Position numbers and translations under genes: made by a program
Assembly (NCBI GenBank): GCA_964471165.1
Contig: CAYYEX010000006.1
Coordinates: 19,779 to 83,778, forward strand
DNA from: an uncultured Candidatus Saccharibacteria bacterium
GTDB taxonomy: Bacteria; Patescibacteriota; Minisyncoccia; Phycocordibacterales; UBA2100
Length of the DNA: 64,000 nt
Direction of reading: 5' to 3'
In this document: one piece after another, positions 1 to 64,000 of the stretch
Position numbering within the stretch: position 1 is the stretch's first letter
How the letters are laid out: each line of letters begins with the position of its first letter
Notes under the pieces: model-generated
Told to the model about the DNA's origin: nothing
Seen by the model: only the letters and a program-made list of their open reading frames with translations
Database searches by the model: none

Positions 1-94
1 AGTCTTGTTCCGAATGCCGTGCGATATTCGGACAACTGGATTTACATGGCGGTACAAGGGAATGATTCTCTACGAATCCTAAAAGGAAACTAAT

Positions 95-526
95 ATGCAG
101 CGCGGCTTCACTCTGATAGAAACCCTCGTATACCTTGCCATTTTTTCAATGGTAATCGGCGGCATTGTGAGCGCCACATACCTACTCCTGCAGTCGAGTG
201 GCAAGGTGCAAACCAATGCAATGCTTTTACAGGAGGAGCAGTTTCTGATGGCTACATTCGAGCGGCTGGTTGGCCAATCTACCTCGGCCACAGTATCAAG
301 TGGTGTCCTTACGCTGAGCGGCCCAAACACGATTGGTTTAAGTGGTACCAATCTTGAATTGAACTCTGTCGCTTTAAATAACACAAACGTTCGTGTAACT
401 CGCGCTGCGTTTAGCGTTTCTGGAAGTCCAATTGGAGTAACCGCTGACATCACGGTCGAGGCCAACGCTCCGAATGGTCAGATAGTTACATATTCGGCTT
501 CAACCACGAAATATTTACGACAATGA
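95..526 (+). CDS. type IV pilin / pseudopilin-like protein. The N-terminus MQRGF|TLIETLVYLAIFSMV is a class III prepilin signal.
   Basis: The ORF starts with a GFTLIE prepilin cleavage/methylation motif followed by a hydrophobic helix. An AAGGAAA ribosome-binding site lies 6 nt upstream. It is the first gene of a same-strand pilin cluster. Confidence 0.7.
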   Translation: MQRGFTLIETLVYLAIFSMVIGGIVSATYLLLQSSGKVQTNAMLLQEEQFLMATFERLVGQSTSATVSSGVLTLSGPNTIGLSGTNLELNSVALNNTNVRVTRAAFSVSGSPIGVTADITVEANAPNGQIVTYSASTTKYLRQ

Positions 527-981
527 AGCATCACGATAACAACAGGGGATTCATAGCGCTGATGTCGGTGGTCATTATGTCGGCTATAGTGCTTGTGATG
601 ATATTCACGCTCGGCGCAAGTGTATTCTTTTCGCGATTCAGCGTACTCGACGGCGAAAACAAGCGCGTAAGCTTGGCCCTTGCCGAAGCCTGCACGAATA
701 CCGCAATGCTTAAGATTGCGCAGGATGCCGCGTATACAAAAAGTGGTACCGGAGAGTGCGTGAGTGTGTCTGATACCTGTGGTGTGAGCGGCGCAACCAA
801 AACGTGTCGTATCTGCCACGTGTCAAAAACGGGGAGTGTGTACACCATCCGCACGCGCGCCGTTTACAAAGGTGCATATACCAATCTCTCAGCAGCGGGC
901 ACGCTTGGTTCAACCAATTTTACTGTGTCGTCTTGGGGAGAAACATCCGCAAATCCAGACGTAAGTTGTGCGCTCCCATAG
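523..981 (+). CDS. pseudopilin-like protein (minor pilin, GspJ/PilX-like)
   Basis: An N-terminal hydrophobic segment (RGFIALMSVVIMSAIVLVMIF) follows a short charged leader. Its ATG overlaps the stop of the upstream pilin (ATGA), so the two are translationally coupled. Confidence 0.55.
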   Translation: MKHHDNNRGFIALMSVVIMSAIVLVMIFTLGASVFFSRFSVLDGENKRVSLALAEACTNTAMLKIAQDAAYTKSGTGECVSVSDTCGVSGATKTCRICHVSKTGSVYTIRTRAVYKGAYTNLSAAGTLGSTNFTVSSWGETSANPDVSCALP

Positions 982-1064
982 TCTTGCGAGCGGTGTGTAG
1001 CGTGGTATAACTGCCGGGCTACATTACGTGAGAAATTAATCAAGTATTAGAAAACACACATCAT

Positions 1065-1561
1065 ATGATGTCTACTCTTAATAAAAAGACACGCGGGTTC
1101 TCACTCTCATCGAAATCCTCGTCGTTATCGGCCTCATTGCCATTCTCGCGGCCATCGTGCTTATCGCCATCAACCCGGCCCGTCAGTTTGCCCAGGCTCG
1201 AAACTCCCAACGTGAGTCGAATGTAAATACGATTCTCAATGCAGTGGGTCAACATTTGGCAGATAATAAGGGCGTTGGCTTGAATAACTCGAATTGTGCA
1301 GGTCTTTCAACCGGCTCTGCTATACCTGTTGATCCGACACCAGCTGTGCAGATTGGATCGGGAGGCAGCTCTCAAGTTAACCTGTCATGTTTGATATCCA
1401 CCTATATCCCTACGGCTCTTCCAGTAGACCCTGACGGAGGCGCGGCTGCAAATACGCTTTACACCATTCAGGCAAGCTCAACTGGTCGATATACAATCTG
1501 TGCGCCTAAGCATGACGAGGCCGGTGTTCTCAATGCTGGGAACTACTGCCTCACTCGTTAA
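1065..1561 (+). pseudogene. type IV pilin gene disrupted by a frameshift
   Basis: MMSTLNKKTRGF (frame 0) is followed by TLIEILVVIGLIAILAAIVLIAINPARQF in frame +2. The break lies in the TC-rich run ttctcactctcatc (1098-1111). Removing 2 nt restores a canonical KKTRGFTLIEILVV pilin N-terminus. Confidence 0.5.
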
Positions 1562-1582
1562 TCTCACGAAAACCCCTCAACA

Positions 1583-1610
1583 AAACCCGCCGTTCGGCGG
1601 GTTTTGTTTT
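1583..1610 (+). terminator. intrinsic terminator after the pilin cluster
   Basis: The hairpin aacccgccg-ttcg-gcgggtt is followed by ttgttttt. Confidence 0.6.
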
Positions 1611-1744
1611 TGGTAAGCAGTGAGTTCGTGCGAAGTCAGACTTCGTACGTTTTTCATGTGGGGACACTGCCTTTGGATATTTCATGAACGAGGTGTATCA
1701 ATAGGAGTGGGACAGGGGGTTCGTCATACGTCAGGAGGCCTCAA

Positions 1745-1888
1745 ATGACGACCCTCTCTAAAACGAAAGAGCGTGAGCACGAAACAAAAGAGTGGAACTG
1801 GGGAGCAATATCCCTCGGCGCCATCATGACCGGTGTCGTGATGCTTATCGCTCTCTTCATCTGGTGGATTAAAATCCGTTTTGGTTGA
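1745..1888 (+). CDS. small membrane protein (47 aa, MTTLSKTKEREHETKEWNWGAISLGAIMTGVVMLIALFIWWIKIRFG)
   Basis: It is below the ORF-track cutoff. A strong AGGAGG lies 7 nt upstream of the ATG, there is a C-terminal transmembrane helix, and an intrinsic terminator follows at 1915-1949. Confidence 0.45.
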   Translation: MTTLSKTKEREHETKEWNWGAISLGAIMTGVVMLIALFIWWIKIRFG

Positions 1889-1914
1889 AACGGCACATCC
1901 ACTTCAACAGAAAA

Positions 1915-1949
1915 GCGCGCAGGGCTCGAGCCCCTGCGCCCTTTCTTTT
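1915..1949 (+). terminator. intrinsic terminator
   Basis: The hairpin gcgcagggctcgagcccctgcgc is followed by cctttcttttcc. Confidence 0.55.
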
Positions 1950-1957
1950 CCCCACCT

Positions 1958-1988
1958 TCTAACTTCAAGGTCGAACCTTGAAGTTAGA
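1958..1988. repeat. REP-like palindromic hairpin, copy 1 (14-bp stem, 3-nt loop)
   Basis: The arms tctaacttcaaggt / accttgaagttaga pair around a cga loop. The core cttcaaggtcgaaccttgaag is identical to 15119-15139. It overlaps the stop of the convergent HAD gene. Confidence 0.6.
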
Positions 1989-2826
1989 CGGAGCAGGCGG
2001 CGAGGATTTCGTCGACGATGCCGGGGGTTTCGTTTGGGTTTGTTACGGTGCGCGTTTGAATGCCGGTGGGAATGACGACTTCATCGTTGCCTCCGGGATA
2101 GAGGGCATCACCCACGTAGAGCATCTGGTCCGGCGTAGTTTGCAAAAAGTCTGCATACCATTTCACACCATACGACTTATTGGTGTCTTTGCGCGTAAAG
2201 TCGATGGTGGAAGCGCCACCAATCAAAATATCAAACTCAGAAAGCTTTTCGTGCAGCACGCGCGCAATTCGCAATCGTTTTTCTGCGGTCGGGTCCCACC
2301 CGGCTTTCACATCGGTCTGCGCTTGAGTTCCCACCGGCGTAAAAGCAATCTGCGCTTCGCGGTCTATGATTTGTTCGCCGACTGGAATCACGTCTTTCAT
2401 ATCAGGGTCCTCTAGAAGCGCGATTCGCAGCACGTCTTTGATTCTTGCCCGCTCTTCATCGGTGAGCAGGTGGCTATAGATAGTCTCCCACACTCCGTTT
2501 TTTAGCATAAAACACTGCGACGAACTGTTGGGAAAGAGGACTAGGTTTGTGGGCGGTTCCGGCAAGTGGGCTACCACATCCCGCTGGATTCGCTCGAACC
2601 CCGCACCGCTCATAATGGCCACAGGAATGGCCTTCTGGAGGGCTGTCAGGCGCTCCAACATGAGTGGGGTGGGGGAATTGAAACTCACCGCGAGCGTCTC
2701 ATCGAGGTCAAAAATGGCCGCTTTGGGGCATTGCATGTGTAGAGAGCGTAACACATAAATATTCGAGCAATGCACACCATTCACACACTGGCGGGTCAAA
2801 TCGGGTGTTAGAATTACACCATACAA
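1984..2826 (-). CDS. HAD-superfamily hydrolase, subfamily IIB (sugar-phosphate phosphatase-like)
   Basis: Motif I is FDLDETL and the C-terminal motif is GDALYPGGNDE. It is paralogous to 18401-19123. Confidence 0.7.
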   Translation of the reverse strand: MYGVILTPDLTRQCVNGVHCSNIYVLRSLHMQCPKAAIFDLDETLAVSFNSPTPLMLERLTALQKAIPVAIMSGAGFERIQRDVVAHLPEPPTNLVLFPNSSSQCFMLKNGVWETIYSHLLTDEERARIKDVLRIALLEDPDMKDVIPVGEQIIDREAQIAFTPVGTQAQTDVKAGWDPTAEKRLRIARVLHEKLSEFDILIGGASTIDFTRKDTNKSYGVKWYADFLQTTPDQMLYVGDALYPGGNDEVVIPTGIQTRTVTNPNETPGIVDEILAACSV

Positions 2827-2835
2827 TCTGCAGCC

Positions 2836-4047
2836 ATGAAGCCCCGTATTCTGATGTTCGGGTGGGAGTTTCCACCGTTCAATAGCGGCGGTTTAGGGGT
2901 GGCATGCCAGGGACTCACCAAATCACTCTCCGAGCGAGGGTTCCAAGTTACCTTTGTGATGCCACGAAAACTCGCAATTTCATCGCCGCATGCACGAATG
3001 GTTTTTGCCGACAACGCCGACGTAAAGATTCGCAGCTTTGATTCTGTGCTCGAGCCCTATATGACAAGCAAGTCGTATTTGCGTGAACGAACGCAAGAAG
3101 GCACAACCATCTACGGACGCGATTTGTTCGAGGAGGTTGAGCGCTACAAAATGATGGGCTCAGAAATCGCCAAAGAAGAAGACTTCGACATTATCTATGC
3201 TCACGACTGGCTTTCGTTTGGTGCGGGTGTGGAGGCCAAGTACGCAACTGGTAAACCCCTCATCGTGCACGTGCACGCTACCGAGTTCGACCGCTGCGGC
3301 GGACCCAACGTAAACCAGCATGTATATAACGTGGAGAAATGGGGAATGGAAGAAGCCGATCGCGTAATTGCAGTTTCGGAGCTCACGCGACAAATCATCA
3401 TCAAGGAATACGGTATTAACCCTGACAAGGTGCGCGTTGTGCACAACGGAATCGACGAAAGCACCGCACCATCCGGCGCCGGCTGGAAGCGCATGCGCTC
3501 ACTCAAGGCTGCCGGATACAAAGTTGTGTTGTTTTTGGGCCGCATCACCATCCAAAAAGGACCCGACTACTTTATTCGAGCGGCGCAGCGCGTGCTGGAG
3601 CGCAATCCGAAAGTAATGTTCGTGGTTTCGGGCTCAGGCGATATGGAAGAAGGCATGATGAGGCTTGCCGCACAACTCAATATTTCTCAGAATGTACTCT
3701 TTACCGGATTCCTCTCGGGCGGAGACCGCCACGAGATGTATACATCGTCGGATTTGTTCGTCATGCCGTCAATTTCGGAACCATTTGGTATTACACCGCT
3801 CGAAGCAATGAAATTGGGCACGCCCGTCATGATTTCCAAGCAATCAGGTGTTTCAGAGATTGTGCGCCACGCACTCAAAATCGATTTCTGGGATGTTGAC
3901 GAAATGGCCAACAAAATCCTCTCGGTTGTTGGAAATCCCGGGCTCAAAGAAACACTCTCGCAATACGCACGTGATGAAGCAGACAAAATCACCTGGGCCG
4001 ACGCCGCAAAAAAGGTAGATGGGATTGTTCGCGAACTCGTACATTAG
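2836..4047 (+). CDS. glycosyltransferase, glycogen/alpha-glucan synthase-like (GT4/GT5)
   Basis: The N-terminal motif FPPFNSGGLGVA resembles the K-T-G-G-L glucan-synthase motif, and the ORF has a GT-B length. It is the first gene of the glucan cluster. Confidence 0.75.
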   Translation: MKPRILMFGWEFPPFNSGGLGVACQGLTKSLSERGFQVTFVMPRKLAISSPHARMVFADNADVKIRSFDSVLEPYMTSKSYLRERTQEGTTIYGRDLFEEVERYKMMGSEIAKEEDFDIIYAHDWLSFGAGVEAKYATGKPLIVHVHATEFDRCGGPNVNQHVYNVEKWGMEEADRVIAVSELTRQIIIKEYGINPDKVRVVHNGIDESTAPSGAGWKRMRSLKAAGYKVVLFLGRITIQKGPDYFIRAAQRVLERNPKVMFVVSGSGDMEEGMMRLAAQLNISQNVLFTGFLSGGDRHEMYTSSDLFVMPSISEPFGITPLEAMKLGTPVMISKQSGVSEIVRHALKIDFWDVDEMANKILSVVGNPGLKETLSQYARDEADKITWADAAKKVDGIVRELVH

Positions 4048-4111
4048 GAGTTCTCCACTGCTGCGAAAATAAATCGAGATTTTAGGCGGTATAATACGGA
4101 TAATTCTCTGT

Positions 4112-5308
4112 ATGAAATCGGTCTGCTTTTATTTCCAAGTTCACCAGCCATATAGAGTAAAGAAGTATCGGGTCTTCGATATAGGGAATGACCCGGAATA
4201 CTTTAACGACCGTTCCGACACTTCTCTCAACAACCGAAAAATCGTAGAGAAGGTTGCAAACAAGTCGTACATCCCGGCAACTCGATTGTTGTTGGATTTA
4301 ATGAAGCGTCATCCGGAGTTCCACGTGAGCTTTTCGTTTTCCGGGATTGCACTCGAACAGCTCGAGCGGCATGCTCCCGAAGCACTCGATTTGTTCAAAC
4401 AGGTGGTTGATACTGGGCGCGCAGAAGTGCTTGGCGAAACCTACTACCATAGCCTCGCGTTTTTCTATTCGCCGGCAGAGTTTGAACGACAGGTTACCAA
4501 GCACCGCGATATCATTCGACGCATTTTTGGTGCCCGACCACGGGTGTTCCGCAATACCGAGCTTTCGTACCGCAACGATTTGGCCACGTGGGCCGATAGC
4601 CAGGGTTATGCAGGCGTCATCTCCGAAGGTTGGGACCCGATTTTGGGCTGGCGCTCACCGAACTATGTCTACACTCCGAAGGGGGCAAACAGCACGCGCT
4701 TGTTGATGAAAAACTACCGCCTCTCCGACGACGTAGCGTTTCGTTTCTCGTCGCGAGAGTGGAGCGAGTGGCCACTTACTGCAGAAAAGTTTGGACAGTG
4801 GCTCTCTGCTGCAGACGGCGACACAATTAACCTGTTCATGGACTACGAAACATTTGGAGAACACCAGTGGGAAGACTCCGGCATCTTTGCGTTCCTCGAT
4901 AAATTGCCAGAAGAAGTGTATCGCAATCCAGAAATCGGATTCCACACACCGTCGCAAGTTATTCAACAATACGAAGCGCGCGACGAAGTCGATATGCCGC
5001 ATATTGTTACCTGGGCAGACACTGACCGCGATTTGACCGCGTGGGTGGGCAACCCAATGCAGAAAGCTGCGATTGAAGCCGTGTACTCACTCGAAAACGA
5101 TGTCTTGCAGGCAAACGACGGCAGGCTCATCGAGGACTGGCGCAAGCTCCAGACGTCGGACCACTTCTACTACATGTGCACCAAGTGGTCAGCAGATGGC
5201 GATGTGCACGCATACTTTTCGCCATACGAGTCTCCATATGATGCCTACATCGCGTACATGAACGCGCTCTCTGATCTTCGACTTCGAGTGCAGAAGATAA
5301 AGATGTAG
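4112..5308 (+). CDS. glycoside hydrolase family 57 protein (alpha-amylase / glucan-processing enzyme)
   Basis: It has the N-terminal FQVHQPYR motif characteristic of GH57 and an appropriate length. Confidence 0.75.
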   Translation: MKSVCFYFQVHQPYRVKKYRVFDIGNDPEYFNDRSDTSLNNRKIVEKVANKSYIPATRLLLDLMKRHPEFHVSFSFSGIALEQLERHAPEALDLFKQVVDTGRAEVLGETYYHSLAFFYSPAEFERQVTKHRDIIRRIFGARPRVFRNTELSYRNDLATWADSQGYAGVISEGWDPILGWRSPNYVYTPKGANSTRLLMKNYRLSDDVAFRFSSREWSEWPLTAEKFGQWLSAADGDTINLFMDYETFGEHQWEDSGIFAFLDKLPEEVYRNPEIGFHTPSQVIQQYEARDEVDMPHIVTWADTDRDLTAWVGNPMQKAAIEAVYSLENDVLQANDGRLIEDWRKLQTSDHFYYMCTKWSADGDVHAYFSPYESPYDAYIAYMNALSDLRLRVQKIKM

Positions 5309-5348
5309 CAATCCGAGCAGTTGGGCTGCGCCGTGCGCAAAACAGAAT

Positions 5349-7310
5349 ATGTCGAGATCAATGGTTCTATCCAATGGAGAGTTATGTGTCGCGTTTGACC
5401 ACAACGCGCTTATTCGTGATATCTACTATCCGCACGTTGGACTTGAAGACCATGTGCGCGGTCACTACATTCACCGTGTAGGTATTTGGGTTGACGGTAC
5501 GATGTCGTGGTTCGGAGATGACTCGAGGTGGGAGATTCGCGTTGGTTCTGAAACGGATGCGCTGGCTGGTGCAACAGTTGCCTGGCACCCTGATTTGCGT
5601 GTTGAAATAAAGCTTACCGACATCATCTATCACGATAAGCCGATTCTTGTTCGCCGTGCCTCTGTGCTCAACAAGGGCGACCAGAATCGCGTGATTAAGA
5701 TGTATTTTGCGCACCAGTTCGAGATTTACAAGGCGCATGGTTCAGACACAGCATATTTTGACCCCGCATCGCACTCCATTATTCACTACAAGGGGCATCG
5801 CGTGTTCATCATGAGTGGCACCCTCGATGGCGAGCGCTTTGAAGACTATGTAATGGGTCGCGCAAATTTCCAGGGTAAAGAAGGTTCGCATCGCGATGCC
5901 GACGACGGGCAACTCACAAAAAATCCGATTGAACACGGTCCGGCTGATTCCGTGATGGGACTCTACGCGTCGTACGCACCAGGACAATCGCGCACGGTGT
6001 ACTACACGCTCGCTGCAGCAAAGTCGATTCGCGAAGCACACGAGCTGCAGGATTTCATAGAAAAAAAGACTGCGGAGAAGCTCATTAAGGAAGCCGCTAA
6101 CTTCTGGCATGCATGGGTAAACGCGTATCAGTGGAATTTTCGCGACCTCTCACCAGAGCACATTACGCTTTTTAAACGCTCGCTCATGTTTATGCGCGCG
6201 CACGTCGACAAAGACGGGGCAATTATTGCCTCTGTTGATTCCGACATGCTCCAGTACGGGCTCGATACGTATTCCTACATGTGGCCGCGCGATAGCGCGT
6301 ATGTGGCACACGCGCTCGATATGGCGGGAGACACCCACATTTCTCGCCGCTTCTTTGAGTTCTGCCGCGAAGTCATTCACGAGAAGGGATATTTGATGCA
6401 CAAATACTTGCCCGACTTCTCGCTCGGCTCCTCGTGGCACCCGTGGCTCAAGGATGGTCAAGTGCAATTGCCGATTCAAGAAGACGAGACCGCCCTTGTC
6501 ATATGGGCACTGTACGAGCACTACATGCAGAGCAAGGATTTGGAGTTTCTCGAAACAATGTACGCGCCACTCGTAGAAAAGGCTGCGAACTTTCTTGTTC
6601 GCTACCGCGATGAGGCAACGGGGCTGCCGGATGCATCGTATGACTTGTGGGAACGAAAGCGCGGCATTTCTACCTATACAAGCTCCACGGTTTTCGGCGC
6701 ACTCAAGGCAGCGCACGAACTATCTAAGATTCTTGGGCGTGATAGCAATGCCGAAATTTATGAGAAAGCCGCGGAGGAAATTCGTGAAGCCATACTCAAG
6801 CATCTATGGGACGAAAAAGAGGGGATATTTGTGAACATGCTCGTGCGCACCAAGGACGGTGCAACATTTGACCGAACCGTCGACATATCGAGCGCCTATG
6901 GAATATTCAGTTTCGGAGTATTACCGACTACGGACCCGCGACTTGAACGAGCATTTGAACAGTCGGTGCGCATTTTGTCGCACGGGATTCCGGCAGGCGG
7001 CATAGCTCGTTTTACCAACGATGACTACTACCAGGTCGTTACGACCGCACCAGGGAATCCATGGGTAATTACAACGCTTTTCTACGCGGAATATCTGATT
7101 GCAAAGGCAAAGCACCCGCAAGATTTGAACCGTGTGCGAGACATTTTCTCCTGGGTGGTTAAACATGCCCAACCAAGCGGAGTGCTCTCGGAGCAAATGC
7201 ATCCGGATACCGGGCTCCAGATTGGGGCCACCCCGCTCACATGGGCGCATGCGTCGTATGTGAGTGCAGTTTTGCAATACCTCGCAAAGGCCGACGAACT
7301 CGGGGTGTAG
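5349..7310 (+). CDS. glycoside hydrolase family 15 glucoamylase/glucodextranase-like protein
   Basis: Length (653 aa) and the N-terminal ALIRDIYYPHVG region fit GH15, which has a C-terminal (alpha/alpha)6 catalytic domain. A second GH15-like gene lies at 26723. Confidence 0.75.
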   Translation: MSRSMVLSNGELCVAFDHNALIRDIYYPHVGLEDHVRGHYIHRVGIWVDGTMSWFGDDSRWEIRVGSETDALAGATVAWHPDLRVEIKLTDIIYHDKPILVRRASVLNKGDQNRVIKMYFAHQFEIYKAHGSDTAYFDPASHSIIHYKGHRVFIMSGTLDGERFEDYVMGRANFQGKEGSHRDADDGQLTKNPIEHGPADSVMGLYASYAPGQSRTVYYTLAAAKSIREAHELQDFIEKKTAEKLIKEAANFWHAWVNAYQWNFRDLSPEHITLFKRSLMFMRAHVDKDGAIIASVDSDMLQYGLDTYSYMWPRDSAYVAHALDMAGDTHISRRFFEFCREVIHEKGYLMHKYLPDFSLGSSWHPWLKDGQVQLPIQEDETALVIWALYEHYMQSKDLEFLETMYAPLVEKAANFLVRYRDEATGLPDASYDLWERKRGISTYTSSTVFGALKAAHELSKILGRDSNAEIYEKAAEEIREAILKHLWDEKEGIFVNMLVRTKDGATFDRTVDISSAYGIFSFGVLPTTDPRLERAFEQSVRILSHGIPAGGIARFTNDDYYQVVTTAPGNPWVITTLFYAEYLIAKAKHPQDLNRVRDIFSWVVKHAQPSGVLSEQMHPDTGLQIGATPLTWAHASYVSAVLQYLAKADELGV

Positions 7311-7329
7311 GCCCTGCTACAATCGTTGT

Positions 7330-7926
7330 ATGGACTTTACCGAATTTGAGCCGTACGCAGCTCGCTCTCACGAGAAGATGCGTGATGTGCTCATGCAGCC
7401 CAACGCCAAAGGACCGGCGATTCACTACTACATGATTCGCGGCGGCAAAAACAAGAAAAACGTGACAGTGTGGGAGTCGGGCACTGTGGGTGGTGAATAC
7501 ATCAAAACCTACGGCCACTACCATATCGGAAATCTCGACGAAACGTATTGGATTGTGCAGGGAGAAGGCGTGGCACTGTTGCAGAAGATGGTAGAAGAGA
7601 ACGGCGTGTACCAACCAGACAAAATCGAAGAGTTCAAAGCCGTTCGAGTAAAAGCAGGGGATTCGGTGTATATGCCACCAGGATACGGACATTTGGTAGT
7701 GAATACGGGTCCGCAATGGCTCGTAACCACCGATGATTCGCCGGTGGCAGATGCGGGGGACTCGGCCTCCATGCCGGGGCATGCCGACTACGAGCAGGTA
7801 AAGAAAATGGGAGGCTTTGCCTACTACGTGATTGAACAAAATGGTTCTCCCGCCTTGGTGAAGAATCCTCGCTATACTGAAGTACGTGCATCAGACTTCG
7901 GTGGCCTACCGATTGCGACTCAATAA
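7330..7926 (+). CDS. cupin-type (archaeal-type) glucose-6-phosphate isomerase
   Basis: It carries the TYGHYH...ETY...G motif and GDSVYMPPGYGHLVVNTG (PF06560-like). The start was chosen at MDFTEF because the upstream in-frame part overlaps the GH15 gene. Confidence 0.65.
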   Translation: MDFTEFEPYAARSHEKMRDVLMQPNAKGPAIHYYMIRGGKNKKNVTVWESGTVGGEYIKTYGHYHIGNLDETYWIVQGEGVALLQKMVEENGVYQPDKIEEFKAVRVKAGDSVYMPPGYGHLVVNTGPQWLVTTDDSPVADAGDSASMPGHADYEQVKKMGGFAYYVIEQNGSPALVKNPRYTEVRASDFGGLPIATQ

Positions 7927-7932
7927 AAAATT

Positions 7933-8754
7933 ATGTTCATCGTTGCAGACATAGGTGGGACAAAAATACGCATCGCAAAGAGCGATGATTTGAAAACATT
8001 TGGGGAACCAATTATCCAGAATACGCCGCAGGATTATCCCTCTGGCATCGAACTCTTTAAATCAACGGTGCAAGACTTAGTGGGCATTGGCACAAAACTC
8101 GATGGAGTAGCTATCGGAATCGCCGGCCCGCTCTCGCCCGACAAGCGCAGTACGTATCTCACGCCGCACTTGCAATGGGGCGGTCGCACACTCGCCGACG
8201 ATATGGAGTCTGCGCTATCCGCAAAAGTGCATCTTGAAAACGACGTTGCACTTGTGGGACTTGGCGAGGCCGTTGTTGGGCCGGGAGCGTCGGCATCAAT
8301 AGTGGCCTACATTACCGTTTCAACCGGGGTAAATGGGGTGCGCATCGTGGACCAAAAGATTGACCGCTCAGCAGAAGGATTCGAAATCGGCGGGCAGTTT
8401 ATGTCGGTGGAGGAGCCGATTCTCACACTCGAAGATATGGTTTCTGGAACCGCCGTTGAAAAGACGTTTGGCATGAAGCCAAGAGATATAGGCAAAGACA
8501 ATCCGGTGTGGGAGGAGCTTGCGCAAATTCTTGCCTACGGTGTGCATAACACAATCGTGCATTGGTCGCCAAACCGCGTCATCCTAGGAGGTTCCATGTT
8601 TAACGAAGTTGGTATTTCGGTCGCGAGTGTGGAGAAGCACGTAAAAGAAGTAATGAAAAAGTTTCCAATAGTTCCGGAAATTGTTCACTCAGGCCTCGGC
8701 GACGTGGGCGGACTCCATGGGGGGCTGGAGTTGCTGAGACAATCTCATTCATAA
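7933..8754 (+). CDS. ROK/BadF-type sugar kinase (putative glucokinase)
   Basis: It has an N-terminal ADIGGTKIR ATPase motif of the actin-fold sugar kinases and is the last gene of the glucan cluster. There is no ROK Zn-Cys motif, so the family is uncertain. Confidence 0.6.
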   Translation: MFIVADIGGTKIRIAKSDDLKTFGEPIIQNTPQDYPSGIELFKSTVQDLVGIGTKLDGVAIGIAGPLSPDKRSTYLTPHLQWGGRTLADDMESALSAKVHLENDVALVGLGEAVVGPGASASIVAYITVSTGVNGVRIVDQKIDRSAEGFEIGGQFMSVEEPILTLEDMVSGTAVEKTFGMKPRDIGKDNPVWEELAQILAYGVHNTIVHWSPNRVILGGSMFNEVGISVASVEKHVKEVMKKFPIVPEIVHSGLGDVGGLHGGLELLRQSHS

Positions 8755-8864
8755 ACCCGCATACATTTACGGTACGCGTAATTTTCTGCTGAAAATTCGC
8801 TCGGTCACGCTGTCCGGGGTCGTCTGACGACGCGCTTGCGAAGCCCGTAAATATATACGGGTTT
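8753..8864. mobile_element. MITE-like / structured repeat element A (112 bp, imperfect 20-bp terminal inverted repeats)
   Basis: The ends aaacccgcatacatttacgg and ccgtaaatatatacgggttt are inverse-complementary with 2 mismatches. It shares the subterminal cores CGGTACGCGT..TTTTCTG.TGAAAAT and CGCGCTTGCGAAGCCCG.AAATA with element B at 19731. Confidence 0.55.
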
Positions 8865-8873
8865 ATTCCTCGC

Positions 8874-9494
8874 TTAGCTTACAGGTCCGTCTTGGTTGTC
8901 TTTGTCGCGAAGATGTTTGTAATACTCCCAAAATACGGGGATGAGTGTCACGAAGATGATGCCGAGCACGATGTAGGTTATGTAGTCTTGAATTGCAGGG
9001 AAGCGTTCACCCAGCAAGTAGCCCGCTGTGGTCACGCCCGTCGCCCACGCAAAAGCGCCGGCCAGGTTGTAAATCATAAATGTGCGGTAATTCATGCTTG
9101 CAATACCGGCAACGATTGGAGCAAACGAACGCACGATAGGAATGAATCGTGCCAGAAAGATGGTCTTTGGTCCGTGTTTTTCGTAGTAATGCTGCGTTTG
9201 GCGCAGGTGGTCTTGGTGGAAAAAGCGCGAGTCGGGGCGAGTGAAGAGTTTGATGCCGATTTTGTTCCCGAACCAGTAGCCCGCGTTGTCGCCCAGAATT
9301 GCTGCAACTGTAACGGTGGGAATGAGAATCCAGGGGTTGAAGAGGCCTTTGGATGCCAGCAGTCCTGCAGTAAACAGGAGCGAGGCGCCCGGGAGCCAGA
9401 ACCCCACGATAGTGCCACTTTCGGCAAATATAATGAGGAATAGACCCGGGTAACCGATAACGGTAATAAAGGGCAGAATCGCCAAGGTAAGCAT
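8874..9494 (-). CDS. DedA / SNARE-associated family membrane protein
   Basis: It is a multi-transmembrane protein with the DedA-type G..GYWFG motif region. Confidence 0.7.
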   Translation of the reverse strand: MLTLAILPFITVIGYPGLFLIIFAESGTIVGFWLPGASLLFTAGLLASKGLFNPWILIPTVTVAAILGDNAGYWFGNKIGIKLFTRPDSRFFHQDHLRQTQHYYEKHGPKTIFLARFIPIVRSFAPIVAGIASMNYRTFMIYNLAGAFAWATGVTTAGYLLGERFPAIQDYITYIVLGIIFVTLIPVFWEYYKHLRDKDNQDGPVS

Positions 9495-9514
9495 TCGGGG
9501 CAGTATAGCAGGGA

Positions 9515-10852
9515 CTACCGCTCGTGTGGCAAGGGGAACTTCTTAGTGAATTTCTTGATTTCGGCTTTAATGGCTTTGAGCTCCTTATTCTTTGCGAGGT
9601 CTTTATGGAACTGTGCGATGTATTCTTGGCGACCAGTTTCTGGCAGTTTGTATTGTTTGACCGCAAAAAGACTGCGCGCAATCCAAGCTCCAACTTTTTT
9701 CATCTCGGCCTCGTTCATGCCGCGCGTGGTGAGTGCGGGAGTGCCGATACGGATTCCGCTCGGATAAAACGGGGTGCCCGGATCATTCGGAATGGTGTTT
9801 TTGTTTGCGGTCATACCGGCTGCCTCCATGGCATCCGCTCCGAATACGCCGCCGCCTGGTCCGTAGATGCCGGATATGTCGATACGCAGCAAGTGGTTCT
9901 CGGTGCCACCGGTTACAACGGTGACTCCATTTTGAATCAAACTCTTTCCAAGCGCTTTGGCATTTTTAACAATCTGTTTTCCGTACTTCTTGAAAGCAGG
10001 TGTTGCAGCTTCCTTGAGTGCAATTGCGATTGCCGCAGTCTGATGGTCGTGTGGACCACCTTGCAAGCCAGGGAACACGGCCTTGTCGAGTTTGGAAGCA
10101 AGTTCAGCGTCTTTTGCCAAACCCTTTTTTGTGGTCATAATCATGCCACCTCGTGGTCCGCGTAACGTCTTGTGAGTCGTCGTGGTTACGATGTGCGCGT
10201 GCGGCACAGGATCAGGGTGCGCGCCTGCCACGATGAGTCCCGCAATGTGCGCGATGTCGACAGCAAGGTATGCGCCAACTTCGTCTGCAATTTTTGCGAA
10301 CTCCGCGTAATCGTACTTAAACTCGTAGGCCGTTGCGCCTGCCCAGATGAGCGAGGGTTTGTGCTCGCGGGCAAGTTTGCGCACCTCGTCCATATCAATG
10401 CGGCCATCGGCTTTTACGTGGTAGAGCATCGTTTTATAAAAGATTCCGGTAGCGGAAACTTTCCAACCGTGGGTAAGGTGGCCACCGTCTGGCAGGTTCA
10501 AGCCGAGTACTACATCGCCTGGTTTGCAAGTGGCAAGGTAGACTGCCAAGTTTGCAGGAGAGCCTGAATACGGTTGCACGTTCACGTGTTCAACTTTGAA
10601 CAATTTCTTAGCCCGGTCGATTGCTGTTTTTTCAATCTGGTCGATAAATTCGTTTCCATTGTAGTAGCGCTTGCCCACGTAGCCTTCAGAATATTTATTC
10701 GTGAGCCATGAGCCCATTGCTTCCATGACCGCACTCGACGTGTAGTTCTCCGATGGAATCAGCTCGAGTCCTTCGGACTGACGCACACCTTCTTCGCGAA
10801 TCACTTTGTAAATCGCAGGGTCGTTCTTTTTTATTTTTTTGAATTCATTCAT
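9515..10852 (-). CDS. glyA: serine hydroxymethyltransferase
   Basis: Conserved SHMT blocks are present (SENYTSSAVMEAMGS, YSEGYVGKRYYNG, TTTTHKTLRGPRGG). Confidence 0.9.
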   Translation of the reverse strand: MNEFKKIKKNDPAIYKVIREEGVRQSEGLELIPSENYTSSAVMEAMGSWLTNKYSEGYVGKRYYNGNEFIDQIEKTAIDRAKKLFKVEHVNVQPYSGSPANLAVYLATCKPGDVVLGLNLPDGGHLTHGWKVSATGIFYKTMLYHVKADGRIDMDEVRKLAREHKPSLIWAGATAYEFKYDYAEFAKIADEVGAYLAVDIAHIAGLIVAGAHPDPVPHAHIVTTTTHKTLRGPRGGMIMTTKKGLAKDAELASKLDKAVFPGLQGGPHDHQTAAIAIALKEAATPAFKKYGKQIVKNAKALGKSLIQNGVTVVTGGTENHLLRIDISGIYGPGGGVFGADAMEAAGMTANKNTIPNDPGTPFYPSGIRIGTPALTTRGMNEAEMKKVGAWIARSLFAVKQYKLPETGRQEYIAQFHKDLAKNKELKAIKAEIKKFTKKFPLPHER

Positions 10853-10909
10853 AGGGATTATCTGAGTGGTAGTAAAGCAGGATGTGAACGAGGTTAAATC
10901 ATAGGCGGA

Positions 10910-11338
10910 TTATATACCCGTTGAACCAATGCCTCCACGGCTTATTCCGCCAAGGTTCTCGACTTCCGTCAAGACAGCTTTTTCAAACGGCAGCACAATC
11001 ATTTGCACAATGCGCTCGCCCCGACCGATGGATACCGGCTCGTCTGTAACATTGCGCAGGATAGCGTGGTATTCGTCGGCGTCTCCGGCATAGTCCTCGT
11101 CGATAATGCCCACGCCGTTTGCCATGGCGAGTCCGCGCTTAAAGAGAGAGCTACGGGCCGCGAGGAGCACAAAGAAGCCTGGCGGGGCAGCTATCGCCAC
11201 ATTGAGCGGTACAGGGATGGTAGCCCCCGGGGCGATGGTAATGTCTTGCCGAGCCGATAAATCCATTGCGGCAGCTCCCGCCGTTTTGTACTCGGGTAGT
11301 GGAATCGACTTGTCAAAACGCCGAATTCTCAGTTCCAT
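10910..11338 (-). CDS. dut: dUTP diphosphatase
   Basis: It carries dUTPase motifs (AGAAAMDL, GIIDEDYAGD) in a 142-aa ORF. Confidence 0.85.
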   Translation of the reverse strand: MELRIRRFDKSIPLPEYKTAGAAAMDLSARQDITIAPGATIPVPLNVAIAAPPGFFVLLAARSSLFKRGLAMANGVGIIDEDYAGDADEYHAILRNVTDEPVSIGRGERIVQMIVLPFEKAVLTEVENLGGISRGGIGSTGI

Positions 11339-11365
11339 GCGACGGATTCTACCACCCGGGATTTA

Positions 11366-12274
11366 GTGCGCTATGATAGCCGGATGAAACCGTACTCAGA
11401 ACGAACACCAGACACGCAGTATCGCGACCTCTTGAAACGAATTATGGACGAAGGCCGCGACATGATGCCGATTCACGGCATTGGGGCGCGCTCAATTGTG
11501 GGACACCAGATTCGCTATTCGATGGACAACGGCTTTCCGCTCATCACGGAGCGCGACCTTACGAGAATTTTTCCCGGTGCACTCGGCGAGCACATCGGAT
11601 TTCTCCACGGCGCACACACACTCGAGGACCTCAAAAAATACGATATGCCAGCAATCTATTGGGACCGGTGGGTTACTAAAGAAAAGTGTGAGATTTTCGG
11701 ACTACAGGAAGGGGACTTGGGTCCCGGCTCATATGGCGCGGCGTGGGGAACATTTCCCACAGCGGAAGGTGCGCCATTCAATCAAATTGCACACGTGGTG
11801 CAACAAATAAAAGAGAAGCCGTTTCTTCGCACGCACTTTATTTCACCGTGGATTCCGCAATACGCTATTCAGCACGAGGGTCTCACGCGAAAGGTGGTGG
11901 TCGCACCGTGTCATGGATGGATTCACGTGCTCGTGTATCCCGACACCAAGGAGCTCGTGGTGCATCACTTCCAGCGCAGTGCAGACATTCCAATAGGCGT
12001 CGTTTCCAACATTGTGCAGTATGCGGCGTTTGGCATGATGCTCGCTCAGGTGCTTGGTTACACAATGAAGGAACTCGTGCACTCATTCTCAGACGCGCAT
12101 ATCTATCACAATCAGTTCGACGCAGTGAACGAGCTGCTCGCGCGCGAGCCGAAACCATTTCCAACCGTCACGCTCGACCCGTCGGTTACCGACATCTTCA
12201 ATTTCAGAGTGGCGCACTTTACACTCAGTGACTACGAAGCGCATCCGAAGATGATGATTCCGACCGCAATTTAG
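11366..12274 (+). CDS. thyA: thymidylate synthase (ThyA family)
   Basis: It has the catalytic APCH motif and the QRSAD, DLGP.YG..W and D.HIYHNQ blocks that align with E. coli ThyA. The N-terminus is divergent. Confidence 0.75.
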   Translation: MRYDSRMKPYSERTPDTQYRDLLKRIMDEGRDMMPIHGIGARSIVGHQIRYSMDNGFPLITERDLTRIFPGALGEHIGFLHGAHTLEDLKKYDMPAIYWDRWVTKEKCEIFGLQEGDLGPGSYGAAWGTFPTAEGAPFNQIAHVVQQIKEKPFLRTHFISPWIPQYAIQHEGLTRKVVVAPCHGWIHVLVYPDTKELVVHHFQRSADIPIGVVSNIVQYAAFGMMLAQVLGYTMKELVHSFSDAHIYHNQFDAVNELLAREPKPFPTVTLDPSVTDIFNFRVAHFTLSDYEAHPKMMIPTAI

Positions 12275-12276
12275 GT

Positions 12277-12765
12277 ATGAAGCGGACGGTTAATTTAAAA
12301 CACGCTCGAACACAGTTTCAGCGTGACGTGATGGAAAAGATTGTGCGCGACAAAGTGTGCCCGTTTTGCGAGGAGCATTTTTTGAAATACCACACACGCC
12401 CAATCATAAAGCGTGGCAAATACTGGACTCTTACTGAGAATTTCCAGCCGTATCCAGGCGCCAGGCACCACCTCCTTATTGTTTCGCGAAAACATGTAAC
12501 TGATTTCAGTCAGTTGTCATCCAGTGCTCAAGCCGAGATGTTCAAGTTGTTTGCCGATGAATGCAAAAAACGCGGTATCAAGGGAGGCACCGTGTTCATG
12601 CGTTTTGGAAATACTGATTACACGGGGGGTACCGTGGAGCACTTGCATGCACAACTTGTGACTGGAGTACGCCGCGGTAAAAACAGCGAACCACTGGTGA
12701 CCGGGATTTCGTACAAGACTATGAGCCTCGGGAAACCTTCACAATCTCGACGCCCGCGCCTGTGA
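12277..12765 (+). CDS. HIT-family (histidine triad) nucleotide hydrolase/transferase
   Basis: It carries an EHLHAQL histidine-triad motif and a Zn-ribbon-like CPFCEEH. It overlaps the convergent deaminase gene by 47 bp. Confidence 0.65.
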   Translation: MKRTVNLKHARTQFQRDVMEKIVRDKVCPFCEEHFLKYHTRPIIKRGKYWTLTENFQPYPGARHHLLIVSRKHVTDFSQLSSSAQAEMFKLFADECKKRGIKGGTVFMRFGNTDYTGGTVEHLHAQLVTGVRRGKNSEPLVTGISYKTMSLGKPSQSRRPRL

Positions 12766-13570
12766 GCACGCCTTCTGCGTCGATGCGTGAGTAGCCTTCG
12801 TCGTAGTAGAGCTTTGTGATACCACTGCGCGCAATTAAGAACGCACAGTTAATGCAGGGGAATGTACTCGCGTAGAGGGAAGTGCCAACAAGCGAAATGC
12901 CTGCGTGCGCAGCCTGGGCAATAATATCTGCCTCAGCGTGCATTGAAATATAGAGGTCGGGGCGTTCTCCGGCATCCACGGTTATGCGCGGAGTGCCAAA
13001 AATATCGAGTGCGATGTCGGACGGGAAATAACGCGTATGCGCGCGCGCGATGATGGTTCCTTTGTCGACAAGCACGGCGCCGATTTGTCTCCACCAGTCA
13101 GCACTTTTTTGACCTTCTGCAATCGCGGTAAGCATGAGCTCTCGGTCGAGTTCATTTTCGGAAATCGTCCTGTCTGGAGATACGGGCACTTCTTTTCCCG
13201 CAAACACGCCCTCCCAGCGCAGGAAAATATTCTCGAGCACCGTTTCCTGTCCATTCAGATACTTTTCTGCAAAGTCGCGGGAAACGTCTTCGTCGGGGAG
13301 CACGATGGTCGCAAAGGAGCTGAGTCGGTCGGTTTCGGTAATTTCAATAACATCGACATCGAATCCGAGTGCCGCAAGCGATTGCGCGACAACGGAAGGC
13401 TCAAGCGCGCGGATGTCGCGGTTCAGTCGTGGATAGGCATCGATAAAGCTTCTGCCAAGTATGTATATCTGAGAGCCCGGATGTTTGCCAAAAAAAGAAA
13501 GATACCCCGCATGGAGCGCTGGGACGTAGGCGACAATCGCTTTATTTGCTTCTGAACTTTTCGAGTGCAT
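12719..13570 (-). CDS. deoxycytidylate (dCMP) deaminase with an N-terminal extension of about 135 aa
   Basis: The C-terminal half has HAEADII and PCINCA zinc-deaminase motifs. The N-terminal domain is of unknown type. Confidence 0.65.
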   Translation of the reverse strand: MHSKSSEANKAIVAYVPALHAGYLSFFGKHPGSQIYILGRSFIDAYPRLNRDIRALEPSVVAQSLAALGFDVDVIEITETDRLSSFATIVLPDEDVSRDFAEKYLNGQETVLENIFLRWEGVFAGKEVPVSPDRTISENELDRELMLTAIAEGQKSADWWRQIGAVLVDKGTIIARAHTRYFPSDIALDIFGTPRITVDAGERPDLYISMHAEADIIAQAAHAGISLVGTSLYASTFPCINCAFLIARSGITKLYYDEGYSRIDAEGVLTGAGVEIVKVSRGS

Positions 13571-14162
13571 TTTTCACAAGCTCGGGAACTCCGCGCATAA
13601 TCTCCTCTGCCAATTGATCGGCACCACTGATGGTGAGTGTGCGCACGCGTGCGGTGGTCGACGTTGCTGCCTGAGGGGGGAGGATAACAATCTTACCGGT
13701 TACTTTGTTGTAGCGCACAACGTCTTTTTTTGGAAAGTCTGCCGTGGAGGAGGAAGTGATGAGTACATCGGGACGTACCGTTTCAATGAGCTTTGCATTG
13801 CCGTGCTTCACTTCGCGCAGTGTGAGAATGCTCACAGAACGAAGGTGCGCGAGCATCTGCAAGCGCTCTGATTGCGAAACAATTGGGCGGTTCGGTCCTT
13901 TGCGTGCGCGCGTGAGTTCGTCGGAATCAACTCCAACAATGAGAATGTCGCCGAACGAAAGTGCGCGCTCCAAATACTTTGCATGGCCTTCGTGAATCAT
14001 GTCGTATACACCCTGGGTGAGCACGATGCGGTATCCCATCTTTTTTAAACTATCGACAACTTCGCGGAGTTCTTTGTAGTCCGGAATAAATCGGTCTTTG
14101 AGGTTGGATCCAGCGGATAAAATGTTCTTAACTGTAACGCCGCTTTTTTTCGTCATCGACAC
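13542..14162 (-). CDS. cytidylyltransferase-like nucleotidyltransferase (HxGH class)
   Basis: It has an IVLTQGVYDMIHEGH motif (HxGH) typical of the RfaE-II / glycerol-3-P cytidylyltransferase / archaeal NMNAT / RibL fold. Confidence 0.6.
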   Translation of the reverse strand: MSMTKKSGVTVKNILSAGSNLKDRFIPDYKELREVVDSLKKMGYRIVLTQGVYDMIHEGHAKYLERALSFGDILIVGVDSDELTRARKGPNRPIVSQSERLQMLAHLRSVSILTLREVKHGNAKLIETVRPDVLITSSSTADFPKKDVVRYNKVTGKIVILPPQAATSTTARVRTLTISGADQLAEEIMRGVPELVKNALEKFRSK

Positions 14163-14310
14163 ATGAAATCACGTGGCTTCATGTTGAACAAGCGGGGGAT
14201 ATGAGGTCTGGTACAAGGGGGTATAGGACGGGGATGCTTTTTTGCGTGGTATCCTCTGCGGCATGGCGATACACGAAACGTATACCGGCCCGGCGATGCA
14301 TCTGAGTGCA

Positions 14311-14808
14311 ATGATGGGGCCACAGGTAATCGCAATAGCTGCCATCGGTACCAACCGGGTACTGGGGAAGGATAATGAACTTTTGTGGCGTATACCGGAT
14401 GACATGAAGCGTCTGCGCGAGGTGACATCGGGCCATCCGCTTATCATGGGGCGCAAAACATTTGATTCTATAATCGCGGCTGTCGGTAAACCGCTCCCGA
14501 ACCGCCCACATATTGTGGTAACCCGAGACGCATCGTGGACTCACGAAGGGGCCATAGTTGCACATTCGATTGAAGACGCGATTTCGCGCGCGAAAGACTT
14601 AGACCGGCAAAAAGTCTTTATATTCGGCGGAGCACAGATTTATACAGCGGCGCTCCCATATACCGACATGCTCATGCTGACAATCATCGATGATGCAAAA
14701 GAGGGCGATGCGTATTTTCCTGCATTTGACGAGTTTTCAAAAATAATCTTCCGCGAAGACCGCGAGCACGAAGGGCTCCAGTATTCATGGGTCGACCTTA
14801 CGCGTTAG
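14311..14808 (+). CDS. folA: dihydrofolate reductase
   Basis: It has VIAIAAIGTNRVLGKDNELLWRIPDDMKRL and LIMGRKTF DHFR motifs. The start was chosen at the internal MMGPQ. Confidence 0.8.
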   Translation: MMGPQVIAIAAIGTNRVLGKDNELLWRIPDDMKRLREVTSGHPLIMGRKTFDSIIAAVGKPLPNRPHIVVTRDASWTHEGAIVAHSIEDAISRAKDLDRQKVFIFGGAQIYTAALPYTDMLMLTIIDDAKEGDAYFPAFDEFSKIIFREDREHEGLQYSWVDLTR

Positions 14809-15814
14809 CAGCAAGGCTTCGCAGCACCTCTCGATACATTGATTCTACGAGCTGTTTTTGTTTTGCGCCCGATTTTACATAGTGGTCGAGTCCGGGGCCA
14901 GCGTTGATTTCGAGCACACAGTAACGAATAGGTTTCTGTGTGATATCGGCAGTCATGATATCTACGCCGCACAGTCGCAGCCCCATGTCGCGCGTGAGTT
15001 TTGATGCTATCTTTGCGAACCTCGGGTGAATCGAATCTGTTACGTCTACGGCGTCGCCACCGGTTGATAGATTGGCGTTATCGAGCAGGTATACGCGCTG
15101 CCCAACCTTAGGGACCGACTTCAAGGTCGAACCTTGAAGCTTTAGTTTGGCAGGGATTCGAGGGTCATTTATTTTTATAAGCGTGTCGCGCTTTTCTGCA
15201 ACAAACTGCTTCTGCTTTTTGCTCAGGAGTTGTCGAATTGAGGAACGACCATCTCCGGTAACGCACAACGGTATCCGCTCATAGCCGGAGATAACTTTGC
15301 CGTCGAGCACAACAATGCGGTAATCGCGACCAGTAACCCTTTTTTGTACGAGTGCGACTCTGTCGTTTTTGAATACGAGGGTAAGCGCTCGGCGCAACTG
15401 AGCTTCTGAGTATACGAGCGACACAGCAGTGCCCTGACTGCCACTGTTTGGTTTTACGATGAGCGGGTAGCCGAGTTTTTTTGCGTATGAGAGAGCCGCG
15501 GAAAGATTTTGCTTAGAATCAATTGCGCTAGCCCAGTCGTTGGAATAGAAGGCGCGGCCTGTGGGCGTGGGGTAACCCATCTTTTTCATAAAGAATGCGG
15601 CGTAGTCTTTGTCTTTGGCAATGTCGGAAGCTCCAACAGGATTCAAGTCGACGGTGTTGTAGCGGAAATAGCTCTTGCGACCGTTCTTGAATGTGATTTG
15701 CCCAACGACGCCCCATTCTGGTTCCACGAGCACGGTTGCACCGATTTCGCGACCGAGCCGCTTTAAAAGGGCGCCGAGTATCAGGCTTTCCTTTTTTCGC
15801 CTCTTTGTTTGCAT
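14798..15814 (-). CDS. ATP-grasp family ligase (RimK / cyanophycin-synthetase N-domain-like)
   Basis: The ATP-grasp fold region fits (KPNSGSQGTAVSLV, CVLEINAGPGLDHY). The start was chosen at MQTKRRKK because the upstream in-frame part is low-complexity. A REP-like hairpin is embedded in-frame at 15118-15140. Confidence 0.6.
   Translation of the reverse strand: MQTKRRKKESLILGALLKRLGREIGATVLVEPEWGVVGQITFKNGRKSYFRYNTVDLNPVGASDIAKDKDYAAFFMKKMGYPTPTGRAFYSNDWASAIDSKQNLSAALSYAKKLGYPLIVKPNSGSQGTAVSLVYSEAQLRRALTLVFKNDRVALVQKRVTGRDYRIVVLDGKVISGYERIPLCVTGDGRSSIRQLLSKKQKQFVAEKRDTLIKINDPRIPAKLKLQGSTLKSVPKVGQRVYLLDNANLSTGGDAVDVTDSIHPRFAKIASKLTRDMGLRLCGVDIMTADITQKPIRYCVLEINAGPGLDHYVKSGAKQKQLVESMYREVLRSLAANA
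15118..15140. repeat. REP-like palindromic hairpin, copy 2 (inside the ATP-grasp coding sequence)
   Basis: The core cttcaaggtcgaaccttgaag is identical to 1962-1982. Confidence 0.55.
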
Positions 15815-15920
15815 CGGCGCATGATACTGCGTATTCACTTTTGCACCACGTCTCCAGTAATGTATCCAATTGGATGAGTTACTGGAGTGAGATTGCCACA
15901 CGCTGTCGAAATATTTTGCT

Positions 15921-16460
15921 ATGATGCGCTCGATGGAATCAACACCTACGTGGTATGTCATTACTGGAGGCCCGTGCGCGGGGAAGACCACAACTTGTAA
16001 TGAAATGATGCGGCTCGGACACCCGGTGCTCGCCGAGGCGGCCCGCCTCGAGATAGAAACGAAACTAGCCAGAGGCATGACAATCGAGGAGATTGTGACT
16101 GACCCGGATTGGCTGCAGTCTGTTGTTCGTCGTTCGACTGCACAAGAGGCGCAGCTGCCAACAGACGAAGTGTGGTTCCTCGATCGCGGGACTCCAGATA
16201 GTATTGCGTACTATCGCAAATTCGGACGCGAACCAGAGCCCGAGGTTGATGCAGCGTTCAAAGCATTCAAGTGCCGAAAAGTTTTTTTACTCGACCTTGT
16301 TGACTACGTGAATGATTACGCGCGACCCGAAACCCCTGAAGAGGCGCGCGCGCTTCACGAGGGTATACGTGCAGGATACACGGAGCTCGGTCACGAAGTC
16401 GTGCCGGTGCCACTGATGCCGGTACAGGAGCGCGTGCAGTTTATTTTGGCGCGGCTCTAG
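15921..16460 (+). CDS. P-loop NTPase/kinase (AAA_28-like)
   Basis: It has a Walker A motif (ITGGPCAGKTT) and is divergent from the ATP-grasp gene. Confidence 0.55.
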   Translation: MMRSMESTPTWYVITGGPCAGKTTTCNEMMRLGHPVLAEAARLEIETKLARGMTIEEIVTDPDWLQSVVRRSTAQEAQLPTDEVWFLDRGTPDSIAYYRKFGREPEPEVDAAFKAFKCRKVFLLDLVDYVNDYARPETPEEARALHEGIRAGYTELGHEVVPVPLMPVQERVQFILARL

Positions 16461-16482
16461 AAAATAGAAAATGTATAAAAAA

Positions 16483-16520
16483 CAGAGAGACCCTTCGTGC
16501 GTGCGCGCGAAGGGTCCCAT
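16483..16520 (-). terminator. intrinsic terminator on the minus strand
   Basis: On the minus strand, gggacccttcg-cgcgcacgca-cgaagggtctc is followed by tctgtttttt. It sits just downstream of the small ORF at 16549. Confidence 0.55.
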
Positions 16521-16548
16521 GTTGAATGTGCGCTGTTTGTCGCAACGC

Positions 16549-16728
16549 CTAGCTTGCAGTAGTTAGTCGCTGGCCGAAGCCGAAGCTCGTCGCGAAAAGA
16601 TCCGTGAGTCGCGCACGGTCGAGCTCTAAATAGTGGGGCAGGTTGCGCGCAACCTCCGCCGCATGCTCGATATCCTTTTTTTCGCGCGCTTCACGATTGG
16701 TAATCCCCGAATTGTCGTTCCCCAACAT
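16549..16728 (-). CDS. small hypothetical protein (59 aa, MLGNDNSGITNREAREKKDIEHAAEVARNLPHYLELDRARLTDLFATSFGFGQRLTTAS)
   Basis: I translated it by hand; it is just below the ORF-track cutoff. GGAG lies 7-10 nt upstream, and the minus-strand terminator lies about 30 nt downstream. Confidence 0.3.
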   Translation of the reverse strand: MLGNDNSGITNREAREKKDIEHAAEVARNLPHYLELDRARLTDLFATSFGFGQRLTTAS

Positions 16729-16847
16729 TCATAGCTCCGCTGTCTCCACAATTGATGGACACGTATACGCGGCACAAGTTACGCCCGCAGTACTTTGCTC
16801 TAGAAAGAGCGCTCTGTAAAGCGAGTAGTCCACACTTGGCGGGGCGA

Positions 16848-17630
16848 CTATTGCTTGAGTCCGAGGCCAGTGCGAATGAGGTACCAATTGATAGCCACCA
16901 GTACCACGGTCAGTACGCCGAGAACGACAAATGATATCCAGATAGCAACGTCTGCAATGCCGAGGAATCCGTAGCGGAATCCGTTGATGAGATAGAAAAT
17001 AGGATTCACGAATGTAACATACTGTGCCGCTACAGGGAGCGAATGAACCGAATAGAACACGCCACCCAAGTACACAAGCGGAGTGAGTACGAATGTTGGC
17101 ACGATGTTGATACCATCGAGCGATTTTGCGTAGACGCCATTCACGAGACCGGCAAGCGCAAAGACAACAGCAGTGAGCACGGCAAACGTAAAGATGACGA
17201 GCAGGTTGTAGAAGGCCAGATGCAGTCCTGTAAAGAAGAGCGAAACAAGCATGACGAGAAAGCCAACAAGTACTCCGCGTATCACGCCGCCTGCTACGAA
17301 GCCTGCAATGATGAGCCACGGCGGCATTGGAGAAACAAGCATTTCATCAATGGAGCGCATGAAGAACTTCGACTGGAAGAATGTGAACGAGGAGTTTGAA
17401 TAAGCACTGGTCACAATCGCGAGCATTACGAGGCCTGGCACAACGAAGCTCATGTAGTCAACGCCCTGCATCTCACCGATTCGGGAGCCGAGTACGGTGC
17501 CAAATACCAAGAAGTACAGCACGGAGGTGACAATCGATGGAAGAAATGTTTGCGCCCAAATACGGAAGATGCGCACGACGTCCTTGCGGAGCATGGTGTA
17601 AAAGGCAGTCCATTTGCGTTGAGCATCCAT
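16848..17630 (-). CDS. ABC-2 type transporter permease
   Basis: It is a 6-transmembrane ABC-2 permease. Its ATG is adjacent to the stop of the ATPase gene, so they form an operon. Confidence 0.8.
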   Translation of the reverse strand: MDAQRKWTAFYTMLRKDVVRIFRIWAQTFLPSIVTSVLYFLVFGTVLGSRIGEMQGVDYMSFVVPGLVMLAIVTSAYSNSSFTFFQSKFFMRSIDEMLVSPMPPWLIIAGFVAGGVIRGVLVGFLVMLVSLFFTGLHLAFYNLLVIFTFAVLTAVVFALAGLVNGVYAKSLDGINIVPTFVLTPLVYLGGVFYSVHSLPVAAQYVTFVNPIFYLINGFRYGFLGIADVAIWISFVVLGVLTVVLVAINWYLIRTGLGLKQ

Positions 17631-17631
17631 A

Positions 17632-18393
17632 TTATTTGTCGCTGGTGAGTTTAAGAAACACTTCTTCGAGTCGACCTCCGCGGTATCCGTCTTTCGGTGT
17701 GTCACCACTCGTATGTGTTGCAAGGAGTTCATCCATAGTTCCGTTTGCAACAATCTGACCCTTATTGATGATTGCCACATGTTTGGCTAGCTGCTCCGCT
17801 TCTTCCAAGTAATGCGTTGTGAGCAGAATGGTGAGACCCTCCGCAGTGAGCTTTTTGAGGTAATCCCACATCCCGCGGCGAAGCTCCACATCCACGCCGG
17901 CCGTTGGTTCGTCGAGTACGAGAAATTTCGGTGTGTGAATGAGTGCACGCGCAATCATCAGGCGTCGCTTCATGCCGCCTGAGAGCTGCATGCCGGTATC
18001 ATACATTTTTTCACCGAGTCCAAGATCTTTGAGCAACTGCTCTGCGCGGGGAATCGCCTCGGAGCGGGGGATACCGTAGTAGCCACCTTGGTTGATTACC
18101 ACATCGATAAGGCGCTCGAACGGATTAAAGTTTATTTCCTGACCAACGAGGCCAATGTAGGACTTCGCAACCTCGGTCTCTTTATCGATGTCGTGCCCGA
18201 ATACTGAAACAGAACCACTCGTTTTGTTCACGAGTCCTGTTGCGATACCGATGATGGTTGTTTTGCCTGCGCCATTTGGCCCCAGGAGCGCAAAGAAGTC
18301 TCCCTTGGGAATCTCGAGCGAGACTCCTTTGAGAGCAGACGTGCCATTGCTGTATGTTTTTACGAGGTTGTTGATTGAGAGGGCTGTATCCAT
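17632..18393 (-). CDS. ABC transporter ATP-binding protein
   Basis: It has Walker A (GPNGAGKTT), the ABC signature (LSGGMKRR) and Walker B (LVLDEP). Confidence 0.85.
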   Translation of the reverse strand: MDTALSINNLVKTYSNGTSALKGVSLEIPKGDFFALLGPNGAGKTTIIGIATGLVNKTSGSVSVFGHDIDKETEVAKSYIGLVGQEINFNPFERLIDVVINQGGYYGIPRSEAIPRAEQLLKDLGLGEKMYDTGMQLSGGMKRRLMIARALIHTPKFLVLDEPTAGVDVELRRGMWDYLKKLTAEGLTILLTTHYLEEAEQLAKHVAIINKGQIVANGTMDELLATHTSGDTPKDGYRGGRLEEVFLKLTSDK

Positions 18394-18400
18394 AGGGTGG

Positions 18401-19123
18401 TTAGGATAGCATTTTGCTGATGAAGGTAAAAGTCTCATCGGGACCGTCTACCGCTTGCGTGGCGATGACGCCAATAACGGTTTCGTCATTTCCGCCGGGG
18501 AAAAGTGCGTCTCCGAAGTAGAGGCAGTCTTTTGTCTGCCATCCCATCGATGCAATGAAGGCTGCTACGTTGAATCCCTTGTTTTTACCAAGCTCAAAGA
18601 AGTCGAGAACAGTAGTTCCACCGCTGCGCACTTCGACACCGGCATCTCGCAACATTGCCACATCCCCCGCAAGGTCTCCCAGCAACTTGATGCGGATGGC
18701 ATGTTTTGGGTCGAACGCTCTCTTTACCTCACTATCTTCGTGGTGACCAATGAGTGAGTAGGCGATTTGCGAGTCGCGGTCGTCGATGATGTCGTTCGGG
18801 TCCTTGACTGTAAGGTTGAGATGCTTCTGCGCCTTTGCGATAAACGCAAGAATGGCATCTTTACGGTCTTGCGAGAGGGAACGGTTCCATAATTTTTTTC
18901 CATCTTTCGTTTCGGCATAATTGCCGTTCTGTCCCAGAATATGGTACATGCCTTCACACTCAGGACGCAGGTGAGCACGAATGTCCTTTTCTCCATGGCC
19001 GGAAACTACAATCACATCTGCAGTAGTGCAGAGTTTTTGCAGGACCGGAATATGGCGCTCGAGAATAAGCGCCTTACTCGGGGTGAGCGTGTTATCCAGA
19101 TCGAAGAAAAAGTGTTTGGGCAT
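18401..19123 (-). CDS. HAD-superfamily hydrolase, subfamily IIB (paralogue of 1984-2826)
   Basis: It carries FFFDLDNTL and GDALFPGGNDE. Confidence 0.7.
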   Translation of the reverse strand: MPKHFFFDLDNTLTPSKALILERHIPVLQKLCTTADVIVVSGHGEKDIRAHLRPECEGMYHILGQNGNYAETKDGKKLWNRSLSQDRKDAILAFIAKAQKHLNLTVKDPNDIIDDRDSQIAYSLIGHHEDSEVKRAFDPKHAIRIKLLGDLAGDVAMLRDAGVEVRSGGTTVLDFFELGKNKGFNVAAFIASMGWQTKDCLYFGDALFPGGNDETVIGVIATQAVDGPDETFTFISKMLS

Positions 19124-19125
19124 TT

Positions 19126-19650
19126 TTATTTGAGAGGCAGTGGCCCGAGGTAATCAGACTTTCCGATAGCCACGCCGTTCTTGCGGATGATAGCGTATGC
19201 AGTCGCTACGTGGAAGTAGAAGTTCGGAATAAGATATTCGGTCGCGTACTCGTATCCCGAGAGCGACTTGTCGCCCCAGTAGGGAAGCGAAACACGCACC
19301 TCCTCCTTATCGTTCACATTTTCCGGTGATACCGCCTTGAGAAGTTCAATTGTTTTCTCGATTCGCTCCTGCAACTGCACGAATGTGGTCTCGGTGTCCT
19401 CAAACGAGGGAACTTCGGTGCCCGTGATGCGCTTGATGGAATTCTTTGCGTTGTCGGTCGCTATCTGCACTTGGCGCGCAAGAGGGAGTTGGTCGAACAC
19501 GAGTCGGTCGTTGAGCAGCCACTCCTCATAGGTGCGATTGGCCGTTTTGCGTGACTCGGCGTGGACTGCAGCTTTGCCAAGAACACCACTGAGCGCCTCG
19601 AGTGATCTAATCATTGGCGGATAAATTACTGAGTAGAAAGAAGTTTGCAT
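19126..19650 (-). CDS. DUF1993-family protein
   Basis: Length and helical composition fit DUF1993. The start was placed at the internal MQTS or MIRS because the upstream in-frame part looks non-coding. Confidence 0.5.
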   Translation of the reverse strand: MQTSFYSVIYPPMIRSLEALSGVLGKAAVHAESRKTANRTYEEWLLNDRLVFDQLPLARQVQIATDNAKNSIKRITGTEVPSFEDTETTFVQLQERIEKTIELLKAVSPENVNDKEEVRVSLPYWGDKSLSGYEYATEYLIPNFYFHVATAYAIIRKNGVAIGKSDYLGPLPLK

Positions 19651-19730
19651 ACAAGTGAGCTTTACTAAGTAAACTAGTAGTCGAGATAGTGTACAACACT
19701 CGTCTCGATTTTCGAAGTGGATAACGCTCC

Positions 19731-19904
19731 GCGAGACTGAGTATTTTCCGGTACGCGTCGTTTTCTGGTGAAAATCCCTTTTTGCTTCGCAAAACAGCTC
19801 CTCGGCCTCGAAAGACAAAGAGTGTCTTTGTCTTTACTCGTCCTGCGTCGCTGCCTCATCTCGCGCCATCGCGCTTGCGAAGCCCGGAAAATACTCAGTC
19901 TCGC
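19731..19904. mobile_element. MITE-like element B (174 bp, perfect 21-bp terminal inverted repeats)
   Basis: gcgagactgagtattttccgg (19731-19751) is the exact reverse complement of ccggaaaatactcagtctcgc (19884-19904). It shares internal cores with element A. A third partial copy, ccgaaaatact, lies at 19925. Confidence 0.6.
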
Positions 19905-19954
19905 TCCGCTGGGGTACGAAATGCGCCGAAAATACTTTGCCTCGCGGAGTCAAA

Positions 19955-20848
19955 TTATTTCAACGTTTTGATGAACTCAGCGAAGCCGTCCTTCGTGTCG
20001 GGGTGTTTGAGGCCGAATTCCACAACAGTTTTCAGGTAGTCGAGTTTGTTGCCACAGTCGTAGTATTTACCGTTTTGGATTTCGAGTGCATAAATGTCGT
20101 GATTTTTTTCAAGGAGAATGTTGAGCGCGTCCACATACACGAGTTCTCGGCCAGGGTGAGCGCCATCGAGCAGTTTCATTGCCTGTTCTATTGCTTCGAA
20201 GATGACTGGTTCGTACAAGTATCCGGAAACGAGTGCGTAGTCTGAATTAATGACGCCCGGTCCCGGTTTTTCGACAACATGTTCAATGCGCATGAGCCCG
20301 GGGGCTTTTTCGGTGCCAGTGGCAAAACCATATCGTTTGTAGTCCTCTGGTGCGGAGGTGCGCACGCTCGAGAGAATCGCGCTGCCTCCGTGTTCGTTGT
20401 ATGCACTGATGAGTTGTTGAGAGCGCGAGGGGGACGCTTCAAAAAAGTCGTCGCCGAATAGCACGAGAAATGGTTCGTCGCCCACGAAGTCTTTTGCGTT
20501 CCATATCGGGGTTGCGTTGCCGAGCGGTCCCTTCTGGCGAATGTAGTGAAAGTTGGCCAAATTTGCGATTCCGCGGATTTGCTCGAGCTCCTTTGTTTTG
20601 CCCGCTTCTTCGAGGCGCTTCTCAAGTTCAAATGAGTTGTCGAAATGGTCTTCGATGGAGCGCTTCTGTGCTCCCGTCACGATCAGGATGTCTTCAATAC
20701 CGGCCGATACTGCGTCTTCAACGACATACTGAATAACAGGCTTATCAACGATAGGCATCATCTCTTTTGGGGATGCCTTGGTTGCGGGGAGGAACCGGGT
20801 GCCGTATCCAGCGGCGGGGATGATTGCCTTTCGGATCTTTTTTGTCAT
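19955..20848 (-). CDS. galU: UTP--glucose-1-phosphate uridylyltransferase
   Basis: The N-terminus KAIIPAAGYGTRFLPATKASPKEMMPIVDKP is the GalU signature. The start was chosen at MTKK. Confidence 0.85.
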   Translation of the reverse strand: MTKKIRKAIIPAAGYGTRFLPATKASPKEMMPIVDKPVIQYVVEDAVSAGIEDILIVTGAQKRSIEDHFDNSFELEKRLEEAGKTKELEQIRGIANLANFHYIRQKGPLGNATPIWNAKDFVGDEPFLVLFGDDFFEASPSRSQQLISAYNEHGGSAILSSVRTSAPEDYKRYGFATGTEKAPGLMRIEHVVEKPGPGVINSDYALVSGYLYEPVIFEAIEQAMKLLDGAHPGRELVYVDALNILLEKNHDIYALEIQNGKYYDCGNKLDYLKTVVEFGLKHPDTKDGFAEFIKTLK

Positions 20849-20964
20849 TGACGAGCATTGTAACAGACGGTGTATCGGCCGAGGCCGTATACGCAGTATA
20901 TTGACAAAAGTGCGTAGGATGTTGTAAAGTCTTGGTCGGTATCCAACGACGCGAGGAGCGCGCA

Positions 20965-21594
20965 ATGCACCAAAATGTGATTCTGCGCGCCGAGGGAGAA
21001 CTCTTCGAGGCGCTGTTTAGCTTTTCTAGTAAGCCAACGTTTGACCACGCATTCAACTGCTTCACCAACGAAAAGGTGCAGCGTTGCACAATCACGCTGG
21101 CCGAGCTCAGCCGACAGTACGCACTCGAAGTAGACCGTGAGCGTTCGCGAACAAAGGAGAAGCCCATCAACTACCGGCATTTCTACGTGGGCGGCGTTGG
21201 TATCGGTTTGGTTCCGGCGAAGCGCTCGAAACGCAGGTACGACTGGTGGGCGTTCAGCGCGTTCAACACAAAGTCGTCGCAGCGTGCAGAGAAGTACTGC
21301 GCAGAAATGCGCATCATGCGAGCCGCACGAGCAGTGAGTTGCGCGTGCATCGGATCGATTGCCGTTATTGGGGAGCGCCAATCCGACGGTCGCAGCGGCG
21401 TGATTCGGCCTATCGGGCTTGATCCGTGCGAGGCGTGCCGGGATTGTATGCGCAAGCCCGAAAATCGGATGATGTTCGCCGCAAAGACGCGCATTCTCAC
21501 GGGGCAGCCGCTCGCACAGCACCACAGCATCGAGACAATTCCTCAAATGATGGCCGCACACAAGGAGGTGTGGCCCAAACTGAAGCCGGCGTAA
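20965..21594 (+). CDS. cytidine/deoxycytidylate-deaminase-like zinc-binding protein
   Basis: It has CAE...(PCEAC) motifs (CAEMRIMRAA, DPCEACRDC) compatible with the CDA fold. The start is assumed at MHQN. Confidence 0.45.
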   Translation: MHQNVILRAEGELFEALFSFSSKPTFDHAFNCFTNEKVQRCTITLAELSRQYALEVDRERSRTKEKPINYRHFYVGGVGIGLVPAKRSKRRYDWWAFSAFNTKSSQRAEKYCAEMRIMRAARAVSCACIGSIAVIGERQSDGRSGVIRPIGLDPCEACRDCMRKPENRMMFAAKTRILTGQPLAQHHSIETIPQMMAAHKEVWPKLKPA

Positions 21595-21632
21595 GTCGGC
21601 TTCAACTCTTTTATATCGGGCGCTGGTTTGGT

Positions 21633-22010
21633 TTACGCAGTTGGATTCGGGTCGTGGAATACTGCTTCAAAATTGTTGCCGAATGGGTCGATAACAAACG
21701 CAGCATAATAACCGGGGGAATATTCGGTGCGGTAGCCAGGAGCGCCGTTGTCGGTGGCTCCGGCTGCAATTGCAGCCGTGTAAAACGCGTCCACCGACGA
21801 CTTGTCGGCGGCTGTGATTGCAATATGTGCGTTGTGAGTCGCTTCGCGCTGCGAAACCCAGAAATCTGCGATACCATTTGTTCCCAAACCAATAACAGAC
21901 CATTCGGGAAACTCGGAAATTAATATGTAACCGAGCGGGAGCAGTGCAGGAACGTAAAATGTTTTCGCCTTTTCTATATCGTTAACGTATACGCCAATGT
22001 GAGCCAACAT
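21633..22010 (-). CDS. VOC/glyoxalase-family protein
   Basis: Length and a beta-alpha-beta-beta-beta module composition fit the VOC family. The start is MLAHIGVYVNDIEKA. Confidence 0.65.
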   Translation of the reverse strand: MLAHIGVYVNDIEKAKTFYVPALLPLGYILISEFPEWSVIGLGTNGIADFWVSQREATHNAHIAITAADKSSVDAFYTAAIAAGATDNGAPGYRTEYSPGYYAAFVIDPFGNNFEAVFHDPNPTA

Positions 22011-22014
22011 AAAA

Positions 22015-22245
22015 TTATTTAGTCTTTTTTGTAATCGTGGGATTCTCGGACGCGGATTCCTTTTTTGATGCGCGCCAGTTAGTAAACCACGCTTTTATTC
22101 TATCCCACGCGACCAGTCGCACGCCAATGAGCTCTAGTCCCACAAACATAAGCCACGCGCCTGGGGTGAGCGGAGTCACGAGTGCGACAAATCCAATGAT
22201 GATGAGTGCGACCCCTCCCACAACTTTCAAAACTTTCATTTCCAC
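22015..22245 (-). CDS. small membrane protein (PGPGW-like)
   Basis: It has two transmembrane helices with an LTPGAW turn. Confidence 0.4.
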   Translation of the reverse strand: MEMKVLKVVGGVALIIIGFVALVTPLTPGAWLMFVGLELIGVRLVAWDRIKAWFTNWRASKKESASENPTITKKTK

Positions 22246-22667
22246 AGTGTACCTCGTAGAGAACGCGTGAAAGCGGTACTATATGGTGCATGGACGGACA
22301 GATTGCAAGCGGCATTGTTGGAATGGTTTTTCTCATTTTGTGCATTAGTTTTGTGAGTTTTATGCAGCCTGCTGAGCGACAGGCCTCCGAGCATCCGTTT
22401 CTTGCGCCGCAAGTTGCAGCAGCGGGCAGCGCAATCTACCTCAACGACCGGGGAACCTACTCCGTGCGGTAAAAGTAGGAGTCAGATTTTCGCCAATATA
22501 GAAAGTTTTTTTGACTGAAACACACAAGACTTGCCTCATATCCTCATATGTGGGGAAATATAGGTTATCCCTACACAAGGGGACAACCGCCTTGCGCTGG
22601 TATATAATTGGCGCGTCGAACCGTTCACACATTACTTACACGTGTAAATCAGATAACTACCTTTTAT

Positions 22668-22922
22668 ATGGTACGAAAAGCAAATCCGGCGCTTTTGAAG
22701 CCGATGAACCTCTCGGAGGAACTCGAAGCCGTCGTAGGAAAGGGACCAATGCCTCGCTCACAGGTTGTGAAGAAGCTTTGGGAATACATCAAGAAGCATG
22801 ACCTGCAGAATCCTGCCAACAAGCGCAATATTCTTGCAGACGAAAAGCTCTTGACTCTCTTCAAGAAGAAGGAGGTAACCATGTTCGAAATGACAAAAAT
22901 CGTTTCGCCACACATGAAATAA
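22668..22922 (+). CDS. SWIB/MDM2-domain protein (85 aa)
   Basis: PMPRSQVVKKLWEYIKKHDLQNPANKRNILADEKL is the SWIB signature. The start was taken at the internal ATG 22668. A TATAAT lies at 22596. Confidence 0.7.
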   Translation: MVRKANPALLKPMNLSEELEAVVGKGPMPRSQVVKKLWEYIKKHDLQNPANKRNILADEKLLTLFKKKEVTMFEMTKIVSPHMK

Positions 22923-22943
22923 TCCGTATTTACGGACTATGCA

Positions 22944-22975
22944 AAAAGACGGCTCGCAAGAGTCGTCTTTTTGTT
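22944..22975 (+). terminator. intrinsic terminator
   Basis: The hairpin aaaagacg-gctcgcaagagt-cgtctttt is followed by tgtttgg. Confidence 0.5.
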
Positions 22976-22984
22976 TGGCAGTCT

Positions 22985-23884
22985 TTACAGTGCGAAAGAC
23001 TGCTGAGTAGTCTGCGCCTCTGGTTGTGCAACGGATGGCACGAGTGGTAGTTCTACGACGAATGCCGTTCCTCGCCCGATACCGGCACTTACTGCTTCGA
23101 TAGTTCCACCCTGGAGTCGAATCAGTTGTTGTGCGAATGCCAAGTCAAAATCGAAAACATGCGGGAGCATATCCGGAGCAACGCCGTCACCGTCATCTCG
23201 AATGCTGACGCGTGCCGCGCCTGGGCGGGTGTCGGAAGCGAACTGAATTTTCCCTCCGCGTGGGGTGTGTGTTGCCGAATACGTGAAGAGGTCTTCCAGC
23301 ATCTGCATTGTGCGCTCAGGGTCCGCTAGAACTATAACGTCTGCGGATGGCAGGGTTGTCTCGAGTGTTATGTTTCGCGCTTCCATGACGTAGCGAACGT
23401 GGGCGATAGCGCGGGCTGCGATTTCACGCAATGACGTTTGTACTGGAGTAATTGAGAGCGCGACCGTTGCAGGGGGGAACACCTCGGGTACATCGAGCGG
23501 ACTCTCGGCTACATAGCGCGGCGCCAATATTGTGCGGTGTTGTGTGAGTGCCGGAAAGCGGAAGTAGTTAACCGCGTAAAGCGCGAAACTTGATTGCAGG
23601 GCGGTAATCGCTACTGAGCCGAGTATGACCATCGGCGACATTTCGCTGCTCGCGGTGATGACGAGTGCTGCGATAATTGCGGCAGACCATGTGCGACACC
23701 CCCAGAGAGAAACGCCGAGGAGCGCGACCACGCCCGGAATCCAAAAGAGCCCTGAGACGCCAATACCGAACAGGTGACGCGCCGTAAGTGTTGTTCCTAG
23801 AGTGATGAAAAATGTGAGTGCCCACGCACCAAGGCGCTCTCTCGAGGGCATTACGGACCGGATTTTGAAAGGAAGCGAGCTCAT
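22985..23884 (-). CDS. membrane-anchored sensor histidine kinase
   Basis: It has N-terminal transmembrane helices and a C-terminal HATPase_c block (RDDGDGV...GTGLGL-like). Confidence 0.7.
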   Translation of the reverse strand: MSSLPFKIRSVMPSRERLGAWALTFFITLGTTLTARHLFGIGVSGLFWIPGVVALLGVSLWGCRTWSAAIIAALVITASSEMSPMVILGSVAITALQSSFALYAVNYFRFPALTQHRTILAPRYVAESPLDVPEVFPPATVALSITPVQTSLREIAARAIAHVRYVMEARNITLETTLPSADVIVLADPERTMQMLEDLFTYSATHTPRGGKIQFASDTRPGAARVSIRDDGDGVAPDMLPHVFDFDLAFAQQLIRLQGGTIEAVSAGIGRGTAFVVELPLVPSVAQPEAQTTQQSFAL

Positions 23885-23942
23885 AGTTCAGGCGTTTTTT
23901 ATAGCGCCTACTATATCAGCGTGTGAGTTTGACTTCTCGTCT

Positions 23943-24707
23943 TTACTGTGTGGTTGTGGCCTCGATTGGGGCAGGGGAATTGCTCTCTTGAGCCGTGTCG
24001 GGGAGTATCACGGGCGTCTCAGCGGGCGCTTCGCTCGGCTCTGTTTCAGTGGCGGGCAGTTCACTTGCGGTTGATGGCGAAAGTCCAGCGGTCGAAGTAG
24101 CGATTTCTACCGTCGATGTTGCCGTGCTCGGCATAAAGGATGAAATGAGGCGAGAAAAGTATAACGATGTTACGCCAGTACCTACGAGAATGCCGGCAAT
24201 CGCACCTACGACAATCGAGGCAATGCTCCACGAACGCCTGCTTGAGTACGCCTCGTTGCTTGGCTCGTGTGAGATGGAAGCATCTGTTTCGGGAAATACT
24301 TTTATTGGCGCTGGTATCGCTGCAACAGCCGCAGCAACTGCAACGATTGGTTTTTCAAATATCAAACAGACGGAATTAATTCGATAATACGGTGCATCGC
24401 CCGCTATCACATACCCGAGATGGCTCTTGCACTTCTTGCAGCGAACCTCCACCTTGTCGTCGGGACCTGGTTCGCTCTTGAATTGCAAATCTTTTTCATG
24501 GAGCGGTTTCTTGAACGACGGCCAACCGGTGTTTGAGTCAAACTTGTCGTCCGACGAAAACAGCGGTGTCTCGCAAGCTGCACAGCGATACATCCCTTCA
24601 TCGAAATGGTCCCAGTATCGGCCGAAATACGGCGGCTCCGTAACGCGGTGTTGCATTACGCTTACTTGGGCCGGGGAGAGCTTGTGTTTCGAATCAGCAC
24701 CTTTCAT
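23943..24707 (-). CDS. msrB: peptide-methionine (R)-S-oxide reductase MsrB fused to a transmembrane segment and a Ser/Thr/Pro/Glu-rich tail
   Basis: The SelR domain has CxxC...CxxC (RCAACETPLF...CKKCKSHLGYV). It is followed by a transmembrane helix and a low-complexity tail. Confidence 0.75.
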   Translation of the reverse strand: MKGADSKHKLSPAQVSVMQHRVTEPPYFGRYWDHFDEGMYRCAACETPLFSSDDKFDSNTGWPSFKKPLHEKDLQFKSEPGPDDKVEVRCKKCKSHLGYVIAGDAPYYRINSVCLIFEKPIVAVAAAVAAIPAPIKVFPETDASISHEPSNEAYSSRRSWSIASIVVGAIAGILVGTGVTSLYFSRLISSFMPSTATSTVEIATSTAGLSPSTASELPATETEPSEAPAETPVILPDTAQESNSPAPIEATTTQ

Positions 24708-24743
24708 TGCCGCCAGTATACCCTCACGTCACCCACTCTGTAA

Positions 24744-25565
24744 TTGTGGAAAATGGTGATTTGTTTTGTATCCCGGCCCACACGCCTTTACAGTACGCGT
24801 AGCCGCTGTACCATCGACCTCGTGGAAAAGTACGCAATAATCGATAAGCCGGAAGGGGAAACACCACTGCAGGCATTGGAGCGGTTCCGTGCGGGGCGCC
24901 CGGAGCTCGCACATATCCCGCTCACATACGCGGGGAGGCTCGACCCGATGGCGAGTGGCCTCTTGGTGATACTCATCGGGGAAGAGTGCAAAAACCGTGA
25001 CGCATACACCGGACTCGATAAAGAATATGAGTTTGAAATACTTTTTGGCGCATCAACTGACACGGGTGACGTGCTAGGCCTCATTACTGAGTATTCGGCA
25101 ATTCAGCCGGGTGTACCGTACGAGGAAATTGTTCAGGAAGGAACGTATACCTTGCCGTATCCCGCCTATTCATCAAAAACAGTTGGTGGCGTGCCACTGT
25201 TTCGTCACGCGATCGAAGGAAGGCTCCATGAAATTAAAATACCGACACGCGACATGGTTGTAAAATCTGTTGCTTTTATTGGCTCGCGCACCATGACGGG
25301 CACTGTTATTCGCTCCGAGGTTACGCGCCGGGTCGGACAACTTATATACGACGAGCATGGTCCAGCCGAAAACGATTTCAGAGAAAATCTCGTACGTGCC
25401 TCGTGGGATGACTTTCCCGATGGCGTGTACACCCTCGCTCGATATCGGGCGCGCGTCACCGGCGGTACCTATATTCGCTCGCTGGTGGAAGAGAGTGGTA
25501 GGCGAATGAAAATGCCGACGCTCGCGTACACAATCAAACGAACTCGCGTTATTGGATTGCCGTAG
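24744..25565 (+). CDS. truB: tRNA pseudouridine(55) synthase
   Basis: It has IIDKPEGETP and the catalytic YAGRLDPMASGLL motif. The exact start is uncertain (ATG 24744 or GTG about 24819). Confidence 0.8.
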   Translation: MWKMVICFVSRPTRLYSTRSRCTIDLVEKYAIIDKPEGETPLQALERFRAGRPELAHIPLTYAGRLDPMASGLLVILIGEECKNRDAYTGLDKEYEFEILFGASTDTGDVLGLITEYSAIQPGVPYEEIVQEGTYTLPYPAYSSKTVGGVPLFRHAIEGRLHEIKIPTRDMVVKSVAFIGSRTMTGTVIRSEVTRRVGQLIYDEHGPAENDFRENLVRASWDDFPDGVYTLARYRARVTGGTYIRSLVEESGRRMKMPTLAYTIKRTRVIGLP

Positions 25566-25986
25566 CCTTTGCTCGTTTTGCCGTGCACTTTGAACACAAA
25601 CAGCCCTTTGGTTTGATGTGGGCCTCAAAGTATTCCGTATCGTAATCGTAGTTCAACTCCTCTCCGGCTTTAATGTTTCGAAGCGCAAAAATATAGATGC
25701 GGCGATTTTTTAGCTGCACCTCACAGTTCGGCGCGCAGGAGTGGTTAATGAAACGGGCTTTGTTTGAGGGCACGTTGCCATCAATCATTGTTTTAGAACT
25801 CGTCCAAAAGAAATACTTACCGTCTTTCTCCTGTTCTTTTTCGGAGAGTGAGCGGCCAGTGTATTCGATAACGCATGCTCCGCGTGCAATATCTTCACCA
25901 GCGAACATACCGCGACCGCCGGTTGCCGAACGTTTAACTACAAGTTTAAGGTTTTCTGGCTCAAAACGACGTCGTATTTTTCTCAT
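25549..25986 (-). CDS. SET-domain protein (putative protein lysine methyltransferase)
   Basis: It has RFINHSCAPNCEV, ELNYDY and a post-SET CLCSKC cysteine cluster. Confidence 0.75.
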   Translation of the reverse strand: MRKIRRRFEPENLKLVVKRSATGGRGMFAGEDIARGACVIEYTGRSLSEKEQEKDGKYFFWTSSKTMIDGNVPSNKARFINHSCAPNCEVQLKNRRIYIFALRNIKAGEELNYDYDTEYFEAHIKPKGCLCSKCTAKRAKATAIQ

Positions 25987-25987
25987 G

Positions 25988-26581
25988 CTATTTAGTGAGT
26001 CGTACGCTTTCGGCGATGGCGCGTATTAATGATTTGTCGGCATCTGCTGCACTTTGATTGAGTGGTGGTGAGATAACGAGTACTTTGGAAATAGTGGCAG
26101 AGGTTGCAAGCAAGCGCACGTAGTACGGGCCTTTTGGCACTTCGTCCGAAACACGCGTACTCAAATTGAGGTATTGTCCTTTGAGCATTAAGACAAATCC
26201 CATCTCACCATCAGCGGTTGTATAGGGTTCTGTGGAAATCGTATCGGTGCATGAAAACGACGCGTTCGGTCCATCAGCAGCGCAATAATTCTTGAGCTGT
26301 TGGGCGACAGCGTCTTGCAGTGTTTGTCCAACTTCGCCTTGAACTGTGAGCACGCGTGCCTCCGCATCACCATCGACAGCATCATTCGAGACGATGCCAA
26401 AAACTGTTTCCTCGTCGCTGTATTCTTTTACATCGAGGACTCCAGGATAGGTGAGGGAATATCCATAGACAGTATTTTTATAGGTTTTGCCTGCCTCTCG
26501 TGAGGTTTTCCAAGCGAAGAAACCGGCAGTCAGTCCAATCATTATGAGAACCGCGAGAGCGGAGAGTGCCTTGCCGTACAT
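25988..26581 (-). CDS. membrane-anchored hypothetical protein
   Basis: A single N-terminal transmembrane helix (ALSALAVLIMIGLTAGFFAW) precedes a soluble domain. The start is uncertain. Confidence 0.4.
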   Translation of the reverse strand: MYGKALSALAVLIMIGLTAGFFAWKTSREAGKTYKNTVYGYSLTYPGVLDVKEYSDEETVFGIVSNDAVDGDAEARVLTVQGEVGQTLQDAVAQQLKNYCAADGPNASFSCTDTISTEPYTTADGEMGFVLMLKGQYLNLSTRVSDEVPKGPYYVRLLATSATISKVLVISPPLNQSAADADKSLIRAIAESVRLTK

Positions 26582-26722
26582 AACGCGCGCATAGTACCAC
26601 TGCACGGGCCCGTGCGCCTGTGTATACGGGTACAACTCTGCGAGATATGTGACGTGATGGTGGAAAAAAGTCCGCTCGGGGGATGTCTCATGAGGTACAA
26701 TCGATGCATGAGAAAACATTCG

Positions 26723-27790
26723 ATGTACGAGGAGCTGGCTGCCCAGCATTTGAAGATACTCGAAGGCTTGCAGTATGAATCGGGGCTCTTTGCGGCATCA
26801 AACAAGGGTGCTGAAACCGGATACGACAAAGCGTGGCTGCGCGACAATTTCTACGAGTGCCTTGCTTTTGAGATAGTGGGCGACGACGACATGGTGCGCA
26901 AAACGTATCGGGCTATTCTCGACATATTCAAGAAACATGAGCTGAAGATTGATTTTGCAATTTCCAAAAAACCGGAGCACACGCATGAATACATTCATCC
27001 TCGCTACCATCCGCAAACGTTTGAGGAGTTTTGGGAAGAATGGGGAAATAAGCAGAACGACTCCATTGGCTGCATTTTGTACAAAGTGGGTGAGCTCGAG
27101 CATCGTGCCCCGGGTTCCATCGTTCACGACGATGACGACCGACGTGTCATTCAGAAGTTGGTGTGGTATCTCTCAACGCTCGAATACTGGCACGACCCGG
27201 ATTCTGGAATGTGGGAGGAGAACCAAGAGATACACGCATCGTCCGTTGGGGCATGTGTTGCAGGGCTCAAGGCTGCCCGACACATTCAGGGAATTAACGT
27301 GCCTGATGCGCTCATTGAGCGTGGGGAACTCACGCTGCGCATAATGATGCCCCGTGAAAGCGCCGGAAAGTTTGTCGACTTGGCACTCCTTTCACTTATC
27401 TGGCCGTTTAACGTGGTGACCGAAGAAGAGCGAGACAAGATTCTGGAAAATATGGAGTACCACCTCCTGCGTGAGCGGGGGGTCATTCGCTATAAGGGTG
27501 ACCGATACTACAATGCCAACGACGATGGATGGTCGGAAGAGGCAGAGTGGACATTTGGTTTGTCGTGGCTTGCGATTATTTATGCGCACATCGGTAACAA
27601 TGAAAAAGCTCAGTTGTTTCTCGATGAGGCAAAGAAAACAATCACGAAGGACGGTTTGATTCCCGAGCTCTACTATTCCAACTCAGAAGAGTTCAACGAC
27701 AACACTCCATTGGGCTGGTCGGAAAGTCTGTTTATCGTCGCACTTCACGAGGTAAACAAAAAGAGTCTCAGAAGAAAGAAGACAGCCTAA
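26723..27790 (+). CDS. GH15-like (glucoamylase catalytic-domain-like) protein
   Basis: The (alpha/alpha)6 GH15 catalytic region fits (WLRDNFY, IHASSVGACVAGL). The start is 26708 or 26723. Confidence 0.65.
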   Translation: MYEELAAQHLKILEGLQYESGLFAASNKGAETGYDKAWLRDNFYECLAFEIVGDDDMVRKTYRAILDIFKKHELKIDFAISKKPEHTHEYIHPRYHPQTFEEFWEEWGNKQNDSIGCILYKVGELEHRAPGSIVHDDDDRRVIQKLVWYLSTLEYWHDPDSGMWEENQEIHASSVGACVAGLKAARHIQGINVPDALIERGELTLRIMMPRESAGKFVDLALLSLIWPFNVVTEEERDKILENMEYHLLRERGVIRYKGDRYYNANDDGWSEEAEWTFGLSWLAIIYAHIGNNEKAQLFLDEAKKTITKDGLIPELYYSNSEEFNDNTPLGWSESLFIVALHEVNKKSLRRKKTA

Positions 27791-27805
27791 ATCAAATTGT
27801 CAGGC

Positions 27806-28513
27806 CTAGTAACGAATAATCAAGAGTCCATCGGTGAGCGCCTCATGCTTTTTCGAAACGGAGAGCAGTGACTGCGCTGTTTGCTCGGCAAGCGCTTGTC
27901 CGTCACTACCGGATGTGAGGAACGCCCACCATGGAAGATGTGCGGATGCCTGTCCCTTTGTATCTACCTCTACGTCGCTCGTGAGCGAGAGTGGAATGAA
28001 TCCAAAAAGCTTCACTGTGTGACGAACTTTCGCATTGATCCTATCGAAATTAAAGGCAATTTGCTCGAGTGCGGCATTCGCCGCTTTTGCTTCTGCTACG
28101 AACAGGCCACGAGCGCGTTCAACGTCTGCCTCAGTTGCGTCACCGGAACCACCGAGTAAAAGGCCAAAGTTTGTGGCCTGTTCCTGCGGCTGAGCAGAGT
28201 TCGAGAGAATCTCAATTTCACCCTTGTGCTTGTCGTCTTTGGATGTGCCTTGTGTGTTTGTATTGCCGTTTTCTATCTTTTTTTCTGGTGCAGCCGGAGC
28301 TTTGCCGGAGTCTCCTTCGATGGGAGGGATTTTGATTAAATAATCAACGCTTGCCGCTTGGGGGGAAGAGGTAGGGGCACTCACCATTGTGCCTGCTCGT
28401 GCGGGCGCAATGGGAGTTGCTCCAGCTCGCGTCGGAGCTCCTGATTGTGCGCTTGTAATTATTGGGCTGAGTAATAGTGCAGATACAAATACTGCAATAT
28501 GTTTGTAGTTCAT
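27806..28513 (-). CDS. secreted hypothetical protein
   Basis: It has a signal peptide (MNYKHIAVFVSALLLSPIITSAQS) and an Ala/Pro-rich linker. The start was set at the signal peptide. Confidence 0.45.
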   Translation of the reverse strand: MNYKHIAVFVSALLLSPIITSAQSGAPTRAGATPIAPARAGTMVSAPTSSPQAASVDYLIKIPPIEGDSGKAPAAPEKKIENGNTNTQGTSKDDKHKGEIEILSNSAQPQEQATNFGLLLGGSGDATEADVERARGLFVAEAKAANAALEQIAFNFDRINAKVRHTVKLFGFIPLSLTSDVEVDTKGQASAHLPWWAFLTSGSDGQALAEQTAQSLLSVSKKHEALTDGLLIIRY

Positions 28514-28664
28514 AAAGAAAGTATACACAAATACGAGGAAGGACTCATGCTGTAATGCGGGTCTACTCCAGGGTTGGATGCGCTGCTGAACCTCAATACA
28601 AAAGTCGCCCGGGCACAGGCGCGGGCGACCATTGGACGAGAGCGAAGTAAAGACGTACCCAGAT

Positions 28665-28844
28665 TTAGTCGGTCTGTTCGACCAGGACTCCGTAGCGCCA
28701 GCGCGCACGGCTGTGCGTGCGGTTTGCGCGAGCAAACTGCTCGAGCGGGGTGAGCGGTCGGCTCGCCAAGCCCGTGAATGCCGCAAACAGTGCGGCGAGA
28801 ATCCCCACGATGATGGCGATATCGGTGTCAGTAATGCTTGGCAT
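28665..28844 (-). CDS. small membrane protein (59 aa)
   Basis: It starts at the internal MPSITDTD, has GGGGAA 6 nt upstream and one transmembrane helix. Confidence 0.25.
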   Translation of the reverse strand: MPSITDTDIAIIVGILAALFAAFTGLASRPLTPLEQFARANRTHSRARWRYGVLVEQTD

Positions 28845-28975
28845 GCATTTCCCCAAATGCTGATACGCAGTTGATACAAACTGTATTGTGCCTCGTAAAA
28901 CGAGGTGTGTCAAGTATGGTCAATCTAGAGCGCGAGGTAGAACGCACGGCTCGCTTCACGCTACCTGCAAGCAAT

Positions 28976-29362
28976 CTACGCAGCCAAAGCCGCAGGTGGG
29001 GCTAACACCTTTTTGATTTCCTCGATGAGAAGCTGGGGCGTTGTATGTGCCTTTACGACGTAGCTTGCTGCGCCGCCCTGTTTCATTCGCTCAATAGATT
29101 TTTCGTCTGAGAGGTTACTGATGACGATAACGGGAATTTGTTTTGTTGCATCGAGCGACTTCACAATTTGAAGCACCTCAAAGCCGTCTTTACCGGGGAG
29201 CAGGATGTCGAGCAGAATGATGTCGAAATGTCTTTCAATTGCTCGAGCGACCGCGCTATCGCCATCGTAGGCGCAAATAACGTCGTACAAGGCGTCTCGG
29301 AAGCTGCCGGCAAGAATAGATGATAAAAACCGGTCGTCTTCTACAAGCAGAATCTTTTTCAT
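28976..29362 (-). CDS. single-domain response regulator (CheY-like receiver)
   Basis: It has DDxxxxxxL...D (ILLDILLPGKDG)...K receiver motifs. Confidence 0.75.
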   Translation of the reverse strand: MKKILLVEDDRFLSSILAGSFRDALYDVICAYDGDSAVARAIERHFDIILLDILLPGKDGFEVLQIVKSLDATKQIPVIVISNLSDEKSIERMKQGGAASYVVKAHTTPQLLIEEIKKVLAPPAALAA

Positions 29363-29403
29363 ATGCCTAGTATACTATCCGTTTTCGGGCATACATACAC
29401 TGC

Positions 29404-30150
29404 TTAGATTTCGATGGTTACGAGGATTGGGAGGTGGTCAGAAAACCCGGTTTTTACAATTTCTGCCTGCACTACGCGTATATCTCTGGTGCCGAACGCG
29501 TAATCAATTCGCCAGTCGAGGGTATCTGCTTTGAATCCGTCGTAATCGCAGGGTTTTGTCGTCCACGTGCCTTCAGTGTAATCAGGGCCAAGATTTTGCA
29601 GATTCTTTTCAAGATTAGAAATGAGATATGAACCAGGGAGTGAATTCAGGTCACCCGTCAGTATGTATCGTGATGACTTCGTTTGTATGACATCGAGTAG
29701 CGTAGCTGCCTCTGCCTCTCGCGCAACGGTGTCAGCGAACTCATGCGTGTAGGAAACGTGCGCAGTGCCTACGGTAATTCGATGCGAACCGAGGTCAATC
29801 TCCGCCTCCGCATAAACACGGAACTCATCGTCGAAGGTTTGGCCGCCGTATTTGGGTTCGTTAATCCACTGCCAAGAAGTTTTGGAAATTGGGTAGCGAC
29901 TAAAGATTCCGTTTGCAAGCGATGCTACGCCATCGCGTGGAGCAAGATTCGGGATTTCTTTATGGAATTGATTGTAGCCGCACGCCGTCGCCAAATATTC
30001 CGGCATGCTTACGCCGCCTTGAAGAGGGGAGCCAATGGTCAGTTCCTGAAGGCAAACAATGTCTGCGTCAACCTCTTTCAAGAGGGCGAGGATATTCTCT
30101 TTCTTTTCCAAGACCCAGCAGTTCCACTGCAAGAGAGTGATTTTCGTCAT
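29404..30150 (-). CDS. endonuclease/exonuclease/phosphatase (EEP) family protein
   Basis: It carries EEP motifs (LQWNCW, CLQEL, GDLNS, SDHLPI). Confidence 0.7.
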   Translation of the reverse strand: MTKITLLQWNCWVLEKKENILALLKEVDADIVCLQELTIGSPLQGGVSMPEYLATACGYNQFHKEIPNLAPRDGVASLANGIFSRYPISKTSWQWINEPKYGGQTFDDEFRVYAEAEIDLGSHRITVGTAHVSYTHEFADTVAREAEAATLLDVIQTKSSRYILTGDLNSLPGSYLISNLEKNLQNLGPDYTEGTWTTKPCDYDGFKADTLDWRIDYAFGTRDIRVVQAEIVKTGFSDHLPILVTIEI

Positions 30151-30174
30151 GTGTTCGAATGGGTTGTCCGGAAA

Positions 30175-31161
30175 TTAGGAAACAACACGTATCTTTTTAA
30201 AGTTCTTTCTACCAAGTCCATCAATGTTCATGGGCTCCCACTCCACCACCGCTCTATCAAGTTGCGAAGGGGAAAGAATCGTCTCAATGAAACCATCATC
30301 GCGTCTTTGCAGTGCTCCGACACCCACCCAGAACTTAGCGATTGATGTTTTTGTTGTGCCAATAGGAATAACGTTTGGTTCAAAAAATGTTGTAAAAGCA
30401 GTTATGTTCGCCGTAGTATATGCGGGACGTAACCGGTTTTGTTTCTCCTGGAGGTTGTAGTAGGCGTAGTGCATGAGGTCTACTTTTTCTCGCCACAGCG
30501 GGTCTTTCAATTGTTCGGGAGATGGTTTTACATTCATTTCTATCGAGTTGCGAGATGCGTCCGAGAGCGGTTGTGGATTTGTTGCGCGAGTTTTCGCAAG
30601 CTGCTCCATTTCGTTCGCGAGACCTGTCTCAAACGCTTGAGCACTTTCATATTGCGCCCGCTCAAGAAATACCTCGAACGCGAGATTGGAGGGGAGCCAG
30701 GGTTCAATAAACATCAGTAAATCATTAAAACTCGCTTGGTATGCATCGAGGTCGCTCTGCGGAATGTTGTTCATCTTGCTTATGACAACCTCGTCTACCC
30801 AAAAAGTAAAAACAACTCCATGGGGATATAGGGCGCAGACCGGCTTGAGCCACCGGGCAATGTACATAATAGTAAAGAGTTCGGCCCAATCGGCCTCCGG
30901 TGTTTCATCGAGACGCCACAGTTTGTAGCCGCCAAATGGCCACGCGATTTTTACAGGTTCTCCGTTTGCGATATTTTTTTCAATCGCAGCCCGAATAATG
31001 TTTTGATTCTTTTCCGGTATGGAAAATTTTCTGAATCGCTTGGACATGAGTGCCTTCAATATCGACTCAATCATCTCCTCGGGGTTGTTCGGTTTGAGTT
31101 GCGACGACAAAGGTTCTCGGAGTGCGTCGAGCTGAGAGAGGACGTATTCTTGGGTGTTCAT
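30175..31161 (-). CDS. hypothetical protein (329 aa, no recognised family)
   Basis: It is a long ORF with protein-like composition, in the same operon as the EEP and receiver genes. The start was chosen at MNTQEY because the upstream in-frame part overlaps tRNA-Cys. Confidence 0.5.
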   Translation of the reverse strand: MNTQEYVLSQLDALREPLSSQLKPNNPEEMIESILKALMSKRFRKFSIPEKNQNIIRAAIEKNIANGEPVKIAWPFGGYKLWRLDETPEADWAELFTIMYIARWLKPVCALYPHGVVFTFWVDEVVISKMNNIPQSDLDAYQASFNDLLMFIEPWLPSNLAFEVFLERAQYESAQAFETGLANEMEQLAKTRATNPQPLSDASRNSIEMNVKPSPEQLKDPLWREKVDLMHYAYYNLQEKQNRLRPAYTTANITAFTTFFEPNVIPIGTTKTSIAKFWVGVGALQRRDDGFIETILSPSQLDRAVVEWEPMNIDGLGRKNFKKIRVVS

Positions 31162-31162
31162 A

Positions 31163-31239
31163 TGGAGATGCGGGTAGGAATTGAACCTACGTCTCCTGTC
31201 TTGCAGACAGGCGCCTGAATCCGTCTCGGCGACCGCATC
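31163..31239 (-). tRNA. tRNA-Cys (anticodon GCA), CCA encoded
   Basis: I folded the cloverleaf by hand. The acceptor GAUGCGG/CCGCAUC pairs for 7 bp, the discriminator is U73, the anticodon loop is CU-GCA-AG and the T-arm is GUAGG-UUCAAUU-CCUAC. Confidence 0.85.
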
Positions 31240-31283
31240 GAAACAATTGTAGCAACCTGCCACCCGTCAACCCAAGCATTAAT

Positions 31284-31769
31284 CTACAAGCCCACGAGAG
31301 AGCCGACCAAGATGCCTACTCCAATCGCCCCGCCGCCCACTATTGCCATACGGAACGCGCTTCGTAATACGCGCGCACGTGCGAACGCACCACTTGCTGC
31401 GCCGAGTATGAAGAGTGCTGCGATAGAAAGTACGATGGAAATTATGAGCGCGTTTGTACCTGTAACAACGAGATACGGGAACAGTGGTATAAATCCCGCA
31501 ACAAAGTAGGAACAGAACATAACCGCGCCCGCAAGAACAGAATCCTTTTGGGAAACATTTTGACCCGCAGTGTATTCCTCTGCAGAAGTTTCTGAAAGGA
31601 AACTCCCTGCTCCCATGGAAAATGCTTCTACAAAGATGAGAACTACACCGGTGAGGAATATAGTGTAGTGCTCCACTCCGGCAATCGCGATACCTGAAAG
31701 CAGTCCGACGGTGGAGACAAGGCTATCTTCCACGCCAAAAATAAAATTGCGAAAGTATGTTACTCGCAT
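31284..31769 (-). CDS. VIT1/CCC1-family (DUF125) membrane protein
   Basis: It carries the EDSLVSTVGLLSGIA signature and has 5 transmembrane helices. Confidence 0.65.
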   Translation of the reverse strand: MRVTYFRNFIFGVEDSLVSTVGLLSGIAIAGVEHYTIFLTGVVLIFVEAFSMGAGSFLSETSAEEYTAGQNVSQKDSVLAGAVMFCSYFVAGFIPLFPYLVVTGTNALIISIVLSIAALFILGAASGAFARARVLRSAFRMAIVGGGAIGVGILVGSLVGL

Positions 31770-31870
31770 AAAAAAAGCATAGCACCGCGTCTCCCGATAC
31801 GACATCTTTTTGTGAGCCACTGGTCATTTGGTGATTGCAGCAAGAGTCGCAATATTTTACGTGCAAAGAA

Positions 31871-32440
31871 TTAGCCAAAAAAATATGTGTATACGTATAG
31901 TCCGGCAAACGCAATAACGCTGTTGTACACAAACGTGCCCAATTGCAGGGGAATCATTGTTTTGATAAACGGATACCGAGCGATACCCATAGGTATGGTA
32001 ACGACATCGTTCGAGAGAGGTGCCGCACAGCCATAGGCAAATATAGCCAGTGGCAACAGCCATGGGCGCTTCTGTGCGGTAGATAACAAGTACTCCTGTA
32101 TCGTGCGAACATAACCCCGCTCTGCCAACTTGCCACTCATTCGTCCGAGCCCGTATGCTACCGTGCCACCGAGACCATCTCCAATCGTCGCGACAAAAGC
32201 AATCAAAATTGGATTCAGACCGCCAGCTACAAGTGTAATTAACGTGAGTACGTATGGAACGCCAGTAAACAAACTAACACCAGAGAAGAATGCAAGGGCA
32301 AACATGAGCACGTATCCGTTTTCGATACCTATGTACTCCACAAATGCTTCAGGTGTTGTATTTGAGAGTAGAACAGAAAACGCAATGATTCCGCTCACAA
32401 GTGTGAGGACTGGGAGGAGCGGTAGGATTTTTGACCGCAT
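31871..32440 (-). CDS. TVP38/TMEM64 (VTT/DedA-like) family membrane protein
   Basis: It is a multi-transmembrane protein with a GVPYVLTLITLVAGG VTT-like motif. Confidence 0.6.
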   Translation of the reverse strand: MRSKILPLLPVLTLVSGIIAFSVLLSNTTPEAFVEYIGIENGYVLMFALAFFSGVSLFTGVPYVLTLITLVAGGLNPILIAFVATIGDGLGGTVAYGLGRMSGKLAERGYVRTIQEYLLSTAQKRPWLLPLAIFAYGCAAPLSNDVVTIPMGIARYPFIKTMIPLQLGTFVYNSVIAFAGLYVYTYFFG

Positions 32441-32450
32441 GGGGAGCTTG

Positions 32451-32807
32451 CTAGCGCAAATAGATGAGTTTTGTAACCACCACGTTGTTCCTGAGACGAA
32501 AGCCCTCAATACGGACTCGTTCTCCTTGCTCGAAAGTAATATCGCAAATCTTTAACATTGTCTCGCTGCCACAGCGACTCCCGCCATTAAATTCAAGTCG
32601 TTGAGTAAGTCCGGATGCGCCGGGATTTTCGTATACGAGATACCACACGTTGGGCTCAAGTCCGGGGTTATTTTGAACAATGTTTCCATCGTGTACGAAC
32701 ATTACCGGTTTTGCAGGGTGCATGATTGGTTTCTCTGGAAATAGGTACCAGGCTGCAACAGCGAGCATTGCTAATAACAAAATCCCTGCAAAGGTTTTCC
32801 AGTTCAT
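32451..32807 (-). CDS. small membrane-anchored hypothetical protein
   Basis: It has an N-terminal transmembrane helix (MNWKTFAGILLLAMLAVAAWYLF). Confidence 0.35.
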   Translation of the reverse strand: MNWKTFAGILLLAMLAVAAWYLFPEKPIMHPAKPVMFVHDGNIVQNNPGLEPNVWYLVYENPGASGLTQRLEFNGGSRCGSETMLKICDITFEQGERVRIEGFRLRNNVVVTKLIYLR

Positions 32808-32850
32808 ATGATTACTCAGGTATCTACCAGTCAAAGCATCAGAATTGGAA

Positions 32851-33357
32851 TTATATACGTGCTCGGCGGGCGAGCTGAGCCTTCTTAATATTTTGAGCTC
32901 GAGCCTTACGCATTGCTGGGGTTGGCTTCAAACGCTCTGGAACATTGCGAGGATGTGCGCGAAAAATATCGCCTTTGATGTGAACGATAGGTCCCTTGAT
33001 TTGTTTTAATGCTGAGCGGTCTTTCACGTCAGTAATAATCAGTTTGCCGTTGGCGACACGAGCGTGGCTCTTACTAATGAGCCAGCTCGCCGTGCTCCAG
33101 CTCCCGCTCGCGCGTCTGCCTGCAACGCGTTCGAGTCCTCCCGGTTTGCCCACGTCTTGTACACGAAACGATACGAATTCGCTCTTTGGGCGCACTTCGA
33201 TTCTATAGAATTTACCCTCACCGGTCGTACCGGGCTTCTTGCGTCCGCGGCCTTGCGGTTGCGCGATTGCTCGCGCTCGATGAGTCATGCCTTTCCACGC
33301 GGCCTGAGCTTTCTTTATGTTCTTTTTCGCCGCGACCTTCTGTTTACCTGTAGCCAT
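32851..33357 (-). CDS. highly basic hypothetical protein with terminal NIKKAQ repeats (possible nucleic-acid-binding protein)
   Basis: It is lysine/arginine-rich throughout (about 27% K+R). The N-terminal KKNIKKAQAAW and C-terminal AQNIKKAQLARRAR motifs mirror each other. Confidence 0.45.
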   Translation of the reverse strand: MATGKQKVAAKKNIKKAQAAWKGMTHRARAIAQPQGRGRKKPGTTGEGKFYRIEVRPKSEFVSFRVQDVGKPGGLERVAGRRASGSWSTASWLISKSHARVANGKLIITDVKDRSALKQIKGPIVHIKGDIFRAHPRNVPERLKPTPAMRKARAQNIKKAQLARRARI

Positions 33358-33520
33358 ATTAGTATTGCTGAGCGACTAATCTTTTTTCTCAACTACAATC
33401 ACCAAGGGCAGAATCTATGCCAGTACTCTCATGATAGACCTATTGTCCTTTTGGGCAAGGTTTGTGCATATCACACGTGGTTGCGCATGTCGGGGGAAGC
33501 TCTCGGGGGGGGATTCGGCC

Positions 33521-33547
33521 AAGCAGCAACCGTGCTTCGTTTTTTTG
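33521..33547 (+). terminator. orphan intrinsic terminator (plus strand) in a minus-strand intergenic region
   Basis: The hairpin aagca-gcaaccg-tgctt is followed by cgttttttt. There is no plus-strand ORF upstream. Confidence 0.45.
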
Positions 33548-33570
33548 GAGGACACGCATCCGGGAATAAT

Positions 33571-34314
33571 CTAGAGACCCCGCGCTAGTTTTATTTTGCT
33601 AGAGGCAAAGTCAGGCACAGAATGTGTCGGGGCTTTCGCTAACGAAAGCACGCCGCTTACTGGTCGCACTACAATAAACCTTTTTTTCCATGCGAGGAGG
33701 AAGTCCGAAACAGAAATTTCCTTGTCACCGGATTTTGCTGCCGGGTCACTGTAGCTGAGTACGCCGTCCGTAACGCTATTAATAACGACTAGATGGGGGA
33801 TGGTGCTCTTCGGGTCGAATTTGTAGTGTACAGATGCGATAACCGGGCCATTGGAAAGGTAGGATGCGAGCTCAGCAAATGCGGCTTTTGAACTTAATGA
33901 ACCGAGGTCGTAACTGTTGCCGTCGAGTCCATATTTCCGTGAGAGCCCGATAAGCCCTTTGTATGTCCATCCGGCGTTCTCCAGATATGCACCCGCAGAG
34001 ATGCCTTGTGCAAGAAGCGTGTTAACCGATACGGTGTCCGGGCTATAGAAGTTTATAATCATCGCAAGGCTCGTTACGCCGCACCCGACTTTTTGCCATC
34101 TGGTGGATGTGATGTCCTGAAACTGCGAGTAAAAGGGGACGACTGGTAGTGTGACTGCCATCGCGACGACAGGTTTCGGGGACACTGGTGTGAACAGAAT
34201 CTGCTGGTACTGAGGCGTAATGTGCGAGAGTGGCGCGGTGTGTGCGATCGTAAAAGGTATTAGCATCGATGCATCATTCCAGATGGGGTTTTCATGAACA
34301 AGGGCAATCTTCAT
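33571..34314 (-). CDS. peptidase C39-like (papain-like) domain protein
   Basis: WQKVGCGVTSLAMIINFY matches the C39_2 catalytic Cys motif. Confidence 0.6.
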   Translation of the reverse strand: MKIALVHENPIWNDASMLIPFTIAHTAPLSHITPQYQQILFTPVSPKPVVAMAVTLPVVPFYSQFQDITSTRWQKVGCGVTSLAMIINFYSPDTVSVNTLLAQGISAGAYLENAGWTYKGLIGLSRKYGLDGNSYDLGSLSSKAAFAELASYLSNGPVIASVHYKFDPKSTIPHLVVINSVTDGVLSYSDPAAKSGDKEISVSDFLLAWKKRFIVVRPVSGVLSLAKAPTHSVPDFASSKIKLARGL

Positions 34315-34345
34315 CTTGAGTTTCTTCAGCTTAAAAATGTGCTGT

Positions 34346-35197
34346 TCAATTCTGCACCGTGACTTTTGTTCCGACTACTGCCCATGCGTACAGCTCTTTT
34401 GCTTTCTGCGGCGGCAGGTTGACGCAGCCGTGTGACCACTGTTCGCCAAAATGATCATGCCAGTACGCGCCGTGAATTACTGCACCACCCTGTGTAAAGT
34501 ACAAATTCCAGGGAACCCCGGGCAGGTCGTACACCTGCTCGCTCACGCCGGGTAGTGGGCCCTGCATGTATCGTGCAGGCGTCATTTTAAATACTGTGAA
34601 CGTACCGCGGTCGGTCGGGGTGAGTTCGAGCCCCGTGGAGACGGGCTCTTTCATAAAAAGGGTGTCGCCGTCGTAGGCGTAGAGTATTTGTTCAGATATA
34701 TCGACAATAATTCTCTTTGTAGTAGTTGCGTTGTTTTTGGTCAGGGCATGATTACCATCGTCATAGAAAATACGGACAAACTCAGCGGCAACATACAGGT
34801 TTTTTGGAAGACGATCGGGGTATTTCACAGTATTATCGAACCCGATTTTGTTCCACACTTTTCCGTCTACAGTGACCTCTTTTTCAACCCGCAGGACAAT
34901 GCCGGTGCGCAGTCGCGCAACAGTGGGGTATTCGATACCCGGACCGGAGCGCAAATTTACGCATACACCCGTATCGTAGTATGGACCACATCCGTCCAGC
35001 ACCTCTAGATACTCATACAGCGGCGGTTGGACATTTCCCAGTAACGATGTTGTCGTTGCAGTCTGCCCGCCTCCCGGAACAATGCCGGTAACTGTCGAAG
35101 TACTGTGTATATAGATGCCGACAGATATTGTGACGGTGATAAACACAGCTGCGACCGCTAGGGAGATGAGGGGGTGCCGACGATAGAAAGTGCTCAC
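34346..35197 (-). CDS. L,D-transpeptidase (YkuD/ErfK family), membrane-anchored
   Basis: It has the catalytic HGAYWHDHFGEQWSHGCVNL motif and an N-terminal transmembrane helix. Confidence 0.8.
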   Translation of the reverse strand: MSTFYRRHPLISLAVAAVFITVTISVGIYIHSTSTVTGIVPGGGQTATTTSLLGNVQPPLYEYLEVLDGCGPYYDTGVCVNLRSGPGIEYPTVARLRTGIVLRVEKEVTVDGKVWNKIGFDNTVKYPDRLPKNLYVAAEFVRIFYDDGNHALTKNNATTTKRIIVDISEQILYAYDGDTLFMKEPVSTGLELTPTDRGTFTVFKMTPARYMQGPLPGVSEQVYDLPGVPWNLYFTQGGAVIHGAYWHDHFGEQWSHGCVNLPPQKAKELYAWAVVGTKVTVQN

Positions 35198-35452
35198 GGG
35201 TCCATCTTAATGAACCCGTGGTGAGGAATTCATGAATGCCCCGTGAGCACGTATGGGATTGAAATCGTCAAACCCCAGAAGCCGGTCGCAGTGATACAGC
35301 TGATTTCGGTGTCTTGCCCCTGAGTTGGACCTGTTCAGAGCTTTGGATTGGAATGACTTAGGGCTCGAATTACAATGGTAAGCAGCAACCCCACCGAGCC
35401 TAACGCTATTCCGATGGAGTACAGCTTAGAATAGGTGTAGCATGAAAGTCTG

Positions 35453-36538
35453 ATGAGCAACCGTTCACAGGCCGCAAGTGGCAAAATACTCTCGCTGCAG
35501 AGTGAAGCGCCCGGTTTCTACGCATATGCAGAATCGAATCCAAGTGCGATTCTCGTAACAAACACAAAGGGTGAAATCGAATACGTTAATGCCGCATGGG
35601 TGCGGCTGACGGGGTACACAAGCAAAGAGGTGCTTGGAAAAAACCCACGTTTTTTGAGTAGCGGAAAGTCTCCAAAAGGTTTGCACAAGCTGCTCTGGGC
35701 CGCACTCGCCAACGGAGAAACTTTTGAGAGTGATGAATTTGTCGATAAGAGGAAAGACGGATCATTTTTTTCTTTGAGCGCGGTATTTTTCCCCGCTCAG
35801 CTACGCAAAGACATCACATACTTCGTTCAGGTGCTACAAGACATATCAAACAAAAAGGAAATAGAGAAGTTGAAAGACTCGTTTATTAGAACGGCTTCGC
35901 ATGAGCTTCGTAACCCACTTTCGGCGCTGGTGTTCTCGCTTGATCTACTGAAGCATGAGCTCGGCTCAATACCCGCGGCGGCTAAGGACGCGCTCGAAAC
36001 ATTGTCTTCTGAAATGGTTCGCTTCAGGTCTCTCTTCAACTATCTGCTCGACGCAAACAAAATTCATGCGGATACCTTTCACGTTCACCGAGAGCGAAAA
36101 AATCTTCTTCGCGTTATCGAAAGAGTCGTTGAAGAGATACGAGGCATATTTCCAAGCCACAGGCTCCTAATCGAAAACATGAGCGACCACCCGTTTGCCC
36201 TCGTTGATGAGGCGAGAATCGAGCAGGTTCTGATAAATCTCATTTCCAATGCTGTTAAATATTCTCCTGAGGCGAATCGCGTAATAATTCGATTGGCTGA
36301 AGAGACGGATGCGCTCACGGTGTCGGTACAGGACTTCGGTATTGGTATCCCGCGAGACGAGCAGGCAAAGATATTTGAGATGCTGTATCGAGCCAAAAAT
36401 AAAGGCGATATTCAGGGGAGTGGTTTTGGCTTGTACATATCAGCACAGATTCTTGCTGCGCATGAAACTCACTTTTCGGTTGAAAGTGACACAAACACGG
36501 GCTCTACTTTCTCTTTCTCGCTACCGCTCCTCCAGTGA
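35453..36538 (+). CDS. cytoplasmic PAS-domain sensor histidine kinase
   Basis: It has a PAS domain (NAAWVRLTGYTSKEVLGKNPRFL), a HisKA H-box (ASHELRNPL) and an HATPase_c domain (GIGIPRDE...GSGFGL). Confidence 0.8.
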   Translation: MSNRSQAASGKILSLQSEAPGFYAYAESNPSAILVTNTKGEIEYVNAAWVRLTGYTSKEVLGKNPRFLSSGKSPKGLHKLLWAALANGETFESDEFVDKRKDGSFFSLSAVFFPAQLRKDITYFVQVLQDISNKKEIEKLKDSFIRTASHELRNPLSALVFSLDLLKHELGSIPAAAKDALETLSSEMVRFRSLFNYLLDANKIHADTFHVHRERKNLLRVIERVVEEIRGIFPSHRLLIENMSDHPFALVDEARIEQVLINLISNAVKYSPEANRVIIRLAEETDALTVSVQDFGIGIPRDEQAKIFEMLYRAKNKGDIQGSGFGLYISAQILAAHETHFSVESDTNTGSTFSFSLPLLQ

Positions 36539-36854
36539 ATGTGAGAGAATTTTCTGCTACTGCGGGTAGGATTCTCCCTCGATTAAAAACTCGCCGTCGC
36601 TCAAGTTTGTCTGGGCGCCTCCTCATTGTTCGCCCCACTCGGCACACATTGCTCCGGCGGTCGAATCCTACGTGAACTTGGCGCATGTACGGTTCTCCGC
36701 AGGACCGCATATGAAAAGAGCGCCTTTCGGCGTCTTTTCAAATCGCCCCCCGTAGGACGACTTCAAAACTATTGAGTGGAGCCAAACTGTCCGCAAGTTA
36801 GTTGCGTTCGGCTTCATTTCTGGAATCAGTGAATAACGAAGCGGACACCGACAA

Positions 36855-37343
36855 TTAGAGCACTTGTGCAAAAACTATGCAGTAATTGTGTCCATATTTC
36901 TTTACACACTTCGGGCAGTAGGCGAAATGAAAATAGTACTTTAATGACTTCTGATTGCGAGTCGCCAAAAAAGTGTCCATTGCCGTAATCCATTTTGGTA
37001 CATGATTATACGGGCCATCGAAGATCTTGCTAACGAATGTCCCGGAAAGTCGAACGACTTTTCCATCGGGAATTTCTTTGGTAATCGTCATGTGAATTTC
37101 CGATCGCCAGGGTGAAGGGTCGTATGCAAGCATGAGAAAATCCTGGGTTTCTGGCATGGCATCTGCCGTCTCGATTTTCTTAAACATGCGATTGACGACC
37201 GATGACATATTCAATGGAACATGCATGATTTGAACCACGTCGTCTCGCAGGAACATCTTGTTCGTCCAGATGTGTGTCTTTTCATCCCACAATGAGGGAT
37301 CGAATGGCAGGCAGCACTGACTAGGGTCGCTGTTATGCTTCAT
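36855..37343 (-). CDS. hypothetical protein with a C-terminal CxxC zinc-ribbon-like motif
   Basis: It is a 162-aa ORF with protein-like composition (CPKCVKKYGHNY). Confidence 0.45.
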   Translation of the reverse strand: MKHNSDPSQCCLPFDPSLWDEKTHIWTNKMFLRDDVVQIMHVPLNMSSVVNRMFKKIETADAMPETQDFLMLAYDPSPWRSEIHMTITKEIPDGKVVRLSGTFVSKIFDGPYNHVPKWITAMDTFLATRNQKSLKYYFHFAYCPKCVKKYGHNYCIVFAQVL

Positions 37344-37577
37344 GTCCGCATCCTACACTATATGGATATTTATGAGATGAAGAACGTGTTGAGAAAGACC
37401 CTCGTAAACAATTAAGATTCTGATGGCTCCGTGGGAATACTCTTTTCACTTCCTGAACAAGAGCGCCGCGTCGCACCTCAGAAACACAAAAGACCTTTTT
37501 AGAGGCCTTTTGTATTTCATTCGGGGCTCGGTGCTTGCATCGATGTTGAAAATATTTGAAAAGGCAAACAGACAGCG

Positions 37578-39026
37578 TCAAAGTACTCTGCATGCTTTTA
37601 TAGAAGTGCGATTAGCAGCTGGCATCGCTTTGCACACATCAGCCACTATTTCTGGAGGGTACCGCGCCTCGGAATAAGAGATTACATTCTCTAGGCACGC
37701 CGCTCTCTCTTGTGCGTTGAACCATGAGCCTGTACAGAACGCAATTGCCTTAGGATATTCCTTTCCAGGAATTCCGTCGTTGAAAAATTTATTTACCGCT
37801 CCCCGGGTACATCGCACTCGAAATTCCTTTCCGAGTGCGGTGCACTTTTCGACAAAGGCGGCAGTATCTGCTACCGGAGCGGTTGCATCGATAAATATTA
37901 TCGCTGCGTGCTCAAAGACATTCAGCAGTATTGGGGCGGGGACATTTTTCTTTATAATCGATGCCGTGGTTTCAAGGTTAAAATTCGTAAATCGCGGTAG
38001 TTCGGCAACCAGTGTTTTAAAGCAAGAATCCTGATAAGCGGGCTTTTGCTTCGCACACAGCAAGAGCGAATTTTCATTAAACACAAATCCATACCGTTTG
38101 GTCGCCATGTACTCCGTCATTGCGTGGAACACTCCTGTCAGACAGCGGTCTCTATAGTCTGGGTTGCCCGCGATAGTATCGCAAAAAACGACGGCCGGTT
38201 CGACCAGACTCTGGAACGAGCCCCATTGGTTTGGCGGAGGCGGGTCGGCAATGAGACCGATGCCGATACCGTGGTAGCAGTTCACGCGATTTATTTGCAG
38301 CTGCTCATTCGTTTTGCCGCCAACAGATGCACAGAATTCTTTTGATTCATCAAGCCCTTGATCCGCCTGCATAGCAGTTGTGAAGCCGTGCCAGAACCCA
38401 AAACCGCACGATGATGATTCCTCTGCGATGTCATCAGGGAGCGTGTTTGCTAAATATGCAGTGTAGGCATTCTTCCCAAGGTCGTGTGCAAAGACGTGGC
38501 AGCTAGCTGGATACCGCGCCGCGATATCGTTGAAAATCAATAGAGCGTGTGAAAAGCTCTCTGTGCGTGTAATGTCTCGAAAGTAAATCTCCATGCATCC
38601 TGCCTGCTGTGCTGTTTCAGGTAGTGAGGTGCAGGCACGCTCATCACCGAGTTCTGATGTGTTGTTTTGGCCTGAAATCACGATGCCCCTCACGTCAGGT
38701 GCAAGGTGGTCATGAAAGGTAAATGTGCCTTCTTTAGTGAAGGTGAGTACCCAGGAATGCCACGGAGCGATACCAACTTGGGGATCAAAGTCGGTGTAAT
38801 TGGTGTGCGTGGGATGCGGGCCTGCCGCAGGCCACATCGCGTGAGTAGTTACGTTGATGAATATAAGCGAGTCGTCCGCCTGTATGCGTACCGTGCTTGG
38901 GAAAAAGCTATGAGAGAGGCGAAATATGATATGCACGCGCGACTCTTTTTGTAGGTAGAGCGCTCCAACTACTGTGAGGAGGCAGAGCAATGCTACAACC
39001 GCCACTACGCGAACACGCCTTTTCAT
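37578..39026 (-). CDS. secreted Cys/His-rich repeat protein (paralogue of 57912-59144)
   Basis: It has a signal/transmembrane helix (MKRRVRVVAVVALLCLLTVV) and repeated C-x-[HY]-[GV]-x-x-H units (SCHVFAHDLG, NCYHGIGIGL, RCLTGVFHAM). Confidence 0.55.
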   Translation of the reverse strand: MKRRVRVVAVVALLCLLTVVGALYLQKESRVHIIFRLSHSFFPSTVRIQADDSLIFINVTTHAMWPAAGPHPTHTNYTDFDPQVGIAPWHSWVLTFTKEGTFTFHDHLAPDVRGIVISGQNNTSELGDERACTSLPETAQQAGCMEIYFRDITRTESFSHALLIFNDIAARYPASCHVFAHDLGKNAYTAYLANTLPDDIAEESSSCGFGFWHGFTTAMQADQGLDESKEFCASVGGKTNEQLQINRVNCYHGIGIGLIADPPPPNQWGSFQSLVEPAVVFCDTIAGNPDYRDRCLTGVFHAMTEYMATKRYGFVFNENSLLLCAKQKPAYQDSCFKTLVAELPRFTNFNLETTASIIKKNVPAPILLNVFEHAAIIFIDATAPVADTAAFVEKCTALGKEFRVRCTRGAVNKFFNDGIPGKEYPKAIAFCTGSWFNAQERAACLENVISYSEARYPPEIVADVCKAMPAANRTSIKACRVL

Positions 39027-39055
39027 GTGCGATACATGGTACACCAATCACACAT

Positions 39056-39901
39056 TTATTTTCCCATCGTCTGGTCGAGATAATGAGCGTACTCGTAATC
39101 TTGCTCCGCTTTTTCAGAATCACCTCTTTTTTCGGCGATTTTGGCCAAACCTACGTAGACCTCCGCTCGAGGCGTTGGCTGCGTATTATTGTACTCATTG
39201 AACCAATATTCCGCCTGATCCAATTTGTCCTGGTATAGGAAAAGCCATCCGAGTGCAAAGCTTGATTCTGAGCGCGGGCTCAACGACAGTGATTTCAAGT
39301 ATGCGTCTTCTGCTTCAGTGTATTTTTTTTCAGAACTCAATACATCACCCAAGGCGTGATATCCAAAATAATCGTCTGCGTCGAGCGCAATTCCTTTTTT
39401 GGCCGCGTCTTCTGCTTTCCCAAGTTCACCGAGTTCTTTATAGACGCCCGCATACCCATACGTCCAGAGGGTAGGGAGCGTAGGGTCGAGAGCTTCCGCT
39501 TTTTTCAACATCGCGAGCGCGTCATCATGTCGCTTCATGTTGCGATACAGCTTTGCGATATCTACATACGTAAATGCTTGACTCGGATCGACCTCAAGAG
39601 CTTTCAGAAAAAGCTGTTCGGATTCATCGTATCTTCCACGGTGGCGCAAGAGGTCGGCGAGCTGAGTGAGTGCCCCAAAAAAGTTGGGGTCTGCCGCGAG
39701 CGCCCGTTTATATACGGCTTCAGACTCGTCGTATTTGCCTTCTTTGTGATAGAGCTTGTGCCCGAGCTCTGTAAAAAGGTGAGCGTTTTCAGGAGTGGTC
39801 GATGTTACGCAAAGCGTAGCCGAACAATACGAATACGTCCCGTATGCCCAGGCGAAAAAGAGGCATGCAATGAGCGTCACAAAGAAAATACGCTTTTTCA
39901 T
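39056..39901 (-). CDS. TPR-repeat protein, membrane-anchored
   Basis: It has an N-terminal transmembrane helix followed by about 6 TPR units (AEDAYLKSLSLSP...). Confidence 0.7.
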   Translation of the reverse strand: MKKRIFFVTLIACLFFAWAYGTYSYCSATLCVTSTTPENAHLFTELGHKLYHKEGKYDESEAVYKRALAADPNFFGALTQLADLLRHRGRYDESEQLFLKALEVDPSQAFTYVDIAKLYRNMKRHDDALAMLKKAEALDPTLPTLWTYGYAGVYKELGELGKAEDAAKKGIALDADDYFGYHALGDVLSSEKKYTEAEDAYLKSLSLSPRSESSFALGWLFLYQDKLDQAEYWFNEYNNTQPTPRAEVYVGLAKIAEKRGDSEKAEQDYEYAHYLDQTMGK

Positions 39902-40026
39902 GTGCGTTACATCGTACACCAGATACAATTTTCGCCCTTTTGATGAGGGGGGGGATGCTTTGCGGACCTCGTCAGCAAAGCGCCGCGTCACGCCGCGAAA
40001 GCAAAAGAGTCCCGGGAAGGGCTCTT

Positions 40027-41715
40027 TTACTTTGCTCTCGGCTCCGCGAGGTAGTCGCCAATCGAAAGAAAGGGAATTCTCATACGTACGTACGCATCAA
40101 CGGCCTCCTCAGGAGTCTCCACGATTGGCTGGCCGCTTTCGTTGAAGCTCGTGTTGATTACCGCGGGGATTCCATTGATACGTTCGCATGCCGCGATGAC
40201 TGTATAAAAAAACTCCTCTGCGTTCGACACCGACTGTATGCGACAGGTACCATCTTCGTGGACAGCGCCAGCGATCTTATCTTTCCATTCGCTTTGAACT
40301 TTGAAACAATAATTCATAAACGGGAACGATCGACTGTCGCTCGGGGTCTCGAATAGTTTGGAGGTGTGCTCTTCAAGTACGCTTATCGCGAACGGTCTGA
40401 AGTCCTCCCGTCTCTTAATAGTGTTGAGGCGCTCCTTCGCGTCCATGCGCGTAGCGTCGCAGAGTATGGAACGATTGCCGAGTGCGCGGGGACCGAACTC
40501 CGCGCGGCCTTGAAAGCAGGCGATCGGCGATCCGTCCGTCAAAATGCGCGCAATTTTTTCCGCATGAGCTTCCCGCGTTAACTTCTCGAAGCGCACGCCT
40601 CGCGCCTTGAGTGCAGTTTGTATTCGCGCTTCTTCGTAGTCGTTGCCGAGACAGAGCGTCGTGATTTTCGGAATGGTTGCTGTGTTTCGTTCGTGAAATA
40701 CCTGAAGAGCGGCACCGATCGCGGCACCGTTGTCACCTGAAGGTCCGAATATATGTGACCGAGCGAATTTCGTAGCATGGTGGATTCCGCCATTGGCCAG
40801 AGAGTTCAGCGCGACTCCGCCTCCGATGCAAACATCGACGCCTCCAGTGAGGGAATGCAGATGGTTGAGAATATTGAAATATATTTCGCCCGTGACTTTC
40901 TGAACGCTTGCTGCGATATCTTTGTGTCGGGCGGTGATTTCTTCGTGCGGCTTGCGGGGTGTCCCGAAAAGCTTTTTGAAATCTCCTCGCCAAGAAGCGG
41001 TTTCTCCGTCGAACACGAAAAATGTGCGATTAAGCGTGATGCTGCCGTCGTCGTGCACCGTGACGATGTTTCTGATGGCGTCGACGTATGTCGGCTCTCC
41101 ATACGCGGCGAGACCCATCATCCGATATTCGCCTTCATTGACCGGAAATCCCAAGAATCCGGTGAAGGTCGAATAGAAAAGTCCCACGGAATCAGGAAAA
41201 TTCATCGCCTTCAGCAGTTTCAATCCGGAGGCCTCGGCACTCCATAATCCTGTCGTCATGTATTCGCCAACGCCGTCCATCGTCAAGACCGCGGATTGTT
41301 CGAGTCCCGATGTGTAGAAAGCGGCTGCCGCATGCGAGAGGTGATGAGGCACATAGGCAATCGGATTCGTATATACGAGCGATTCTCGGATAATGTTCTC
41401 GACGCTCAGTTTCTTGCCCAGCCATCCGGGCATATGCTTTACGAAAGAGGTGAGCGAGGAGGGATACGTATCGACGTATTGTTCCAACACGCGCTCGAAT
41501 CGTAGAGTCGGACGTTCGTAGTAGGCGACAAGATCGATATCGGAGGCGTCGATGCCGCAGTACCGGAGACACGCTTGGATCGCTCGTCTGGGAAACGAAC
41601 CATCATGTTTTATTCGCGAAAAGCGCTCTTCTTCAAACGCGCAGATTACTTTACCGTCGATAACCACACTCGCGGCGCTGTCATGGAAGAACGCGGAGAT
41701 GCCGAGAATAGTCAT
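40027..41715 (-). CDS. carbamoyltransferase (NodU/CmcH family)
   Basis: The N-terminus ILGISAFFHDSAASVV and an overall length of about 560 aa are typical of O-carbamoyltransferases. Confidence 0.85.
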   Translation of the reverse strand: MTILGISAFFHDSAASVVIDGKVICAFEEERFSRIKHDGSFPRRAIQACLRYCGIDASDIDLVAYYERPTLRFERVLEQYVDTYPSSLTSFVKHMPGWLGKKLSVENIIRESLVYTNPIAYVPHHLSHAAAAFYTSGLEQSAVLTMDGVGEYMTTGLWSAEASGLKLLKAMNFPDSVGLFYSTFTGFLGFPVNEGEYRMMGLAAYGEPTYVDAIRNIVTVHDDGSITLNRTFFVFDGETASWRGDFKKLFGTPRKPHEEITARHKDIAASVQKVTGEIYFNILNHLHSLTGGVDVCIGGGVALNSLANGGIHHATKFARSHIFGPSGDNGAAIGAALQVFHERNTATIPKITTLCLGNDYEEARIQTALKARGVRFEKLTREAHAEKIARILTDGSPIACFQGRAEFGPRALGNRSILCDATRMDAKERLNTIKRREDFRPFAISVLEEHTSKLFETPSDSRSFPFMNYCFKVQSEWKDKIAGAVHEDGTCRIQSVSNAEEFFYTVIAACERINGIPAVINTSFNESGQPIVETPEEAVDAYVRMRIPFLSIGDYLAEPRAK

Positions 41716-41716
41716 A

Positions 41717-41920
41717 TCAATACGGCGCACTGCTCGAGCGGCATTCTTTTTCTCCGGAGAATTTTGCGAACGACGTATTCTGCGACGTATCGGATGTCAC
41801 GAGCGTCCAGGTCCTCTTCATCGCGGCGGCGAGACCGATCAGGATAGAGTAGGTAACTGCAAGGATAGCCGCAATGAACCACTCGTTCATCGACCGCGCG
41901 ATGTTTTTGAGCGCGTGCAT
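41717..41920 (-). CDS. small membrane protein (SxtJ-like partner of carbamoyltransferase)
   Basis: It is 67 aa with one transmembrane helix and is tightly coupled upstream of the carbamoyltransferase. Confidence 0.4.
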   Translation of the reverse strand: MHALKNIARSMNEWFIAAILAVTYSILIGLAAAMKRTWTLVTSDTSQNTSFAKFSGEKECRSSSAPY

Positions 41921-41925
41921 GATTC

Positions 41926-42084
41926 TTAGATGAGCGGGTAGAGGAATAGGGGCACTGGAGCGAGAGCGGCGCCGAATGTGATAAGTGCGACGAGGACCAA
42001 AAAAAGAAACAAAGGAAGGAGCCAGATTTTTGGCGAATTCAGTGCGAGGCGGAGAAGTTCACGGGCAGTGTAGAAAAATGACAT
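41926..42084 (-). CDS. DUF5989-like small membrane protein
   Basis: The pattern MSFFYTARELLRLALNSPKIWLLPLFLFLVLVALI matches the small proteins found beside carbamoyltransferases. Confidence 0.45.
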   Translation of the reverse strand: MSFFYTARELLRLALNSPKIWLLPLFLFLVLVALITFGAALAPVPLFLYPLI

Positions 42085-42144
42085 GACGGCGCTCAAGTGT
42101 ATAGCGGGTACATGCCTCAATCAAGCGCCCTCTATCGACAACTC

Positions 42145-43131
42145 TCATTTCAATGAGCACTCGGGGAGGTATCGGGTGCGAACGTATTCGAAAAGATCCT
42201 GAGCCAACTCCTCGTGTCCGAGTGCGTTCGGGTGCCCGTCGGGGAATGTGTTCGCCTCTCTGAATTGAACAGGACTTTCATGCCACTGGACGTTTTGCGC
42301 ATCTTCGTCGAATTTTTCTAGAATCTGCTTGAAATCCGGTTTCAGCCCGGCATCGCCGTTGGCTGTGAGTAGCAATATTTCTCGGTCTTCAAGATTTTGT
42401 ATTGACCGAAGTGTCCGCTCCTGCATCGCCTGATATTCTTCCGGTGTGCGTCTGTTGTGAGAATCCTTTATTGCCTTGGATATTGCGTCCGAGACCGAAC
42501 CGTTACCAATTCTATCAGAGTTGATTGGCGTACCCGGCGGAAACTTTGCTTCCACCACAGGGAAAATTTCTTCATTGATTTCGTCGTAATCCCCCTGCAG
42601 CATGAGCCATATGAGTAGCGCGGGATGGTACTTTTGTCCGCGTATCCTGAATCGTTCGACCGCATACGCCATGTCTAAGCCGGGAACTCCCAGATTAATC
42701 ACCTCGAAGCTGTCGTATGTCGGGCAGGCGAGCTTCGCATGCAATGCGACCTCAAGACGTTCTGAAAAATTATCTTCAGTCTTGACGAATTTCCCGAACG
42801 TCCATGAATCTCCGAGCGTCACAATGCGAAATGTGCGGGGCGCCGTCGTGGTGGCGTAATTGTGTGACTCGTTCAGTCCATCGCTATTCATGAGATATTC
42901 GGTCGTAACGGGATTCGCGAAAGGGGGAGCGGTGTGGAAAATCTGATTCGGATTCGCTTCGAAGTAATGGGGAACAGATGAAGAGGCGGGATGTAAAAGG
43001 TCAGACCGCCTGAGAGGGGTTATTGATATTCGAGGGCTGAGGTCCCGCACGGCGACTGCAGTGATTGCAATCAAAAGTACGGCTGACAACGCGAGCGCCG
43101 CGCGGGGAGAATGTCCGTGAAAGAGGCTCAT
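42145..43131 (-). CDS. SGNH/GDSL-like hydrolase, membrane-anchored
   Basis: It has the LGDSWTFG block I motif and an N-terminal transmembrane helix. Confidence 0.6.
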   Translation of the reverse strand: MSLFHGHSPRAALALSAVLLIAITAVAVRDLSPRISITPLRRSDLLHPASSSVPHYFEANPNQIFHTAPPFANPVTTEYLMNSDGLNESHNYATTTAPRTFRIVTLGDSWTFGKFVKTEDNFSERLEVALHAKLACPTYDSFEVINLGVPGLDMAYAVERFRIRGQKYHPALLIWLMLQGDYDEINEEIFPVVEAKFPPGTPINSDRIGNGSVSDAISKAIKDSHNRRTPEEYQAMQERTLRSIQNLEDREILLLTANGDAGLKPDFKQILEKFDEDAQNVQWHESPVQFREANTFPDGHPNALGHEELAQDLFEYVRTRYLPECSLK

Positions 43132-43416
43132 ACGATGCCAGTCGTTTTTTCTATGAGCTCGTCAGGTTTCGGGAAATCTTTCTGCATGAAGTGTGCGCAG
43201 TATAGTCCACATCCTAACTTAGTTGTTTCTTCGACGGCTCCAGATTGGGGAAAATTGGCTCAGATATCATGAAAGGTGTCGTTTCTCCTCTAGTTGATTA
43301 TCCATGTATTTCTTCACCAACCGAGGTTTTTGCCTCGGTTCGTCCAACGTTGCTCCGCTCGAGAATCCATTCACTGCGTGTTATGGATTCCCGCGTTCGC
43401 CTCGAAGAAAAAGAAA

Positions 43417-43445
43417 ACGCCCTTCGCAGGGCGTCCTCTTTTTAC
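43417..43445. terminator. bidirectional intrinsic terminator
   Basis: The hairpin acgcccttcgcagggcgt is flanked by an A-run upstream and a T-run downstream. Confidence 0.55.
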
Positions 43446-43450
43446 TTCTC

Positions 43451-43580
43451 GGCTCCGTCGGTAGGATTCGGTCACGAGTTGCTAAGTATTTTGGGCTGCT
43501 GCGCGCCAAAATACTAAGCACTCTCGACCCCGGCTCGCGCCGATGCTCGGCGCTCCGCCTTTCGAATCCTACCGACGGAG
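43451..43580. repeat. nested long palindrome containing a partial copy of the tRNA-Asn 3' region
   Basis: An 18-bp outer stem (ctccgtcggtaggattcg / cgaatcctaccgacggag) encloses a 15-bp inner stem (tgctaagtattttgg / ccaaaatactaagca). The left arm matches the tRNA-Asn 3' end at 19 of 21 positions. Confidence 0.6.
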
Positions 43581-43630
43581 TGAATCAGTAAGGCCCCAGT
43601 CCTCGCGGACCAGGGCCTAACTGCTTCATG

Positions 43631-43702
43631 CTCCGCGGGTAGGATTCGAACCTACGACCAATCGATTAACAGTCGACCGCTCTACCGCTGAGCTACCGCG
43701 GA
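43631..43702 (-). tRNA. tRNA-Asn (anticodon GTT), no encoded CCA
   Basis: I folded the cloverleaf by hand. The acceptor is UCCGCGG/CCGCGGA, positions 8-9 are U8 A9, the D-arm is GCUC-AGCGGUA-GAGC, the anticodon loop is CU-GUU-AA, the T-arm is GUAGG-UUCGAAU-CCUAC and the discriminator is G73. Confidence 0.9.
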
Positions 43703-43907
43703 ATGTGTTGCCGATTATAGCCACAATTTGCCCAATTTCAAAGGGGAAAGCAGGGATGTGACCGAAGTTTACGTCGCGGCCTTGATTGACAAAGAAGGGC
43801 CGCAACCTATTAATAGTGGAAGAAGGTACGTGGGCGGGCATTCATCGTTTCGACCGCAGGCAGTCTGATGTTCGGATTGTGTGCGGTCGGGGTGATGTGC
43901 GCATTGC

Positions 43908-44372
43908 TTGTCGACCGCACTGCAGCAAATGGGAGTGAACATGAAGAGTTTTGTGGCTGCCAACTTTTTTGCGAGGCGCTCGGAGTATCCCTGGCTCGTT
44001 CGTCAACCGGACCAGGACTGGGACCAGAAACAGGCCGTGCGTTCGGTTCTCGCGAGCCGCGTGACATTCGGCCCGTCCGGCCTGTTCGAACGCACGTTCG
44101 GCTGCACGATTATCGCTGAATGCGCAATTGCGCTCGGCAGCGACGTCGATGCGCCGGCACACGAGGGCGAAGTCCGTCTGCGCTTCCATCCGGGCTATGG
44201 CTTCTTCACGGCCCGCATGCAGATTGTCGAGTCCTGCGAGAATCTGCGGCTTGCAAGCGATGGCTCGGTGCATGCCGTGCTCGCGCATGTCGGCGCCGTC
44301 GACAATCGCTACGCCACCCCTGTTGCCGAGGACGCGGCCGGCGCTTATCAGTCCATGTTCTTCAACATGTAG
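43908..44372 (+). CDS. hypothetical protein encoded in a GC-rich cassette next to tRNA-Asn
   Basis: Its protein-like composition contrasts with the Arg-rich alternative frames. An intrinsic terminator at 44436-44462 follows, and GC is visibly higher than the flanks. Confidence 0.4.
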   Translation: MSTALQQMGVNMKSFVAANFFARRSEYPWLVRQPDQDWDQKQAVRSVLASRVTFGPSGLFERTFGCTIIAECAIALGSDVDAPAHEGEVRLRFHPGYGFFTARMQIVESCENLRLASDGSVHAVLAHVGAVDNRYATPVAEDAAGAYQSMFFNM

Positions 44373-44435
44373 CCGTCGGCGTTCTTCAAGACGCAGACGT
44401 GGGTTTGTTCACCAACCGTTTCTTTCATCGGCAAA

Positions 44436-44462
44436 CAACCGCCGTGGAGGAGCGGTTTTTTG
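44436..44462 (+). terminator. intrinsic terminator
   Basis: The hairpin aaccgc-cgtggaggag-cggtt is followed by ttttgttt. Confidence 0.5.
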
Positions 44463-44489
44463 TTTGCGCACTGCGGTTGTGTACGCTTA

Positions 44490-45938
44490 ATGCGTTACAA
44501 TGACGCCGTGTCGTTCTCCAGAAATCATCCACGATTGAAAATTGCGCTCATAAAAGCCGCGGCTACTTTTGTGGTTATTGCTGCTGTTGGTTTTGGAAGC
44601 TTTCAATACGGATACAAGCGTGGCGCGGGTGACATCATCGGAGCGCCATCGTGGGCAGGGCTCGTGAACACCACATCAAGTGGCGAGCCATCGCTTGTGC
44701 TCGACGACCCAGGAACAAAAACCGATTTCGGCGACTTTTGGAAAACATGGGCAATTCTCGATAAAAACTTTGCGCCCACCTCCACCTCATCCTCTGCAAC
44801 TAGCACGAGTGAAGCGCGAGTGGCGGGAGCCATTGCAGGACTCGTCGCATCTTACAATGACCCATACACCATATTTCTCCCCAAAGAGAATGCCAATGCA
44901 TTTAAAGAGCAGGTAAATGGAGAGTTCGAGGGAATCGGAGCGGCACTCGATATTACAACGGCCGACGGCGTGATTGTGATAGGCCTCTTGCCCGATAGTC
45001 CTGCACAAAAAGCTGGCATCAAACCGGGTGACCGTATTCTCGCGGTCGACGGCGACCCGACGCTTGGCAAAAAGCTGGAAGATGTTATTCCGCATATCCG
45101 CGGGGCTAAGGGCACGCCTGTGCGATTAACGATTGTGCCAGCAAAGACACAGAGTGAGAAAGTTATCGAAGTCGTGCGCGGAACCGTTGTTATCCCGACT
45201 ACTGCAACTCGCGTAGTTTCTGCCGCGAAGAATGTCGTTGCAGCGGCAGTTGCCAAGGCAACTGCCGCCGTCGCTGCTGCAGTACCGGGTTCCAGAGAAG
45301 CGGCACAGGCAAAAGAACAAGTTGAACAAGCGAAGAAACAAAAATTCTTTGTTCTCCAGCTCGCAACATTTACAAAAACATCGACCGACGCGTTTGTGAC
45401 GGACTTAGAACGATTTGCGAAGTCCGACACGAAAAATCTCATTATTGATTTACGAAATAATCCGGGAGGGTACTTGGAAGTGGCCAACGACCTCGCAAGC
45501 TATTTCCTGCCGAAAGATACACTGGTCGTTACCGAAAAGTCTGGCTCAAATGCGCAGACCATGGAGTATCGAAGTCGGGGATATGGTGCACTTGAGGCAA
45601 TGGGCACTTCGTCGCGGCGAATCATTGTGCTCTTGAATCGTAACAGTGCCTCGGCATCAGAAATATTGGCCGGTGCTCTGCAGGATTATGGCGTAGCGAA
45701 AGTAGTAGGGGAACAGTCATTCGGTAAGGGTTCGGTGCAAACAATTATTGATATCGGAAAAATTGGCACGCTGAAAATTACGGTAGCTCGCTGGTATACG
45801 CCGAAGGGGAGAAACATTTCCCACACCGGTATCGCACCAGATATTGTGGTCGATCTTAAAGATCCGAAATATGCGAGTTCTACCGACCCATACATCGACG
45901 CTGCAGTCGAAACACTGCTGGACGATAGTAAGTGGTAA
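44490..45938 (+). CDS. C-terminal processing peptidase (S41 family, PDZ-containing)
   Basis: It has a transmembrane anchor, a PDZ region (GIKPGDRILAVDG) and S41 catalytic blocks (LRNNPGG, SASASE). Confidence 0.8.
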   Translation: MRYNDAVSFSRNHPRLKIALIKAAATFVVIAAVGFGSFQYGYKRGAGDIIGAPSWAGLVNTTSSGEPSLVLDDPGTKTDFGDFWKTWAILDKNFAPTSTSSSATSTSEARVAGAIAGLVASYNDPYTIFLPKENANAFKEQVNGEFEGIGAALDITTADGVIVIGLLPDSPAQKAGIKPGDRILAVDGDPTLGKKLEDVIPHIRGAKGTPVRLTIVPAKTQSEKVIEVVRGTVVIPTTATRVVSAAKNVVAAAVAKATAAVAAAVPGSREAAQAKEQVEQAKKQKFFVLQLATFTKTSTDAFVTDLERFAKSDTKNLIIDLRNNPGGYLEVANDLASYFLPKDTLVVTEKSGSNAQTMEYRSRGYGALEAMGTSSRRIIVLLNRNSASASEILAGALQDYGVAKVVGEQSFGKGSVQTIIDIGKIGTLKITVARWYTPKGRNISHTGIAPDIVVDLKDPKYASSTDPYIDAAVETLLDDSKW

Positions 45939-45953
45939 GGTGTCATAAACACC

Positions 45954-46988
45954 ATGAAGCGCTACTACTATCTCCTCGACGGCGCGAGGTTCTTTGCGGC
46001 TTTTTGGGTGATGAATTTTCACTATCTCTTCGGGAATGGTCCAGATACGCAATTGCACTGGTATCGTTACGGAAACTTGGGGGTGCAGGTGTTTTTTATC
46101 ATCAGCGGATTCGTTATCGTGCAGTCGTTGCGGGGGAAGTCGCTGAAAGAGTTTGCAGTTGGACGATTTGTTCGACTTTTTCCTTTATTTTGGGTGCTCT
46201 GCACGCTCACATACCTGCTCACCGTATTCTTTCCAGATGTTCGATACATACTCAACATCACTGACTACATGCGCAGTATGACAATGTTGGGTGACGTGTT
46301 CGATGGCATAATCGGGCCCGCAACACTCGTCGACCCGTCGTACTGGACACTCACCGTCGAGCTGATCTTCTACATTGCTATTGCGCTTTATACGAGTCTG
46401 TTTACACACGGAAAAATCCGTTACTTTTTACTCGCGTGGCTGATTCTCAGCGCGTGCGCGTTTGCTCTCCACATCGACGAAAACTTCTACGTAAAGCTCC
46501 TGCTCGTGCGACACGCAGCATATTTTATTTTTGGTGCTGCGCTTGCACTCTTAGTGGGGCATGAGGCGCACACGAAGCGAGAGCGCGCTCTTGACTGGGC
46601 GCTCCTCTTTATGAGTGCTGGCTATGCCACCTACATTCATGAGCGCGCGCTCCCGTCATACACAGCAGCGAATCTCGCAGACCCAAGTATTATCACTCTG
46701 TTGCACGTGGCATTTTTCCTGGCCGTGCCTGCCCTCGTATTCCTGTCGCGGTATGTACGGCATCCGCGTCTCATACAATGCCTCGCGATTGCCGGAGGGC
46801 TCACATACCCGCTCTATTTATTGCATCAAAGAATCGGCAATATGCTGATTGATATGACGACGGGAAACACGACCGTTTCCTGGTTCACCATAGTTCTCTG
46901 GTTTCAGGTGTTCATGATTTGCCTCGCATATGTGTCGTACGTTTTGGATAAAAAACTGCGCGCGTGGCTTCTGGAGCGCCCCGTTTGA
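45954..46988 (+). CDS. acyltransferase family 3 (membrane O-acyltransferase)
   Basis: It has LDGARFFAAFWVMNFH and 10 transmembrane helices. Confidence 0.8.
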   Translation: MKRYYYLLDGARFFAAFWVMNFHYLFGNGPDTQLHWYRYGNLGVQVFFIISGFVIVQSLRGKSLKEFAVGRFVRLFPLFWVLCTLTYLLTVFFPDVRYILNITDYMRSMTMLGDVFDGIIGPATLVDPSYWTLTVELIFYIAIALYTSLFTHGKIRYFLLAWLILSACAFALHIDENFYVKLLLVRHAAYFIFGAALALLVGHEAHTKRERALDWALLFMSAGYATYIHERALPSYTAANLADPSIITLLHVAFFLAVPALVFLSRYVRHPRLIQCLAIAGGLTYPLYLLHQRIGNMLIDMTTGNTTVSWFTIVLWFQVFMICLAYVSYVLDKKLRAWLLERPV

Positions 46989-47051
46989 CAGAAGGGAATA
47001 CTCAACCTATAGTTTTTTCCGCTCAAGCCCTGTGGGCTCCAACACTGATTT

Positions 47052-47447
47052 ATGCTCAATACCGCTTTTGCAATCGCGTACGTTCGACGATTCATCACGA
47101 CAAACGTGCTCACAATTATTGTGGAAACGGCAGTGCTGTTTCTGCTTGCACGATACGTGTTTAAAAAAGAAAAACTCACTACGCGACAACTCTTGTTCGC
47201 CGGCATATTCGCAAGTTTTGCAACAATTCCGTACGTATGGTTTGTCTTTCCAAACGTAACGTCTTGGCCACGAGAAACCTCGCTGATGTTCAGTGAGTCA
47301 TTTGTGACCGTTGTCGAAGCTATCTGGTACCGTTTCGCACTCAAAACGAGTTGGAAAGCGTCGTTTGCAATTTCAATCATTTGTAACCTCGCTTCGTATC
47401 TTTTCGATATTATACTTCGCACGAATGGTATCTGGCTGTATTGGTAG
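47052..47447 (+). CDS. hypothetical membrane protein
   Basis: It has 4 predicted transmembrane helices and is preferred over the antisense ORF at 46904-47476. Confidence 0.4.
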   Translation: MLNTAFAIAYVRRFITTNVLTIIVETAVLFLLARYVFKKEKLTTRQLLFAGIFASFATIPYVWFVFPNVTSWPRETSLMFSESFVTVVEAIWYRFALKTSWKASFAISIICNLASYLFDIILRTNGIWLYW

Positions 47448-47523
47448 CCACTCTTCACCAGCACTCCATGTTGCATGTACTACGCTTGGCCATTATTGAA
47501 GGTTCTTAAAAATCGTCTATTTT

Positions 47524-47733
47524 ATGGCAGATACAGTAATCACGAATACTCCCGCACCATCTACAGATAGCTCAGCGGGCTGGGTTGTCGCAGTACTTAT
47601 TCTCATTGTTGTGCTCGCAGGAGGAATTTTTGCGTATCAGCGAGGAATGTTCGGGGGGGCAAAGGCCGACACAACCAACATTAACGTCACCGTACCGAAT
47701 CCTTTGAAGGCGGATTCAGGCTCAGCGCAGTAA
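47524..47733 (+). CDS. small membrane protein (69 aa)
   Basis: It has one transmembrane helix (GWVVAVLILIVVLAGGIFAY). Confidence 0.35.
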   Translation: MADTVITNTPAPSTDSSAGWVVAVLILIVVLAGGIFAYQRGMFGGAKADTTNINVTVPNPLKADSGSAQ

Positions 47734-47837
47734 TACAAGGGGGGGGATAGTCAACGAGAAGGCGCCGGATTGTCTCCGGCGCATTCTAGATTTCTTCTTC
47801 ATGAACCCTCCATCTTTAAAAAGCTACGGTTACAACC

Positions 47838-48641
47838 ATGAACAACACAACAGGAGTTATTGGAGTTATTATCATTATTATTTTAGCTATCGCTGTCTTC
47901 ATGCTCGTCGTGAAAACGCCCGCAACGACCACAGTCACAGCCACATCTACTGCAACGGGTACAACGGGGGATGTAACAGCGCCTGCTGGGAGCAATCCGA
48001 GCCCGACAGATGTTTCAGAAGATACGCCGGGGAGTGCACCAAAGGCGACCACAAACGAAACAGCAGCACCAACCGACACAACTGTTGTTGTGACAGGTAC
48101 GGTAAACCCAAACGGCGCTCAAACTGAGTACTGGTATGAATATGGAGTTGGGACATCGCTCGGTAAACAAACCACCAAACAGACCATTGGTTCAGGGCGT
48201 GTTGCAATCGTTGCACCTGGCTATATCACGGGGCTAACAAAGTCGACCACCTATTACTACCGTTTAGTTGCCGAAAACCAGTACGGCAAGAGCACGGGTG
48301 AGCAAAACACCGTTCGAACTTCAGCGGCAAGTACGCCTACAAGTGCAGCGGTGCCAACGGCAAAAACATTCCCCGCAAACGCAATCACGAAAACGACTGC
48401 CACGTTGCGCGGTGAAGTGAATCCGAACAAGGGGGAAACTCAGTACTGGTTCGAATATGGACGAACGAATCGTCTCGGCAATACCACGCCGTTCATGTCG
48501 CTTGGAAATGGAAACACATCTATCGTGGCATCAGCGGAACTCAAGCTCAATCCAAACACCACCTACTACTTCCGCGTGAACGCACAAAATGAGTTCGGAA
48601 CGGTCAATGGAACCATCATGACGTTCAAGACGGCACGATAA
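47838..48641 (+). CDS. membrane-anchored protein with two repeats of about 95 aa (TEYWYEYGVGTSLG / TQYWFEYGRTNRLG)
   Basis: An N-terminal transmembrane helix is followed by a Thr/Pro-rich linker and a duplicated beta-rich domain. Confidence 0.5.
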   Translation: MNNTTGVIGVIIIIILAIAVFMLVVKTPATTTVTATSTATGTTGDVTAPAGSNPSPTDVSEDTPGSAPKATTNETAAPTDTTVVVTGTVNPNGAQTEYWYEYGVGTSLGKQTTKQTIGSGRVAIVAPGYITGLTKSTTYYYRLVAENQYGKSTGEQNTVRTSAASTPTSAAVPTAKTFPANAITKTTATLRGEVNPNKGETQYWFEYGRTNRLGNTTPFMSLGNGNTSIVASAELKLNPNTTYYFRVNAQNEFGTVNGTIMTFKTAR

Positions 48642-48736
48642 AACACCGATTCATGCGAAATGTGCGTCGAGTAGTGTAGGATGCACTGCATCGAGGTCGG
48701 CGACAGGCTTTACTAAACGGTAATCAAGAATGATTC

Positions 48737-48895
48737 CTATGAATTCCACCGACAAAGAAATCGCAGACAAGAAGGCCCTCGACGAACAGGCAGAATCTGA
48801 TGCAAAGGCAGAAGCAGTTCCTGCAGCAGATGTTCCTGTAGCAGAAGTTCCTGCAGCAGAAGTGCCGACCACAGAAGAGGCCGCTACTGCGTAGC
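48737..48895 (+). CDS. small acidic protein with AEVP pentapeptide repeats (52 aa)
   Basis: I translated it by hand. An intrinsic terminator follows at 48905-48935. It is preferred over the antisense ORF at 48651-49010. Confidence 0.3.
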
Positions 48896-48904
48896 GATAA
48901 AAAT

Positions 48905-48935
48905 CGAACAACCCCCGTGAAAGCGGGGGTTTTCG
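48905..48935 (+). terminator. intrinsic terminator
   Basis: The hairpin aacccccg-tgaaag-cgggggtt is followed by ttcgttt. Confidence 0.55.
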
Positions 48936-48995
48936 TTTATGAAGATAATGAAGAAATAGGCTCGCAATCAGTTTTAATAGGTATAGACTGAACGA

Positions 48996-50031
48996 GTGAT
49001 TAAGCCGCAAGGGGCTCGAGACCCCTTAGATGACTCAAAGGATGGGCACGTGCTCGCGCGAGCTATTATCGACACCATCCGGGAGCCACTTATAGTTCTC
49101 GACGGAGATTTGCGGATTGTTGCTGCAAGTGGCTCTTTTTTCAAAAAAATTTGCACTCTCCCACGACGGGACGTACGACACAATGTTTTACGACCTCGGC
49201 AACGGTGAATGGAACATACCGGCGCTTCGAACGTTGCTCGAGCAAGTAATACCTGAGCACACGACAGTAGAGGACTATGAAGTTTCTCACGAGTTCTTGC
49301 GACTTGGGCCGCGCATCATGCTTGTGAATGCGAGCGAAATTAGTTTCGAAAGTGGTGAAAAAAAGATGCTCCTATCCATTCACGATATAACGGAGCAGCG
49401 TGCAACAGAGAAAAAGATTGAGCGTCTCATGCAGCAGAAAAACATTCTGCTCGACGAAATGCGTCACCGTGTTGCCAACAGCCTGCAATTGATTGCAAGC
49501 ATCCTCTCACTCAAAGCCACCACAGTAGGTTCCGATGAAGCCCGCGTGCACCTTGAGGATGCACAAAGCCGGATTCTTTCCATCGCGAATATACAGCGGC
49601 ATCTCGATCCAACTGACGGAGTTTCAGACCATGTAGAGATAGGTCCGTATCTAACCGCTCTTTGTAAGAGTCTTGAGAATTCAATGATTGGTGGTGGAAA
49701 ACCGGTAACACTTACCGTCAAAGCGGGAGCAGGCAACGGAACGTCGGACGAAGCGATGAGTATTGGGCTCCTCACAACGGAGCTTGTCATAAATGCATTG
49801 AAGTACGCCTTTCCGAGTGGAAAGGGTGATATCGTTGTGTCGTTTGGGTCCGAGGGGCATTCGTGGGACTTGTCGATTGCTGATAATGGCGTAGGATATC
49901 GACCCGATGAAAAACGGGACGGACTTGGTACTAGTATCGTGAAATCAATTGCGCGACAGCTCTCAGCTGACCTCACGGTGGTTAGTAATAGTTCCGGAAC
50001 GACAGTCTCGCTCAGCTGCAAAACGAAATAA
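48996..50031 (+). pseudogene. HWE/HisKA_2-type sensor histidine kinase interrupted by a +1 frameshift in an A7 tract
   Basis: The N-terminal ORF (...IVAASGSFFKK) and the main ORF (KKFALSHDGTYD...HRVANSLQLIASILSL...) join perfectly if the A-run at 49143-49149 is shortened by 1 nt. Confidence 0.6.
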
Positions 50032-50286
50032 GGACACTCGACCTGCTACGAGGCGTGTATACTATGTTGCAATGACGCTGCGACAATTTTTTCGCTACAT
50101 AACTAACAACGAGGAGACCTCTCGTCATGAAGAGGGATTCGACATCGCATTTTTTATCATAAACACAATCGCTCTTATCGGTGGGGGCACTTATTTGGTT
50201 GTAATTGGTGAGTGGGAGTGGCTGCCGTTTCTCGTCATTGAGTACACCTGGGCGGTGGACACGATGCGTCACAATCGCCCGTAACG

Positions 50287-50793
50287 TTATTCGACCGGAA
50301 TTTCCACCAAGAGATTCTCGTTTCCAATTTCCTTCTTTGAGAAGTCAGCCCACCGTATCCATGTGGGCCGTATCCAGAGCACCGAAAGCTCGCCGTCCAA
50401 TTTACCTGCGGGAACAAATCTGCTTGTCTGTTGGGAGAGCACGTTCATTAAATCTGGAATATGTTTCTCTCTATCTTCGGTGCTCTCAAGTTCAGAGGCT
50501 AGGCCTTCAATTTGCAGCGTCCGAGGAGTGTCCTGTGTACCAACGGTGAAGGCAACTTGCGGGTGCGCCTTGATTGCATTGTATTTGCGGCTGCCGCGTT
50601 TCGTTAAAAAATAGATATTGAAGGTCTCGTCACTCACGTAGTAAATAACAGAAGCGTGTGGCGAATAATCTTTTGCAACGGTTGCGAGCACTCCTGCTGT
50701 ATGTGCTTTTGCAAACGCGAGGGCATCTGCCCGGGCCTCAGAATCAGGTGTCATATATGGTGAGTATACCACTGTGAGTTTTGAAGCTGGCAT
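50287..50793 (-). CDS. pyridoxamine 5'-phosphate oxidase-like FMN-binding protein
   Basis: It has a PNPOx-like split-barrel pattern (GVLATVAKDYSPHASVIYYV). Confidence 0.65.
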   Translation of the reverse strand: MPASKLTVVYSPYMTPDSEARADALAFAKAHTAGVLATVAKDYSPHASVIYYVSDETFNIYFLTKRGSRKYNAIKAHPQVAFTVGTQDTPRTLQIEGLASELESTEDREKHIPDLMNVLSQQTSRFVPAGKLDGELSVLWIRPTWIRWADFSKKEIGNENLLVEIPVE

Positions 50794-50821
50794 GTGGCAA
50801 TAACAGGTATATACTTTTTCC

Positions 50822-51271
50822 ATGTACGAACAAAGGTCAGGACGAGGTTCGTTGCCGGAGTGGGGCTCGGTCCCACACTATTACGGCGATGTGGTGCGCA
50901 TCATTTTTCTTATCTGTGCAATCGTTGTAGGTCTCTTGGCACCACTCAGTGGGAGCGTGGGAGTGGGACTCGTTATTGCAATGCCGATTGTCTTGGTGCT
51001 CATTATCCTTGCGGGCTTCACCAACCCGCACAGTACTTTCGTTATGATTCTCGATACCATTGCGGCGGTACTCGGGATACTCATTGCCGAAACGTACGCA
51101 GTTGTAGCGTTTGCAAGCGAAGAGATGCTCGTGTTTCTCACATTTGAAGCGATTGTATTCATGTTATTTGTTGCGCTCTACTTTAGCGCGAAGAATGTCC
51201 GCGCAGCAATGATGCACAAAATTGGAAAAACAGATAGCCCGTCGGAATTCGACGGAACTACATCTCAGTAA
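50822..51271 (+). CDS. hypothetical membrane protein
   Basis: It has 4 transmembrane helices. Confidence 0.4.
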   Translation: MYEQRSGRGSLPEWGSVPHYYGDVVRIIFLICAIVVGLLAPLSGSVGVGLVIAMPIVLVLIILAGFTNPHSTFVMILDTIAAVLGILIAETYAVVAFASEEMLVFLTFEAIVFMLFVALYFSAKNVRAAMMHKIGKTDSPSEFDGTTSQ

Positions 51272-52499
51272 TAGGCGTCTTTCTTTCAAACAAGTTTGAC
51301 TCCACGTGTTGCGGGTCAAAGCCAATACCGATAAATCGTGCTGGTAAAGCACTCAGAAACGGAAACATTCGCAGCAGCTTGAAAGGCAGTGGGATATGCG
51401 TTTGGCCCCGCGAGCGCAAGAAGGGTATGAGGAAACGGTTCTGTATCGCGCTTTGGACATTCTGCATTTTCCGCACAGCATTCTCTCGTCGGTGCTGGAC
51501 TTCGGAAAGGTCGTGCATTGTTGGTGCGCCGCGACCAAATGCGCGAACTAACACGTTGCCGGCTGCAACTGCGTCGTGGATTGCTACATTGATGCCTACG
51601 CCACCCAGTGGAGACATCGCGTGTGCACTGTCGCCAATGCACAGCACACCGTCCTTGTACCACTCGGTTGCGTGGTCGAGCGTTACGCTCAGGAGCTTCA
51701 CATTGTCCCACGAAACGATTTCCTTCACGGATTCAACCATTGACGGAGCAAGGTTCACGATATCAGCACGGAACTTCTCAAGTCCATCGACTTTCATGGC
51801 ATCGAGCTTTCCTTTTTCAATCAAAAATCCGCATTGCCAATAGTCACCGCGGTCGAGCATCACCATTACCTTGCCATCTTGGAGCGTGCCGAGCGATTGC
51901 TCCGGGTCTGCCTCTGTGGCTTTCAACTTGAACCACAGTACGTCAAAGGGCACGGAGAGCGTTTCCATGTTGAGAGCCGCCTTTTCCCGAATTGTAGAAT
52001 GACGGCCGTCACACCCAACAACAAGCTCGGCGCGAATTTCAAACTCCTCGTTTTTGTGCTTTGCTTTTATTCCGACCGTGCGACCGTTTTCACAAATTAA
52101 ATCGGTTGCATCGGTTTCCATATGCAAGTGGAACGACGGATACTGCTTTCCCTTGCCGGCAAGAAAGTTCAGAAAGTCCCATTGGGGGAGAAATGCGATA
52201 TACGGCTCGCGTACGTTGAGTCTCGAGAGGTCTGCGATTACAACTGATTTCCCGCCGACACGACCCACCATTTGGCGGGTCTTATTATGCGGTAACTTCA
52301 AAAAGTCTTCGAGAATCCCAAGCTCATGCAGGATTTCCATTGTGGACGGGTGAATGGTGTCGCCACGAAAATCGCGGAAAAAGTCGGGCCATTTTTCAAG
52401 CACGTGCACGTCTACGCCGGCGCGTGCGAGCATATAGCCAAGCATCATGCCCGCCGGGCCACCACCCGAAATCACACACCGGGTCTGTATATTTTCCAT
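51258..52499 (-). CDS. FAD-dependent monooxygenase (UbiH/aromatic hydroxylase-like)
   Basis: It has the Rossmann motif VISGGGPAGMMLGYMLARAG and a DG motif (GDSAH). Confidence 0.75.
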   Translation of the reverse strand: MENIQTRCVISGGGPAGMMLGYMLARAGVDVHVLEKWPDFFRDFRGDTIHPSTMEILHELGILEDFLKLPHNKTRQMVGRVGGKSVVIADLSRLNVREPYIAFLPQWDFLNFLAGKGKQYPSFHLHMETDATDLICENGRTVGIKAKHKNEEFEIRAELVVGCDGRHSTIREKAALNMETLSVPFDVLWFKLKATEADPEQSLGTLQDGKVMVMLDRGDYWQCGFLIEKGKLDAMKVDGLEKFRADIVNLAPSMVESVKEIVSWDNVKLLSVTLDHATEWYKDGVLCIGDSAHAMSPLGGVGINVAIHDAVAAGNVLVRAFGRGAPTMHDLSEVQHRRENAVRKMQNVQSAIQNRFLIPFLRSRGQTHIPLPFKLLRMFPFLSALPARFIGIGFDPQHVESNLFERKTPITEM

Positions 52500-52581
52500 C
52501 GTTCTATAATAACTCGACTGCATCGTTACTTCATGAGGTGGTGGTACAATGCACCAACTTATTCCATAAAATCACTCATAT

Positions 52582-52983
52582 ATGAATCCCGTCGTTCATT
52601 TTGAAATGCCGTACGATGATGCCAATCGCGCTGCAGAGTTTTATACAAAGGCTTTCGGGTGGAAGCCGAACATTTTGGGACCTGAAATGGGAGATTACGT
52701 GGTCGTTCACACCACGGATACCGACGAGAATAATATGGTAAAGACCCCGGGAAACATCAACGGGGGTCTTTTCAAACGCACGAAGCCGGAGCAAGGCCCA
52801 TCTGTTGTAATCGCGGTCGACAACATACACGAAGCAATGAAAAAGGTGGAGGCTGCCGGAGGAAAGATTCTCGGCGGCATGAATGCGGGAGAGCCAGACG
52901 AAATTCCAGGTATCGGACTTTACTGCGCATTCATCGATTCAGAGGGAAATCGCGCATCAATGCTTGAACCGAAGGGGATGTAG
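52582..52983 (+). CDS. VOC/glyoxalase-family protein
   Basis: It carries the HFEMPYDDANRAAEFY signature. Confidence 0.7.
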   Translation: MNPVVHFEMPYDDANRAAEFYTKAFGWKPNILGPEMGDYVVVHTTDTDENNMVKTPGNINGGLFKRTKPEQGPSVVIAVDNIHEAMKKVEAAGGKILGGMNAGEPDEIPGIGLYCAFIDSEGNRASMLEPKGM

Positions 52984-52986
52984 CCC

Positions 52987-54228
52987 ATGAAGGTGATTGT
53001 TGTTGGTGCAGGTGCTTGTGGATTAATGGCCGCACGAGAACTTTTCCGTGCGGGCAATTCGGTCACGATACTTGAGGCGCGCGAGCGCCTCGGCGGGCGC
53101 ATCTATCCATTGCCGATTAAAGACTTTGGATACGAAGCAATGGGAGGCGCGGAATTTGTGCACGGCGAAGCGCCAGTTACCAACGCACTTGTTGAAGAAG
53201 CTGGATTTCACTACGAGCAAAATACTGAATGGTGGAGTGTAACCGACGGGGAGCCCTCCCAATCGCACACTCCCTCGCCGCACAAGCCAGAACTTGAGCG
53301 AGCGCTCGCGCAGCTCACGGATGACATGACCGTTAAGGAGTTTCTCGACTCTCGATTTCCCGGCGAGGAATATGCGCAGATACGAGAGTATGCACGGCGT
53401 TGGACAGAGAGCTACGACGCGGGTGATATCGCGCGAGCCAGCGCGATTGCCATGAAAGACGGCATGCTTTTTGATAGCGAGTGGGGCCAGCGCTCTCTGA
53501 AAGAGGGGTATGGAGCACTTTTACGATTGCTCGCTAAAGATTTGCAGTCAGATATACATTTGAACGAAACCGTTTCTGCGGTAGATTTCTCGACTCCTGT
53601 TGTGCGGATAAAAACAAACACGGGTATTTTCGAATGTGATAAAGTTATCATTACTGTTCCGTTGCCGCTGATATCAACAATAGAGTTTACGCCGGCGATT
53701 CCAGAAAAGGTAAAAGCCGCGGCGGACATCGGCTATGGGTCCGTTGTGAAAATTATCCTGCGGTTCAGAACAAAATGGTGGACGGGTGTCCGCGAAAACA
53801 TATTCGAACGACTTTTTTTCATGTTTTCCAATGAGGCGATACCTACGTGGTGGACACAGTATCCAGAACCGCACCCCACGCTCACTGGATGGGTTGGCGG
53901 TCCTCGCGCTCACGCGCTCCAAGCGCTTTCAGAGTCAGAGCTTGAAGTGCTCGCACTTAAATCGTTATCAAACATCTTTAGTATCTCAATAGAGGAGCTA
54001 CAGGCGGAACTTATTTCGTGGAAGGCAGTTGATTGGGACAACGACCCATATGCTCGAGGTGCATACAGCTATTGGACACCTGAAACAGATGCCGCTCTGG
54101 AGATTTTGGGTGCACCCGAAGAAGATAGAGTGTTTTTTGCAGGCGAAGTGTTCGGTAATTTCGCAAATGCCACTGTCGAGGGAGCATTTGCGAGTGGAAA
54201 AGCTACAGCGCAGAAGTTAATGAATTAA
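52987..54228 (+). CDS. flavin-containing amine oxidase / protoporphyrinogen-oxidase-like oxidoreductase
   Basis: It has VIVVGAGACGLMAAREL and ILEARERLGGR dinucleotide-binding motifs. Confidence 0.75.
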   Translation: MKVIVVGAGACGLMAARELFRAGNSVTILEARERLGGRIYPLPIKDFGYEAMGGAEFVHGEAPVTNALVEEAGFHYEQNTEWWSVTDGEPSQSHTPSPHKPELERALAQLTDDMTVKEFLDSRFPGEEYAQIREYARRWTESYDAGDIARASAIAMKDGMLFDSEWGQRSLKEGYGALLRLLAKDLQSDIHLNETVSAVDFSTPVVRIKTNTGIFECDKVIITVPLPLISTIEFTPAIPEKVKAAADIGYGSVVKIILRFRTKWWTGVRENIFERLFFMFSNEAIPTWWTQYPEPHPTLTGWVGGPRAHALQALSESELEVLALKSLSNIFSISIEELQAELISWKAVDWDNDPYARGAYSYWTPETDAALEILGAPEEDRVFFAGEVFGNFANATVEGAFASGKATAQKLMN

Positions 54229-54280
54229 TCGTGATAGCCAAAAAAGCGAGTAAATAAGCCACGGAATGGCGTTTTTTTGC

Positions 54281-54309
54281 TTGACAAAATAGTTTTTATG
54301 TCCTACAAT
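54281..54309 (+). promoter_or_regulatory. sigma70-like promoter (TTGACA-17 bp-TACAAT) at the left edge of the GC-rich island
   Basis: It has an exact consensus -35 and a near-consensus -10 with a 17-bp spacer, about 75 bp upstream of the first island gene. Confidence 0.5.
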
Positions 54310-54383
54310 AGAGGCCGCTACTAAAGTAGAGGTTTCTACCAAAGTAGATCTTAGGCCGTTCGTTGACAAGGAGGTAATAGACA

Positions 54384-54884
54384 ATGAACAGTCGCAGGAG
54401 TGGGCAGGTTGCAAGTTTGTCAGTGATGGCATTCGCGCTTGCCCTTGGCGGATGTGATGTGGACCAAGCGCCGATTCAGCGCGACGTCTACGCCGGCATG
54501 TCGCCGTCTGAAGCGCTCCAGCAGTGCGCAATTGACTGGGGGTCTCAGGACCTTTGCGTCAGCATTGCTGACGCGAAACAGAAGGAAACTGCAGAGAAGC
54601 AGTACGCTGCTTCATCTGGCTCGTCGCACGGTGGAGGCGGTGTCTTCTTCGTGCACGGACCCGGCTACGGCTACGGCGATCGATCGATCGTCTCGGGTTC
54701 GCAGCGGATCGTTCCGCAAAGCGCACTCAATACGTCGGCTCTCGTTAAACCGTCGTCGATCTCCACGTTCTCAAACACGGGGGGATTCCGCGGCGGGATC
54801 AGCACTGCAACAGCTGCGGGTCGCGGCGGGTTCGGTGCGACCGGACACGCTGCAGCCGCGGCCTCATCTGGAGGGGGAAGCTAA
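54384..54884 (+). CDS. DUF1190-like lipoprotein (YgiB/YjfM-like)
   Basis: It has a lipobox (LALGGC) and a Gly-rich C-terminus with RGGFGATG-like motifs as in enterobacterial YgiB. GC is high. Confidence 0.55.
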   Translation: MNSRRSGQVASLSVMAFALALGGCDVDQAPIQRDVYAGMSPSEALQQCAIDWGSQDLCVSIADAKQKETAEKQYAASSGSSHGGGGVFFVHGPGYGYGDRSIVSGSQRIVPQSALNTSALVKPSSISTFSNTGGFRGGISTATAAGRGGFGATGHAAAAASSGGGS

Positions 54885-56042
54885 ATGAAGCGTTCAATCA
54901 TCAGTCCGCGCGAAGACTGGCAGAAGCGATGCGAACGCATCGACTTCGGCTGGCACACGCAGGGCGGTGTCAAATACTGGAACGAAGGCGTGTGCTATCG
55001 CTTCACGGCCGCGCAGATCGATCAGATCGAAGCGGCCGCCGAAGAAGCACACGCGATGTGCATGGCGCTCGTCGCCGACATCATCACGCGTGGACGATAC
55101 GAGGGCTTCCGCTTTCCCAAGCAGGTGCTCGACATGATCGTCCCGACCATCGAAGCGTCGTGGAAACGGAGTGATCCGTCCCTCTACGGCCGCTTCGACT
55201 TCGGCGTGAAATTCGTGAACGGTGCACTCGGGCTCAAGCTTTTTGAAAACAATGCGGATACGCCGACCTCTCTCTACGAGGCGTCGGTCGTACAGCATTT
55301 GTGGATGAAGGATCTCGGGTTCGCCGATCAGTTCAACTCGATCGAGGAGAAGATGGATGCGTTCTTCAAGGCGCATCCGGCAACGCACATGCACTTCGTC
55401 GCGCTGCGCGACGCGGGCAAGGAAGACTGGGGCACGGTCGGCTACATCGCTGAACGTGCCGAAGAGTGCGGCAAGAGCGTCAATATCCTCTCGGTCGAAG
55501 ATCTCGGCTGGGACGGAAAACAGGCATTCACGGATCTGAGCAATACACCCATCGGCACGGCCTTCAAGCTGTATCCTGGTGAGTGGATGTTCGGGGACGT
55601 GTTTGGTCAAAACATGGCGCTGACAACGACCCGGTGGATCGAACCGCCGTGGAAAACTCTGCTGTCGTCCAAGGCGATCTTGCCACTCTTGTGGGAAAAG
55701 TATCCCAATCATCCGCTGCTGCTCCCTTCGTTCTTCGAAGCCGACGGCGACAAGATGATGGAAGGTGACTGGATCAAGAAGCCGCTGTTTTCGCGCGAGG
55801 GTTCCAACGTGTTCCACGTGCGTGATGGCGTCGAAGAACTTGCTGCCGGGTCACACCTCAGCAGCTTCTACGAACATTACGGCTACATCGGCCAGCAACG
55901 CTTCGACTCGTCGAAGTTTGACGGCATGATGCCCGTGTTGGGCGCGTGGATCGTGAACGGTGAAGCAGCCGGCATGGGCATCCGCGAGGACGCCGGTGTT
56001 ACTGGAAACGGCAGCCTATTCACTCCGCACTACTTCGACTAA
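54885..56042 (+). CDS. glutathionylspermidine-synthase-like ATP-grasp amidoligase (YgiC/YjfC family)
   Basis: It shares blocks with E. coli YgiC that I recall from memory (ENNADTPTSLYEA, LLPLLWEKYPNHP, KPLFSREGSNV, GIREDAG). Confidence 0.8.
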   Translation: MKRSIISPREDWQKRCERIDFGWHTQGGVKYWNEGVCYRFTAAQIDQIEAAAEEAHAMCMALVADIITRGRYEGFRFPKQVLDMIVPTIEASWKRSDPSLYGRFDFGVKFVNGALGLKLFENNADTPTSLYEASVVQHLWMKDLGFADQFNSIEEKMDAFFKAHPATHMHFVALRDAGKEDWGTVGYIAERAEECGKSVNILSVEDLGWDGKQAFTDLSNTPIGTAFKLYPGEWMFGDVFGQNMALTTTRWIEPPWKTLLSSKAILPLLWEKYPNHPLLLPSFFEADGDKMMEGDWIKKPLFSREGSNVFHVRDGVEELAAGSHLSSFYEHYGYIGQQRFDSSKFDGMMPVLGAWIVNGEAAGMGIREDAGVTGNGSLFTPHYFD

Positions 56043-56068
56043 CATCAACAGCTCACGAGGGAACTACG

Positions 56069-56497
56069 ATGACTCCTGAACAATTACTGTTCTTCGCAAT
56101 TGCATTCGGCAAACATCTGATTGCATTTGCGCTCGCGATCGCATTGCTCACAGGATTCACGCGCTTCTATGTATGGTTCACGCCATACAACGAGTTCGAC
56201 GAGATCCAGGCAGGCAGGGTCGCCTCGGCGATCTCGCTCGGCGGAGCCATGATCGGCTTCACTATCCCGCTGCTGGTTGCCATGTTGGTTACGACCACCA
56301 TGTACGGTTTCGTCGCCTATCTCGGCATGTTTACGGTGTGGGCCGGGTTTGTCTGCCTTGTTCAGCTCGGCTGCTTCAAGGTGATGTACCGGTTCTACCC
56401 GAAGCAGATCGAGTCCAACAACATTGCGGCCGCGACTATCTACGCGTTCGTATCTGCTTGCGTCGGCGCGCTGAACGCCGTCTGCATCATTCCCTGA
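56069..56497 (+). CDS. DUF350-family membrane protein (YjfL-like)
   Basis: It has 4 transmembrane helices (AFALAIALLTG..., SLGGAMIGFTIPL) as in YjfL. Confidence 0.55.
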   Translation: MTPEQLLFFAIAFGKHLIAFALAIALLTGFTRFYVWFTPYNEFDEIQAGRVASAISLGGAMIGFTIPLLVAMLVTTTMYGFVAYLGMFTVWAGFVCLVQLGCFKVMYRFYPKQIESNNIAAATIYAFVSACVGALNAVCIIP

Positions 56498-56536
56498 TTT
56501 CAGCGGACTAAAATTCAAACAGGAGCAAGGAAGACA

Positions 56537-57199
56537 ATGAGCTACGAAAACTCTGCGACCCGACGTTCGTCTGGCAACGGCTGGAAGATCTTCGGCATCA
56601 GCATGCTGGTGGGCGCGATCATCATCGCGATCTTCGGCTACAACCTGACGCTTGGTTCGCGCAACGTGCTGGTGCGTCACAATAACAACCTGGAAGGCAC
56701 GTTTGCCGGCATCAACAATGCGGCGCAGAAGCGCGCCGACATCGTTCCGAACATGGTTTCGGTCGTCGATCGCTTCGCGAAGCAGGAGAAGGATGTGACG
56801 ATCGGTGCGACCGAGGCGAGGGCGAAAGCCACCTCGATCACATTGCCGCAGAACGCCACCCCCGAACAGATCGAAGCGTTCGGCAAGGCACAGCAGGAAA
56901 TGTCCGGTGCCCTCGGCCGGTTGCTCGCGGTCTCGGAGAGGTATCCGGACCTCAAGAGCGACAAGCTGTTCCTCGACCTGCAGGCGCAGCTCAAGGAAAG
57001 CGAGACGCAGATGTCCGGCGCTCGCGCGGCCTATATCCGCGCGGTGCAGAGCTACAACGTGAACGTGGAATCCTGCCCGTTCGCCTGCGTTGCGGCGATG
57101 ATGTTCGGCTACCAGAAGAAGCCGCAGCTCGACTTCGGTCCTGATGCCGCACAGCGTCGTGCGGCACCTCCGAAGGTGGAGTTCAACAAGAAGGACTGA
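56537..57199 (+). CDS. lemA: LemA-family protein
   Basis: An N-terminal transmembrane helix is followed by LemA blocks (RYPDLKSDKLFLDLQAQL, AAYIRAVQSYN). Confidence 0.8.
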   Translation: MSYENSATRRSSGNGWKIFGISMLVGAIIIAIFGYNLTLGSRNVLVRHNNNLEGTFAGINNAAQKRADIVPNMVSVVDRFAKQEKDVTIGATEARAKATSITLPQNATPEQIEAFGKAQQEMSGALGRLLAVSERYPDLKSDKLFLDLQAQLKESETQMSGARAAYIRAVQSYNVNVESCPFACVAAMMFGYQKKPQLDFGPDAAQRRAAPPKVEFNKKD

Positions 57200-57232
57200 T
57201 CTTCCCGACCTGATGGTCGGATGCACAAATGC

Positions 57233-57268
57233 AAAAGGCCGTCGCGTTCACTCGCGGCGGCCTTTTTG
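57233..57268 (+). terminator. intrinsic terminator closing the GC-rich island
   Basis: The hairpin ggccgtcgcg-ttcact-cgcggcggcc is followed by tttttgttttt. Confidence 0.6.
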
Positions 57269-57282
57269 TTTTTATATAAAAA

Positions 57283-57861
57283 CTACTTGCGCAGACCCCA
57301 CGGAGAGGCATGTGGCAAACGATTGGCGCGCGCAAGAAAGAATTGTGAAAGCCCGAATATACACATGACGAATGCGGCAATGAGGCGGTAGTGTACCCAT
57401 GGGTCCTCACCATACGCTCGCCACACAAACTCGTTACCGATAGCAACTGCCAGAAAAAAGAATGACCACCTGAGCGAAAGGATTTTCCATCCATAATCGG
57501 TTATATGGAACATTGTTCCGAAAAGCTCTTTCAGTAATCCGCGGCCGTAGAGAAATCCGGAGAATAGAGTGATACCGAAAAGCCCGTTATACAGCGTGTA
57601 CTCAAGTACAACCCAGTATGGGTCGCGCGAAAGTAGTGTTGCACCGCCACATACCAAGACGAACGTGCTCGAAATCATTGAAAACAAGGGAATACGGTTG
57701 TCGCGAATAAGCGACCACACGAGTGCAACAACTGTTGTTGCAACAAGAGATGCGGTGCCGGCAAGAATGCCGTACTGTCTCGCGATAACAAAAAATACAA
57801 CGACCGGGCCAAACTCAATTACAACCGACGCAAAGAACCCCTTGGTAAGCATGTGCTGCAT
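57283..57861 (-). CDS. intracellular septation protein A-like (YciB/IspZ family) membrane protein
   Basis: It has VIEFGPVVVFFVIARQYGILAGTAS and 5 transmembrane helices. Its composition matches the host. Confidence 0.6.
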   Translation of the reverse strand: MQHMLTKGFFASVVIEFGPVVVFFVIARQYGILAGTASLVATTVVALVWSLIRDNRIPLFSMISSTFVLVCGGATLLSRDPYWVVLEYTLYNGLFGITLFSGFLYGRGLLKELFGTMFHITDYGWKILSLRWSFFFLAVAIGNEFVWRAYGEDPWVHYRLIAAFVMCIFGLSQFFLARANRLPHASPWGLRK

Positions 57862-57911
57862 CCTATCATCGGGCGGGAGTTGGTGTACTTAAAAATCGGC
57901 TAAAATGTTGT

Positions 57912-59144
57912 ATGCGCAAGGGTCGAGGCAAAACTCCGTTGAAAATAGGACTCGTGGTGCTTGGAGTAGGATTCGCTCTCGGTTTCTTTTTTTTGAGTCC
58001 CCGGCAGAGCCCCGAATTGCTTTTCGGCTGCAGGATTGAGAATGACTCGCAGGGCGCAACGATGTCCCAGTCGTGTGTATCGCTCACTGTTCAAAAGTTA
58101 CTCAAAACAGTGAGTGCTAAACAGCTCATGGAATACATCACAGCACCAACGACGCCCGGTGTTGTTACAACGAATTGTCATGGAATCGCGCACATGATTG
58201 GAACAAGCGAGTACCGTTCCAGTCGTTCCGTTGAGCGCGCTCTTGAGAAATGTACACCCGCCTGCGCGGGCGGATGTCTGCATGGAGTTGTTGAAACGGC
58301 GATTGAGGATGAGTTTGGGGATTCTGTCGAAGCAGAAGAAGCAGCGCATGACCCGCTGGTGTTGATTCGCTCTGGCAAAAAATATTGCACGGTTGCGGAA
58401 CTCTGTCATGGGGTAGGGCACATTATTTTTAAAACTTTTGGTACGTACGAGCAGGCGCTTTCGACGTGCGCCTCGATTTCAGAGGATATGAACAGCGAGC
58501 GTTGCTACGAGGGTGTGTTTATGGAGAGTCTGGGCGACGAAAGCTCGTTCGGTTTTCCACGCGCTCCCGTAGTTGATGCGCAACACGCGCAAGATTATTC
58601 ATACCCATGTAATAGTGTTCCCACGCCATATCGTCTCGCTTGTTTTCGTTACCTCCCGGTCTTTCAGGATGCCTTGTTCCACGACAATCAAATTTCCAAC
58701 GTGGAGCAGAAAGTTACGATTCAAAAAGGTGTCTGTAACAGCTTTGGTGCCGAGGAACGTCTGAAATGTATTTTTGGAATGGCCGGGAGTGTGAGCGCGC
58801 GAATCTATAACCGAGACCTTGATGCGGTGATGCCGTTTTGTAACAAGTACTTTTCTGATACTGCAGATGTTTCTGCATGTGCAGCAGGAATCGCAATGAA
58901 CTGGACGCAGTTTGGGGAAGACGGGCGCGCAATGAACTTCTGTGCAGGGCTCGACGAGCCGCACGAGCAGAACAGTTGTTACAACATCGCGTTCGAACTC
59001 ATTCTAAGACGTGTTGAAACCATAGAGCGTGTGTGCGGGGGTTCCAATGAGTTCGCGCTCTGCGAGCGAGCGAGGCTGAAATACATAGAGCATCCCGAGG
59101 TGGGACAGGTAGCCGAGCGGGCGCTGTTGGGAAAACCAATTTAG
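57912..59144 (+). CDS. secreted Cys/His-rich repeat protein (paralogue of 37578-39026)
   Basis: It has a transmembrane/signal helix (LKIGLVVLGVGFALGFFFL) and repeated C-x-H-G-x-x-H units (NCHGIAHMIG, GCLHGVVETA, LCHGVGHIIF). Confidence 0.55.
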   Translation: MRKGRGKTPLKIGLVVLGVGFALGFFFLSPRQSPELLFGCRIENDSQGATMSQSCVSLTVQKLLKTVSAKQLMEYITAPTTPGVVTTNCHGIAHMIGTSEYRSSRSVERALEKCTPACAGGCLHGVVETAIEDEFGDSVEAEEAAHDPLVLIRSGKKYCTVAELCHGVGHIIFKTFGTYEQALSTCASISEDMNSERCYEGVFMESLGDESSFGFPRAPVVDAQHAQDYSYPCNSVPTPYRLACFRYLPVFQDALFHDNQISNVEQKVTIQKGVCNSFGAEERLKCIFGMAGSVSARIYNRDLDAVMPFCNKYFSDTADVSACAAGIAMNWTQFGEDGRAMNFCAGLDEPHEQNSCYNIAFELILRRVETIERVCGGSNEFALCERARLKYIEHPEVGQVAERALLGKPI

Positions 59145-59398
59145 AGCCTCATAGATTTGTGGAGGGTCGATTTGCTACAATCGCCGCCATGGTTCGGCAG
59201 ACCCTCATCACTGTAGGAATCCTATGGGCGCTTACCATCGCTGTTTTCGTGTATGTGTGCTTCGCATTCGGATTCATTCAGTATCTCGACACCGTGCCGA
59301 AGATTTCATACGCCACGTTTCCATTGGAAAAGTAATCCACAGTTCGACAGAGTGCCAATATTTTTGTATACAAAGAGAGGTGAACGAAGGGAAAATGG

Positions 59399-59866
59399 AT
59401 GAGAATCAGGCTTTTTACAGCACCGGAGCGTAGCGACTACGATACGGTCGTCGCACAACTGAAGCAATGCCGCAGCGACGTGGAGGAGTACCTCAGAATC
59501 AAAAATAACCCGGAGAAGAAAAACGAGCTTTTGAAGAGAATCACTGCAACTGTGCCGAGTGGCGTATACATGCCAGGGTGTGGCACGTCGCAAGAAGCCT
59601 TCTTTGTGGAGGGCGTACAGCGAAAACAGGGAAAACGTAATGCTGAGCAGGCCTTTTGCGTTGTCTACGCCGGTCTTCTGAAGTCCGACGGCGATGAGCT
59701 CGCATATGACGGCAAATTCGGGGCTTTTCGTCTTGTTGAAAAGCCTGCGAAGCCGCGGTTGAAGCGTTCCGAAATTCTGCTGGTCGATACCGCCGGATTT
59801 CTGTGTCCGATAACTCGGGACGGCTATCGCGGCCCGCGCTTCGTTCGTGTCGGAGAGGTTCTTTGA
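59399..59866 (+). CDS. hypothetical protein (155 aa)
   Basis: GAGAGG lies 9 nt upstream and an intrinsic terminator follows at 59873-59903. It is preferred over the antisense ORF at 59306-59932. Confidence 0.45.
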   Translation: MRIRLFTAPERSDYDTVVAQLKQCRSDVEEYLRIKNNPEKKNELLKRITATVPSGVYMPGCGTSQEAFFVEGVQRKQGKRNAEQAFCVVYAGLLKSDGDELAYDGKFGAFRLVEKPAKPRLKRSEILLVDTAGFLCPITRDGYRGPRFVRVGEVL

Positions 59867-59872
59867 ATCATG

Positions 59873-59903
59873 CAAGCCCGCCGGGGGACCGGCGGGCTTT
59901 TCA
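59873..59903 (+). terminator. intrinsic terminator
   Basis: The hairpin aagcccgccgg-ggga-ccggcgggctt is followed by ttcacat. Confidence 0.5.
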
Positions 59904-59939
59904 CATGCCCTACAGAGGTGACTCGTGTACAATCAAGAT

Positions 59940-60308
59940 ATGAATCTGCGCATAAAGACGAAGGACTTTGAGCTTACTGGAGCTACTAAGAAGTATTTAA
60001 TGATTCGGGTGAATGCCCTCGAGAAGCTGCTTGCTTCAGACGCTGCGATTTCGCGCTGCGAAGTTGAAATCGGGCGAGCTGCAGGAAAACAGCGCCACGG
60101 CAACCACCTGTACTTTGCTGAATTTCTGATTCGCGCGCCACGACGTAAACCGGTACGAGCAGTGAATCACGAAGCAACAATTAATGCGGCAATAGACAAC
60201 GCAAAAGAGGAGGCGATGAAACAGCTTCGAAAACAAAAGACCGTAAAGGAATCGAAAACTAAGAAAGATGGCGCACGCATCAAGCGCTCGTTGCAGGCCG
60301 GCCGTTAG
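59940..60308 (+). CDS. hpf: ribosome hibernation promoting factor / RaiA (S30AE family)
   Basis: MNLRIKTKDFELTGATKKYL...AIDNAKEEAMKQL matches the HPF fold pattern. Confidence 0.7.
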   Translation: MNLRIKTKDFELTGATKKYLMIRVNALEKLLASDAAISRCEVEIGRAAGKQRHGNHLYFAEFLIRAPRRKPVRAVNHEATINAAIDNAKEEAMKQLRKQKTVKESKTKKDGARIKRSLQAGR

Positions 60309-61186
60309 TCCGTTGCGGGAGATGCTCCGGAGCGAGCAAACTCTGTAAAGGTCATTGCGTTTTTGCCTTCTGGTTTTACCGTGTCGAGTACGAGCTCGTC
60401 GTATTCAATGTGTGCCTCGAGGAGCTGAACTCGAATGCGCTTACCGTCACGTACAAAAAATGCATACGCTGTTGGCCAACCTTCGTAGGCCATAATTTTG
60501 AGAAGGTTGGTGCGCGCATCGTCTGTAAACCGGATTTCGCCGTCCTGTTTTTCAAACTTCCTTGTATAGGTGGCAACATCATGATTTTGCGGATGTGCCT
60601 CGATTTGTTTGCGTACCCACAGCGGAATCATTTCGCATAGCAACTTTCCACCTTCGCGCGCAAGTATTTCTTCAAGGGCGGCTGCACGAGGCGGCCACGG
60701 CGATATTGGTACACGCCGCTGTGCAACGATTGGGCCGTGGTCCATTTCCTCGTCGAGCACCATTATGGTAACGCCAGTTTGAGACTCGTCGGTGAGAATG
60801 GCAGAGCGAATGGGGGACGGCCCGCGAAGGCGTGGTAATAGTGATGGGTGCATGTTGAGCGTGCCATGTTTTGGAATATCGAGAACAGCGGTTTTCAAAA
60901 GCGCACCGTAATCGGCAACTACAAAAAGCTCGCAGCCTGATGCCTTGAGTGCGGCGGTTGTTGTTTGGTCGATTCGTGCCGTTTTGATAAGTGGTATTGC
61001 GAGGTTTTCTCCGAGGATTCCCACGGGTGAAGGCGAGCGTGCGAGTCCACGGCCCTTGGGCATGTCTTGAGACGTCACAATGAGAGCAGGGTACAACTTG
61101 GCACTAACGAGTTCCTCCAGGACAAAGCGTGCAATGTCGCCGGTCCCGAAAAAGACGAACTTAGGAATGTTTTGGTTCGTCGTCAT
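60305..61186 (-). CDS. fmt: methionyl-tRNA formyltransferase
   Basis: It has FFGTGDIA and the LNMHPSLLPRLRGPSPI catalytic block. It overlaps def, the classic def-fmt operon arrangement. Confidence 0.85.
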   Translation of the reverse strand: MTTNQNIPKFVFFGTGDIARFVLEELVSAKLYPALIVTSQDMPKGRGLARSPSPVGILGENLAIPLIKTARIDQTTTAALKASGCELFVVADYGALLKTAVLDIPKHGTLNMHPSLLPRLRGPSPIRSAILTDESQTGVTIMVLDEEMDHGPIVAQRRVPISPWPPRAAALEEILAREGGKLLCEMIPLWVRKQIEAHPQNHDVATYTRKFEKQDGEIRFTDDARTNLLKIMAYEGWPTAYAFFVRDGKRIRVQLLEAHIEYDELVLDTVKPEGKNAMTFTEFARSGASPATD

Positions 61187-61691
61187 AGAGTTCGCTTGCT
61201 TTGTCTGTGTAAAGGATGCCTTCGAGGTGATCCATTTCGTGCTGAAAGATGTGAGCTAAGAATCCAGAGGCGCCACGGGTAAACCGCTTTCCGTTCTCGT
61301 CGTATGCGCGCACTGTCGCTTTTTCGCAGCGGGGAACCATGCCCCACTTTCCGCGCACCGAAAGACAGCCCTCGTGTTTATCAATTCGTTTTCGCGAGAC
61401 ACTCGTGAGTTCTGGGTTGATGTATACCTGGTCCGGAAGGGGGGTGGGCTCGGAGTCGTCGTCTTCATCTTGAGCGGCGCGCGCAAGGGAGCGACCGGAA
61501 ACGATAAATAGTCTGACGGGTTCGCCGACTTGCGGCGCGGCGAGTGCAACTCCATATTCCTCTTTTGAAAGAAGTGCTCGCATTTCTTTTATCAGTGACT
61601 GTATCTCCCTACTTTGAATCGCTTCGAGTGCGACTGGCGCTGCGACATCGCGTAGAACGGGGTTGTCGTGTTCGGGGATAATTTGTCTCAT
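61161..61691 (-). CDS. def: peptide deformylase
   Basis: It has GCLS, the QHEMDHLEG metal-binding motif and an EGCLS-like block. Confidence 0.85.
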   Translation of the reverse strand: MRQIIPEHDNPVLRDVAAPVALEAIQSREIQSLIKEMRALLSKEEYGVALAAPQVGEPVRLFIVSGRSLARAAQDEDDDSEPTPLPDQVYINPELTSVSRKRIDKHEGCLSVRGKWGMVPRCEKATVRAYDENGKRFTRGASGFLAHIFQHEMDHLEGILYTDKASELYDDEPKHS

Positions 61692-61774
61692 GATGGTGCT
61701 CGGTGGCGTCACTATTACGTTTTTTGCCACATTTGGCAATACGAAAAATAGGACTTCGCGCGTACAATAGGCGC

Positions 61775-62107
61775 ATGAAGCATATCGGCTCTCAATTGAA
61801 TCGTTCGATGAAACAAACGAGCGAAACCGAGCGCGGCGAGATAATGCGCTACTTTTGTCAGGAGCTCAATAAAGCGCGCGTTCCCGACGGCCTGCCACCG
61901 ATATCGATGGGGCGCATGGGTAAACTCCTACAGCAGATTCCCACAAAAGATTTGTATTTTTTGAAGAAAGTGTGCGACGATGCGCCGCATTTCAGTAAGA
62001 AGTTCTGGTGGGAGATTAAACCCGAGAACCATACCCCCGAGGCCAAAGCGGCATCAAAAAAGAAGTTTGACGAAATGAATCGGCAAAAGCGTTTGCGAGG
62101 CGAATAA
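61775..62107 (+). CDS. hypothetical lysine-rich protein (111 aa)
   Basis: A TACAAT lies 7 nt upstream of the ATG, making it near-leaderless. The composition is protein-like. Confidence 0.4.
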   Translation: MKHIGSQLNRSMKQTSETERGEIMRYFCQELNKARVPDGLPPISMGRMGKLLQQIPTKDLYFLKKVCDDAPHFSKKFWWEIKPENHTPEAKAASKKKFDEMNRQKRLRGE

Positions 62108-62228
62108 TCTGCGCAGATGGAAAAAAGTAACCACCCGCGTTCACCACGAGAGCAGTTGAAGGCACTACTCCAGTAACTCATCCAATTGGATGAGTTACTG
62201 GAGCAATGCGCGGCGTGCGGCCAAATGT

Positions 62229-62257
62229 TTTGTTAAAACCTGCCCAGCGTCTACAAT
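62229..62257 (+). promoter_or_regulatory. sigma70-like promoter (TTGTTA-17-TACAAT) for mreB, implying a leaderless or near-leaderless mRNA
   Basis: The -10 ends 10 nt before the chosen ATG at 62268. Confidence 0.35.
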
Positions 62258-62267
62258 GCACCGACCT

Positions 62268-63284
62268 ATGGCTTTCTCATTTGCTCCCAAACTCGGTATC
62301 GACCTCGGCACCACGACGGTCCTCGTGTTTGTACCGGGCAAAGGAATTGTGCTCAACGAACCGTCGGTTGTAGCTGTTTCTCAGCGCGACAACAAAATCC
62401 TCGCGATTGGCAACGAAGCTAAGGAAATGATAGGCCGCACGCCAGACGAAATCATTGCATATCGCCCAATGAAAGACGGCGTGATTGCCGACTACCGTGT
62501 TACCGAAGCGATGCTGCGCTACTTTATTCGTCGTTCACTGAGTAAGTGGAATATTTTCAGGCCGGAAGTAATGGTATCGGTTCCAGCGGGCGTTACCTCA
62601 ACCGAGCGGCGCGCAGTTGTAGAAGCTGCCACGAAAGCAGGAGCGCGCGAGGCCTATGTGGTGAAAGAGCCAATTTTGGCAGCAATTGGTGCCGGTATTC
62701 CCATTTACGAGGCGCGCGGACACATGATTGTAGATATCGGCGGAGGCACCACAGACGTTGCGGTCATTTCTCTCGGCGGCATCGTTGCCTCCACATCGGT
62801 CAAATGCGCCGGTAATCGCATCGACCGTGCAATCGCCGACTACATAAAGAAATCATCAAATCTCGCAATCGGCGACAAGATGGCGGAGGAAATGAAAATC
62901 CATATCGGCTCTGCGGTGCCGGTGGAAGAGGAGCTCACGATGCTGGTAAAAGGCCGCGACCATCTCACGGGTTTACCGCGTTCAATAGAAGTAGGAACCA
63001 ACGAAGTCGTGCGTGCGATTGGCAAAGAGTTGCGCACAATGGTAAATGCAATCAAAGATGTGTTGCAGGAAACACCGCCAGAGCTCGCGGCCGACATTAT
63101 AGACAACGGCATCACCATGACCGGTGGTTCGTCGCAGCTGCGCAATCTACCGGAGCTCATATTCCGCCGCACCGGGGTCAAAGCGCGGCTCGCAAAAGAT
63201 GCGCCATTTTGCGTCGTAAAAGGGACGGGAGAGGCTCTCAAGCATTTGGATACGTACAAGAAAGCCATCATCTCGAAACGCTAG
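62268..63284 (+). CDS. mreB: rod shape-determining protein MreB
   Basis: It has GIDLGTT, the KDGVIADY connect 1 motif and DIGGGTTDVAVISL. Confidence 0.85.
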   Translation: MAFSFAPKLGIDLGTTTVLVFVPGKGIVLNEPSVVAVSQRDNKILAIGNEAKEMIGRTPDEIIAYRPMKDGVIADYRVTEAMLRYFIRRSLSKWNIFRPEVMVSVPAGVTSTERRAVVEAATKAGAREAYVVKEPILAAIGAGIPIYEARGHMIVDIGGGTTDVAVISLGGIVASTSVKCAGNRIDRAIADYIKKSSNLAIGDKMAEEMKIHIGSAVPVEEELTMLVKGRDHLTGLPRSIEVGTNEVVRAIGKELRTMVNAIKDVLQETPPELAADIIDNGITMTGGSSQLRNLPELIFRRTGVKARLAKDAPFCVVKGTGEALKHLDTYKKAIISKR

Positions 63285-63300
63285 CACCGCTAGGTCGCCT

Positions 63301-63846
63301 TTATTTTTGTAACTTGGAGATGTCCTCCATCAACTTTCGCAAATCAGTTTGAATGGTGACTAGGGTGCGTTTTTGTTCCTCTTTGCGCACCTCTTCCTGT
63401 GCCTCTTCTGCCTCGGCGGTTTTGTCTTCCTCACTCATTTCCTCAACATCTTCAGATATTTCCTCAACGTCTTCTTGCAGTTCATCGACGTCTTTTTGAA
63501 TCTCATCGACATCCTCGGAGATTTCCCCCACGTCCTCTGAGATTTCCTCCACATCTTCTTGGATTTCCTCCACGTCTTCTTGAATAGCGTCGATGTCCTT
63601 CTCCACCGCCTCGATTGATTTACTTTGTATGTTGATTGTCATCTGTATAAAAATCGCGAGGTAAATCGCCTCCAGGGAAACGATGGTTGTAAGCACCAGA
63701 AGCATGCGGTCGAACGAAATAAAGCCAAAGAATGCAACACAAAAGCTCACCACAAACAAAATTGAGTGAATGACGATAGAGGTAGGGGAACCGACCCCGC
63801 GAGTAACACGCAGAGCGAACTTTTCTACATCATTTGTTTGGGACAT
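63301..63846 (-). CDS. membrane-anchored protein with acidic EDVEEI(S/Q) tandem repeats (DUF1003-like topology)
   Basis: Two transmembrane helices are followed by 8 or more copies of a 7-8 aa acidic repeat encoded by 21-24-bp DNA repeats. Confidence 0.5.
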   Translation of the reverse strand: MSQTNDVEKFALRVTRGVGSPTSIVIHSILFVVSFCVAFFGFISFDRMLLVLTTIVSLEAIYLAIFIQMTINIQSKSIEAVEKDIDAIQEDVEEIQEDVEEISEDVGEISEDVDEIQKDVDELQEDVEEISEDVEEMSEEDKTAEAEEAQEEVRKEEQKRTLVTIQTDLRKLMEDISKLQK

Positions 63847-64000
63847 ACGGGGAGTATACCCCGTGAGATAAAAAAGCAGATTTCGTCCTCTACTCGGAGT
63901 GAATATCTCATGGGGTATACCCCGTGGGATAAAAAAACGGATTTTTTTGCTCAATCGGGCGAAAATATCTCTCGGGGTATACTATTCACAATATGTTCGC
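63847..64000. repeat. tandem repeats of about 63 bp, each starting with the palindrome GGGGTATACCCC (2.4 or more copies, cut by the window edge)
   Basis: The units are 63847-63910, 63911-63973 and 63974 onward. Each shares a conserved approximately 30-nt 5' part and aatatctc at the 3' end, with a variable core of about 18 nt. Confidence 0.6.

Follow-up and report, generated by a model that had tools for sequence, protein, structure and literature searches.

The ERIC and BIME elements of enterobacteria are imperfect palindromes of ~100–130 nt that lie in transcribed intergenic regions and at 3′ ends and occur at low to moderate copy number, and the Correia elements of Neisseria—short, non-coding, hairpin-forming, gene-adjacent MITEs—give mRNA hairpins that are cut by RNase III. 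In a stretch of 64,000 nt from an uncultured Candidatus Saccharibacteria bacterium (hereafter, the window), we analyzed three copies, A, B and C, of an intergenic element that resembles ERIC and BIME in (i) internal insertions at fixed points, as seen in its long and short forms; (ii) presence or absence among relatives; and (iii) a conservation that suggests constraint at the RNA level. However, ERIC and REP share their whole sequence, including the stem, whereas the A/B/C family shares only its inner junction and leaves a 17–23 bp stem free; furthermore, the two groups are dissimilar in sequence and come from different phyla, and no RAYT-type gene is present among the scanned ORFs. Cleavage by RNase III, as in the Correia elements, is also the fate that we propose below for the closing helix (P1), but the family-specific conserved terminal inverted repeats (TIRs) and the target-site duplications (TA for Correia) that characterize MITEs are both absent here.

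Integron attC sites are likewise conserved in structure more than in sequence, being imperfect palindromes (57–141 nt) of variable central length that directly follow ORFs and of which one strand matters; they conserve the outer R″/R′ boxes (RYYYAAC / GTTRRRY) and vary inside, whereas the A/B/C family does the opposite. An attC identity was rejected because B (GCGAGAC.../...GTCTCGC) and C do not have AAC/GTT ends and the copies have syntenic core neighbors with no integrase nearby. With the Rfam "motif" families, the purine aptamer and the type I hammerhead, the elements have in common a variable closing helix, a conserved junction, covarying hairpins and a core of 55–60 nt, but they are found at 3′ ends rather than in the 5′ UTRs of orphan RNA motifs, their P1 is unusually long, and the hammerhead core (CUGANGA / GAAA / UH) is absent from their junctions. 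The hammerhead-like CUGNUGA in P2 was discounted because it is part of a hairpin loop, GAAA/UH is missing from the junctions and Rfam gives no match. We also dismissed a tRNA-like, Y-RNA, 5S or SRP mimic, for which there were short motif resemblances only and no model match, and, on context and motifs, group II domain V.

None of the 4227 models of Rfam 15 identified a family for A or B even at E ≤ 10, where the two copies gave only chance matches of 19 and 10 bits; the gathering threshold was reached in the window by two tRNAs only. Nor did we find a description of this family in the literature searched on RNA motifs, MITEs and hairpin repeats of the CPR/Patescibacteria. Orphan structured intergenic elements are a kind already known; the combination of a free clamp helix and a near-invariant junction is unusual.

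Copies in the window and their gene neighborhoods

Copy A, the short form, lies on the minus strand at 8753–8864, directly 3′ of a ROK-family sugar kinase gene (7933–8754, plus strand, stop 8752–8754), and fills the spacer between this gene and a convergent DedA/VTT gene (minus strand, stop 8874–8876). Its P1 arms are at 8753–8772 and 8845–8864, its P2 hairpin at 8776–8800 (plus strand reading GCG-T-AATTTTC-TGCT-GAAAATT-CGC) and its conserved strand CGCGCTTGCGAAGCCCG at 8831–8847, and it scores 80 bits with the covariance model (E about 1e-17). Copy B, the long form, is found on the minus strand at 19731–19904, between the gene for a GalU-like nucleotidyltransferase (19955–20965, minus strand, stop 19955) and a DUF1993 gene (19126 to about 19614/19650, minus strand), and scores 52–56 bits. 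Its P1 arms (19731–19751 / 19884–19904) pair perfectly over 21 bp, its P2 region extends over about 19755–19779 and its right core over 19870–19886, and its extra domain is enclosed by the helix GCUUCGCAA/UUGCGAAGC.

These two copies had been presented in a preliminary description as MITE-like elements with unlike TIRs and shared internal cores, A after a sugar kinase and B after galU, and this anatomy was confirmed: the perfect 21-bp TIRs reported for B are the P1 arms given above, those reported for A with two mismatches correspond to arms of 20–22 nt (8751–8772 / 8845–8866), and the middles between the cores, estimated at about 35 and about 100 nt, are 34 nt long in A and 94 nt in B. The sharing of the cores would not be expected by chance. 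The left core, CGGTACGCGTnnTTTTCTGnTGAAAAT, has two exact occurrences in the window, at 8770 and 19749, and was not matched in any of 100 shuffles with up to three mismatches, while the right core, CGCGCTTGCGAAGCCCG, is found exactly at 8831 and 19870. When A and B were folded, as had been proposed as a check, both strands of each proved far more stable than the shuffles (z = −4.7 to −8.9).

Upstream of B in the RNA sense, a fragment on the minus strand (19905–19949) holds a third copy of the B arm with an 86% match (19928–19949) as well as GGGGTACG, which is similar to the junction motif. The fragment gives the impression of having been left behind by an older copy or by a tandem duplication that was only partial. 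As a separate observation, in relatives (L019 7154–10525, L021 6893–10489; loci of other assemblies are given here by such L numbers) the GalU-like gene and DUF1993 are separated by genes for a response regulator and a histidine kinase; the window (19126–20965) is without this pair, and B occupies the junction.

The divergent third copy, C (43442–43591, minus strand), was detected with model R2, filters off, at 33 bits (E about 1e-5). Its P1 comprises 18 bp (43453–43470 / 43563–43580) and five further pairs; its P2 is longer, with GCAGCAGC retained in the loop; and its junction strands, GCGCGAG..GUCGAG and ACUCGUGACC, are still recognizable. Compared with shuffles, C folds with z = −9.2. On the same strand, a sigma-70-like promoter (TTGAAA-16-TATAAT, 43741–43714, matching 11 of 12 consensus positions) and a tRNA-Asn gene (43630–43702) precede it, and a canonical intrinsic terminator, GACGCCCUGCGAAGGGCGUUUUCUUUUUCUU (43405–43436), lies just 3′ of it. 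Because the tRNA-Asn/C unit is closed by its own canonical terminator, C need not be one; flanked by promoter and tRNA-Asn on one side and by this terminator on the other, C is very probably transcribed, the tRNA-Asn promoter being the likely source, and is probably not itself the terminator.

The 3′ end of the tRNA-Asn gene, UUCGAAUCCUACCCGCGGAG (43631–43650), is duplicated twice downstream, at 43561–43580 and 43453–43472, once inverted and once direct. It is this pair of duplicates that forms the clamp helix of C, the 3′ arm matching at 17 of 19 positions and the 5′ arm being its complement. When we searched for orthologues of the C locus, the S41 peptidase neighborhood proved not to be syntenic in relatives. 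The region of the S41 peptidase gene in relatives contains large-serine-recombinase islands (L022 3924–5633, L023 7831–9087), and the duplications at C and tRNA-Asn may for that reason be an old integration (att) scar.

Beyond A, B and C, the covariance model, run with filters off, found no further copies in the 64-kb window. Read in the RNA sense, A is 3′ of dedA, B of the GalU-like gene, C of tRNA-Asn and, in another assembly, L005a of dapB. The possibility of a retron non-coding RNA was rejected, as none of the genes flanking A, B and C (ROK, DedA, GalU-like, DUF1993 and hypotheticals, C lying beside tRNA-Asn) has an RT domain.

Two other kinds of palindromic sequence were noted in the window. 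The near-perfect palindrome CTCCAGTAA..ATCCAATTGGATGAGTTACTGGAG, roughly 36–40 bp, occurs twice and resembles an operator that both sites have in common and that a dimeric regulator would bind. One copy (15852–15887) separates the divergent ATP-grasp and AAA_28 genes; the other (62162–62209) overlaps the start of mreB or lies immediately before it. At the right edge (63851–63983), an 18–20 nt unit that includes the palindrome GGGGTATACCCC is present three times (as GGAGTATACCCCGTGAGATA and in inverse form), and an A-run follows every copy; these may be repeated operator or promoter elements.

Distribution across the Patescibacteria

The preliminary description had envisaged a small family of non-autonomous elements and a search of related genomes for further copies. 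The family was borne out, both by copy C and by the 15 instances that the covariance model identified in at least nine Patescibacteria assemblies. Two models were built, R1 from five orthologues and R2 from 14 copies, and both recover every known copy. They also revealed (i) a second copy in L005, in which G-C pairs have replaced those of the entire P2 stem but loop and junction are retained; and (ii) a copy at another locus of the L011 genome (L019 1630–1721).

An exact scan for GGTACGCGTNNTTTTCTGNTGAAAA in one genome per species (185,579 species genomes) returned only four loci, all of them true. Three of these loci come from Patescibacteria MAGs, one each from Saccharibacteria, Paceibacterota and Paceibacteria, and the fourth, from another MAG, is an rpsH–secY region in which S5 is directly followed by L15, apparently without L30. 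Each exact match has the same cores, enclosed by a long helix that is unrelated in sequence and whose innermost pairs alternate between CGG/CCG and GGG/CCC, and two of the four lie directly 3′ of a ROK gene, as does A. Judged by its ROK homologues, the window belongs to a Paceibacteria/Kaiserbacteria-like clade.

Of the assemblies compared at this orthologous site, the ROK–DedA junction, seven (the window, L004, L006, L011, L015, L016 and L017) carry the element and two (L013/L014 and L018), in which the genes are 0–1 nt apart, do not. Orthologues of B were found upstream of DUF1993, as a short copy in L021 and a truncated long copy in L020; at the DUF1993 locus of L019, the element is absent. 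That close relatives lack the element at sites orthologous to occupied ones (L013, L018 and DUF1993 in L019) indicates that it is dispensable. Two copies per assembly were detected in four cases (L011/L019, L015/L021, L016/L020 and L005), and where paralogues occur in the same genome (A/B/C; L015/L021), they have plainly diverged from one another.

The ROK kinases of L013 and L004 have a common C-terminal extension of ~17 residues ending in TSVKIS(V/I)A, which the ROK kinase of the window is without. In L013 (10760–10900), the extended ROK ORF ends 1 nt from the DedA gene and there is no element, whereas L004 has the element despite the same extension.

The arrangement at this junction brings up terminators, which the preliminary description had suggested alongside regulators as a role for structured RNAs. 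Were the elements elaborate, possibly bidirectional terminators or insulators for packed convergent genes, with the helix doing the work and the core incidental, the exact filling of the ROK–DedA spacer by A and its six orthologues, with no other terminator there, would be in keeping, as would the U-rich tails that follow the helix in the ROK direction in L006, L015, L016 and L017 and the location of every copy at gene ends. Yet the relatives in which both genes abut manage with no hairpin at all, a consensus terminator scan was negative at A, B and C, the strand favored by wobble pairs (see below) has no consistent U-tract, C is followed by a terminator of its own, and the conservation of the junction strands across phyla would be left unexplained. 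We consider this role decidedly improbable.

Several other intergenic sequences attracted our attention in the relatives. What looks like a second family of long-stem elements (L016 11609–11767, L017 9818–9978, L021 9672–9800) has variable outer stems around a conserved CUGCGUCGUUGCGGAGCC ... GUACGGCUC ... CUCCGCGCCUCGCAUC; it occupies the DedA–SHMT spacer in two relatives and adjoins the B-type copy of L021, does not occur in the window, and contains the 12-mer CTGCGTCGYTGC, which is also present in the extra domain of long-form copies. Between the SHMT and dUTPase genes of L016 (13020–13240) lies a long hairpin with a stem of about 20 bp (ACCCGCACACTAATTTTGCCGA.../...TCGGCAAATTTAGTGTGCGGGC), which contains the family-core-like GCGCTTGCGA and is not detected by R1 or R2. 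Upstream of a SWIB-domain gene, ~170 nt are almost identical between L019 (1459–1629) and L021 (1943–2150) (ATGCGCACGTTTCGACGCGCCAATTATATACC...) while synonymous sites are saturated; this stretch may be a conserved leader or regulatory RNA.

Fold, covariation and constraint

The common fold consists of a closing helix, P1 (17–23 bp), of free sequence around a three-way junction with two hairpins, P3 and P2, the latter a 10-bp hairpin with a single bulged base, and with conserved joining strands. On the minus strand, the 5′ part of the short form comprises P1 (17–23 bp, ending GGG/CCC), GCUUCGCAAG and P3 (4–8 bp, loop GNCG), and the 3′ part comprises CGAGACCGAG, P2 (GCG and 7 bp, loop ANNA, a bulged A, CGC), GUA and P1′. 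The long form, represented by B, L004 and, truncated, L020, has in addition a conserved hairpin domain and UUGCGAAGC, which pairs with GCUUCGCAA. In most copies P1 amounts to about two helical turns, although its sequence is free. An additional pairing of GCUUCGCAAG with CGAGACC or with the foot of P2 is unsupported by the variants in L015, L017 and L005.

In the alignment of 14 copies, which was fitted to the model and includes related sequences, 96% of the cells are paired and 29 of the 32 pairs show double-sided changes, a level of pairing and covariation reached by none of 500 shuffles; in controls with slid partners, 34–49% were paired. The covariation score was 0.745, as compared with 0.18 for shuffles and no more than 0.13 for the slid controls. 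RNAalifold, applied to an independent MAFFT alignment of ten trimmed copies, recovered the same P1, P3 and bulged P2, with compensatory changes in 13 of 18 pairs. Examples are the replacement of GCG/CGC by GGG/CCC in L015, L017 and L021, and of UUUU/AAAA by GGCC/GGCC in the second L005 copy, where loop and junction are kept. Moreover, L015 and L017 no longer have the palindrome TACGCGTA but TACGGGTA, and the far side of P2 has changed to match, which argues that the fold is constrained and not a site in duplex DNA.

Among orthologues at the ROK locus, the 57-nt core is 68–93% identical, whereas the fourfold-degenerate third positions of the ROK and DedA/VTT genes are saturated (23–44% identity) and the outer P1 arms have drifted to 10–67% identity with pairing retained. 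A core so conserved next to saturated fourfold sites, within arms that drift but stay paired, points to a selected structured element and not to a decaying transposon; judged by these identities, the core at the ROK locus is under purifying selection.

The helices also favor one strand. In the minus-strand sense, 17 of the wobbles are G·U and four are A·C (two-sided binomial p about 0.007, calculated by hand), the A·C pairs being G·U on the opposite strand, and the minus-strand fold is the more stable in five of six copies. Opposite-strand wobble pairs are found in L004 and in P2 of B, and the copy at L019 1630–1721 is antisense to both adjacent genes. Compensatory changes in excess of controls, strand asymmetry and conservation above the neutral rate, three generic features of a structured RNA, are apparent in this family. 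The early suggestion of structured RNAs acting as terminators or regulators fits in its first part with the covariation, the G·U asymmetry and the position of C in a tRNA unit; for plain terminators, the consensus scan gave no support.

A fold of this type also recalls the small three-way-junction aptamers, and B, L020 and L021 lie 80–120 nt upstream of DUF1993, and L005a upstream of rpsH, where a riboswitch-like aptamer could act in cis on the downstream gene. However, at ROK–DedA, where conservation is greatest, no gene lies downstream in the same direction for such an aptamer to control, the neighboring genes are functionally unrelated, a P1 of 17–23 bp leaves no room for an expression platform, and Rfam offers no match. 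We regard an aptamer function as highly improbable.

Mobility and possible functions

Several features of the family are those of a selfish non-autonomous repeat of the REP/BIME, ERIC or, broadly, MITE type, whose conserved folded core a recombinase or transposase acting in trans would recognize, either as a hairpin or in the form of single-stranded DNA, and which would land in or beside the hairpins at gene ends, so that the "TIRs" would be local sequence and not part of the element. There are several copies per genome (three in 64 kb here, two each in four other assemblies), but copy number is low, and near-identical paralogues were not seen. Presence and absence differ at orthologous sites, the same locus can hold the long form in one genome and the short form in another, and copies occur at synteny breaks, B at the site of the two-component system of relatives and the L019 copy at a breakpoint, with homology to L021 missing from one of its flanks; yet the fixed orthologous copies are under strong core constraint and do not decay. 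The core is nearly identical in Paceibacteria and Saccharibacteria. Phage, plasmid and viral-contig sequences gave no match: the exact-core pattern found none in viral contigs, two further patterns yielded three chance matches there (rejected by the model) and none, and blastn of B against phage and plasmid collections was negative. A relaxed-stem pattern run against JGI metagenome contigs matched four times, always by chance, inside high-GC membrane-protein genes.

The machinery that such a repeat would depend on was sought with Pfam in 20 ORFs of the window, including those flanking A, B and C, and among the neighbors of L003 and L005, with no transposase, integrase or reverse transcriptase found; a precomputed Pfam assignment placed an IS256-type transposase in L013, a genome locus without the element. 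There is also no common terminal sequence. In A, B, C and 11 other copies, each arm matches its own partner only and has no sequence relationship with those of the rest, and the target-site duplications whose detection had been proposed were not consistently found: the best flanking direct repeats of 14 copies are 0–4 nt long and vary in length and offset, GGA recurring in B/L021 and L011 only. Classical MITEs were accordingly rejected, since TIRs are unshared, target-site duplications of fixed length are lacking and there is no neutral decay; the original suggestion of non-autonomous elements was in this respect not supported. REP/REPIN sequences, which have a conserved palindromic unit of 20–40 nt in tens to hundreds of copies along with a RAYT gene, were rejected as well, because the conserved unit is here a branched core of 55–130 nt and not the stem, and the window has just three copies.

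Some features of the arms also count toward the selfish reading. Those of C are copied from the tRNA 3′ end, B has a spare copy of its arm, and the L003 copy is nested within an outer inverted repeat of 25 bp, which suggests that local sequence supplies the arms or receives them by insertion. Long and short forms at one locus, together with a P2 variant that is identical in L020 and L021, point to exchange between copies. Maintenance of palindromes at the DNA level is suggested to contribute to the complementarity of the arms, which template switching within palindromes can keep up. Taking both sides together, we think a selfish repeat unlikely.

We put it at slightly better than even that A, B and C represent an undescribed structured-RNA family of the Patescibacteria, forming the minus-strand tail of upstream units, in which both the clamp helix and the junction are functional; transcription, strand and RNA ends are deduced from the DNA sequence. 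According to this proposal, the RNA would form the final part of the transcription unit that lies upstream (dedA, galU or tRNA-Asn), with a two-turn clamp helix of any sequence, P1 (17–23 bp), closing a three-way junction whose strands (GGCUUCGCAAG, CGAGACCGAG and ACGCGUA), together with the bulged P2 hairpin, would be under sequence-specific selection. P1 would be long enough to serve as a substrate for RNase III or as a block to 3′ exonucleases, and its cleavage, or the block, might release or protect a compact, stable junction RNA, whose conserved core would be bound by a partner that is conserved as well and is probably a protein. Additional copies would arise rarely, through local duplication or recombination, with long and short forms exchanged between copies; the elements are not MITEs that move by cut-and-paste.

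More tentatively, and with the balance of probability against it, the family may be a hitherto unrecognized, Patescibacteria-specific class of trans-acting RNAs, in which a clamped junction RNA would be cut from 3′ UTRs and tRNA co-transcripts to act as RNA subunit or decoy for a conserved protein, or as a new small ribozyme. If so, the near-invariance of the junction between Paceibacteria and Saccharibacteria would reflect an essential partner in these reduced genomes.

The Patescibacteria (CPR) account for a large share of bacterial diversity; their genomes are tiny, non-coding DNA is very scarce in them, and to our knowledge almost no non-coding RNAs of their own have been described. Since the junction is kept nearly letter for letter across Paceibacteria and Saccharibacteria while the stem drifts and synonymous sites are saturated, the constraint on the element is real, and it thus offers an entry point to the RNA biology, or the genome-repeat biology, of these uncultivated organisms. 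For annotation, the family can be modeled (R2), probably marks transcript ends and should not be masked as a transposon.

Follow-up and report, generated by a model that had tools for sequence, protein, structure and literature searches.

Y elements form a conserved and apparently undescribed family of small non-coding elements, about 110–130 nt in length, which in Saccharibacteria and Omnitrophota lie just downstream of tRNA genes. One copy occupies positions 43452-43581 of the minus strand in the stretch of DNA analyzed here (64,000 nt from an uncultured Candidatus Saccharibacteria bacterium, hereafter the window), where it follows a gene for tRNA-Asn. DNA of this organism is contained in the sequencing runs ERR3094292 and ERR3094302. 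Read in the sense of the tRNA, the module starts with a spacer hairpin, after which come the tRNA end in inverted copy, a core of about 90 nt with two hairpins, and the tRNA end again as a direct copy. The inverted copy spans the last 12–20 nt or so of the tRNA, i.e., the T-loop, the 3′ strand of the T-stem, and the acceptor. The inverted and direct copies pair with each other, and the closing helix so formed replicates the neighboring tRNA's acceptor/T-stem stack, such that the whole folds into a Y-shaped three-way junction. The reading favored here, with a confidence that falls just short of even, is that 43452-43581 represents one copy of a small non-autonomous, non-coding mobile module found at tRNA 3′ ends, which functions through its single-strand fold and is co-transcribed with tRNA-Asn at this locus.

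The tRNA-Asn gene (anticodon GTT) is intact and lacks an intron. ARAGORN and Rfam (RF00005, 74 bits) place it at 43630-43702 of the minus strand, in agreement with the preliminary description of this DNA, which had assigned it to 43631-43702 of that strand. A promoter scan identifies a sigma-70-like promoter for the gene at 43714-43741 (minus strand; TTGAAA, a 16-nt spacer, and TATAAT, 11 of 12 matches). Between the tRNA and the Y element, the minus strand folds into a spacer hairpin at 43581-43628 (...CAGUUAGGCCC...GGGGCCUUACUG...), which has no strong U tract and drew no call in the terminator scan. This spacer is 81% identical to that of the copy in locus L067, which also follows tRNA-Asn, versus 60–68% for the copy in L086, which follows tRNA-Leu. 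The window and L067 have the spacer in common but not the core, in which their identity of 67% is at the background level of the family. Right after the Y element in tRNA sense, repeat and terminator scans locate a bidirectional intrinsic terminator at 43408-43443, where each strand, plus and minus, has a G+C-rich hairpin and a U run after it; a bidirectional terminator beside the palindrome had indeed been described. The order on the minus strand is promoter, tRNA, hairpin without a strong U tract, Y element, and strong terminator. The tRNA-Cys gene of the window (31163-31239) has no Y element alongside. A hidden tRNA or tmRNA on the plus strand was considered and rejected, as ARAGORN finds neither there and the arm has no T-stem partner beside the T-loop sequence.

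The copy beside tRNA-Asn was delineated by repeats, folds, and a covariance model, R1, which scores it at 69.6 bits (E = 4e-14). Its closing helix, P1, is an 18-bp perfect inverted repeat (43453-43470 / 43563-43580, with 92 nt between the arms; alternatively, 29 nt at 83%), and corresponds to the perfect palindrome already seen in the preliminary description. The 18-mer of the P1 arm and its relatives occur three times in 64 kb, as compared to 0.04 expected. P1 recreates the tRNA 3′ end over its T-stem and acceptor part, with CUCCGUCG-GUAGG... paired to ...CCUAC-CGACGGAG and 16 of its 18 positions matching the end of tRNA-Asn. As expected of a minihelix mimic, the acceptor (7 bp) and T-stem (5 bp) form one continuous stack made of real tRNA sequence. 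The fold has no T hairpin because the T-loop sequence is buried inside the closing helix.

The left arm of P1 belongs to a direct repeat of the 3′ portion of the tRNA, of the kind that an attachment-site remnant would exhibit: 43452-43470 and 43630-43648 agree at 17 of 19 positions, and the repeat lies 158 nt from the tRNA. The preliminary description had recognized this copy at 43451-43471 but overstated its identity as 19 of 21; over that interval, the match is 17/21. What had been missed is that the right arm, too, copies the tRNA end, in inverted orientation (20 nt, 90% complementary). The left arm departs from the tRNA at exactly two positions, and these are the positions that make its pairing with the right arm perfect; in the related L067 copy, the left arm retains the tRNA sequence, and the stem has two mismatches. 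The two arm hairpins, A and B, occupy 43470-43529 and 43532-43559, respectively. An inner hairpin at 43480-43494 / 43506-43520, originally called perfect, is present with 14 of 15 positions paired. Folding of the palindrome region yields the nested hairpins that had been anticipated, as well as a feature that had not, namely the three-way junction over 43452-43581 (z = −12.5 for the minus strand and −13.3 for the plus strand).

The window harbors a second copy, overlooked initially, on the same strand and 6.7 kb away (36560-36702, minus strand; R1 score of 49.5 bits, E = 3e-9), which has no Rfam match. Its arms are CTGCGGGTAGGATTC / GTCGAATCCTAC...TCCGCAG, and no tRNA is detectable alongside. 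Ahead of it in tRNA sense lie a bidirectional terminator (36714-36740) and a “pseudo-end” that resembles a tRNA 3′ end (36744-36769). The pseudo-end motif ahead of Y element copies can be written as GGTTCGAA-NNTCG-TCCNAN.

The architecture is recurrent and defines a family. A metagenome scan for two arms at the observed spacing returned 48 loci, approximately 34 of which have the full architecture adjoining a tRNA. The covariance model R1 recovered the loci of the scan and added copies beyond the reach of the pattern (36565-36670 in the window, 3268-3377 in L086, and 7994-8118 in L109), bringing the architecture to about 40 copies in total. The neighboring tRNAs are those for Asn, Tyr, Ser, Arg, Leu, Lys, and Trp, and the elements are located 31–90 nt downstream, always on the tRNA strand. 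ARAGORN detects a tRNA 31–80 nt upstream on the same strand for 26 of the 40 model hits, while four more hits follow tRNA-Asn genes that ARAGORN misses (two of these genes, in L078 and L106, hold a group I intron according to Rfam). The copies from Omnitrophota have weak R1 scores of 18–26 bits that derive mostly from the arms, for which the scan pattern itself had selected; these copies may be analogous rather than homologous to the Saccharibacteria family.

The arms track the T-arm and acceptor of the neighboring tRNA. Beside tRNA-Leu they are AGGGAGTCG / CGACTCCC, beside tRNA-Arg(TCT) they are GCAGGATTCG / CGAATCCTGC, and beside tRNA-Arg(TCG) on the same contig they read GGTAGG..., the acceptor parts varying with each tRNA. 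Across the family, the direct repeats are 18–27 nt long, always begin in the T-loop, reach the tRNA end plus 0–8 nt, and overlap the left arm. Tandem and/or cut-down units are found in L110, L109, L075, and L107. Repeats of 38–67 nt in L075, L109, and L110, considered as long target duplications, proved to be tandem units.

The behavior of the arms bears on whether the Y element is a transposable element of the miniature inverted-repeat kind (MITE). Its size of about 130 nt, the terminal inverted repeat, the presence of two copies in 64 kb, and the multi-locus distribution all fit such an element. However, the shared constant termini and the fixed short target duplication of a MITE are absent: the “terminal repeats” vary with the neighboring tRNA, the direct repeat varies in length and overlaps the left arm, the orientation relative to the tRNA is always identical, and no parent insertion sequence with these ends is seen near the elements. 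A MITE is, thus, a highly improbable explanation. Similarly, REP/BIME, Correia, RPE, and MITE-like repeats resemble Y elements in being short, palindromic, non-coding, multi-copy, and non-autonomous. Those families have constant ends and no tie to one gene class, whereas Y elements are tied to tRNA 3′ ends in a fixed orientation, and their ends copy the neighboring tRNA.

The fold itself is conserved. RNAalifold applied to six members reports compensatory changes in 18 of 35 pairs, and among 38 distinct sequences, double changes are found in 30/35 pairs. In the latter set, 94.4% of cells are paired, as opposed to 69.5% in shuffled sequences and 29–47% in slid controls, and the T-stem part (helix 1) is paired in all members (99% paired). 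The C(GACG)G and C(AGCA)G loops are conserved, as is a GGA/GA internal loop, and their flanks covary. The fold is favored on the tRNA-sense strand, which folds better in 30 of 34 elements by a mean of 5.9 kcal/mol (p = 2e-6). In an alignment that was fitted to the model, G-U and U-G pairs number 31 versus 6 for A-C and C-A; with the same fitted alignment, the count is 26 for G-A and A-G versus 7 for C-U and U-C. In the Omnitrophota copies, the internal loops are purine-rich on the tRNA-sense strand. Compensatory changes, strand-specific wobble pairs, and conserved loops argue for selection on the fold rather than decay. A conserved fold with a strand bias is expected for RNA and for single-stranded DNA alike.

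These data weigh on the proposal of the preliminary description that the locus is a decayed attachment-site remnant, i.e., an inert and decaying scar left at tRNA-Asn by integration or excision in the past, with a palindrome that is incidental. A direct repeat of the tRNA end with two mismatches, the lack of an integrase nearby, and the status of the locus as a hotspot in relatives are consistent with such a scar. In contrast, about 40 copies distributed over two phyla and marked by loop conservation, a strand bias, and compensatory changes are not what neutral decay would leave behind, nor is a left arm that has diverged from the tRNA precisely where pairing becomes perfect, when that of L067 has kept the tRNA sequence. 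An integrase remnant would also be accompanied by a recombinase gene in or beside the repeat-bounded segment, and none was seen near the elements in the window. On the basis of the alignments, the family-level covariation appears to largely refute the scar, which is very unlikely.

No known family was recognized in the Y elements scanned. In the copies scanned against Rfam 15, which includes tmRNA, YrlA, small ribozymes, 6S, and SRP, no match beyond chance was obtained at E up to 0.5–10 or at gathering thresholds. Rfam gave only tRNA and group I introns in the window and other copies, and weak matches to mir-583 and Plastid-ycf2 were dismissed as chance similarity to hairpins or tRNA antisense. 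A full-text literature search returned no description of the Y element. A phage origin was considered, yet no copy was found in viral contigs. The degenerate tRNA-end pattern hits mostly ordinary tRNA-Asn genes and truncated copies there; none of these matches has the TC variant of the window arms, and the sole non-tRNA match (L049) lies in a coding region. Core-specific patterns match viral contigs 24 times, which was judged compatible with chance, and R1 confirms none of the matches as an element.

For the favored reading, it is hypothesized that the module would arrive by recombination at the T-loop/3′ end of tRNA-Asn, driven by some recombinase acting in trans. The incoming module would supply a replacement 3′ end, and the older end, displaced, may now serve as the 3′ strand of P1. 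Transcription from the tRNA-Asn promoter (43741) would then proceed through the tRNA, the spacer hairpin, and the Y element to the terminator (43443-43408), and the transcript would fold as RNA with a closing helix that mimics a tRNA minihelix. Owing to this mimicry, the element's RNA could be cut out by enzymes of tRNA-end processing such as RNase P and RNase Z. No promoter was found for the Y element alone. Of 36 copies, 15 have the element set apart from its tRNA by a terminator-like hairpin with a U tract, which argues against simple co-transcription at those loci. L109 has two full Y elements in a cluster of seven tRNAs, and immediately up- and downstream of these no terminator-like site is called.

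Comparison with relatives at tRNA-Asn supports the suggestion of the preliminary description that this is a hotspot that gains and loses cargo. Relative to the closest genomes (S41 peptidase 71–76% identical), gene order is maintained rightward of 44490 and broken at tRNA-Asn, and each of the four genomes compared has different DNA downstream of the tRNA. In two relatives, L015 (GCA_043780835.1) and L016 (GCA_040959275.1), large serine recombinase genes abut the tRNA 3′ end. The locus is considered a hotspot because synteny breaks exactly at tRNA-Asn and because these two relatives carry serine recombinase genes there. Variation also affects the interval from the tRNA to the S41 gene, which is occupied by a response regulator in both L016 and L017, by a 242-aa gene in L142, by a 185-aa ORF with a histidine kinase and a Big_13 protein in L015, and by a GC-rich ORF in the window. 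No pair of otherwise identical loci, one empty and one filled, is present among those obtained.

The GC-rich ORF represents a genuine gene, and its product belongs to an uncharacterized family of small all-beta proteins. It had been delimited as 43908-44372; the end stands, and the likelier start is an ATG at 43941 preceded by GGGAG (43941-44372, plus strand, 143 aa), which agrees with the recorded product. The terminator ascribed to it is also present as a terminator-like site (44441-44456 plus a T run, to 44465). With a G+C content of 0.618, the ORF ranks in the top 0.8% of 432-nt windows (z = 3.3; the window as a whole averages 0.511), the G+C maximum of the entire 64 kb falls at 43971, and the GC3 of the gene is 0.743 compared with 0.49–0.61 in neighboring genes. 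The compositional shift is, thus, real on calculation, although it extends over about 500 bp (roughly 43900-44400) and not the 760 bp first estimated. A database search, as had been recommended, retrieved 165 remote homologues, and the AlphaFold2 model has a pLDDT of 87.8; Pfam, PDB sequence, and Foldseek PDB searches gave no match. The term “cassette” for this segment is unproven because the ORF has no convincing flanking repeats. Moreover, the ORF sits on the 5′ (promoter) side of the tRNA, opposite to the insertion side of tRNA-targeting integrases.

A different possibility, rather doubtful at present, is that the Y element is not functional as RNA and acts as a DNA-level recombination module, the attachment region of tRNA-targeting integrative elements. 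Under this reading, a closing hairpin formed on one strand would copy the T-stem/acceptor duplex of the tRNA gene, so that a recombinase could see a copy of its chromosomal target, much as with the forked single-stranded attP of phage CTX or the folded attC sites in integrons. Several observations are in line with a DNA module. The direct repeats run from the T-loop to just past the tRNA end, as at T-loop integration sites, and units are found in tandem arrays or in truncated form. With two inverted target-like arms spaced by about 90 nt, the element matches the geometry of CTX attP, in which work by Val et al. in 2005 reportedly placed two inverted target-like sites at that distance. In L093, a 235-nt repeat containing the module is found at both sides of a 4.75-kb cargo, and the two copies in the window (43452-43581 and 36560-36702, 6.7 kb) possibly bound a segment likewise. 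The terminator-like hairpins that part tRNA and element, the strand asymmetry, which single-stranded DNA would equally show, and the serine recombinase genes at exactly this tRNA end in L015 and L016 also agree with it.

Other observations weigh against a DNA module. No recombinase, transposase, or reverse transcriptase is consistently beside the elements, and none is seen near those in the window, which also counts against the favored reading. In agreement with the preliminary description, the window has no integrase at the locus: the repeats enclose about 160 nt of non-coding DNA, and five neighboring proteins lack a recombinase domain. The ORFs of L015 and L016, serine recombinase genes included, have no recombinase-type match in the window. 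In the sequence examined, the serine recombinase elements of L015 and L016 carry no Y element, and that of L016 has no second tRNA-end copy within 4.3 kb. A linked protein was sought by comparing the ORFs located up to 4 kb from the elements all against all, which yielded only housekeeping synteny (serS beside tRNA-Ser). In addition, the absence from viral contigs is unfavorable, the conserved tetraloop-like loops, like the internal loops rich in purines, are more reminiscent of motifs in RNA, and elements inside a tRNA gene cluster would be transcribed anyway.

The Y elements share features with several known systems. The CTX phage attP(+) and integron attC are folded single-stranded recombination sites, imperfect palindromes of about 60–150 nt that are sometimes forked and are strand-specific. 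Y elements likewise conserve structure rather than sequence, form a forked palindrome, and exhibit a strand bias in folding. The closing stem has every position paired, whereas attC typically has extrahelical bases, and unlike both systems, the two arms stay adjacent in the chromosome. The tRNA-like domain of tmRNA, YrlA, and mascRNA-type mimics have in common with Y elements a helix that reproduces the acceptor/T-stem and a tRNA transcription context. However, the Y element has no T-loop hairpin, its mimic changes with the adjacent tRNA, and neither ARAGORN nor Rfam recognizes a tmRNA or YrlA in the copies scanned.

Tycheposons of Prochlorococcus are tRNA-anchored islands built by site-specific integrases (10.1101/2020.12.28.424599). 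Y elements resemble these islands and partial-tRNA attL/attR sites in the direct tRNA 3′ repeat, the tandem units, the variable cargo, and the synteny break at the tRNA. Tyrosine or large serine recombinases drive the known cases, and here serine recombinase genes occur in two relatives. Unlike tycheposon-type islands, Y elements have only about 160 nt of non-coding DNA between the repeats, an inverted copy of the tRNA end, a covarying two-hairpin core, and no linked integrase, the hallmark genes seen being those of relatives. The words hairpin, palindrome, and stem-loop are absent from the tycheposon paper (10.1101/2020.12.28.424599).

It is possible, albeit far from assured, that Y elements constitute a new class of mobile module: a structured RNA capped by a tRNA minihelix, or a folded single-stranded DNA site, whose closing helix is re-templated on the adjoining tRNA. 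Such a module might use the tRNA-end machinery of the host for processing or recombination and thereby seed tRNA-proximal variable regions in ultra-small bacteria (Saccharibacteria, Omnitrophota). Genes for tRNAs are classic landing sites for foreign DNA, and these sites are usually treated as short structureless repeats. Here, the “scar” has a fold that is conserved and covaries, copies the neighboring tRNA, and is found in two phyla of reduced-genome bacteria. If it acts as RNA, Y elements would be a new class of tRNA-linked non-coding RNA in organisms with an almost unexplored RNA biology. If it is a folded DNA site, recombination through single-strand folds would be extended to tRNA targets. 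Either way, Y elements would provide a marker for tRNA-proximal variable regions in metagenome bins and could be tested as substrates in assays of RNase P, RNase Z, and recombinases.

On the minus strand, tRNA-Asn(GTT) (43630-43702, called by ARAGORN and Rfam) stands in a tidy unit. The gene is preceded by a sigma-70-like promoter with 11/12 matches (43741-43714, promoter scan) and followed by a hairpin lacking a strong U tract (43628-43581, fold), a 130-nt Y-shaped non-coding fold referred to here as the Y element (copy 1, 43581-43452, from repeats and folds), and a strong hairpin and U-run terminator (43443-43408, terminator scans and inverted-repeat search). The terminator has a functional signature on both strands, as the preliminary description had proposed. 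That description had also placed an 18-bp perfect palindrome at a copy of the tRNA end, and the repeat search recovers it as an inverted repeat of 43453-43470 and 43563-43580, the outer arms of copy 1. The tRNA-Asn 3' end is repeated directly in one arm, matching at 17/19 positions instead of the 19/21 counted earlier, and in inverted orientation in the other, where complementarity is 90% over 20 nt. Counting its relatives, the arm 18-mer is found at three sites in the 64 kb, versus 0.04 expected. The interior folds into two hairpins, making the entire unit a three-way junction; the inner hairpin reported as perfect is present with 14/15 pairing. On both strands, the stability of the fold far exceeds that of shuffled sequence (z = −12.5 and −13.3). 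The left arm departs from tRNA-Asn at exactly two positions (TC for CG), resulting in perfect pairing with the right arm, while a related copy behind another tRNA-Asn (contig L067) retains the tRNA sequence at these positions and carries two mismatches there. Beyond the terminator, a 275-nt leader (43132-43407) before the start of a gene for a 328-aa protein harbors two more hairpins (43316-43343 and 43360-43393).

Copy 1 belongs to a family. A scan of JGI metagenomes with an arm pattern (GGTAGGATTC, 75-105 nt, TTCGAATCCTA) returned 48 loci, about 34 of which share a common layout: a copy of the neighboring tRNA 3' end, a ~90-nt two-hairpin core, an inverted copy, a spacer of 31-90 nt, and a tRNA gene (Asn, Tyr, Ser, Arg, Lys, or Trp) on the strand opposite to the pattern. 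The other 14 proved to be ordinary tRNAs, coding regions, or further unrelated sequence. Six members served to build a covariance model (R1), which recovered the pattern loci as well as copies beyond the reach of the pattern, namely L086 3268-3377, L109 7994-8118, and window 36565-36670. The L086 copy lies behind tRNA-Leu(CAA), and its arms (AGGGAGTCG / CGACTCCC) equal the T-arm of that tRNA. L109 has one copy behind tRNA-Arg(TCT) with arms GCAGGATTCG / CGAATCCTGC and another behind tRNA-Arg(TCG) with arms GGTAGG... / ...CCTAC. Both arms thus track the neighboring tRNA, down to a single-base T-stem difference that is compensated. For 26/40 R1 matches, ARAGORN calls a co-oriented tRNA at a distance of 31-80 nt upstream, and four further matches lie behind tRNA-Asn genes that it misses, two of which contain a group I intron by Rfam (L078 and L106). 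The tRNA-Ser loci adjoin serS genes whose products are 76-90% identical to Candidatus Omnitrophota proteins; thus, the architecture is present in at least two phyla, although the Omnitrophota copies, which score weakly with R1, may be analogous only.

The second copy in the window (36560-36702, minus strand; model match 36565-36670, 49.5 bits, E = 3e-9) has no detectable tRNA beside it and is flanked by a histidine kinase gene (35453-36538, plus) and a Bact_hydrolase gene (36855-37343, minus). The two copies share the same orientation and are 6.7 kb apart, with minus-strand genes in between. Ahead of copy 2, in the sense of the tRNA strand, are a terminator (36714-36740) and a tRNA-end-like motif (36744-36769). 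Several copies without a preceding tRNA come after such a "pseudo-end" (e.g., GTTTTGAAGTCGTCCTACGGGGGGCG in the window), which resembles a tRNA T-loop and 3' end carrying a 4-5-nt insertion and reads GGTTCGAA, 4-5 nt ending in CG, TCCNAN, and an acceptor-like run. Pseudo-ends are found upstream of tRNA-less elements at window 36744-36769, L104, L071/L094, L079/L084, and L093 near 8287.

The fold itself bears marks of selection. RNAalifold of the six members gives 35 pairs, with compensatory changes in 18. In a model-based alignment of 38 distinct sequences, 94.4% of cells pair versus 69.5% after shuffling and 29-47% in slid controls, double changes occur at 30/35 pairs, and 230 cells hold double changes versus 70 in the shuffled or expected case; these numbers are somewhat inflated by fitting the alignment to R1, and the slid controls and a small structure-blind alignment point in the same direction. 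In tRNA sense, the consensus closing helix P1 (UAGGAUUC / GAAUCCUA) is followed by GAAA, a first hairpin that contains a GGA/GA internal loop and is capped by the loop C(AGCA)G, GG, and a second hairpin capped by the loop C(GACG)G. The triplets flanking the internal loop covary (GGC/GCC, GUC/GAC, GAC/GUC, and GCC/GGC). An inert scar at tRNA-Asn, which would account for the partial copy of the tRNA end, is poorly supported next to these compensatory changes and very improbable.

The tRNA sense is the more stable fold in 30/34 elements (mean difference 5.9 kcal/mol, Wilcoxon p = 2e-6). In paired columns, G-U and U-G number 31 in this sense versus 6 for the complementary type, A-C and C-A, and G-A and A-G number 26 versus 7 for C-U and U-C. 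The energies and the wobble and purine-purine asymmetry together show that selection acts on the tRNA-sense strand as a single strand, RNA or single-stranded DNA alike. The internal loops of the Omnitrophota copies are likewise purine-rich in tRNA sense. Transcription of the Y element with the tRNA and a role as RNA is the favored reading, tentatively held. In L109, where the elements lie within a one-strand tRNA cluster, no terminator-like site is called just upstream or downstream of the two full elements. In 15/36 copies, however, a hairpin that resembles a terminator and has a U tract stands between tRNA and element, which counts against co-transcription at those loci, and no promoter of its own was found for the element. 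A close rival, possible if less probable, is an attachment module that acts at the DNA level through a folded hairpin, for which single-strand selection would hold equally.

Several features bear on mobility. Without exception, the direct repeat begins within the T-loop (CGAATCC or GAATCC); it ends 0-8 nt past the tRNA end, and spans 18-27 nt; longer apparent repeats are really tandem units. Two different units lie in series in L110, and arrays of full and truncated units are found in L109 and L075. In L109, seven tRNA genes clustered on one strand (6790-8307; Arg, His, Arg, Lys, Leu, Gly, and others) are interspersed with two full elements and several truncated ones. Between the window and L067, the spacer is 81% identical and the core 67%, no higher than between any two members, and L086 has a similar spacer hairpin behind a tRNA-Leu. 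In L093, a 235-nt direct repeat (3314-3548 and 8301-8535, 99% identical), which takes in the tRNA-Asn tip, the spacer, the Y element, and 40 flanking nt, lies on both sides of a 4.75-kb segment coding for two proteins (1403 and 103 aa) without a Pfam match. A comparison of ORFs beside the elements yielded no linked recombinase, and no elements were found in viral contigs. An ordinary MITE, a reading open to a small repeated element with inverted arms, is poorly supported beside arms that follow the neighboring tRNA and is highly unlikely.

The tRNA-Asn locus is a true hotspot, because its flanks vary among relatives and synteny stops at the tRNA, bearing out the earlier suggestion of changing cargo. 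The S41 peptidase gene (44490-45938), to the right of a GC-rich ORF, assigns the window to Candidatus Saccharibacteria, and orthologues of it are located on relatives' contigs L015, L016, and L017 (71-76% identical). Gene order right of the peptidase gene is kept, and conservation ends at tRNA-Asn; in more distant relatives (L139-L141), the DNA examined upstream of this gene contains no tRNA-Asn. Downstream of the tRNA, the DNA differs in every genome compared. In L015 (1-633) and L016 (2831-4352), large serine recombinase genes, whose products have Resolvase, Recombinase, and Zn_ribbon_recom domains, read into the tRNA 3' end and adjoin or overlap it. This indicates that elements have integrated at precisely this end of the tRNA; the far ends of these elements were not found in the flanking DNA examined. 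L017 has unrelated small genes and ClpP, as well as a unit with the size and shape of copy 1 but a different interior at the same place, and the window has the gene for the 328-aa protein, which has no assigned family. The slot between tRNA and peptidase holds a response regulator in L016 and L017, a 185-aa ORF, histidine kinase, and Big_13 protein in L015, a 242-aa gene in L142, and the GC-rich ORF in the window. Two independent Logan assemblies of the same organism (L001, ERR3094292, and L002, ERR3094302) are 100% identical to the window over aligned DNA, by inspection and by alignment, respectively. Both end at the same base within tRNA-Asn (window 43657), suggesting that the assembly graph branches in the 3' half of the tRNA.

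In several relatives, tRNA-Asn carries a 250-330-nt insertion after the anticodon-loop sequence (L015 667-918; L078 233-475; L106 7506-7837; L107 99-385; L017 about 4025-4310), owing to which ARAGORN misses these genes. Rfam identifies it as a group I intron (RF00028, 52-81 bits) in all of these except L017, where it falls below the gathering score; the window tRNA-Asn has no intron. The 185-aa ORF adjoining the intron-bearing gene in L015 (806-1363) contains Cys pairs and His residues in what appears by eye to be an HNH-nuclease-like motif.

On the promoter side of tRNA-Asn, the GC-rich segment is real and extends for about 500 bp, not the 760 bp first described. The plausible ORF with its own terminator holds up, with its start at 43941 (43941-44372, plus): GGGAG precedes the ATG, a terminator-like site follows, and codon-position GC of 0.65, 0.47, and 0.74 is typical of a real high-GC gene. 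With windows around the ORF at 43870-44031 set aside, the only other part of the window with 432-nt windows at this GC level (0.62 or more) is about 54400-56850, where 2-kb GC reaches 0.575. A word-indexed search with the protein returned only itself, while exhaustive HMMER retrieved 165 small proteins (E up to 0.001, 30-45% identical), none with a Pfam domain or a solved relative. AlphaFold2 with a 40-sequence alignment predicts a confident all-beta model (pLDDT 87.8), for which Foldseek gives no match in the PDB. A foreign origin is plausible, as the gene is missing at this position in the relatives compared. No significant repeats flank it. A 15-nt direct repeat (14/15; 43309-43323 TTTCTTCACCAACCG and 44404-44418 TTTGTTCACCAACCG) brackets the Y element, tRNA-Asn, and the ORF, with a roughly estimated 5% random chance in the region that makes it not significant by itself.

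No copy scanned matches an Rfam 15 family, and a full-text literature search found no description of the Y element. The nearest concept is that of tycheposons, islands anchored at tRNAs and marked by partial tRNA repeats and tandem integrations; unlike at Y element loci, a structured module is not part of their description (10.1101/2020.12.28.424599). The Y element fits best as a small non-autonomous module that is kept for its single-strand fold and whose closing helix mimics the tRNA acceptor/T-stem stack. Presumably through some recombinase acting in trans, such a module would recombine into the T-loop and 3' end of tRNA genes, its inverted arm would become matched to each tRNA, and its RNA may be processed and serve a function downstream.

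Follow-up and report, generated by a model that had tools for sequence, protein, structure and literature searches.

A probable horizontally acquired polyamine-conjugation membrane operon in a Patescibacteria chromosome

The window analyzed here is a 64-kb stretch of DNA in which four co-directional genes at 54384-57199 form a compact block with intergenic gaps of 0, 26, and 39 nt (Table 1). They encode a small lipoprotein (ORF1), an ATP-grasp ligase, a DUF350 membrane protein, and a LemA-family protein, and the start codon of the ligase gene abuts the stop codon of ORF1. A leader of ~75 nt separates the promoter from ORF1, which has a strong ribosome-binding site (AAGGAGG, 54368-54374), while the terminator stem at 57233-57266 comprises 14 pairs (9 G-C) followed by the T-run. 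The first-pass annotation had described four genes reading in one direction between a textbook sigma70 promoter and a strong intrinsic terminator, and each of these elements was recovered.

Table 1. Features of the cassette and of the host genes on either side (positions in the window).
Feature	Position	Strand	Remarks
Flavin amine oxidase, host gene, left flank	52987..54228	+	PF01593 E = 5e-56, GC3 0.49
Sigma70-type promoter TTGACA-17-TACAAT	54281..54309	+	Score 11/12, sequence read directly
ORF1, small lipoprotein, short DUF1190-like, 166 aa	54384..54884	+	
YgiC/YjfC-type ATP-grasp acid-amine ligase, 385 aa	54885..56042	+	
DUF350 (YjfL-family) integral membrane protein, 142 aa	56069..56497	+	
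LemA-family protein, 220 aa	56537..57199	+	
Intrinsic terminator, right-hand boundary of cassette	57233..57268	+	Stem, then T-run
ispA-family (intracellular septation protein A) gene, host gene, right flank	57283..57861	-	PF04279 E = 3e-33, GC3 0.53

The product of the second gene matched the GSP_synth family (PF03738) over model positions 1-371 of 371 (E = 1e-116) and aligned over its full length with E. coli YgiC (PDB 7UK8, E = 7e-79) and YjfC (PDB 7UK6, E = 5e-68). It retains all 57 columns that are invariant across 29 diverse family members, including R103-x-D105, E121-x-N123-ADTPT, K299-P, R304-E-G, and R367-E, and shares the motif ENNADTPTSLYEA with YgiC, so that its earlier assignment as a GspS-like ATP-grasp amidoligase with a YgiC motif holds. 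Kyte-Doolittle analysis found no hydrophobic segment in the ligase, which is predicted to be cytoplasmic. The accompanying statement that none of the members has a known substrate or function no longer holds, because YgiC and YjfC, whose structures have been solved, are reported to act as peptide-spermidine ligases in vitro (Pederick et al., 2023, cited in PMC11762307). RefSeq now uses this name.

Both JGI and NCBI annotate the cassette enzyme as 'glutathionylspermidine synthase', a name that is in line with the Pfam match and would make it a genuine glutathionylspermidine synthetase serving thiol or redox buffering. We consider this very unlikely. The amidase domain of GspSA is missing, the bifunctional Gsp model NF007801 was matched at 94 bits against a cut-off of 882 and in its C-terminal part only, and the full-length alignment is to YgiC and YjfC, neither of which produces glutathionylspermidine according to Sui et al. 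(2012; cited in PMC11762307 and PMC12506659). Moreover, the partners kept with the ligase are membrane proteins and not redox enzymes.

ORF1 has a signal peptide with the lipobox LALGG/C and a Gly/Ser-rich tail, as described before, together with the motifs QRDVY, C-x2-DWG-x3-LC, GPxY, and a C-terminal RGGFG. Its DUF1190 label stood only in part. No Pfam or NCBIfam model matched ORF1 even at E ≤ 10, and the label is therefore confirmed not by HMM but indirectly. Comparison of the ORF1 family with the DUF1190 alignment using hhalign gave a probability of 97.4% (E = 1e-11), or 93% (E = 3e-7) without the signal peptide; the two cysteines of ORF1 align with the second cysteine pair of DUF1190, and RGGFG is invariant in both. 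Among 76 relatives detected by profile in 1.84 billion representatives, 24 match Pfam DUF1190, and no other family recurs among the 76. By its sequence, ORF1 thus appears to be a short two-cysteine offshoot of DUF1190 with one Cys pair rather than the canonical two.

The two remaining assignments were borne out by HMM. The third protein matched PF03994 (DUF350; E = 2e-23, 83 bits against a cut-off of 26) and, by phmmer, E. coli YjfL (E = 1e-8), and has four segments above the Kyte-Doolittle threshold. The fourth matched PF04011 (E = 3e-39) and combines one N-terminal transmembrane helix (residues 15-33) with a helical-bundle domain, the layout of the LemA family, which includes T. maritima TM0961 (PDB 2ETD) and the magnetosome protein MamQ. 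It resembles 2ETD both in sequence (E = 1e-22) and in the fold of its model (TM 0.82), but it is not a MamQ equivalog, since the NCBIfam MamQ model was matched only weakly (59 bits against a cut-off of 250). No structural relationship of LemA to PspA/Vipp1 was detectable.

The cassette differs in composition from the rest of the window. Its GC content is 0.55-0.61 against a background of 0.507 ± 0.020, and its genes have, in order, GC3 values of 0.641, 0.754, 0.741, and 0.824, corresponding to z = 2.3, 5.1, 4.8, and 6.9 relative to the 49 other genes (0.549 ± 0.040, maximum 0.618). When tetranucleotide deviation was computed in 2.9-kb windows across the 64 kb, the most deviant one was 54501-57400 (z = 5.7). 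Codon usage is likewise shifted for Ile ATC (86% versus 37% in the background), Ile ATA (0% versus 19%), and Lys AAG (79% versus 41%), and sharp composition steps mark both ends of the cassette. The GC-rich third positions that had been estimated by eye (~60% against ~50%) are therefore real, and the contrast is larger than assumed (GC3 0.64-0.82 against 0.55). A native, vertically inherited operon could reach a high GC3 through codon selection for high expression, with which the strong promoter and ribosome-binding site, as well as the largest shift being at third codon positions, are consistent. However, overall GC and tetranucleotides deviate too, and none of the remaining genes of the window, mreB, glyA, fmt, and def included, approaches these values. 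Since the same block also occurs at unrelated loci elsewhere and is missing from syntenic relatives, as described below, we regard a native origin as extremely unlikely.

The SHMT of the host matches proteins carrying the names Ca. Pacebacteria and Ca. Paceibacterota at identities of 90% and 82%, and the host is on this basis taken as a Paceibacteria-type CPR (Patescibacteria) bacterium. The order S41 peptidase - PNPOx - h149 - FAD monooxygenase - amine oxidase - ispA - S30AE - fmt - def is common to the host and the relative L090, with protein identities of 56-84% (amine oxidase 56%, ispA 70%). Three relatives without the cassette, L090, L091, and L098, have the amine oxidase at the corresponding place in the gene order: in L090 a gene for a 265-aa MBL-fold protein fills the slot between amine oxidase and ispA, and in L091 and L098 the amine oxidase is directly followed by S30AE-fmt-def. 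As L090 is fairly distant and its slot is filled by a different gene, a replacement could have taken place and not a simple insertion. Neither recombinase or transposase genes nor a tRNA gene lie at the junctions, and the target site is not duplicated there. A flanking 32-nt inverted repeat was no better than chance. The composition, the SHMT lineage, and the cassette-less L090 together bear out the earlier view that the operon is self-contained, foreign in composition, and located in a genome that is not proteobacterial.

The sharp steps, and the origin of the DNA from a 262,681-bp contig of a metagenome-assembled genome (MAG), would also fit an assembly or binning artefact in which a GC-rich block from another organism was fused computationally with a contig of Patescibacteria. 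Yet the steps lie exactly at the promoter and terminator, in intergenic DNA and not inside genes, and a 15,804-bp contig from a second pipeline (Logan, run ERR3094302) is 100% identical to positions 45998-61801 across both junctions, although its reads are very probably those of the MAG, which makes it evidence at the level of assembly rather than of reads. In addition, close relatives of the cassette are flanked by housekeeping genes on further contigs from small genomes, of which one is linked to Ca. Kaiserbacteria, and at another site the junction between a filled and an empty genome is resolved to the base. An artefact is accordingly highly improbable.

The four-gene arrangement, with its order unchanged, was seen in at least five further loci (L087/L088, L089, L135, and L141), with ligase identities down to 43%, so that LemA, first described as appended, is not a one-off addition. 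In L089 the cassette lies between murG and ftsW, and in L002, a truncated contig, only the last three genes are visible. Across these loci the four proteins diverge in parallel, the lipoprotein and ligase genes are always translationally coupled (spacing -4 to +10 nt), and a TTGAC(A/T)-17-TAnnAT box precedes the lipoprotein gene by 70-100 nt in every related copy; a common leader fold was looked for in these copies and none was found. The terminator stem GCCGTCGCG...CGCGGCGGC is kept 3' of lemA in L087, L089, and L002 although their proteins are only 57-76% identical, and the terminator therefore travels with the genes. Mobility is directly visible when L136 is compared with L087, the flanks of which are 87-89% identical in nucleotides. 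At the place of the cassette-bearing 3,317 bp of L087, L136 shows only 14 bp, and the block is thus cleanly missing from one of the two genomes.

On the contig L003, IMPDH groups at 90% with Ca. Kaiserbacteria, and the cassette has GC3 values (0.66-0.76) matching both its own flanks (0.66-0.80) and the cassette of the window; an L003-like chromosome may represent the donor type. In the ligase tree, the enzyme falls into a metagenome-only clade whose members are 54-76% identical, and its identity to named homologues from proteobacteria or phages is only 38-47%, which argues against a specifically enterobacterial or proteobacterial cassette as first proposed. One member of this clade lies on such a contig, linked through its IMPDH to Ca. 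Kaiserbacteria, which is a further CPR lineage.

A block that is precisely present or absent without a transposase might also be a phage-delivered moron, i.e., an auxiliary block of CPR-infecting phages left in the chromosome and serving the phage rather than the cell, for instance in surface modification or superinfection exclusion. The IMG/VR contig L141 (28% GC) carries the identical four-gene layout among phage-type DNA ligase, DprA-like, and metallophosphoesterase genes. PHROGs families match the ligase (phrog_6215, E = 3e-104), DUF350 (phrog_29907), and LemA (phrog_1383), and YgiC-like ligases are encoded in 139 phage records. Phage genes of the phrog_6215 type, named 'glutathionylspermidine synthase' as in Ralstonia phage phiRSL1 and Achromobacter phage Motura (PMC9992855), belong to the same enzyme family and are, like the cassette, clearly horizontally mobile. 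Nevertheless, we find this origin rather unlikely. Phage ligases are only 37-45% identical to that of the cassette (L141 43%, with no viral contig higher), and in the window the 8 kb to the left and to the right of the cassette contain no phage, integrase, or att-like features. There were no PADLOC defence matches, and the cassettes of L003 and L087 agree in composition with their own chromosomes. LemA accompanies the ligase in 3 of 80 viral loci, most phage copies being without it, and in none of 80 GTDB loci.

The correspondence to ygiB-ygiC and yjfL-yjfM-yjfC noted in the first-pass annotation is supported part by part: as in the E. coli operons tolC-ygiB-ygiC and yjfIJKLMC, a lipoprotein gene lies directly 5' of, and is translationally coupled to, a ligase gene of the same family, and a DUF350 gene belongs to the operon. 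The order differs (lipoprotein - ligase - DUF350 against DUF350 - lipoprotein - ligase), the ligase belongs to a separate clade at ~40% identity to the characterized enzymes, LemA is extra, and the lipoprotein, being short, with one Cys pair and missed by Pfam, is unlike YgiB/YjfM. TolC, PspA (YjfJ), YjfI, and YjfK were not found anywhere in the 64-kb window, and the host, going by its CPR lineage, would have no outer membrane, unlike E. coli.

Operons of ligase, DUF350, and DUF1190, also with K+ channels, AdoMetDC, and polyamine oxidase, have been described (Ravi et al., 2024, mSystems, PMC11237479). Their 'third group' and two PspA-less variants share with the cassette the triad of GspS-like ATP-grasp ligase, YjfL/DUF350, and DUF1190 lipoprotein, a variable membrane-associated partner, and nearby polyamine genes. 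Among cassette relatives, a K+ channel gene (Ion_trans_2) follows the cassette of L135, and in the sister loci L132 and L133 an arginase/agmatinase-family gene lies directly 5' of the lipoprotein and ligase genes. The described operons are from Proteobacteria or Actinobacteria and not CPR, and their DUF2491, CesT/Tir, band-7/SHOCT, DUF4247/DUF2617, and AdoMetDC are absent here. The variable partner is instead LemA, which is unmentioned by Ravi et al. (2024) and, in the literature searched, was not described as a partner of a polyamine ligase. Going by position only, LemA would fill the slot of PspA/CesT, band-7/SHOCT, or DUF4247/DUF2617. We regard the cassette as a variant, with LemA, of an envelope module already known and not as a system of a new type.

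We therefore consider it likely that the ~3-kb block at ~54.27-57.27 kb is a horizontally acquired accessory operon, complete from promoter to terminator, that supplies the chromosome of this ultra-small Patescibacteria bacterium with a membrane-associated polyamine-conjugation module of the YgiBC/YjfLMC type. By analogy with the E. coli relatives, which use spermidine as the amine in vitro, the ligase would activate a peptide or protein carboxylate with ATP and join it to the amine of a polyamine. Its partners would be three envelope proteins, namely the DUF1190-like lipoprotein on the outer face of the cytoplasmic membrane, the four-helix DUF350 protein, and the single-pass helical-bundle protein LemA. 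With a cytoplasmic ligase and an exported lipoprotein, a direct enzyme-substrate relationship is topologically awkward. The cassette would most likely adjust or report the state of the envelope (charge or stress) through polyamine conjugates. The adjacent amine oxidase, which among solved structures is nearest to LSD1/2, MAO, putrescine oxidase, and spermine oxidase, lies outside the imported block and is possibly a functional neighbor in polyamine catabolism. In F. columnare, deletion of sppA induces lemA, lipoprotein genes, and ygiC together (PMC13236525).

The four co-directional genes that the first-pass annotation had recognized as one cassette were recovered as open reading frames spanning 54384-57199, and the promoter and terminator proposed to bracket them were both found, the whole lying between 54.28 and 57.27 kb (see the table). 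The stop codon of ORF1 abuts the start codon of the ligase gene, the remaining intergenic gaps measure 26 and 39 nt, and an AAGGAGG ribosome-binding site lies between the promoter and ORF1. The GC-rich, foreign composition, which had been judged by eye, proved stronger than that estimate when computed. GC at third codon positions (GC3) is 0.641, 0.754, 0.741 and 0.824 for the four genes in their order (z up to 6.9) vs. a background of 0.549 ± 0.040 in the 49 other genes of the window, none of which exceeds 0.618. In tetranucleotide usage, no part of the 64 kb deviates more than a 2.9-kb stretch centred on the block (z = 5.7). At the left edge, GC content rises over 200 nt from ~0.45 to 0.60, and at the right edge it drops again. 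Codon choice follows the same pattern for Ile (ATC 86% vs. 37% in the background; ATA 0% vs. 19%) and Lys (AAG 79% vs. 41%). The cassette has the atypical composition of a horizontally acquired islet. A second compositionally foreign gene of the window is a 154-aa ORF at 43908-44372 (+; GC 0.61, GC3 0.74), which has no Pfam match and is located ~200 bp from a tRNA-Asn gene (43630-43702).

Features of the cassette in the window and gene order at the metagenomic loci compared with it
Locus	Feature	Position	Strand	Length (aa)	Detail
Window	Promoter	54281-54309			TTGACA-17-TACAAT, score 11/12
Window	ORF1 lipoprotein	54384-54884	+	166	
Window	Ligase	54885-56042	+	385	
Window	DUF350	56069-56497	+	142	
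Window	LemA	56537-57199	+	220	
Window	Terminator	57233-57266			14-pair hairpin, then T-run
L002	Ligase - DUF350 - LemA				Similar terminator, ABC ATPase gene
L087/L088, L089	Lipoprotein - ligase - DUF350 - LemA				Between murG and ftsW-mraY
L135	All four genes				Followed by Ion_trans_2 channel gene
L003	Lipoprotein - ligase - DUF350				Followed by serS
L132, L133	Arginase-family gene - lipoprotein - ligase				

As judged from its protein matches, the host is a CPR bacterium (Patescibacteria), in line with the earlier claim that the cassette resides in a non-proteobacterial genome. Its serine hydroxymethyltransferase shares 90% identity with a protein that carries the name Candidatus Pacebacteria and 82% with one that carries the name Candidatus Paceibacterota, and the further named matches are from Patescibacteria or Parcubacteria. 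A scan with the amine oxidase gene upstream of the cassette identified L090, a locus from a 56.9-kb metagenome contig (51% GC), which has in common with the window the order S41 peptidase, PNPOx, 149-aa protein, FAD monooxygenase, amine oxidase, ispA, S30AE, fmt and def, with 56-84% identity between the syntenic proteins. In L090, the amine oxidase-ispA interval contains a gene for a 265-aa MBL-fold protein, and the cassette is absent. Two other metagenomic loci, L091 and L098, keep the order amine oxidase - S30AE - fmt - def - mreB. Since the flanking order is kept at these three loci, the flanks of the cassette are ancestral and the block was added, or replaced another gene, in the lineage of the window. 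The genomes recovered by the GTDB scan and by later searches included neither that of the window nor an empty-site relative that was close (>60%). Continuity across both junctions was borne out at contig level by a second assembler, as a 15,804-bp Logan contig (run ERR3094302) is 100% identical to window 45998-61801.

Some of the operon variants described by Ravi et al. 2024 (PMC11237479) include polyamine oxidases, and a functional link between the cassette and the upstream amine oxidase was considered. It was judged improbable because the oxidase occupies the same syntenic place in cassette-free relatives and stands beside the cassette in no other locus. As synteny identifies the oxidase as a host gene, its position next to the cassette is probably fortuitous.

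The nearest relatives of the ligase were found in metagenomes only (proteins P0002, P0003, P0004 and P0005, with 76, 75, 56 and 53% identity, respectively). The four-gene order, for which a neighbourhood search had been suggested, recurs at the metagenomic loci L087/L088, L089 and L135 and on the IMG/VR contig L141. The components diverge from the window in parallel: in L002, L087 and L135, identity is 76, 58 and 52% for the ligase, 73, 54 and 44% for DUF350, and 68, 62 and 43% for LemA, while the lipoprotein is 53% identical in L087 and 38% in L135. The terminator stem GCCGTCGCG...CGCGGCGGC is kept in the window, L002, L087 and L089.

A filled and an empty site could be compared at base resolution in L087 and L136, two loci whose murG and ftsW products fall into the same 90% clusters and whose flanks are 87-89% identical at the nucleotide level. 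L136 has 14 bp (TAGCGCTAACCAAA; 8036-8049) where L087 has 3,317 bp (2002-5318). This stretch comprises the four genes with their promoter and terminator and, after these, a 67-aa ORF and another copy of the terminator, with which it ends. The comparison showed no target-site duplication. Because 14 bp in L136 correspond to 3,317 bp in L087, the cassette is an accessory unit that was precisely gained or lost. It is absent from L090 and present elsewhere (L087, L089, L135, L003 and L002), with L136 as the precise empty site. The cassette is a real, well delimited, horizontally acquired operon, and provides a clean, base-resolved case of recent gene gain in the CPR, a group mostly discussed for gene loss.

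No recombinase was found in the window flanks of the cassette, and no mobility genes, flanking repeats or tRNA gene at its junctions. A 32-nt pair (I1; 54287-54318 and 57257-57288) with 72% complementarity brackets the block; terminal inverted repeats were nevertheless rejected, as the pair scores below the level of dinucleotide-shuffled sequences and is attributed to chance. A leader of 70-100 nt extends from the sigma70-like promoter to the lipoprotein start codon in every cassette copy (window 54310-54383; L087, L089, L003 and L135), and the leaders of L087 and L089 have a common hairpin with apparent compensatory changes. A structured leader or riboswitch was rejected because no fold is common to the copies and the z-scores are weak except in L003. 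An Rfam scan of the window returned two tRNAs only and no leader family.

The enterobacterial or proteobacterial source implied by the first-pass annotation did not hold. The best named homologues of the ligase are 38-47% identical (best GTDB match, 47%), and a neighbour-joining tree, whose placement is indicative only, puts the window ligase in a metagenome-only group, at a distance from the E. coli proteins YgiC and YjfC; the sister of this group contains Acinetobacter and Haemophilus. At L003, a metagenomic locus whose IMP dehydrogenase shares a 90% cluster with Candidatus Kaiserbacteria MBM3272036.1, the contig has 61% GC, and GC3 is 0.66-0.76 in the cassette and 0.66-0.80 in the flanks, with similar values in the window cassette. 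Because the L003 cassette matches both its own flanks and the window cassette, a GC-richer CPR lineage is, on compositional grounds, a more plausible type of donor than a proteobacterium. The L087 and L089 cassettes are close in composition to their surroundings (~48-50% GC), and the L002 cassette is GC-rich beside a flank of 49% GC, as in the window. YgiC-like genes of two GTDB loci with Saccharibacteria or Patescibacteria titles (L051 and L063) group with Bacteroidota (Sphingobacteriia/Chitinophagia) in the tree and represent either separate transfers or misbinned contigs.

YgiC-like genes occur commonly in phages (PMC9992855), and phage carriage is a possible route for the cassette. The phage-like contig L141 (IMG/VR UViG_3300013131_000102; 28% GC) carries lipoprotein, ligase, DUF350 and LemA genes at 4517-7121, flanked by genes for a phage-type DNA ligase, a DprA-like protein and a metallophosphoesterase on one side and by a DUF7873 gene on the other. 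The 139 records of phage YgiC-like ligases are all ≤45% identical to the window ligase. A direct phage donor was rejected, as no viral contig exceeds 43% identity.

The ligase matches Pfam GSP_synth (PF03738) over model positions 1-371 of 371 with 390 bits (cut-off 29.3; E = 1e-116) and aligns end to end with the solved structures of YgiC (7UK8, E = 7e-79) and YjfC (7UK6, E = 5e-68). With 385 aa, it is a stand-alone synthetase that lacks the CHAP amidase domain found at the N-terminus of bifunctional GspSA; the bifunctional model NF007801 gives 94 bits (cut-off 882) and covers only model positions 487-602 of 619. All 57 columns that are invariant among 29 diverse members are retained (57/57), including the motifs RxD, ExNADTPT, KP, REG and RE, which, by analogy with GspS structures, would bind ATP and Mg. 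Two papers (PMC11762307, PMC12506659) state that YgiC and YjfC make no glutathionylspermidine, and peptide-spermidine ligation is reported for E. coli YgiC/YjfC, the report covering the E. coli proteins only (Pederick et al. 2023, as cited in PMC11762307). The RefSeq name for YgiC/YjfC is now peptide--spermidine ligases. By analogy with these proteins, the cassette enzyme would use ATP to couple a polyamine to the carboxylate of a peptide or protein. Directly 5' of the lipoprotein-ligase pair, two metagenomic loci of the sister clade carry an arginase/agmatinase-family gene (L132 705-1244; L133 4032-4940), and this neighbour independently connects the pair with polyamine synthesis.

Three of the four family labels proposed earlier (GSP_synth, DUF350 and LemA) were supported by profile HMMs; the DUF1190 label of the lipoprotein was not, though profile-profile comparison spoke for it. 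ORF1 has a lipobox (LALGG|C), a conserved core (QRDVY...C-x2-DWG-x3-LC...GPxY) and a C-terminal RGGFG, and had no match in Pfam or NCBIfam, Pfam DUF1190 (PF06693) being missed even at E <= 10. Its closest relatives score 7-15 bits against PF06693 (cut-off 22). Alignment of the ORF1 family with DUF1190 by hhalign gave 97.4% probability (E = 1e-11), and 93% (E = 3e-7) with the signal peptide removed. The lipobox and RGGFG are invariant in both alignments, RGGFG aligning with RGGFG, and the cysteines of ORF1 correspond to 2 of the 4 conserved in DUF1190 and align with its second pair. Both profiles match intermediate proteins encoded upstream of ligases in Betaproteobacteria, L135 and L141. An exhaustive profile search returned only 76 representatives, 24 of which match Pfam DUF1190, and no other family recurs. 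Based on the profile-profile match, the aligned cysteine pair and RGGFG, the intermediates and the 24/76 matches to PF06693, ORF1 is best described as a short and divergent relative of DUF1190 that goes undetected by the curated model. In all lipoprotein partners (window 54810-54884, L003, L087, L089, L133, L135 and L141), the C-terminus consists of consecutive small residues (...GGS, ...SSS, ...ASS; in the window, ...AAAASSGGGS), and in E. coli YgiB and YjfM it is ...GG; such tails may be relevant if the ligase targets a C-terminal carboxylate.

The DUF350 protein matches PF03994 with 83 bits (cut-off 26; E = 2e-23) and has four hydrophobic segments. LemA matches PF04011 with 134.5 bits (cut-off 26.2; E = 3e-39) and has a single N-terminal transmembrane helix (residues 15-33). 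Its model, a single-sequence prediction with a mean pLDDT of 72, superposes on 2ETD with a TM of 0.82 (Foldseek E = 4e-7). A remote homology of LemA to PspA/ESCRT-III was rejected, since the Foldseek search against the PDB returned 2ETD alone and Vipp1 gave E = 0.65.

Ravi et al. 2024 (PMC11237479) described operons in which YjfL/DUF350, a DUF1190 lipoprotein and an ATP-grasp ligase of the GspS-like type occur with PspA-CesT/Tir, a K+ channel and DUF2491. Their PspA-less variants have DUF4247/DUF2617 or band-7/SHOCT in addition to AdoMetDC and polyamine oxidase, and the paper makes no mention of LemA. The cassette resembles their third group in its core triad of GspS-like ligase, DUF350 and DUF1190 lipoprotein. 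However, it lacks the CesT/Tir (YjfI)-PspA (YjfJ) dyad and DUF2491 (YjfK), and phmmer searches with E. coli YjfI, YjfJ and YjfK gave no match in the 64-kb window or in the cassette relatives. Family HMMs placed LemA beside the ligase in 3/80 viral loci and 0/80 GTDB loci, the latter under-sampling the clade of the window because one of the two GTDB scan patterns is E[YF]NADTPT and the window has ENNADTPT; DUF350 was found in 21 and 38, respectively. The four cassette proteins gave zero matches in PADLOC-DB 2.0 at E <= 0.01, and a known defence system was rejected on this basis. The component families and their association have already been described, with the exceptions of LemA and of the CPR setting. 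The cassette, which had been called the most system-like unexplained unit in the window, reveals no new kind of system.

The operon, which runs from promoter to terminator, has a foreign composition, sits as an insertion between conserved host genes and is transferable as a unit; its products are a YgiC-type ligase of the cytoplasm and three proteins that are exported or membrane-bound. From this context, the product of the ligase would take part in envelope charge or stress homeostasis at the membrane, where DUF350 and LemA would be its partners and the lipoprotein would lie on the outer side. More speculatively, the substrate would be the Gly/Ser tail of the translationally coupled lipoprotein. 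Co-induction of lemA, two lipoprotein genes and ygiC in Flavobacterium columnare after deletion of signal peptide peptidase (PMC13236525) speaks, as circumstantial evidence, for an envelope role. A far-reaching reading, which as a whole we hold to be improbable, is that the cassette is a self-sufficient, transferable device for surface modification that belongs to episymbiotic CPR bacteria and their phages. The ligase would polyaminate the Gly/Ser C-terminal tail of the coupled lipoprotein before export, or another envelope carboxylate; DUF350 and LemA would organize or sense the product in the membrane; and LemA would be an unrecognized functional counterpart of PspA/band-7 in polyamine-linked envelope homeostasis. 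If so, the long search for the physiological substrate of the YgiC/YjfC family would end at the lipoprotein.

YgiC/YjfC-type ligases are widespread and occur in many phages and in envelope-stress operons, and their physiological substrate is still sought. The CPR host lineage is not known to have an outer membrane. A minimal four-gene unit moving between very small genomes narrows the partners needed to a lipoprotein, DUF350 and LemA, without PspA or an outer membrane, and, being compact, lends itself as a construct to heterologous expression and the search for substrates. LemA joins the proteins linked to polyamine-conjugating envelope modules.

Another variable region of the window is the S41 peptidase-PNPOx interval (45.9-50.3 kb, ~4.3 kb, vs. 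~0.9 kb at L090 2929-3841), where the extra DNA encodes an acyltransferase_3, a 267-aa Ig-like protein and a HisKA_2 kinase. Just past ispA, a cysteine-rich 410-aa protein (57912-59144, +) has no match in Pfam, NCBIfam or PADLOC, and L090 has an unrelated 475-aa ORF at its position. Glycogen/alpha-glucan genes at 2.8-8.0 and 26.6-27.8 kb (GT4/GT5 synthase-like, GH57 and two GH15 glucoamylase-like) form a set that is sizeable for a CPR genome.
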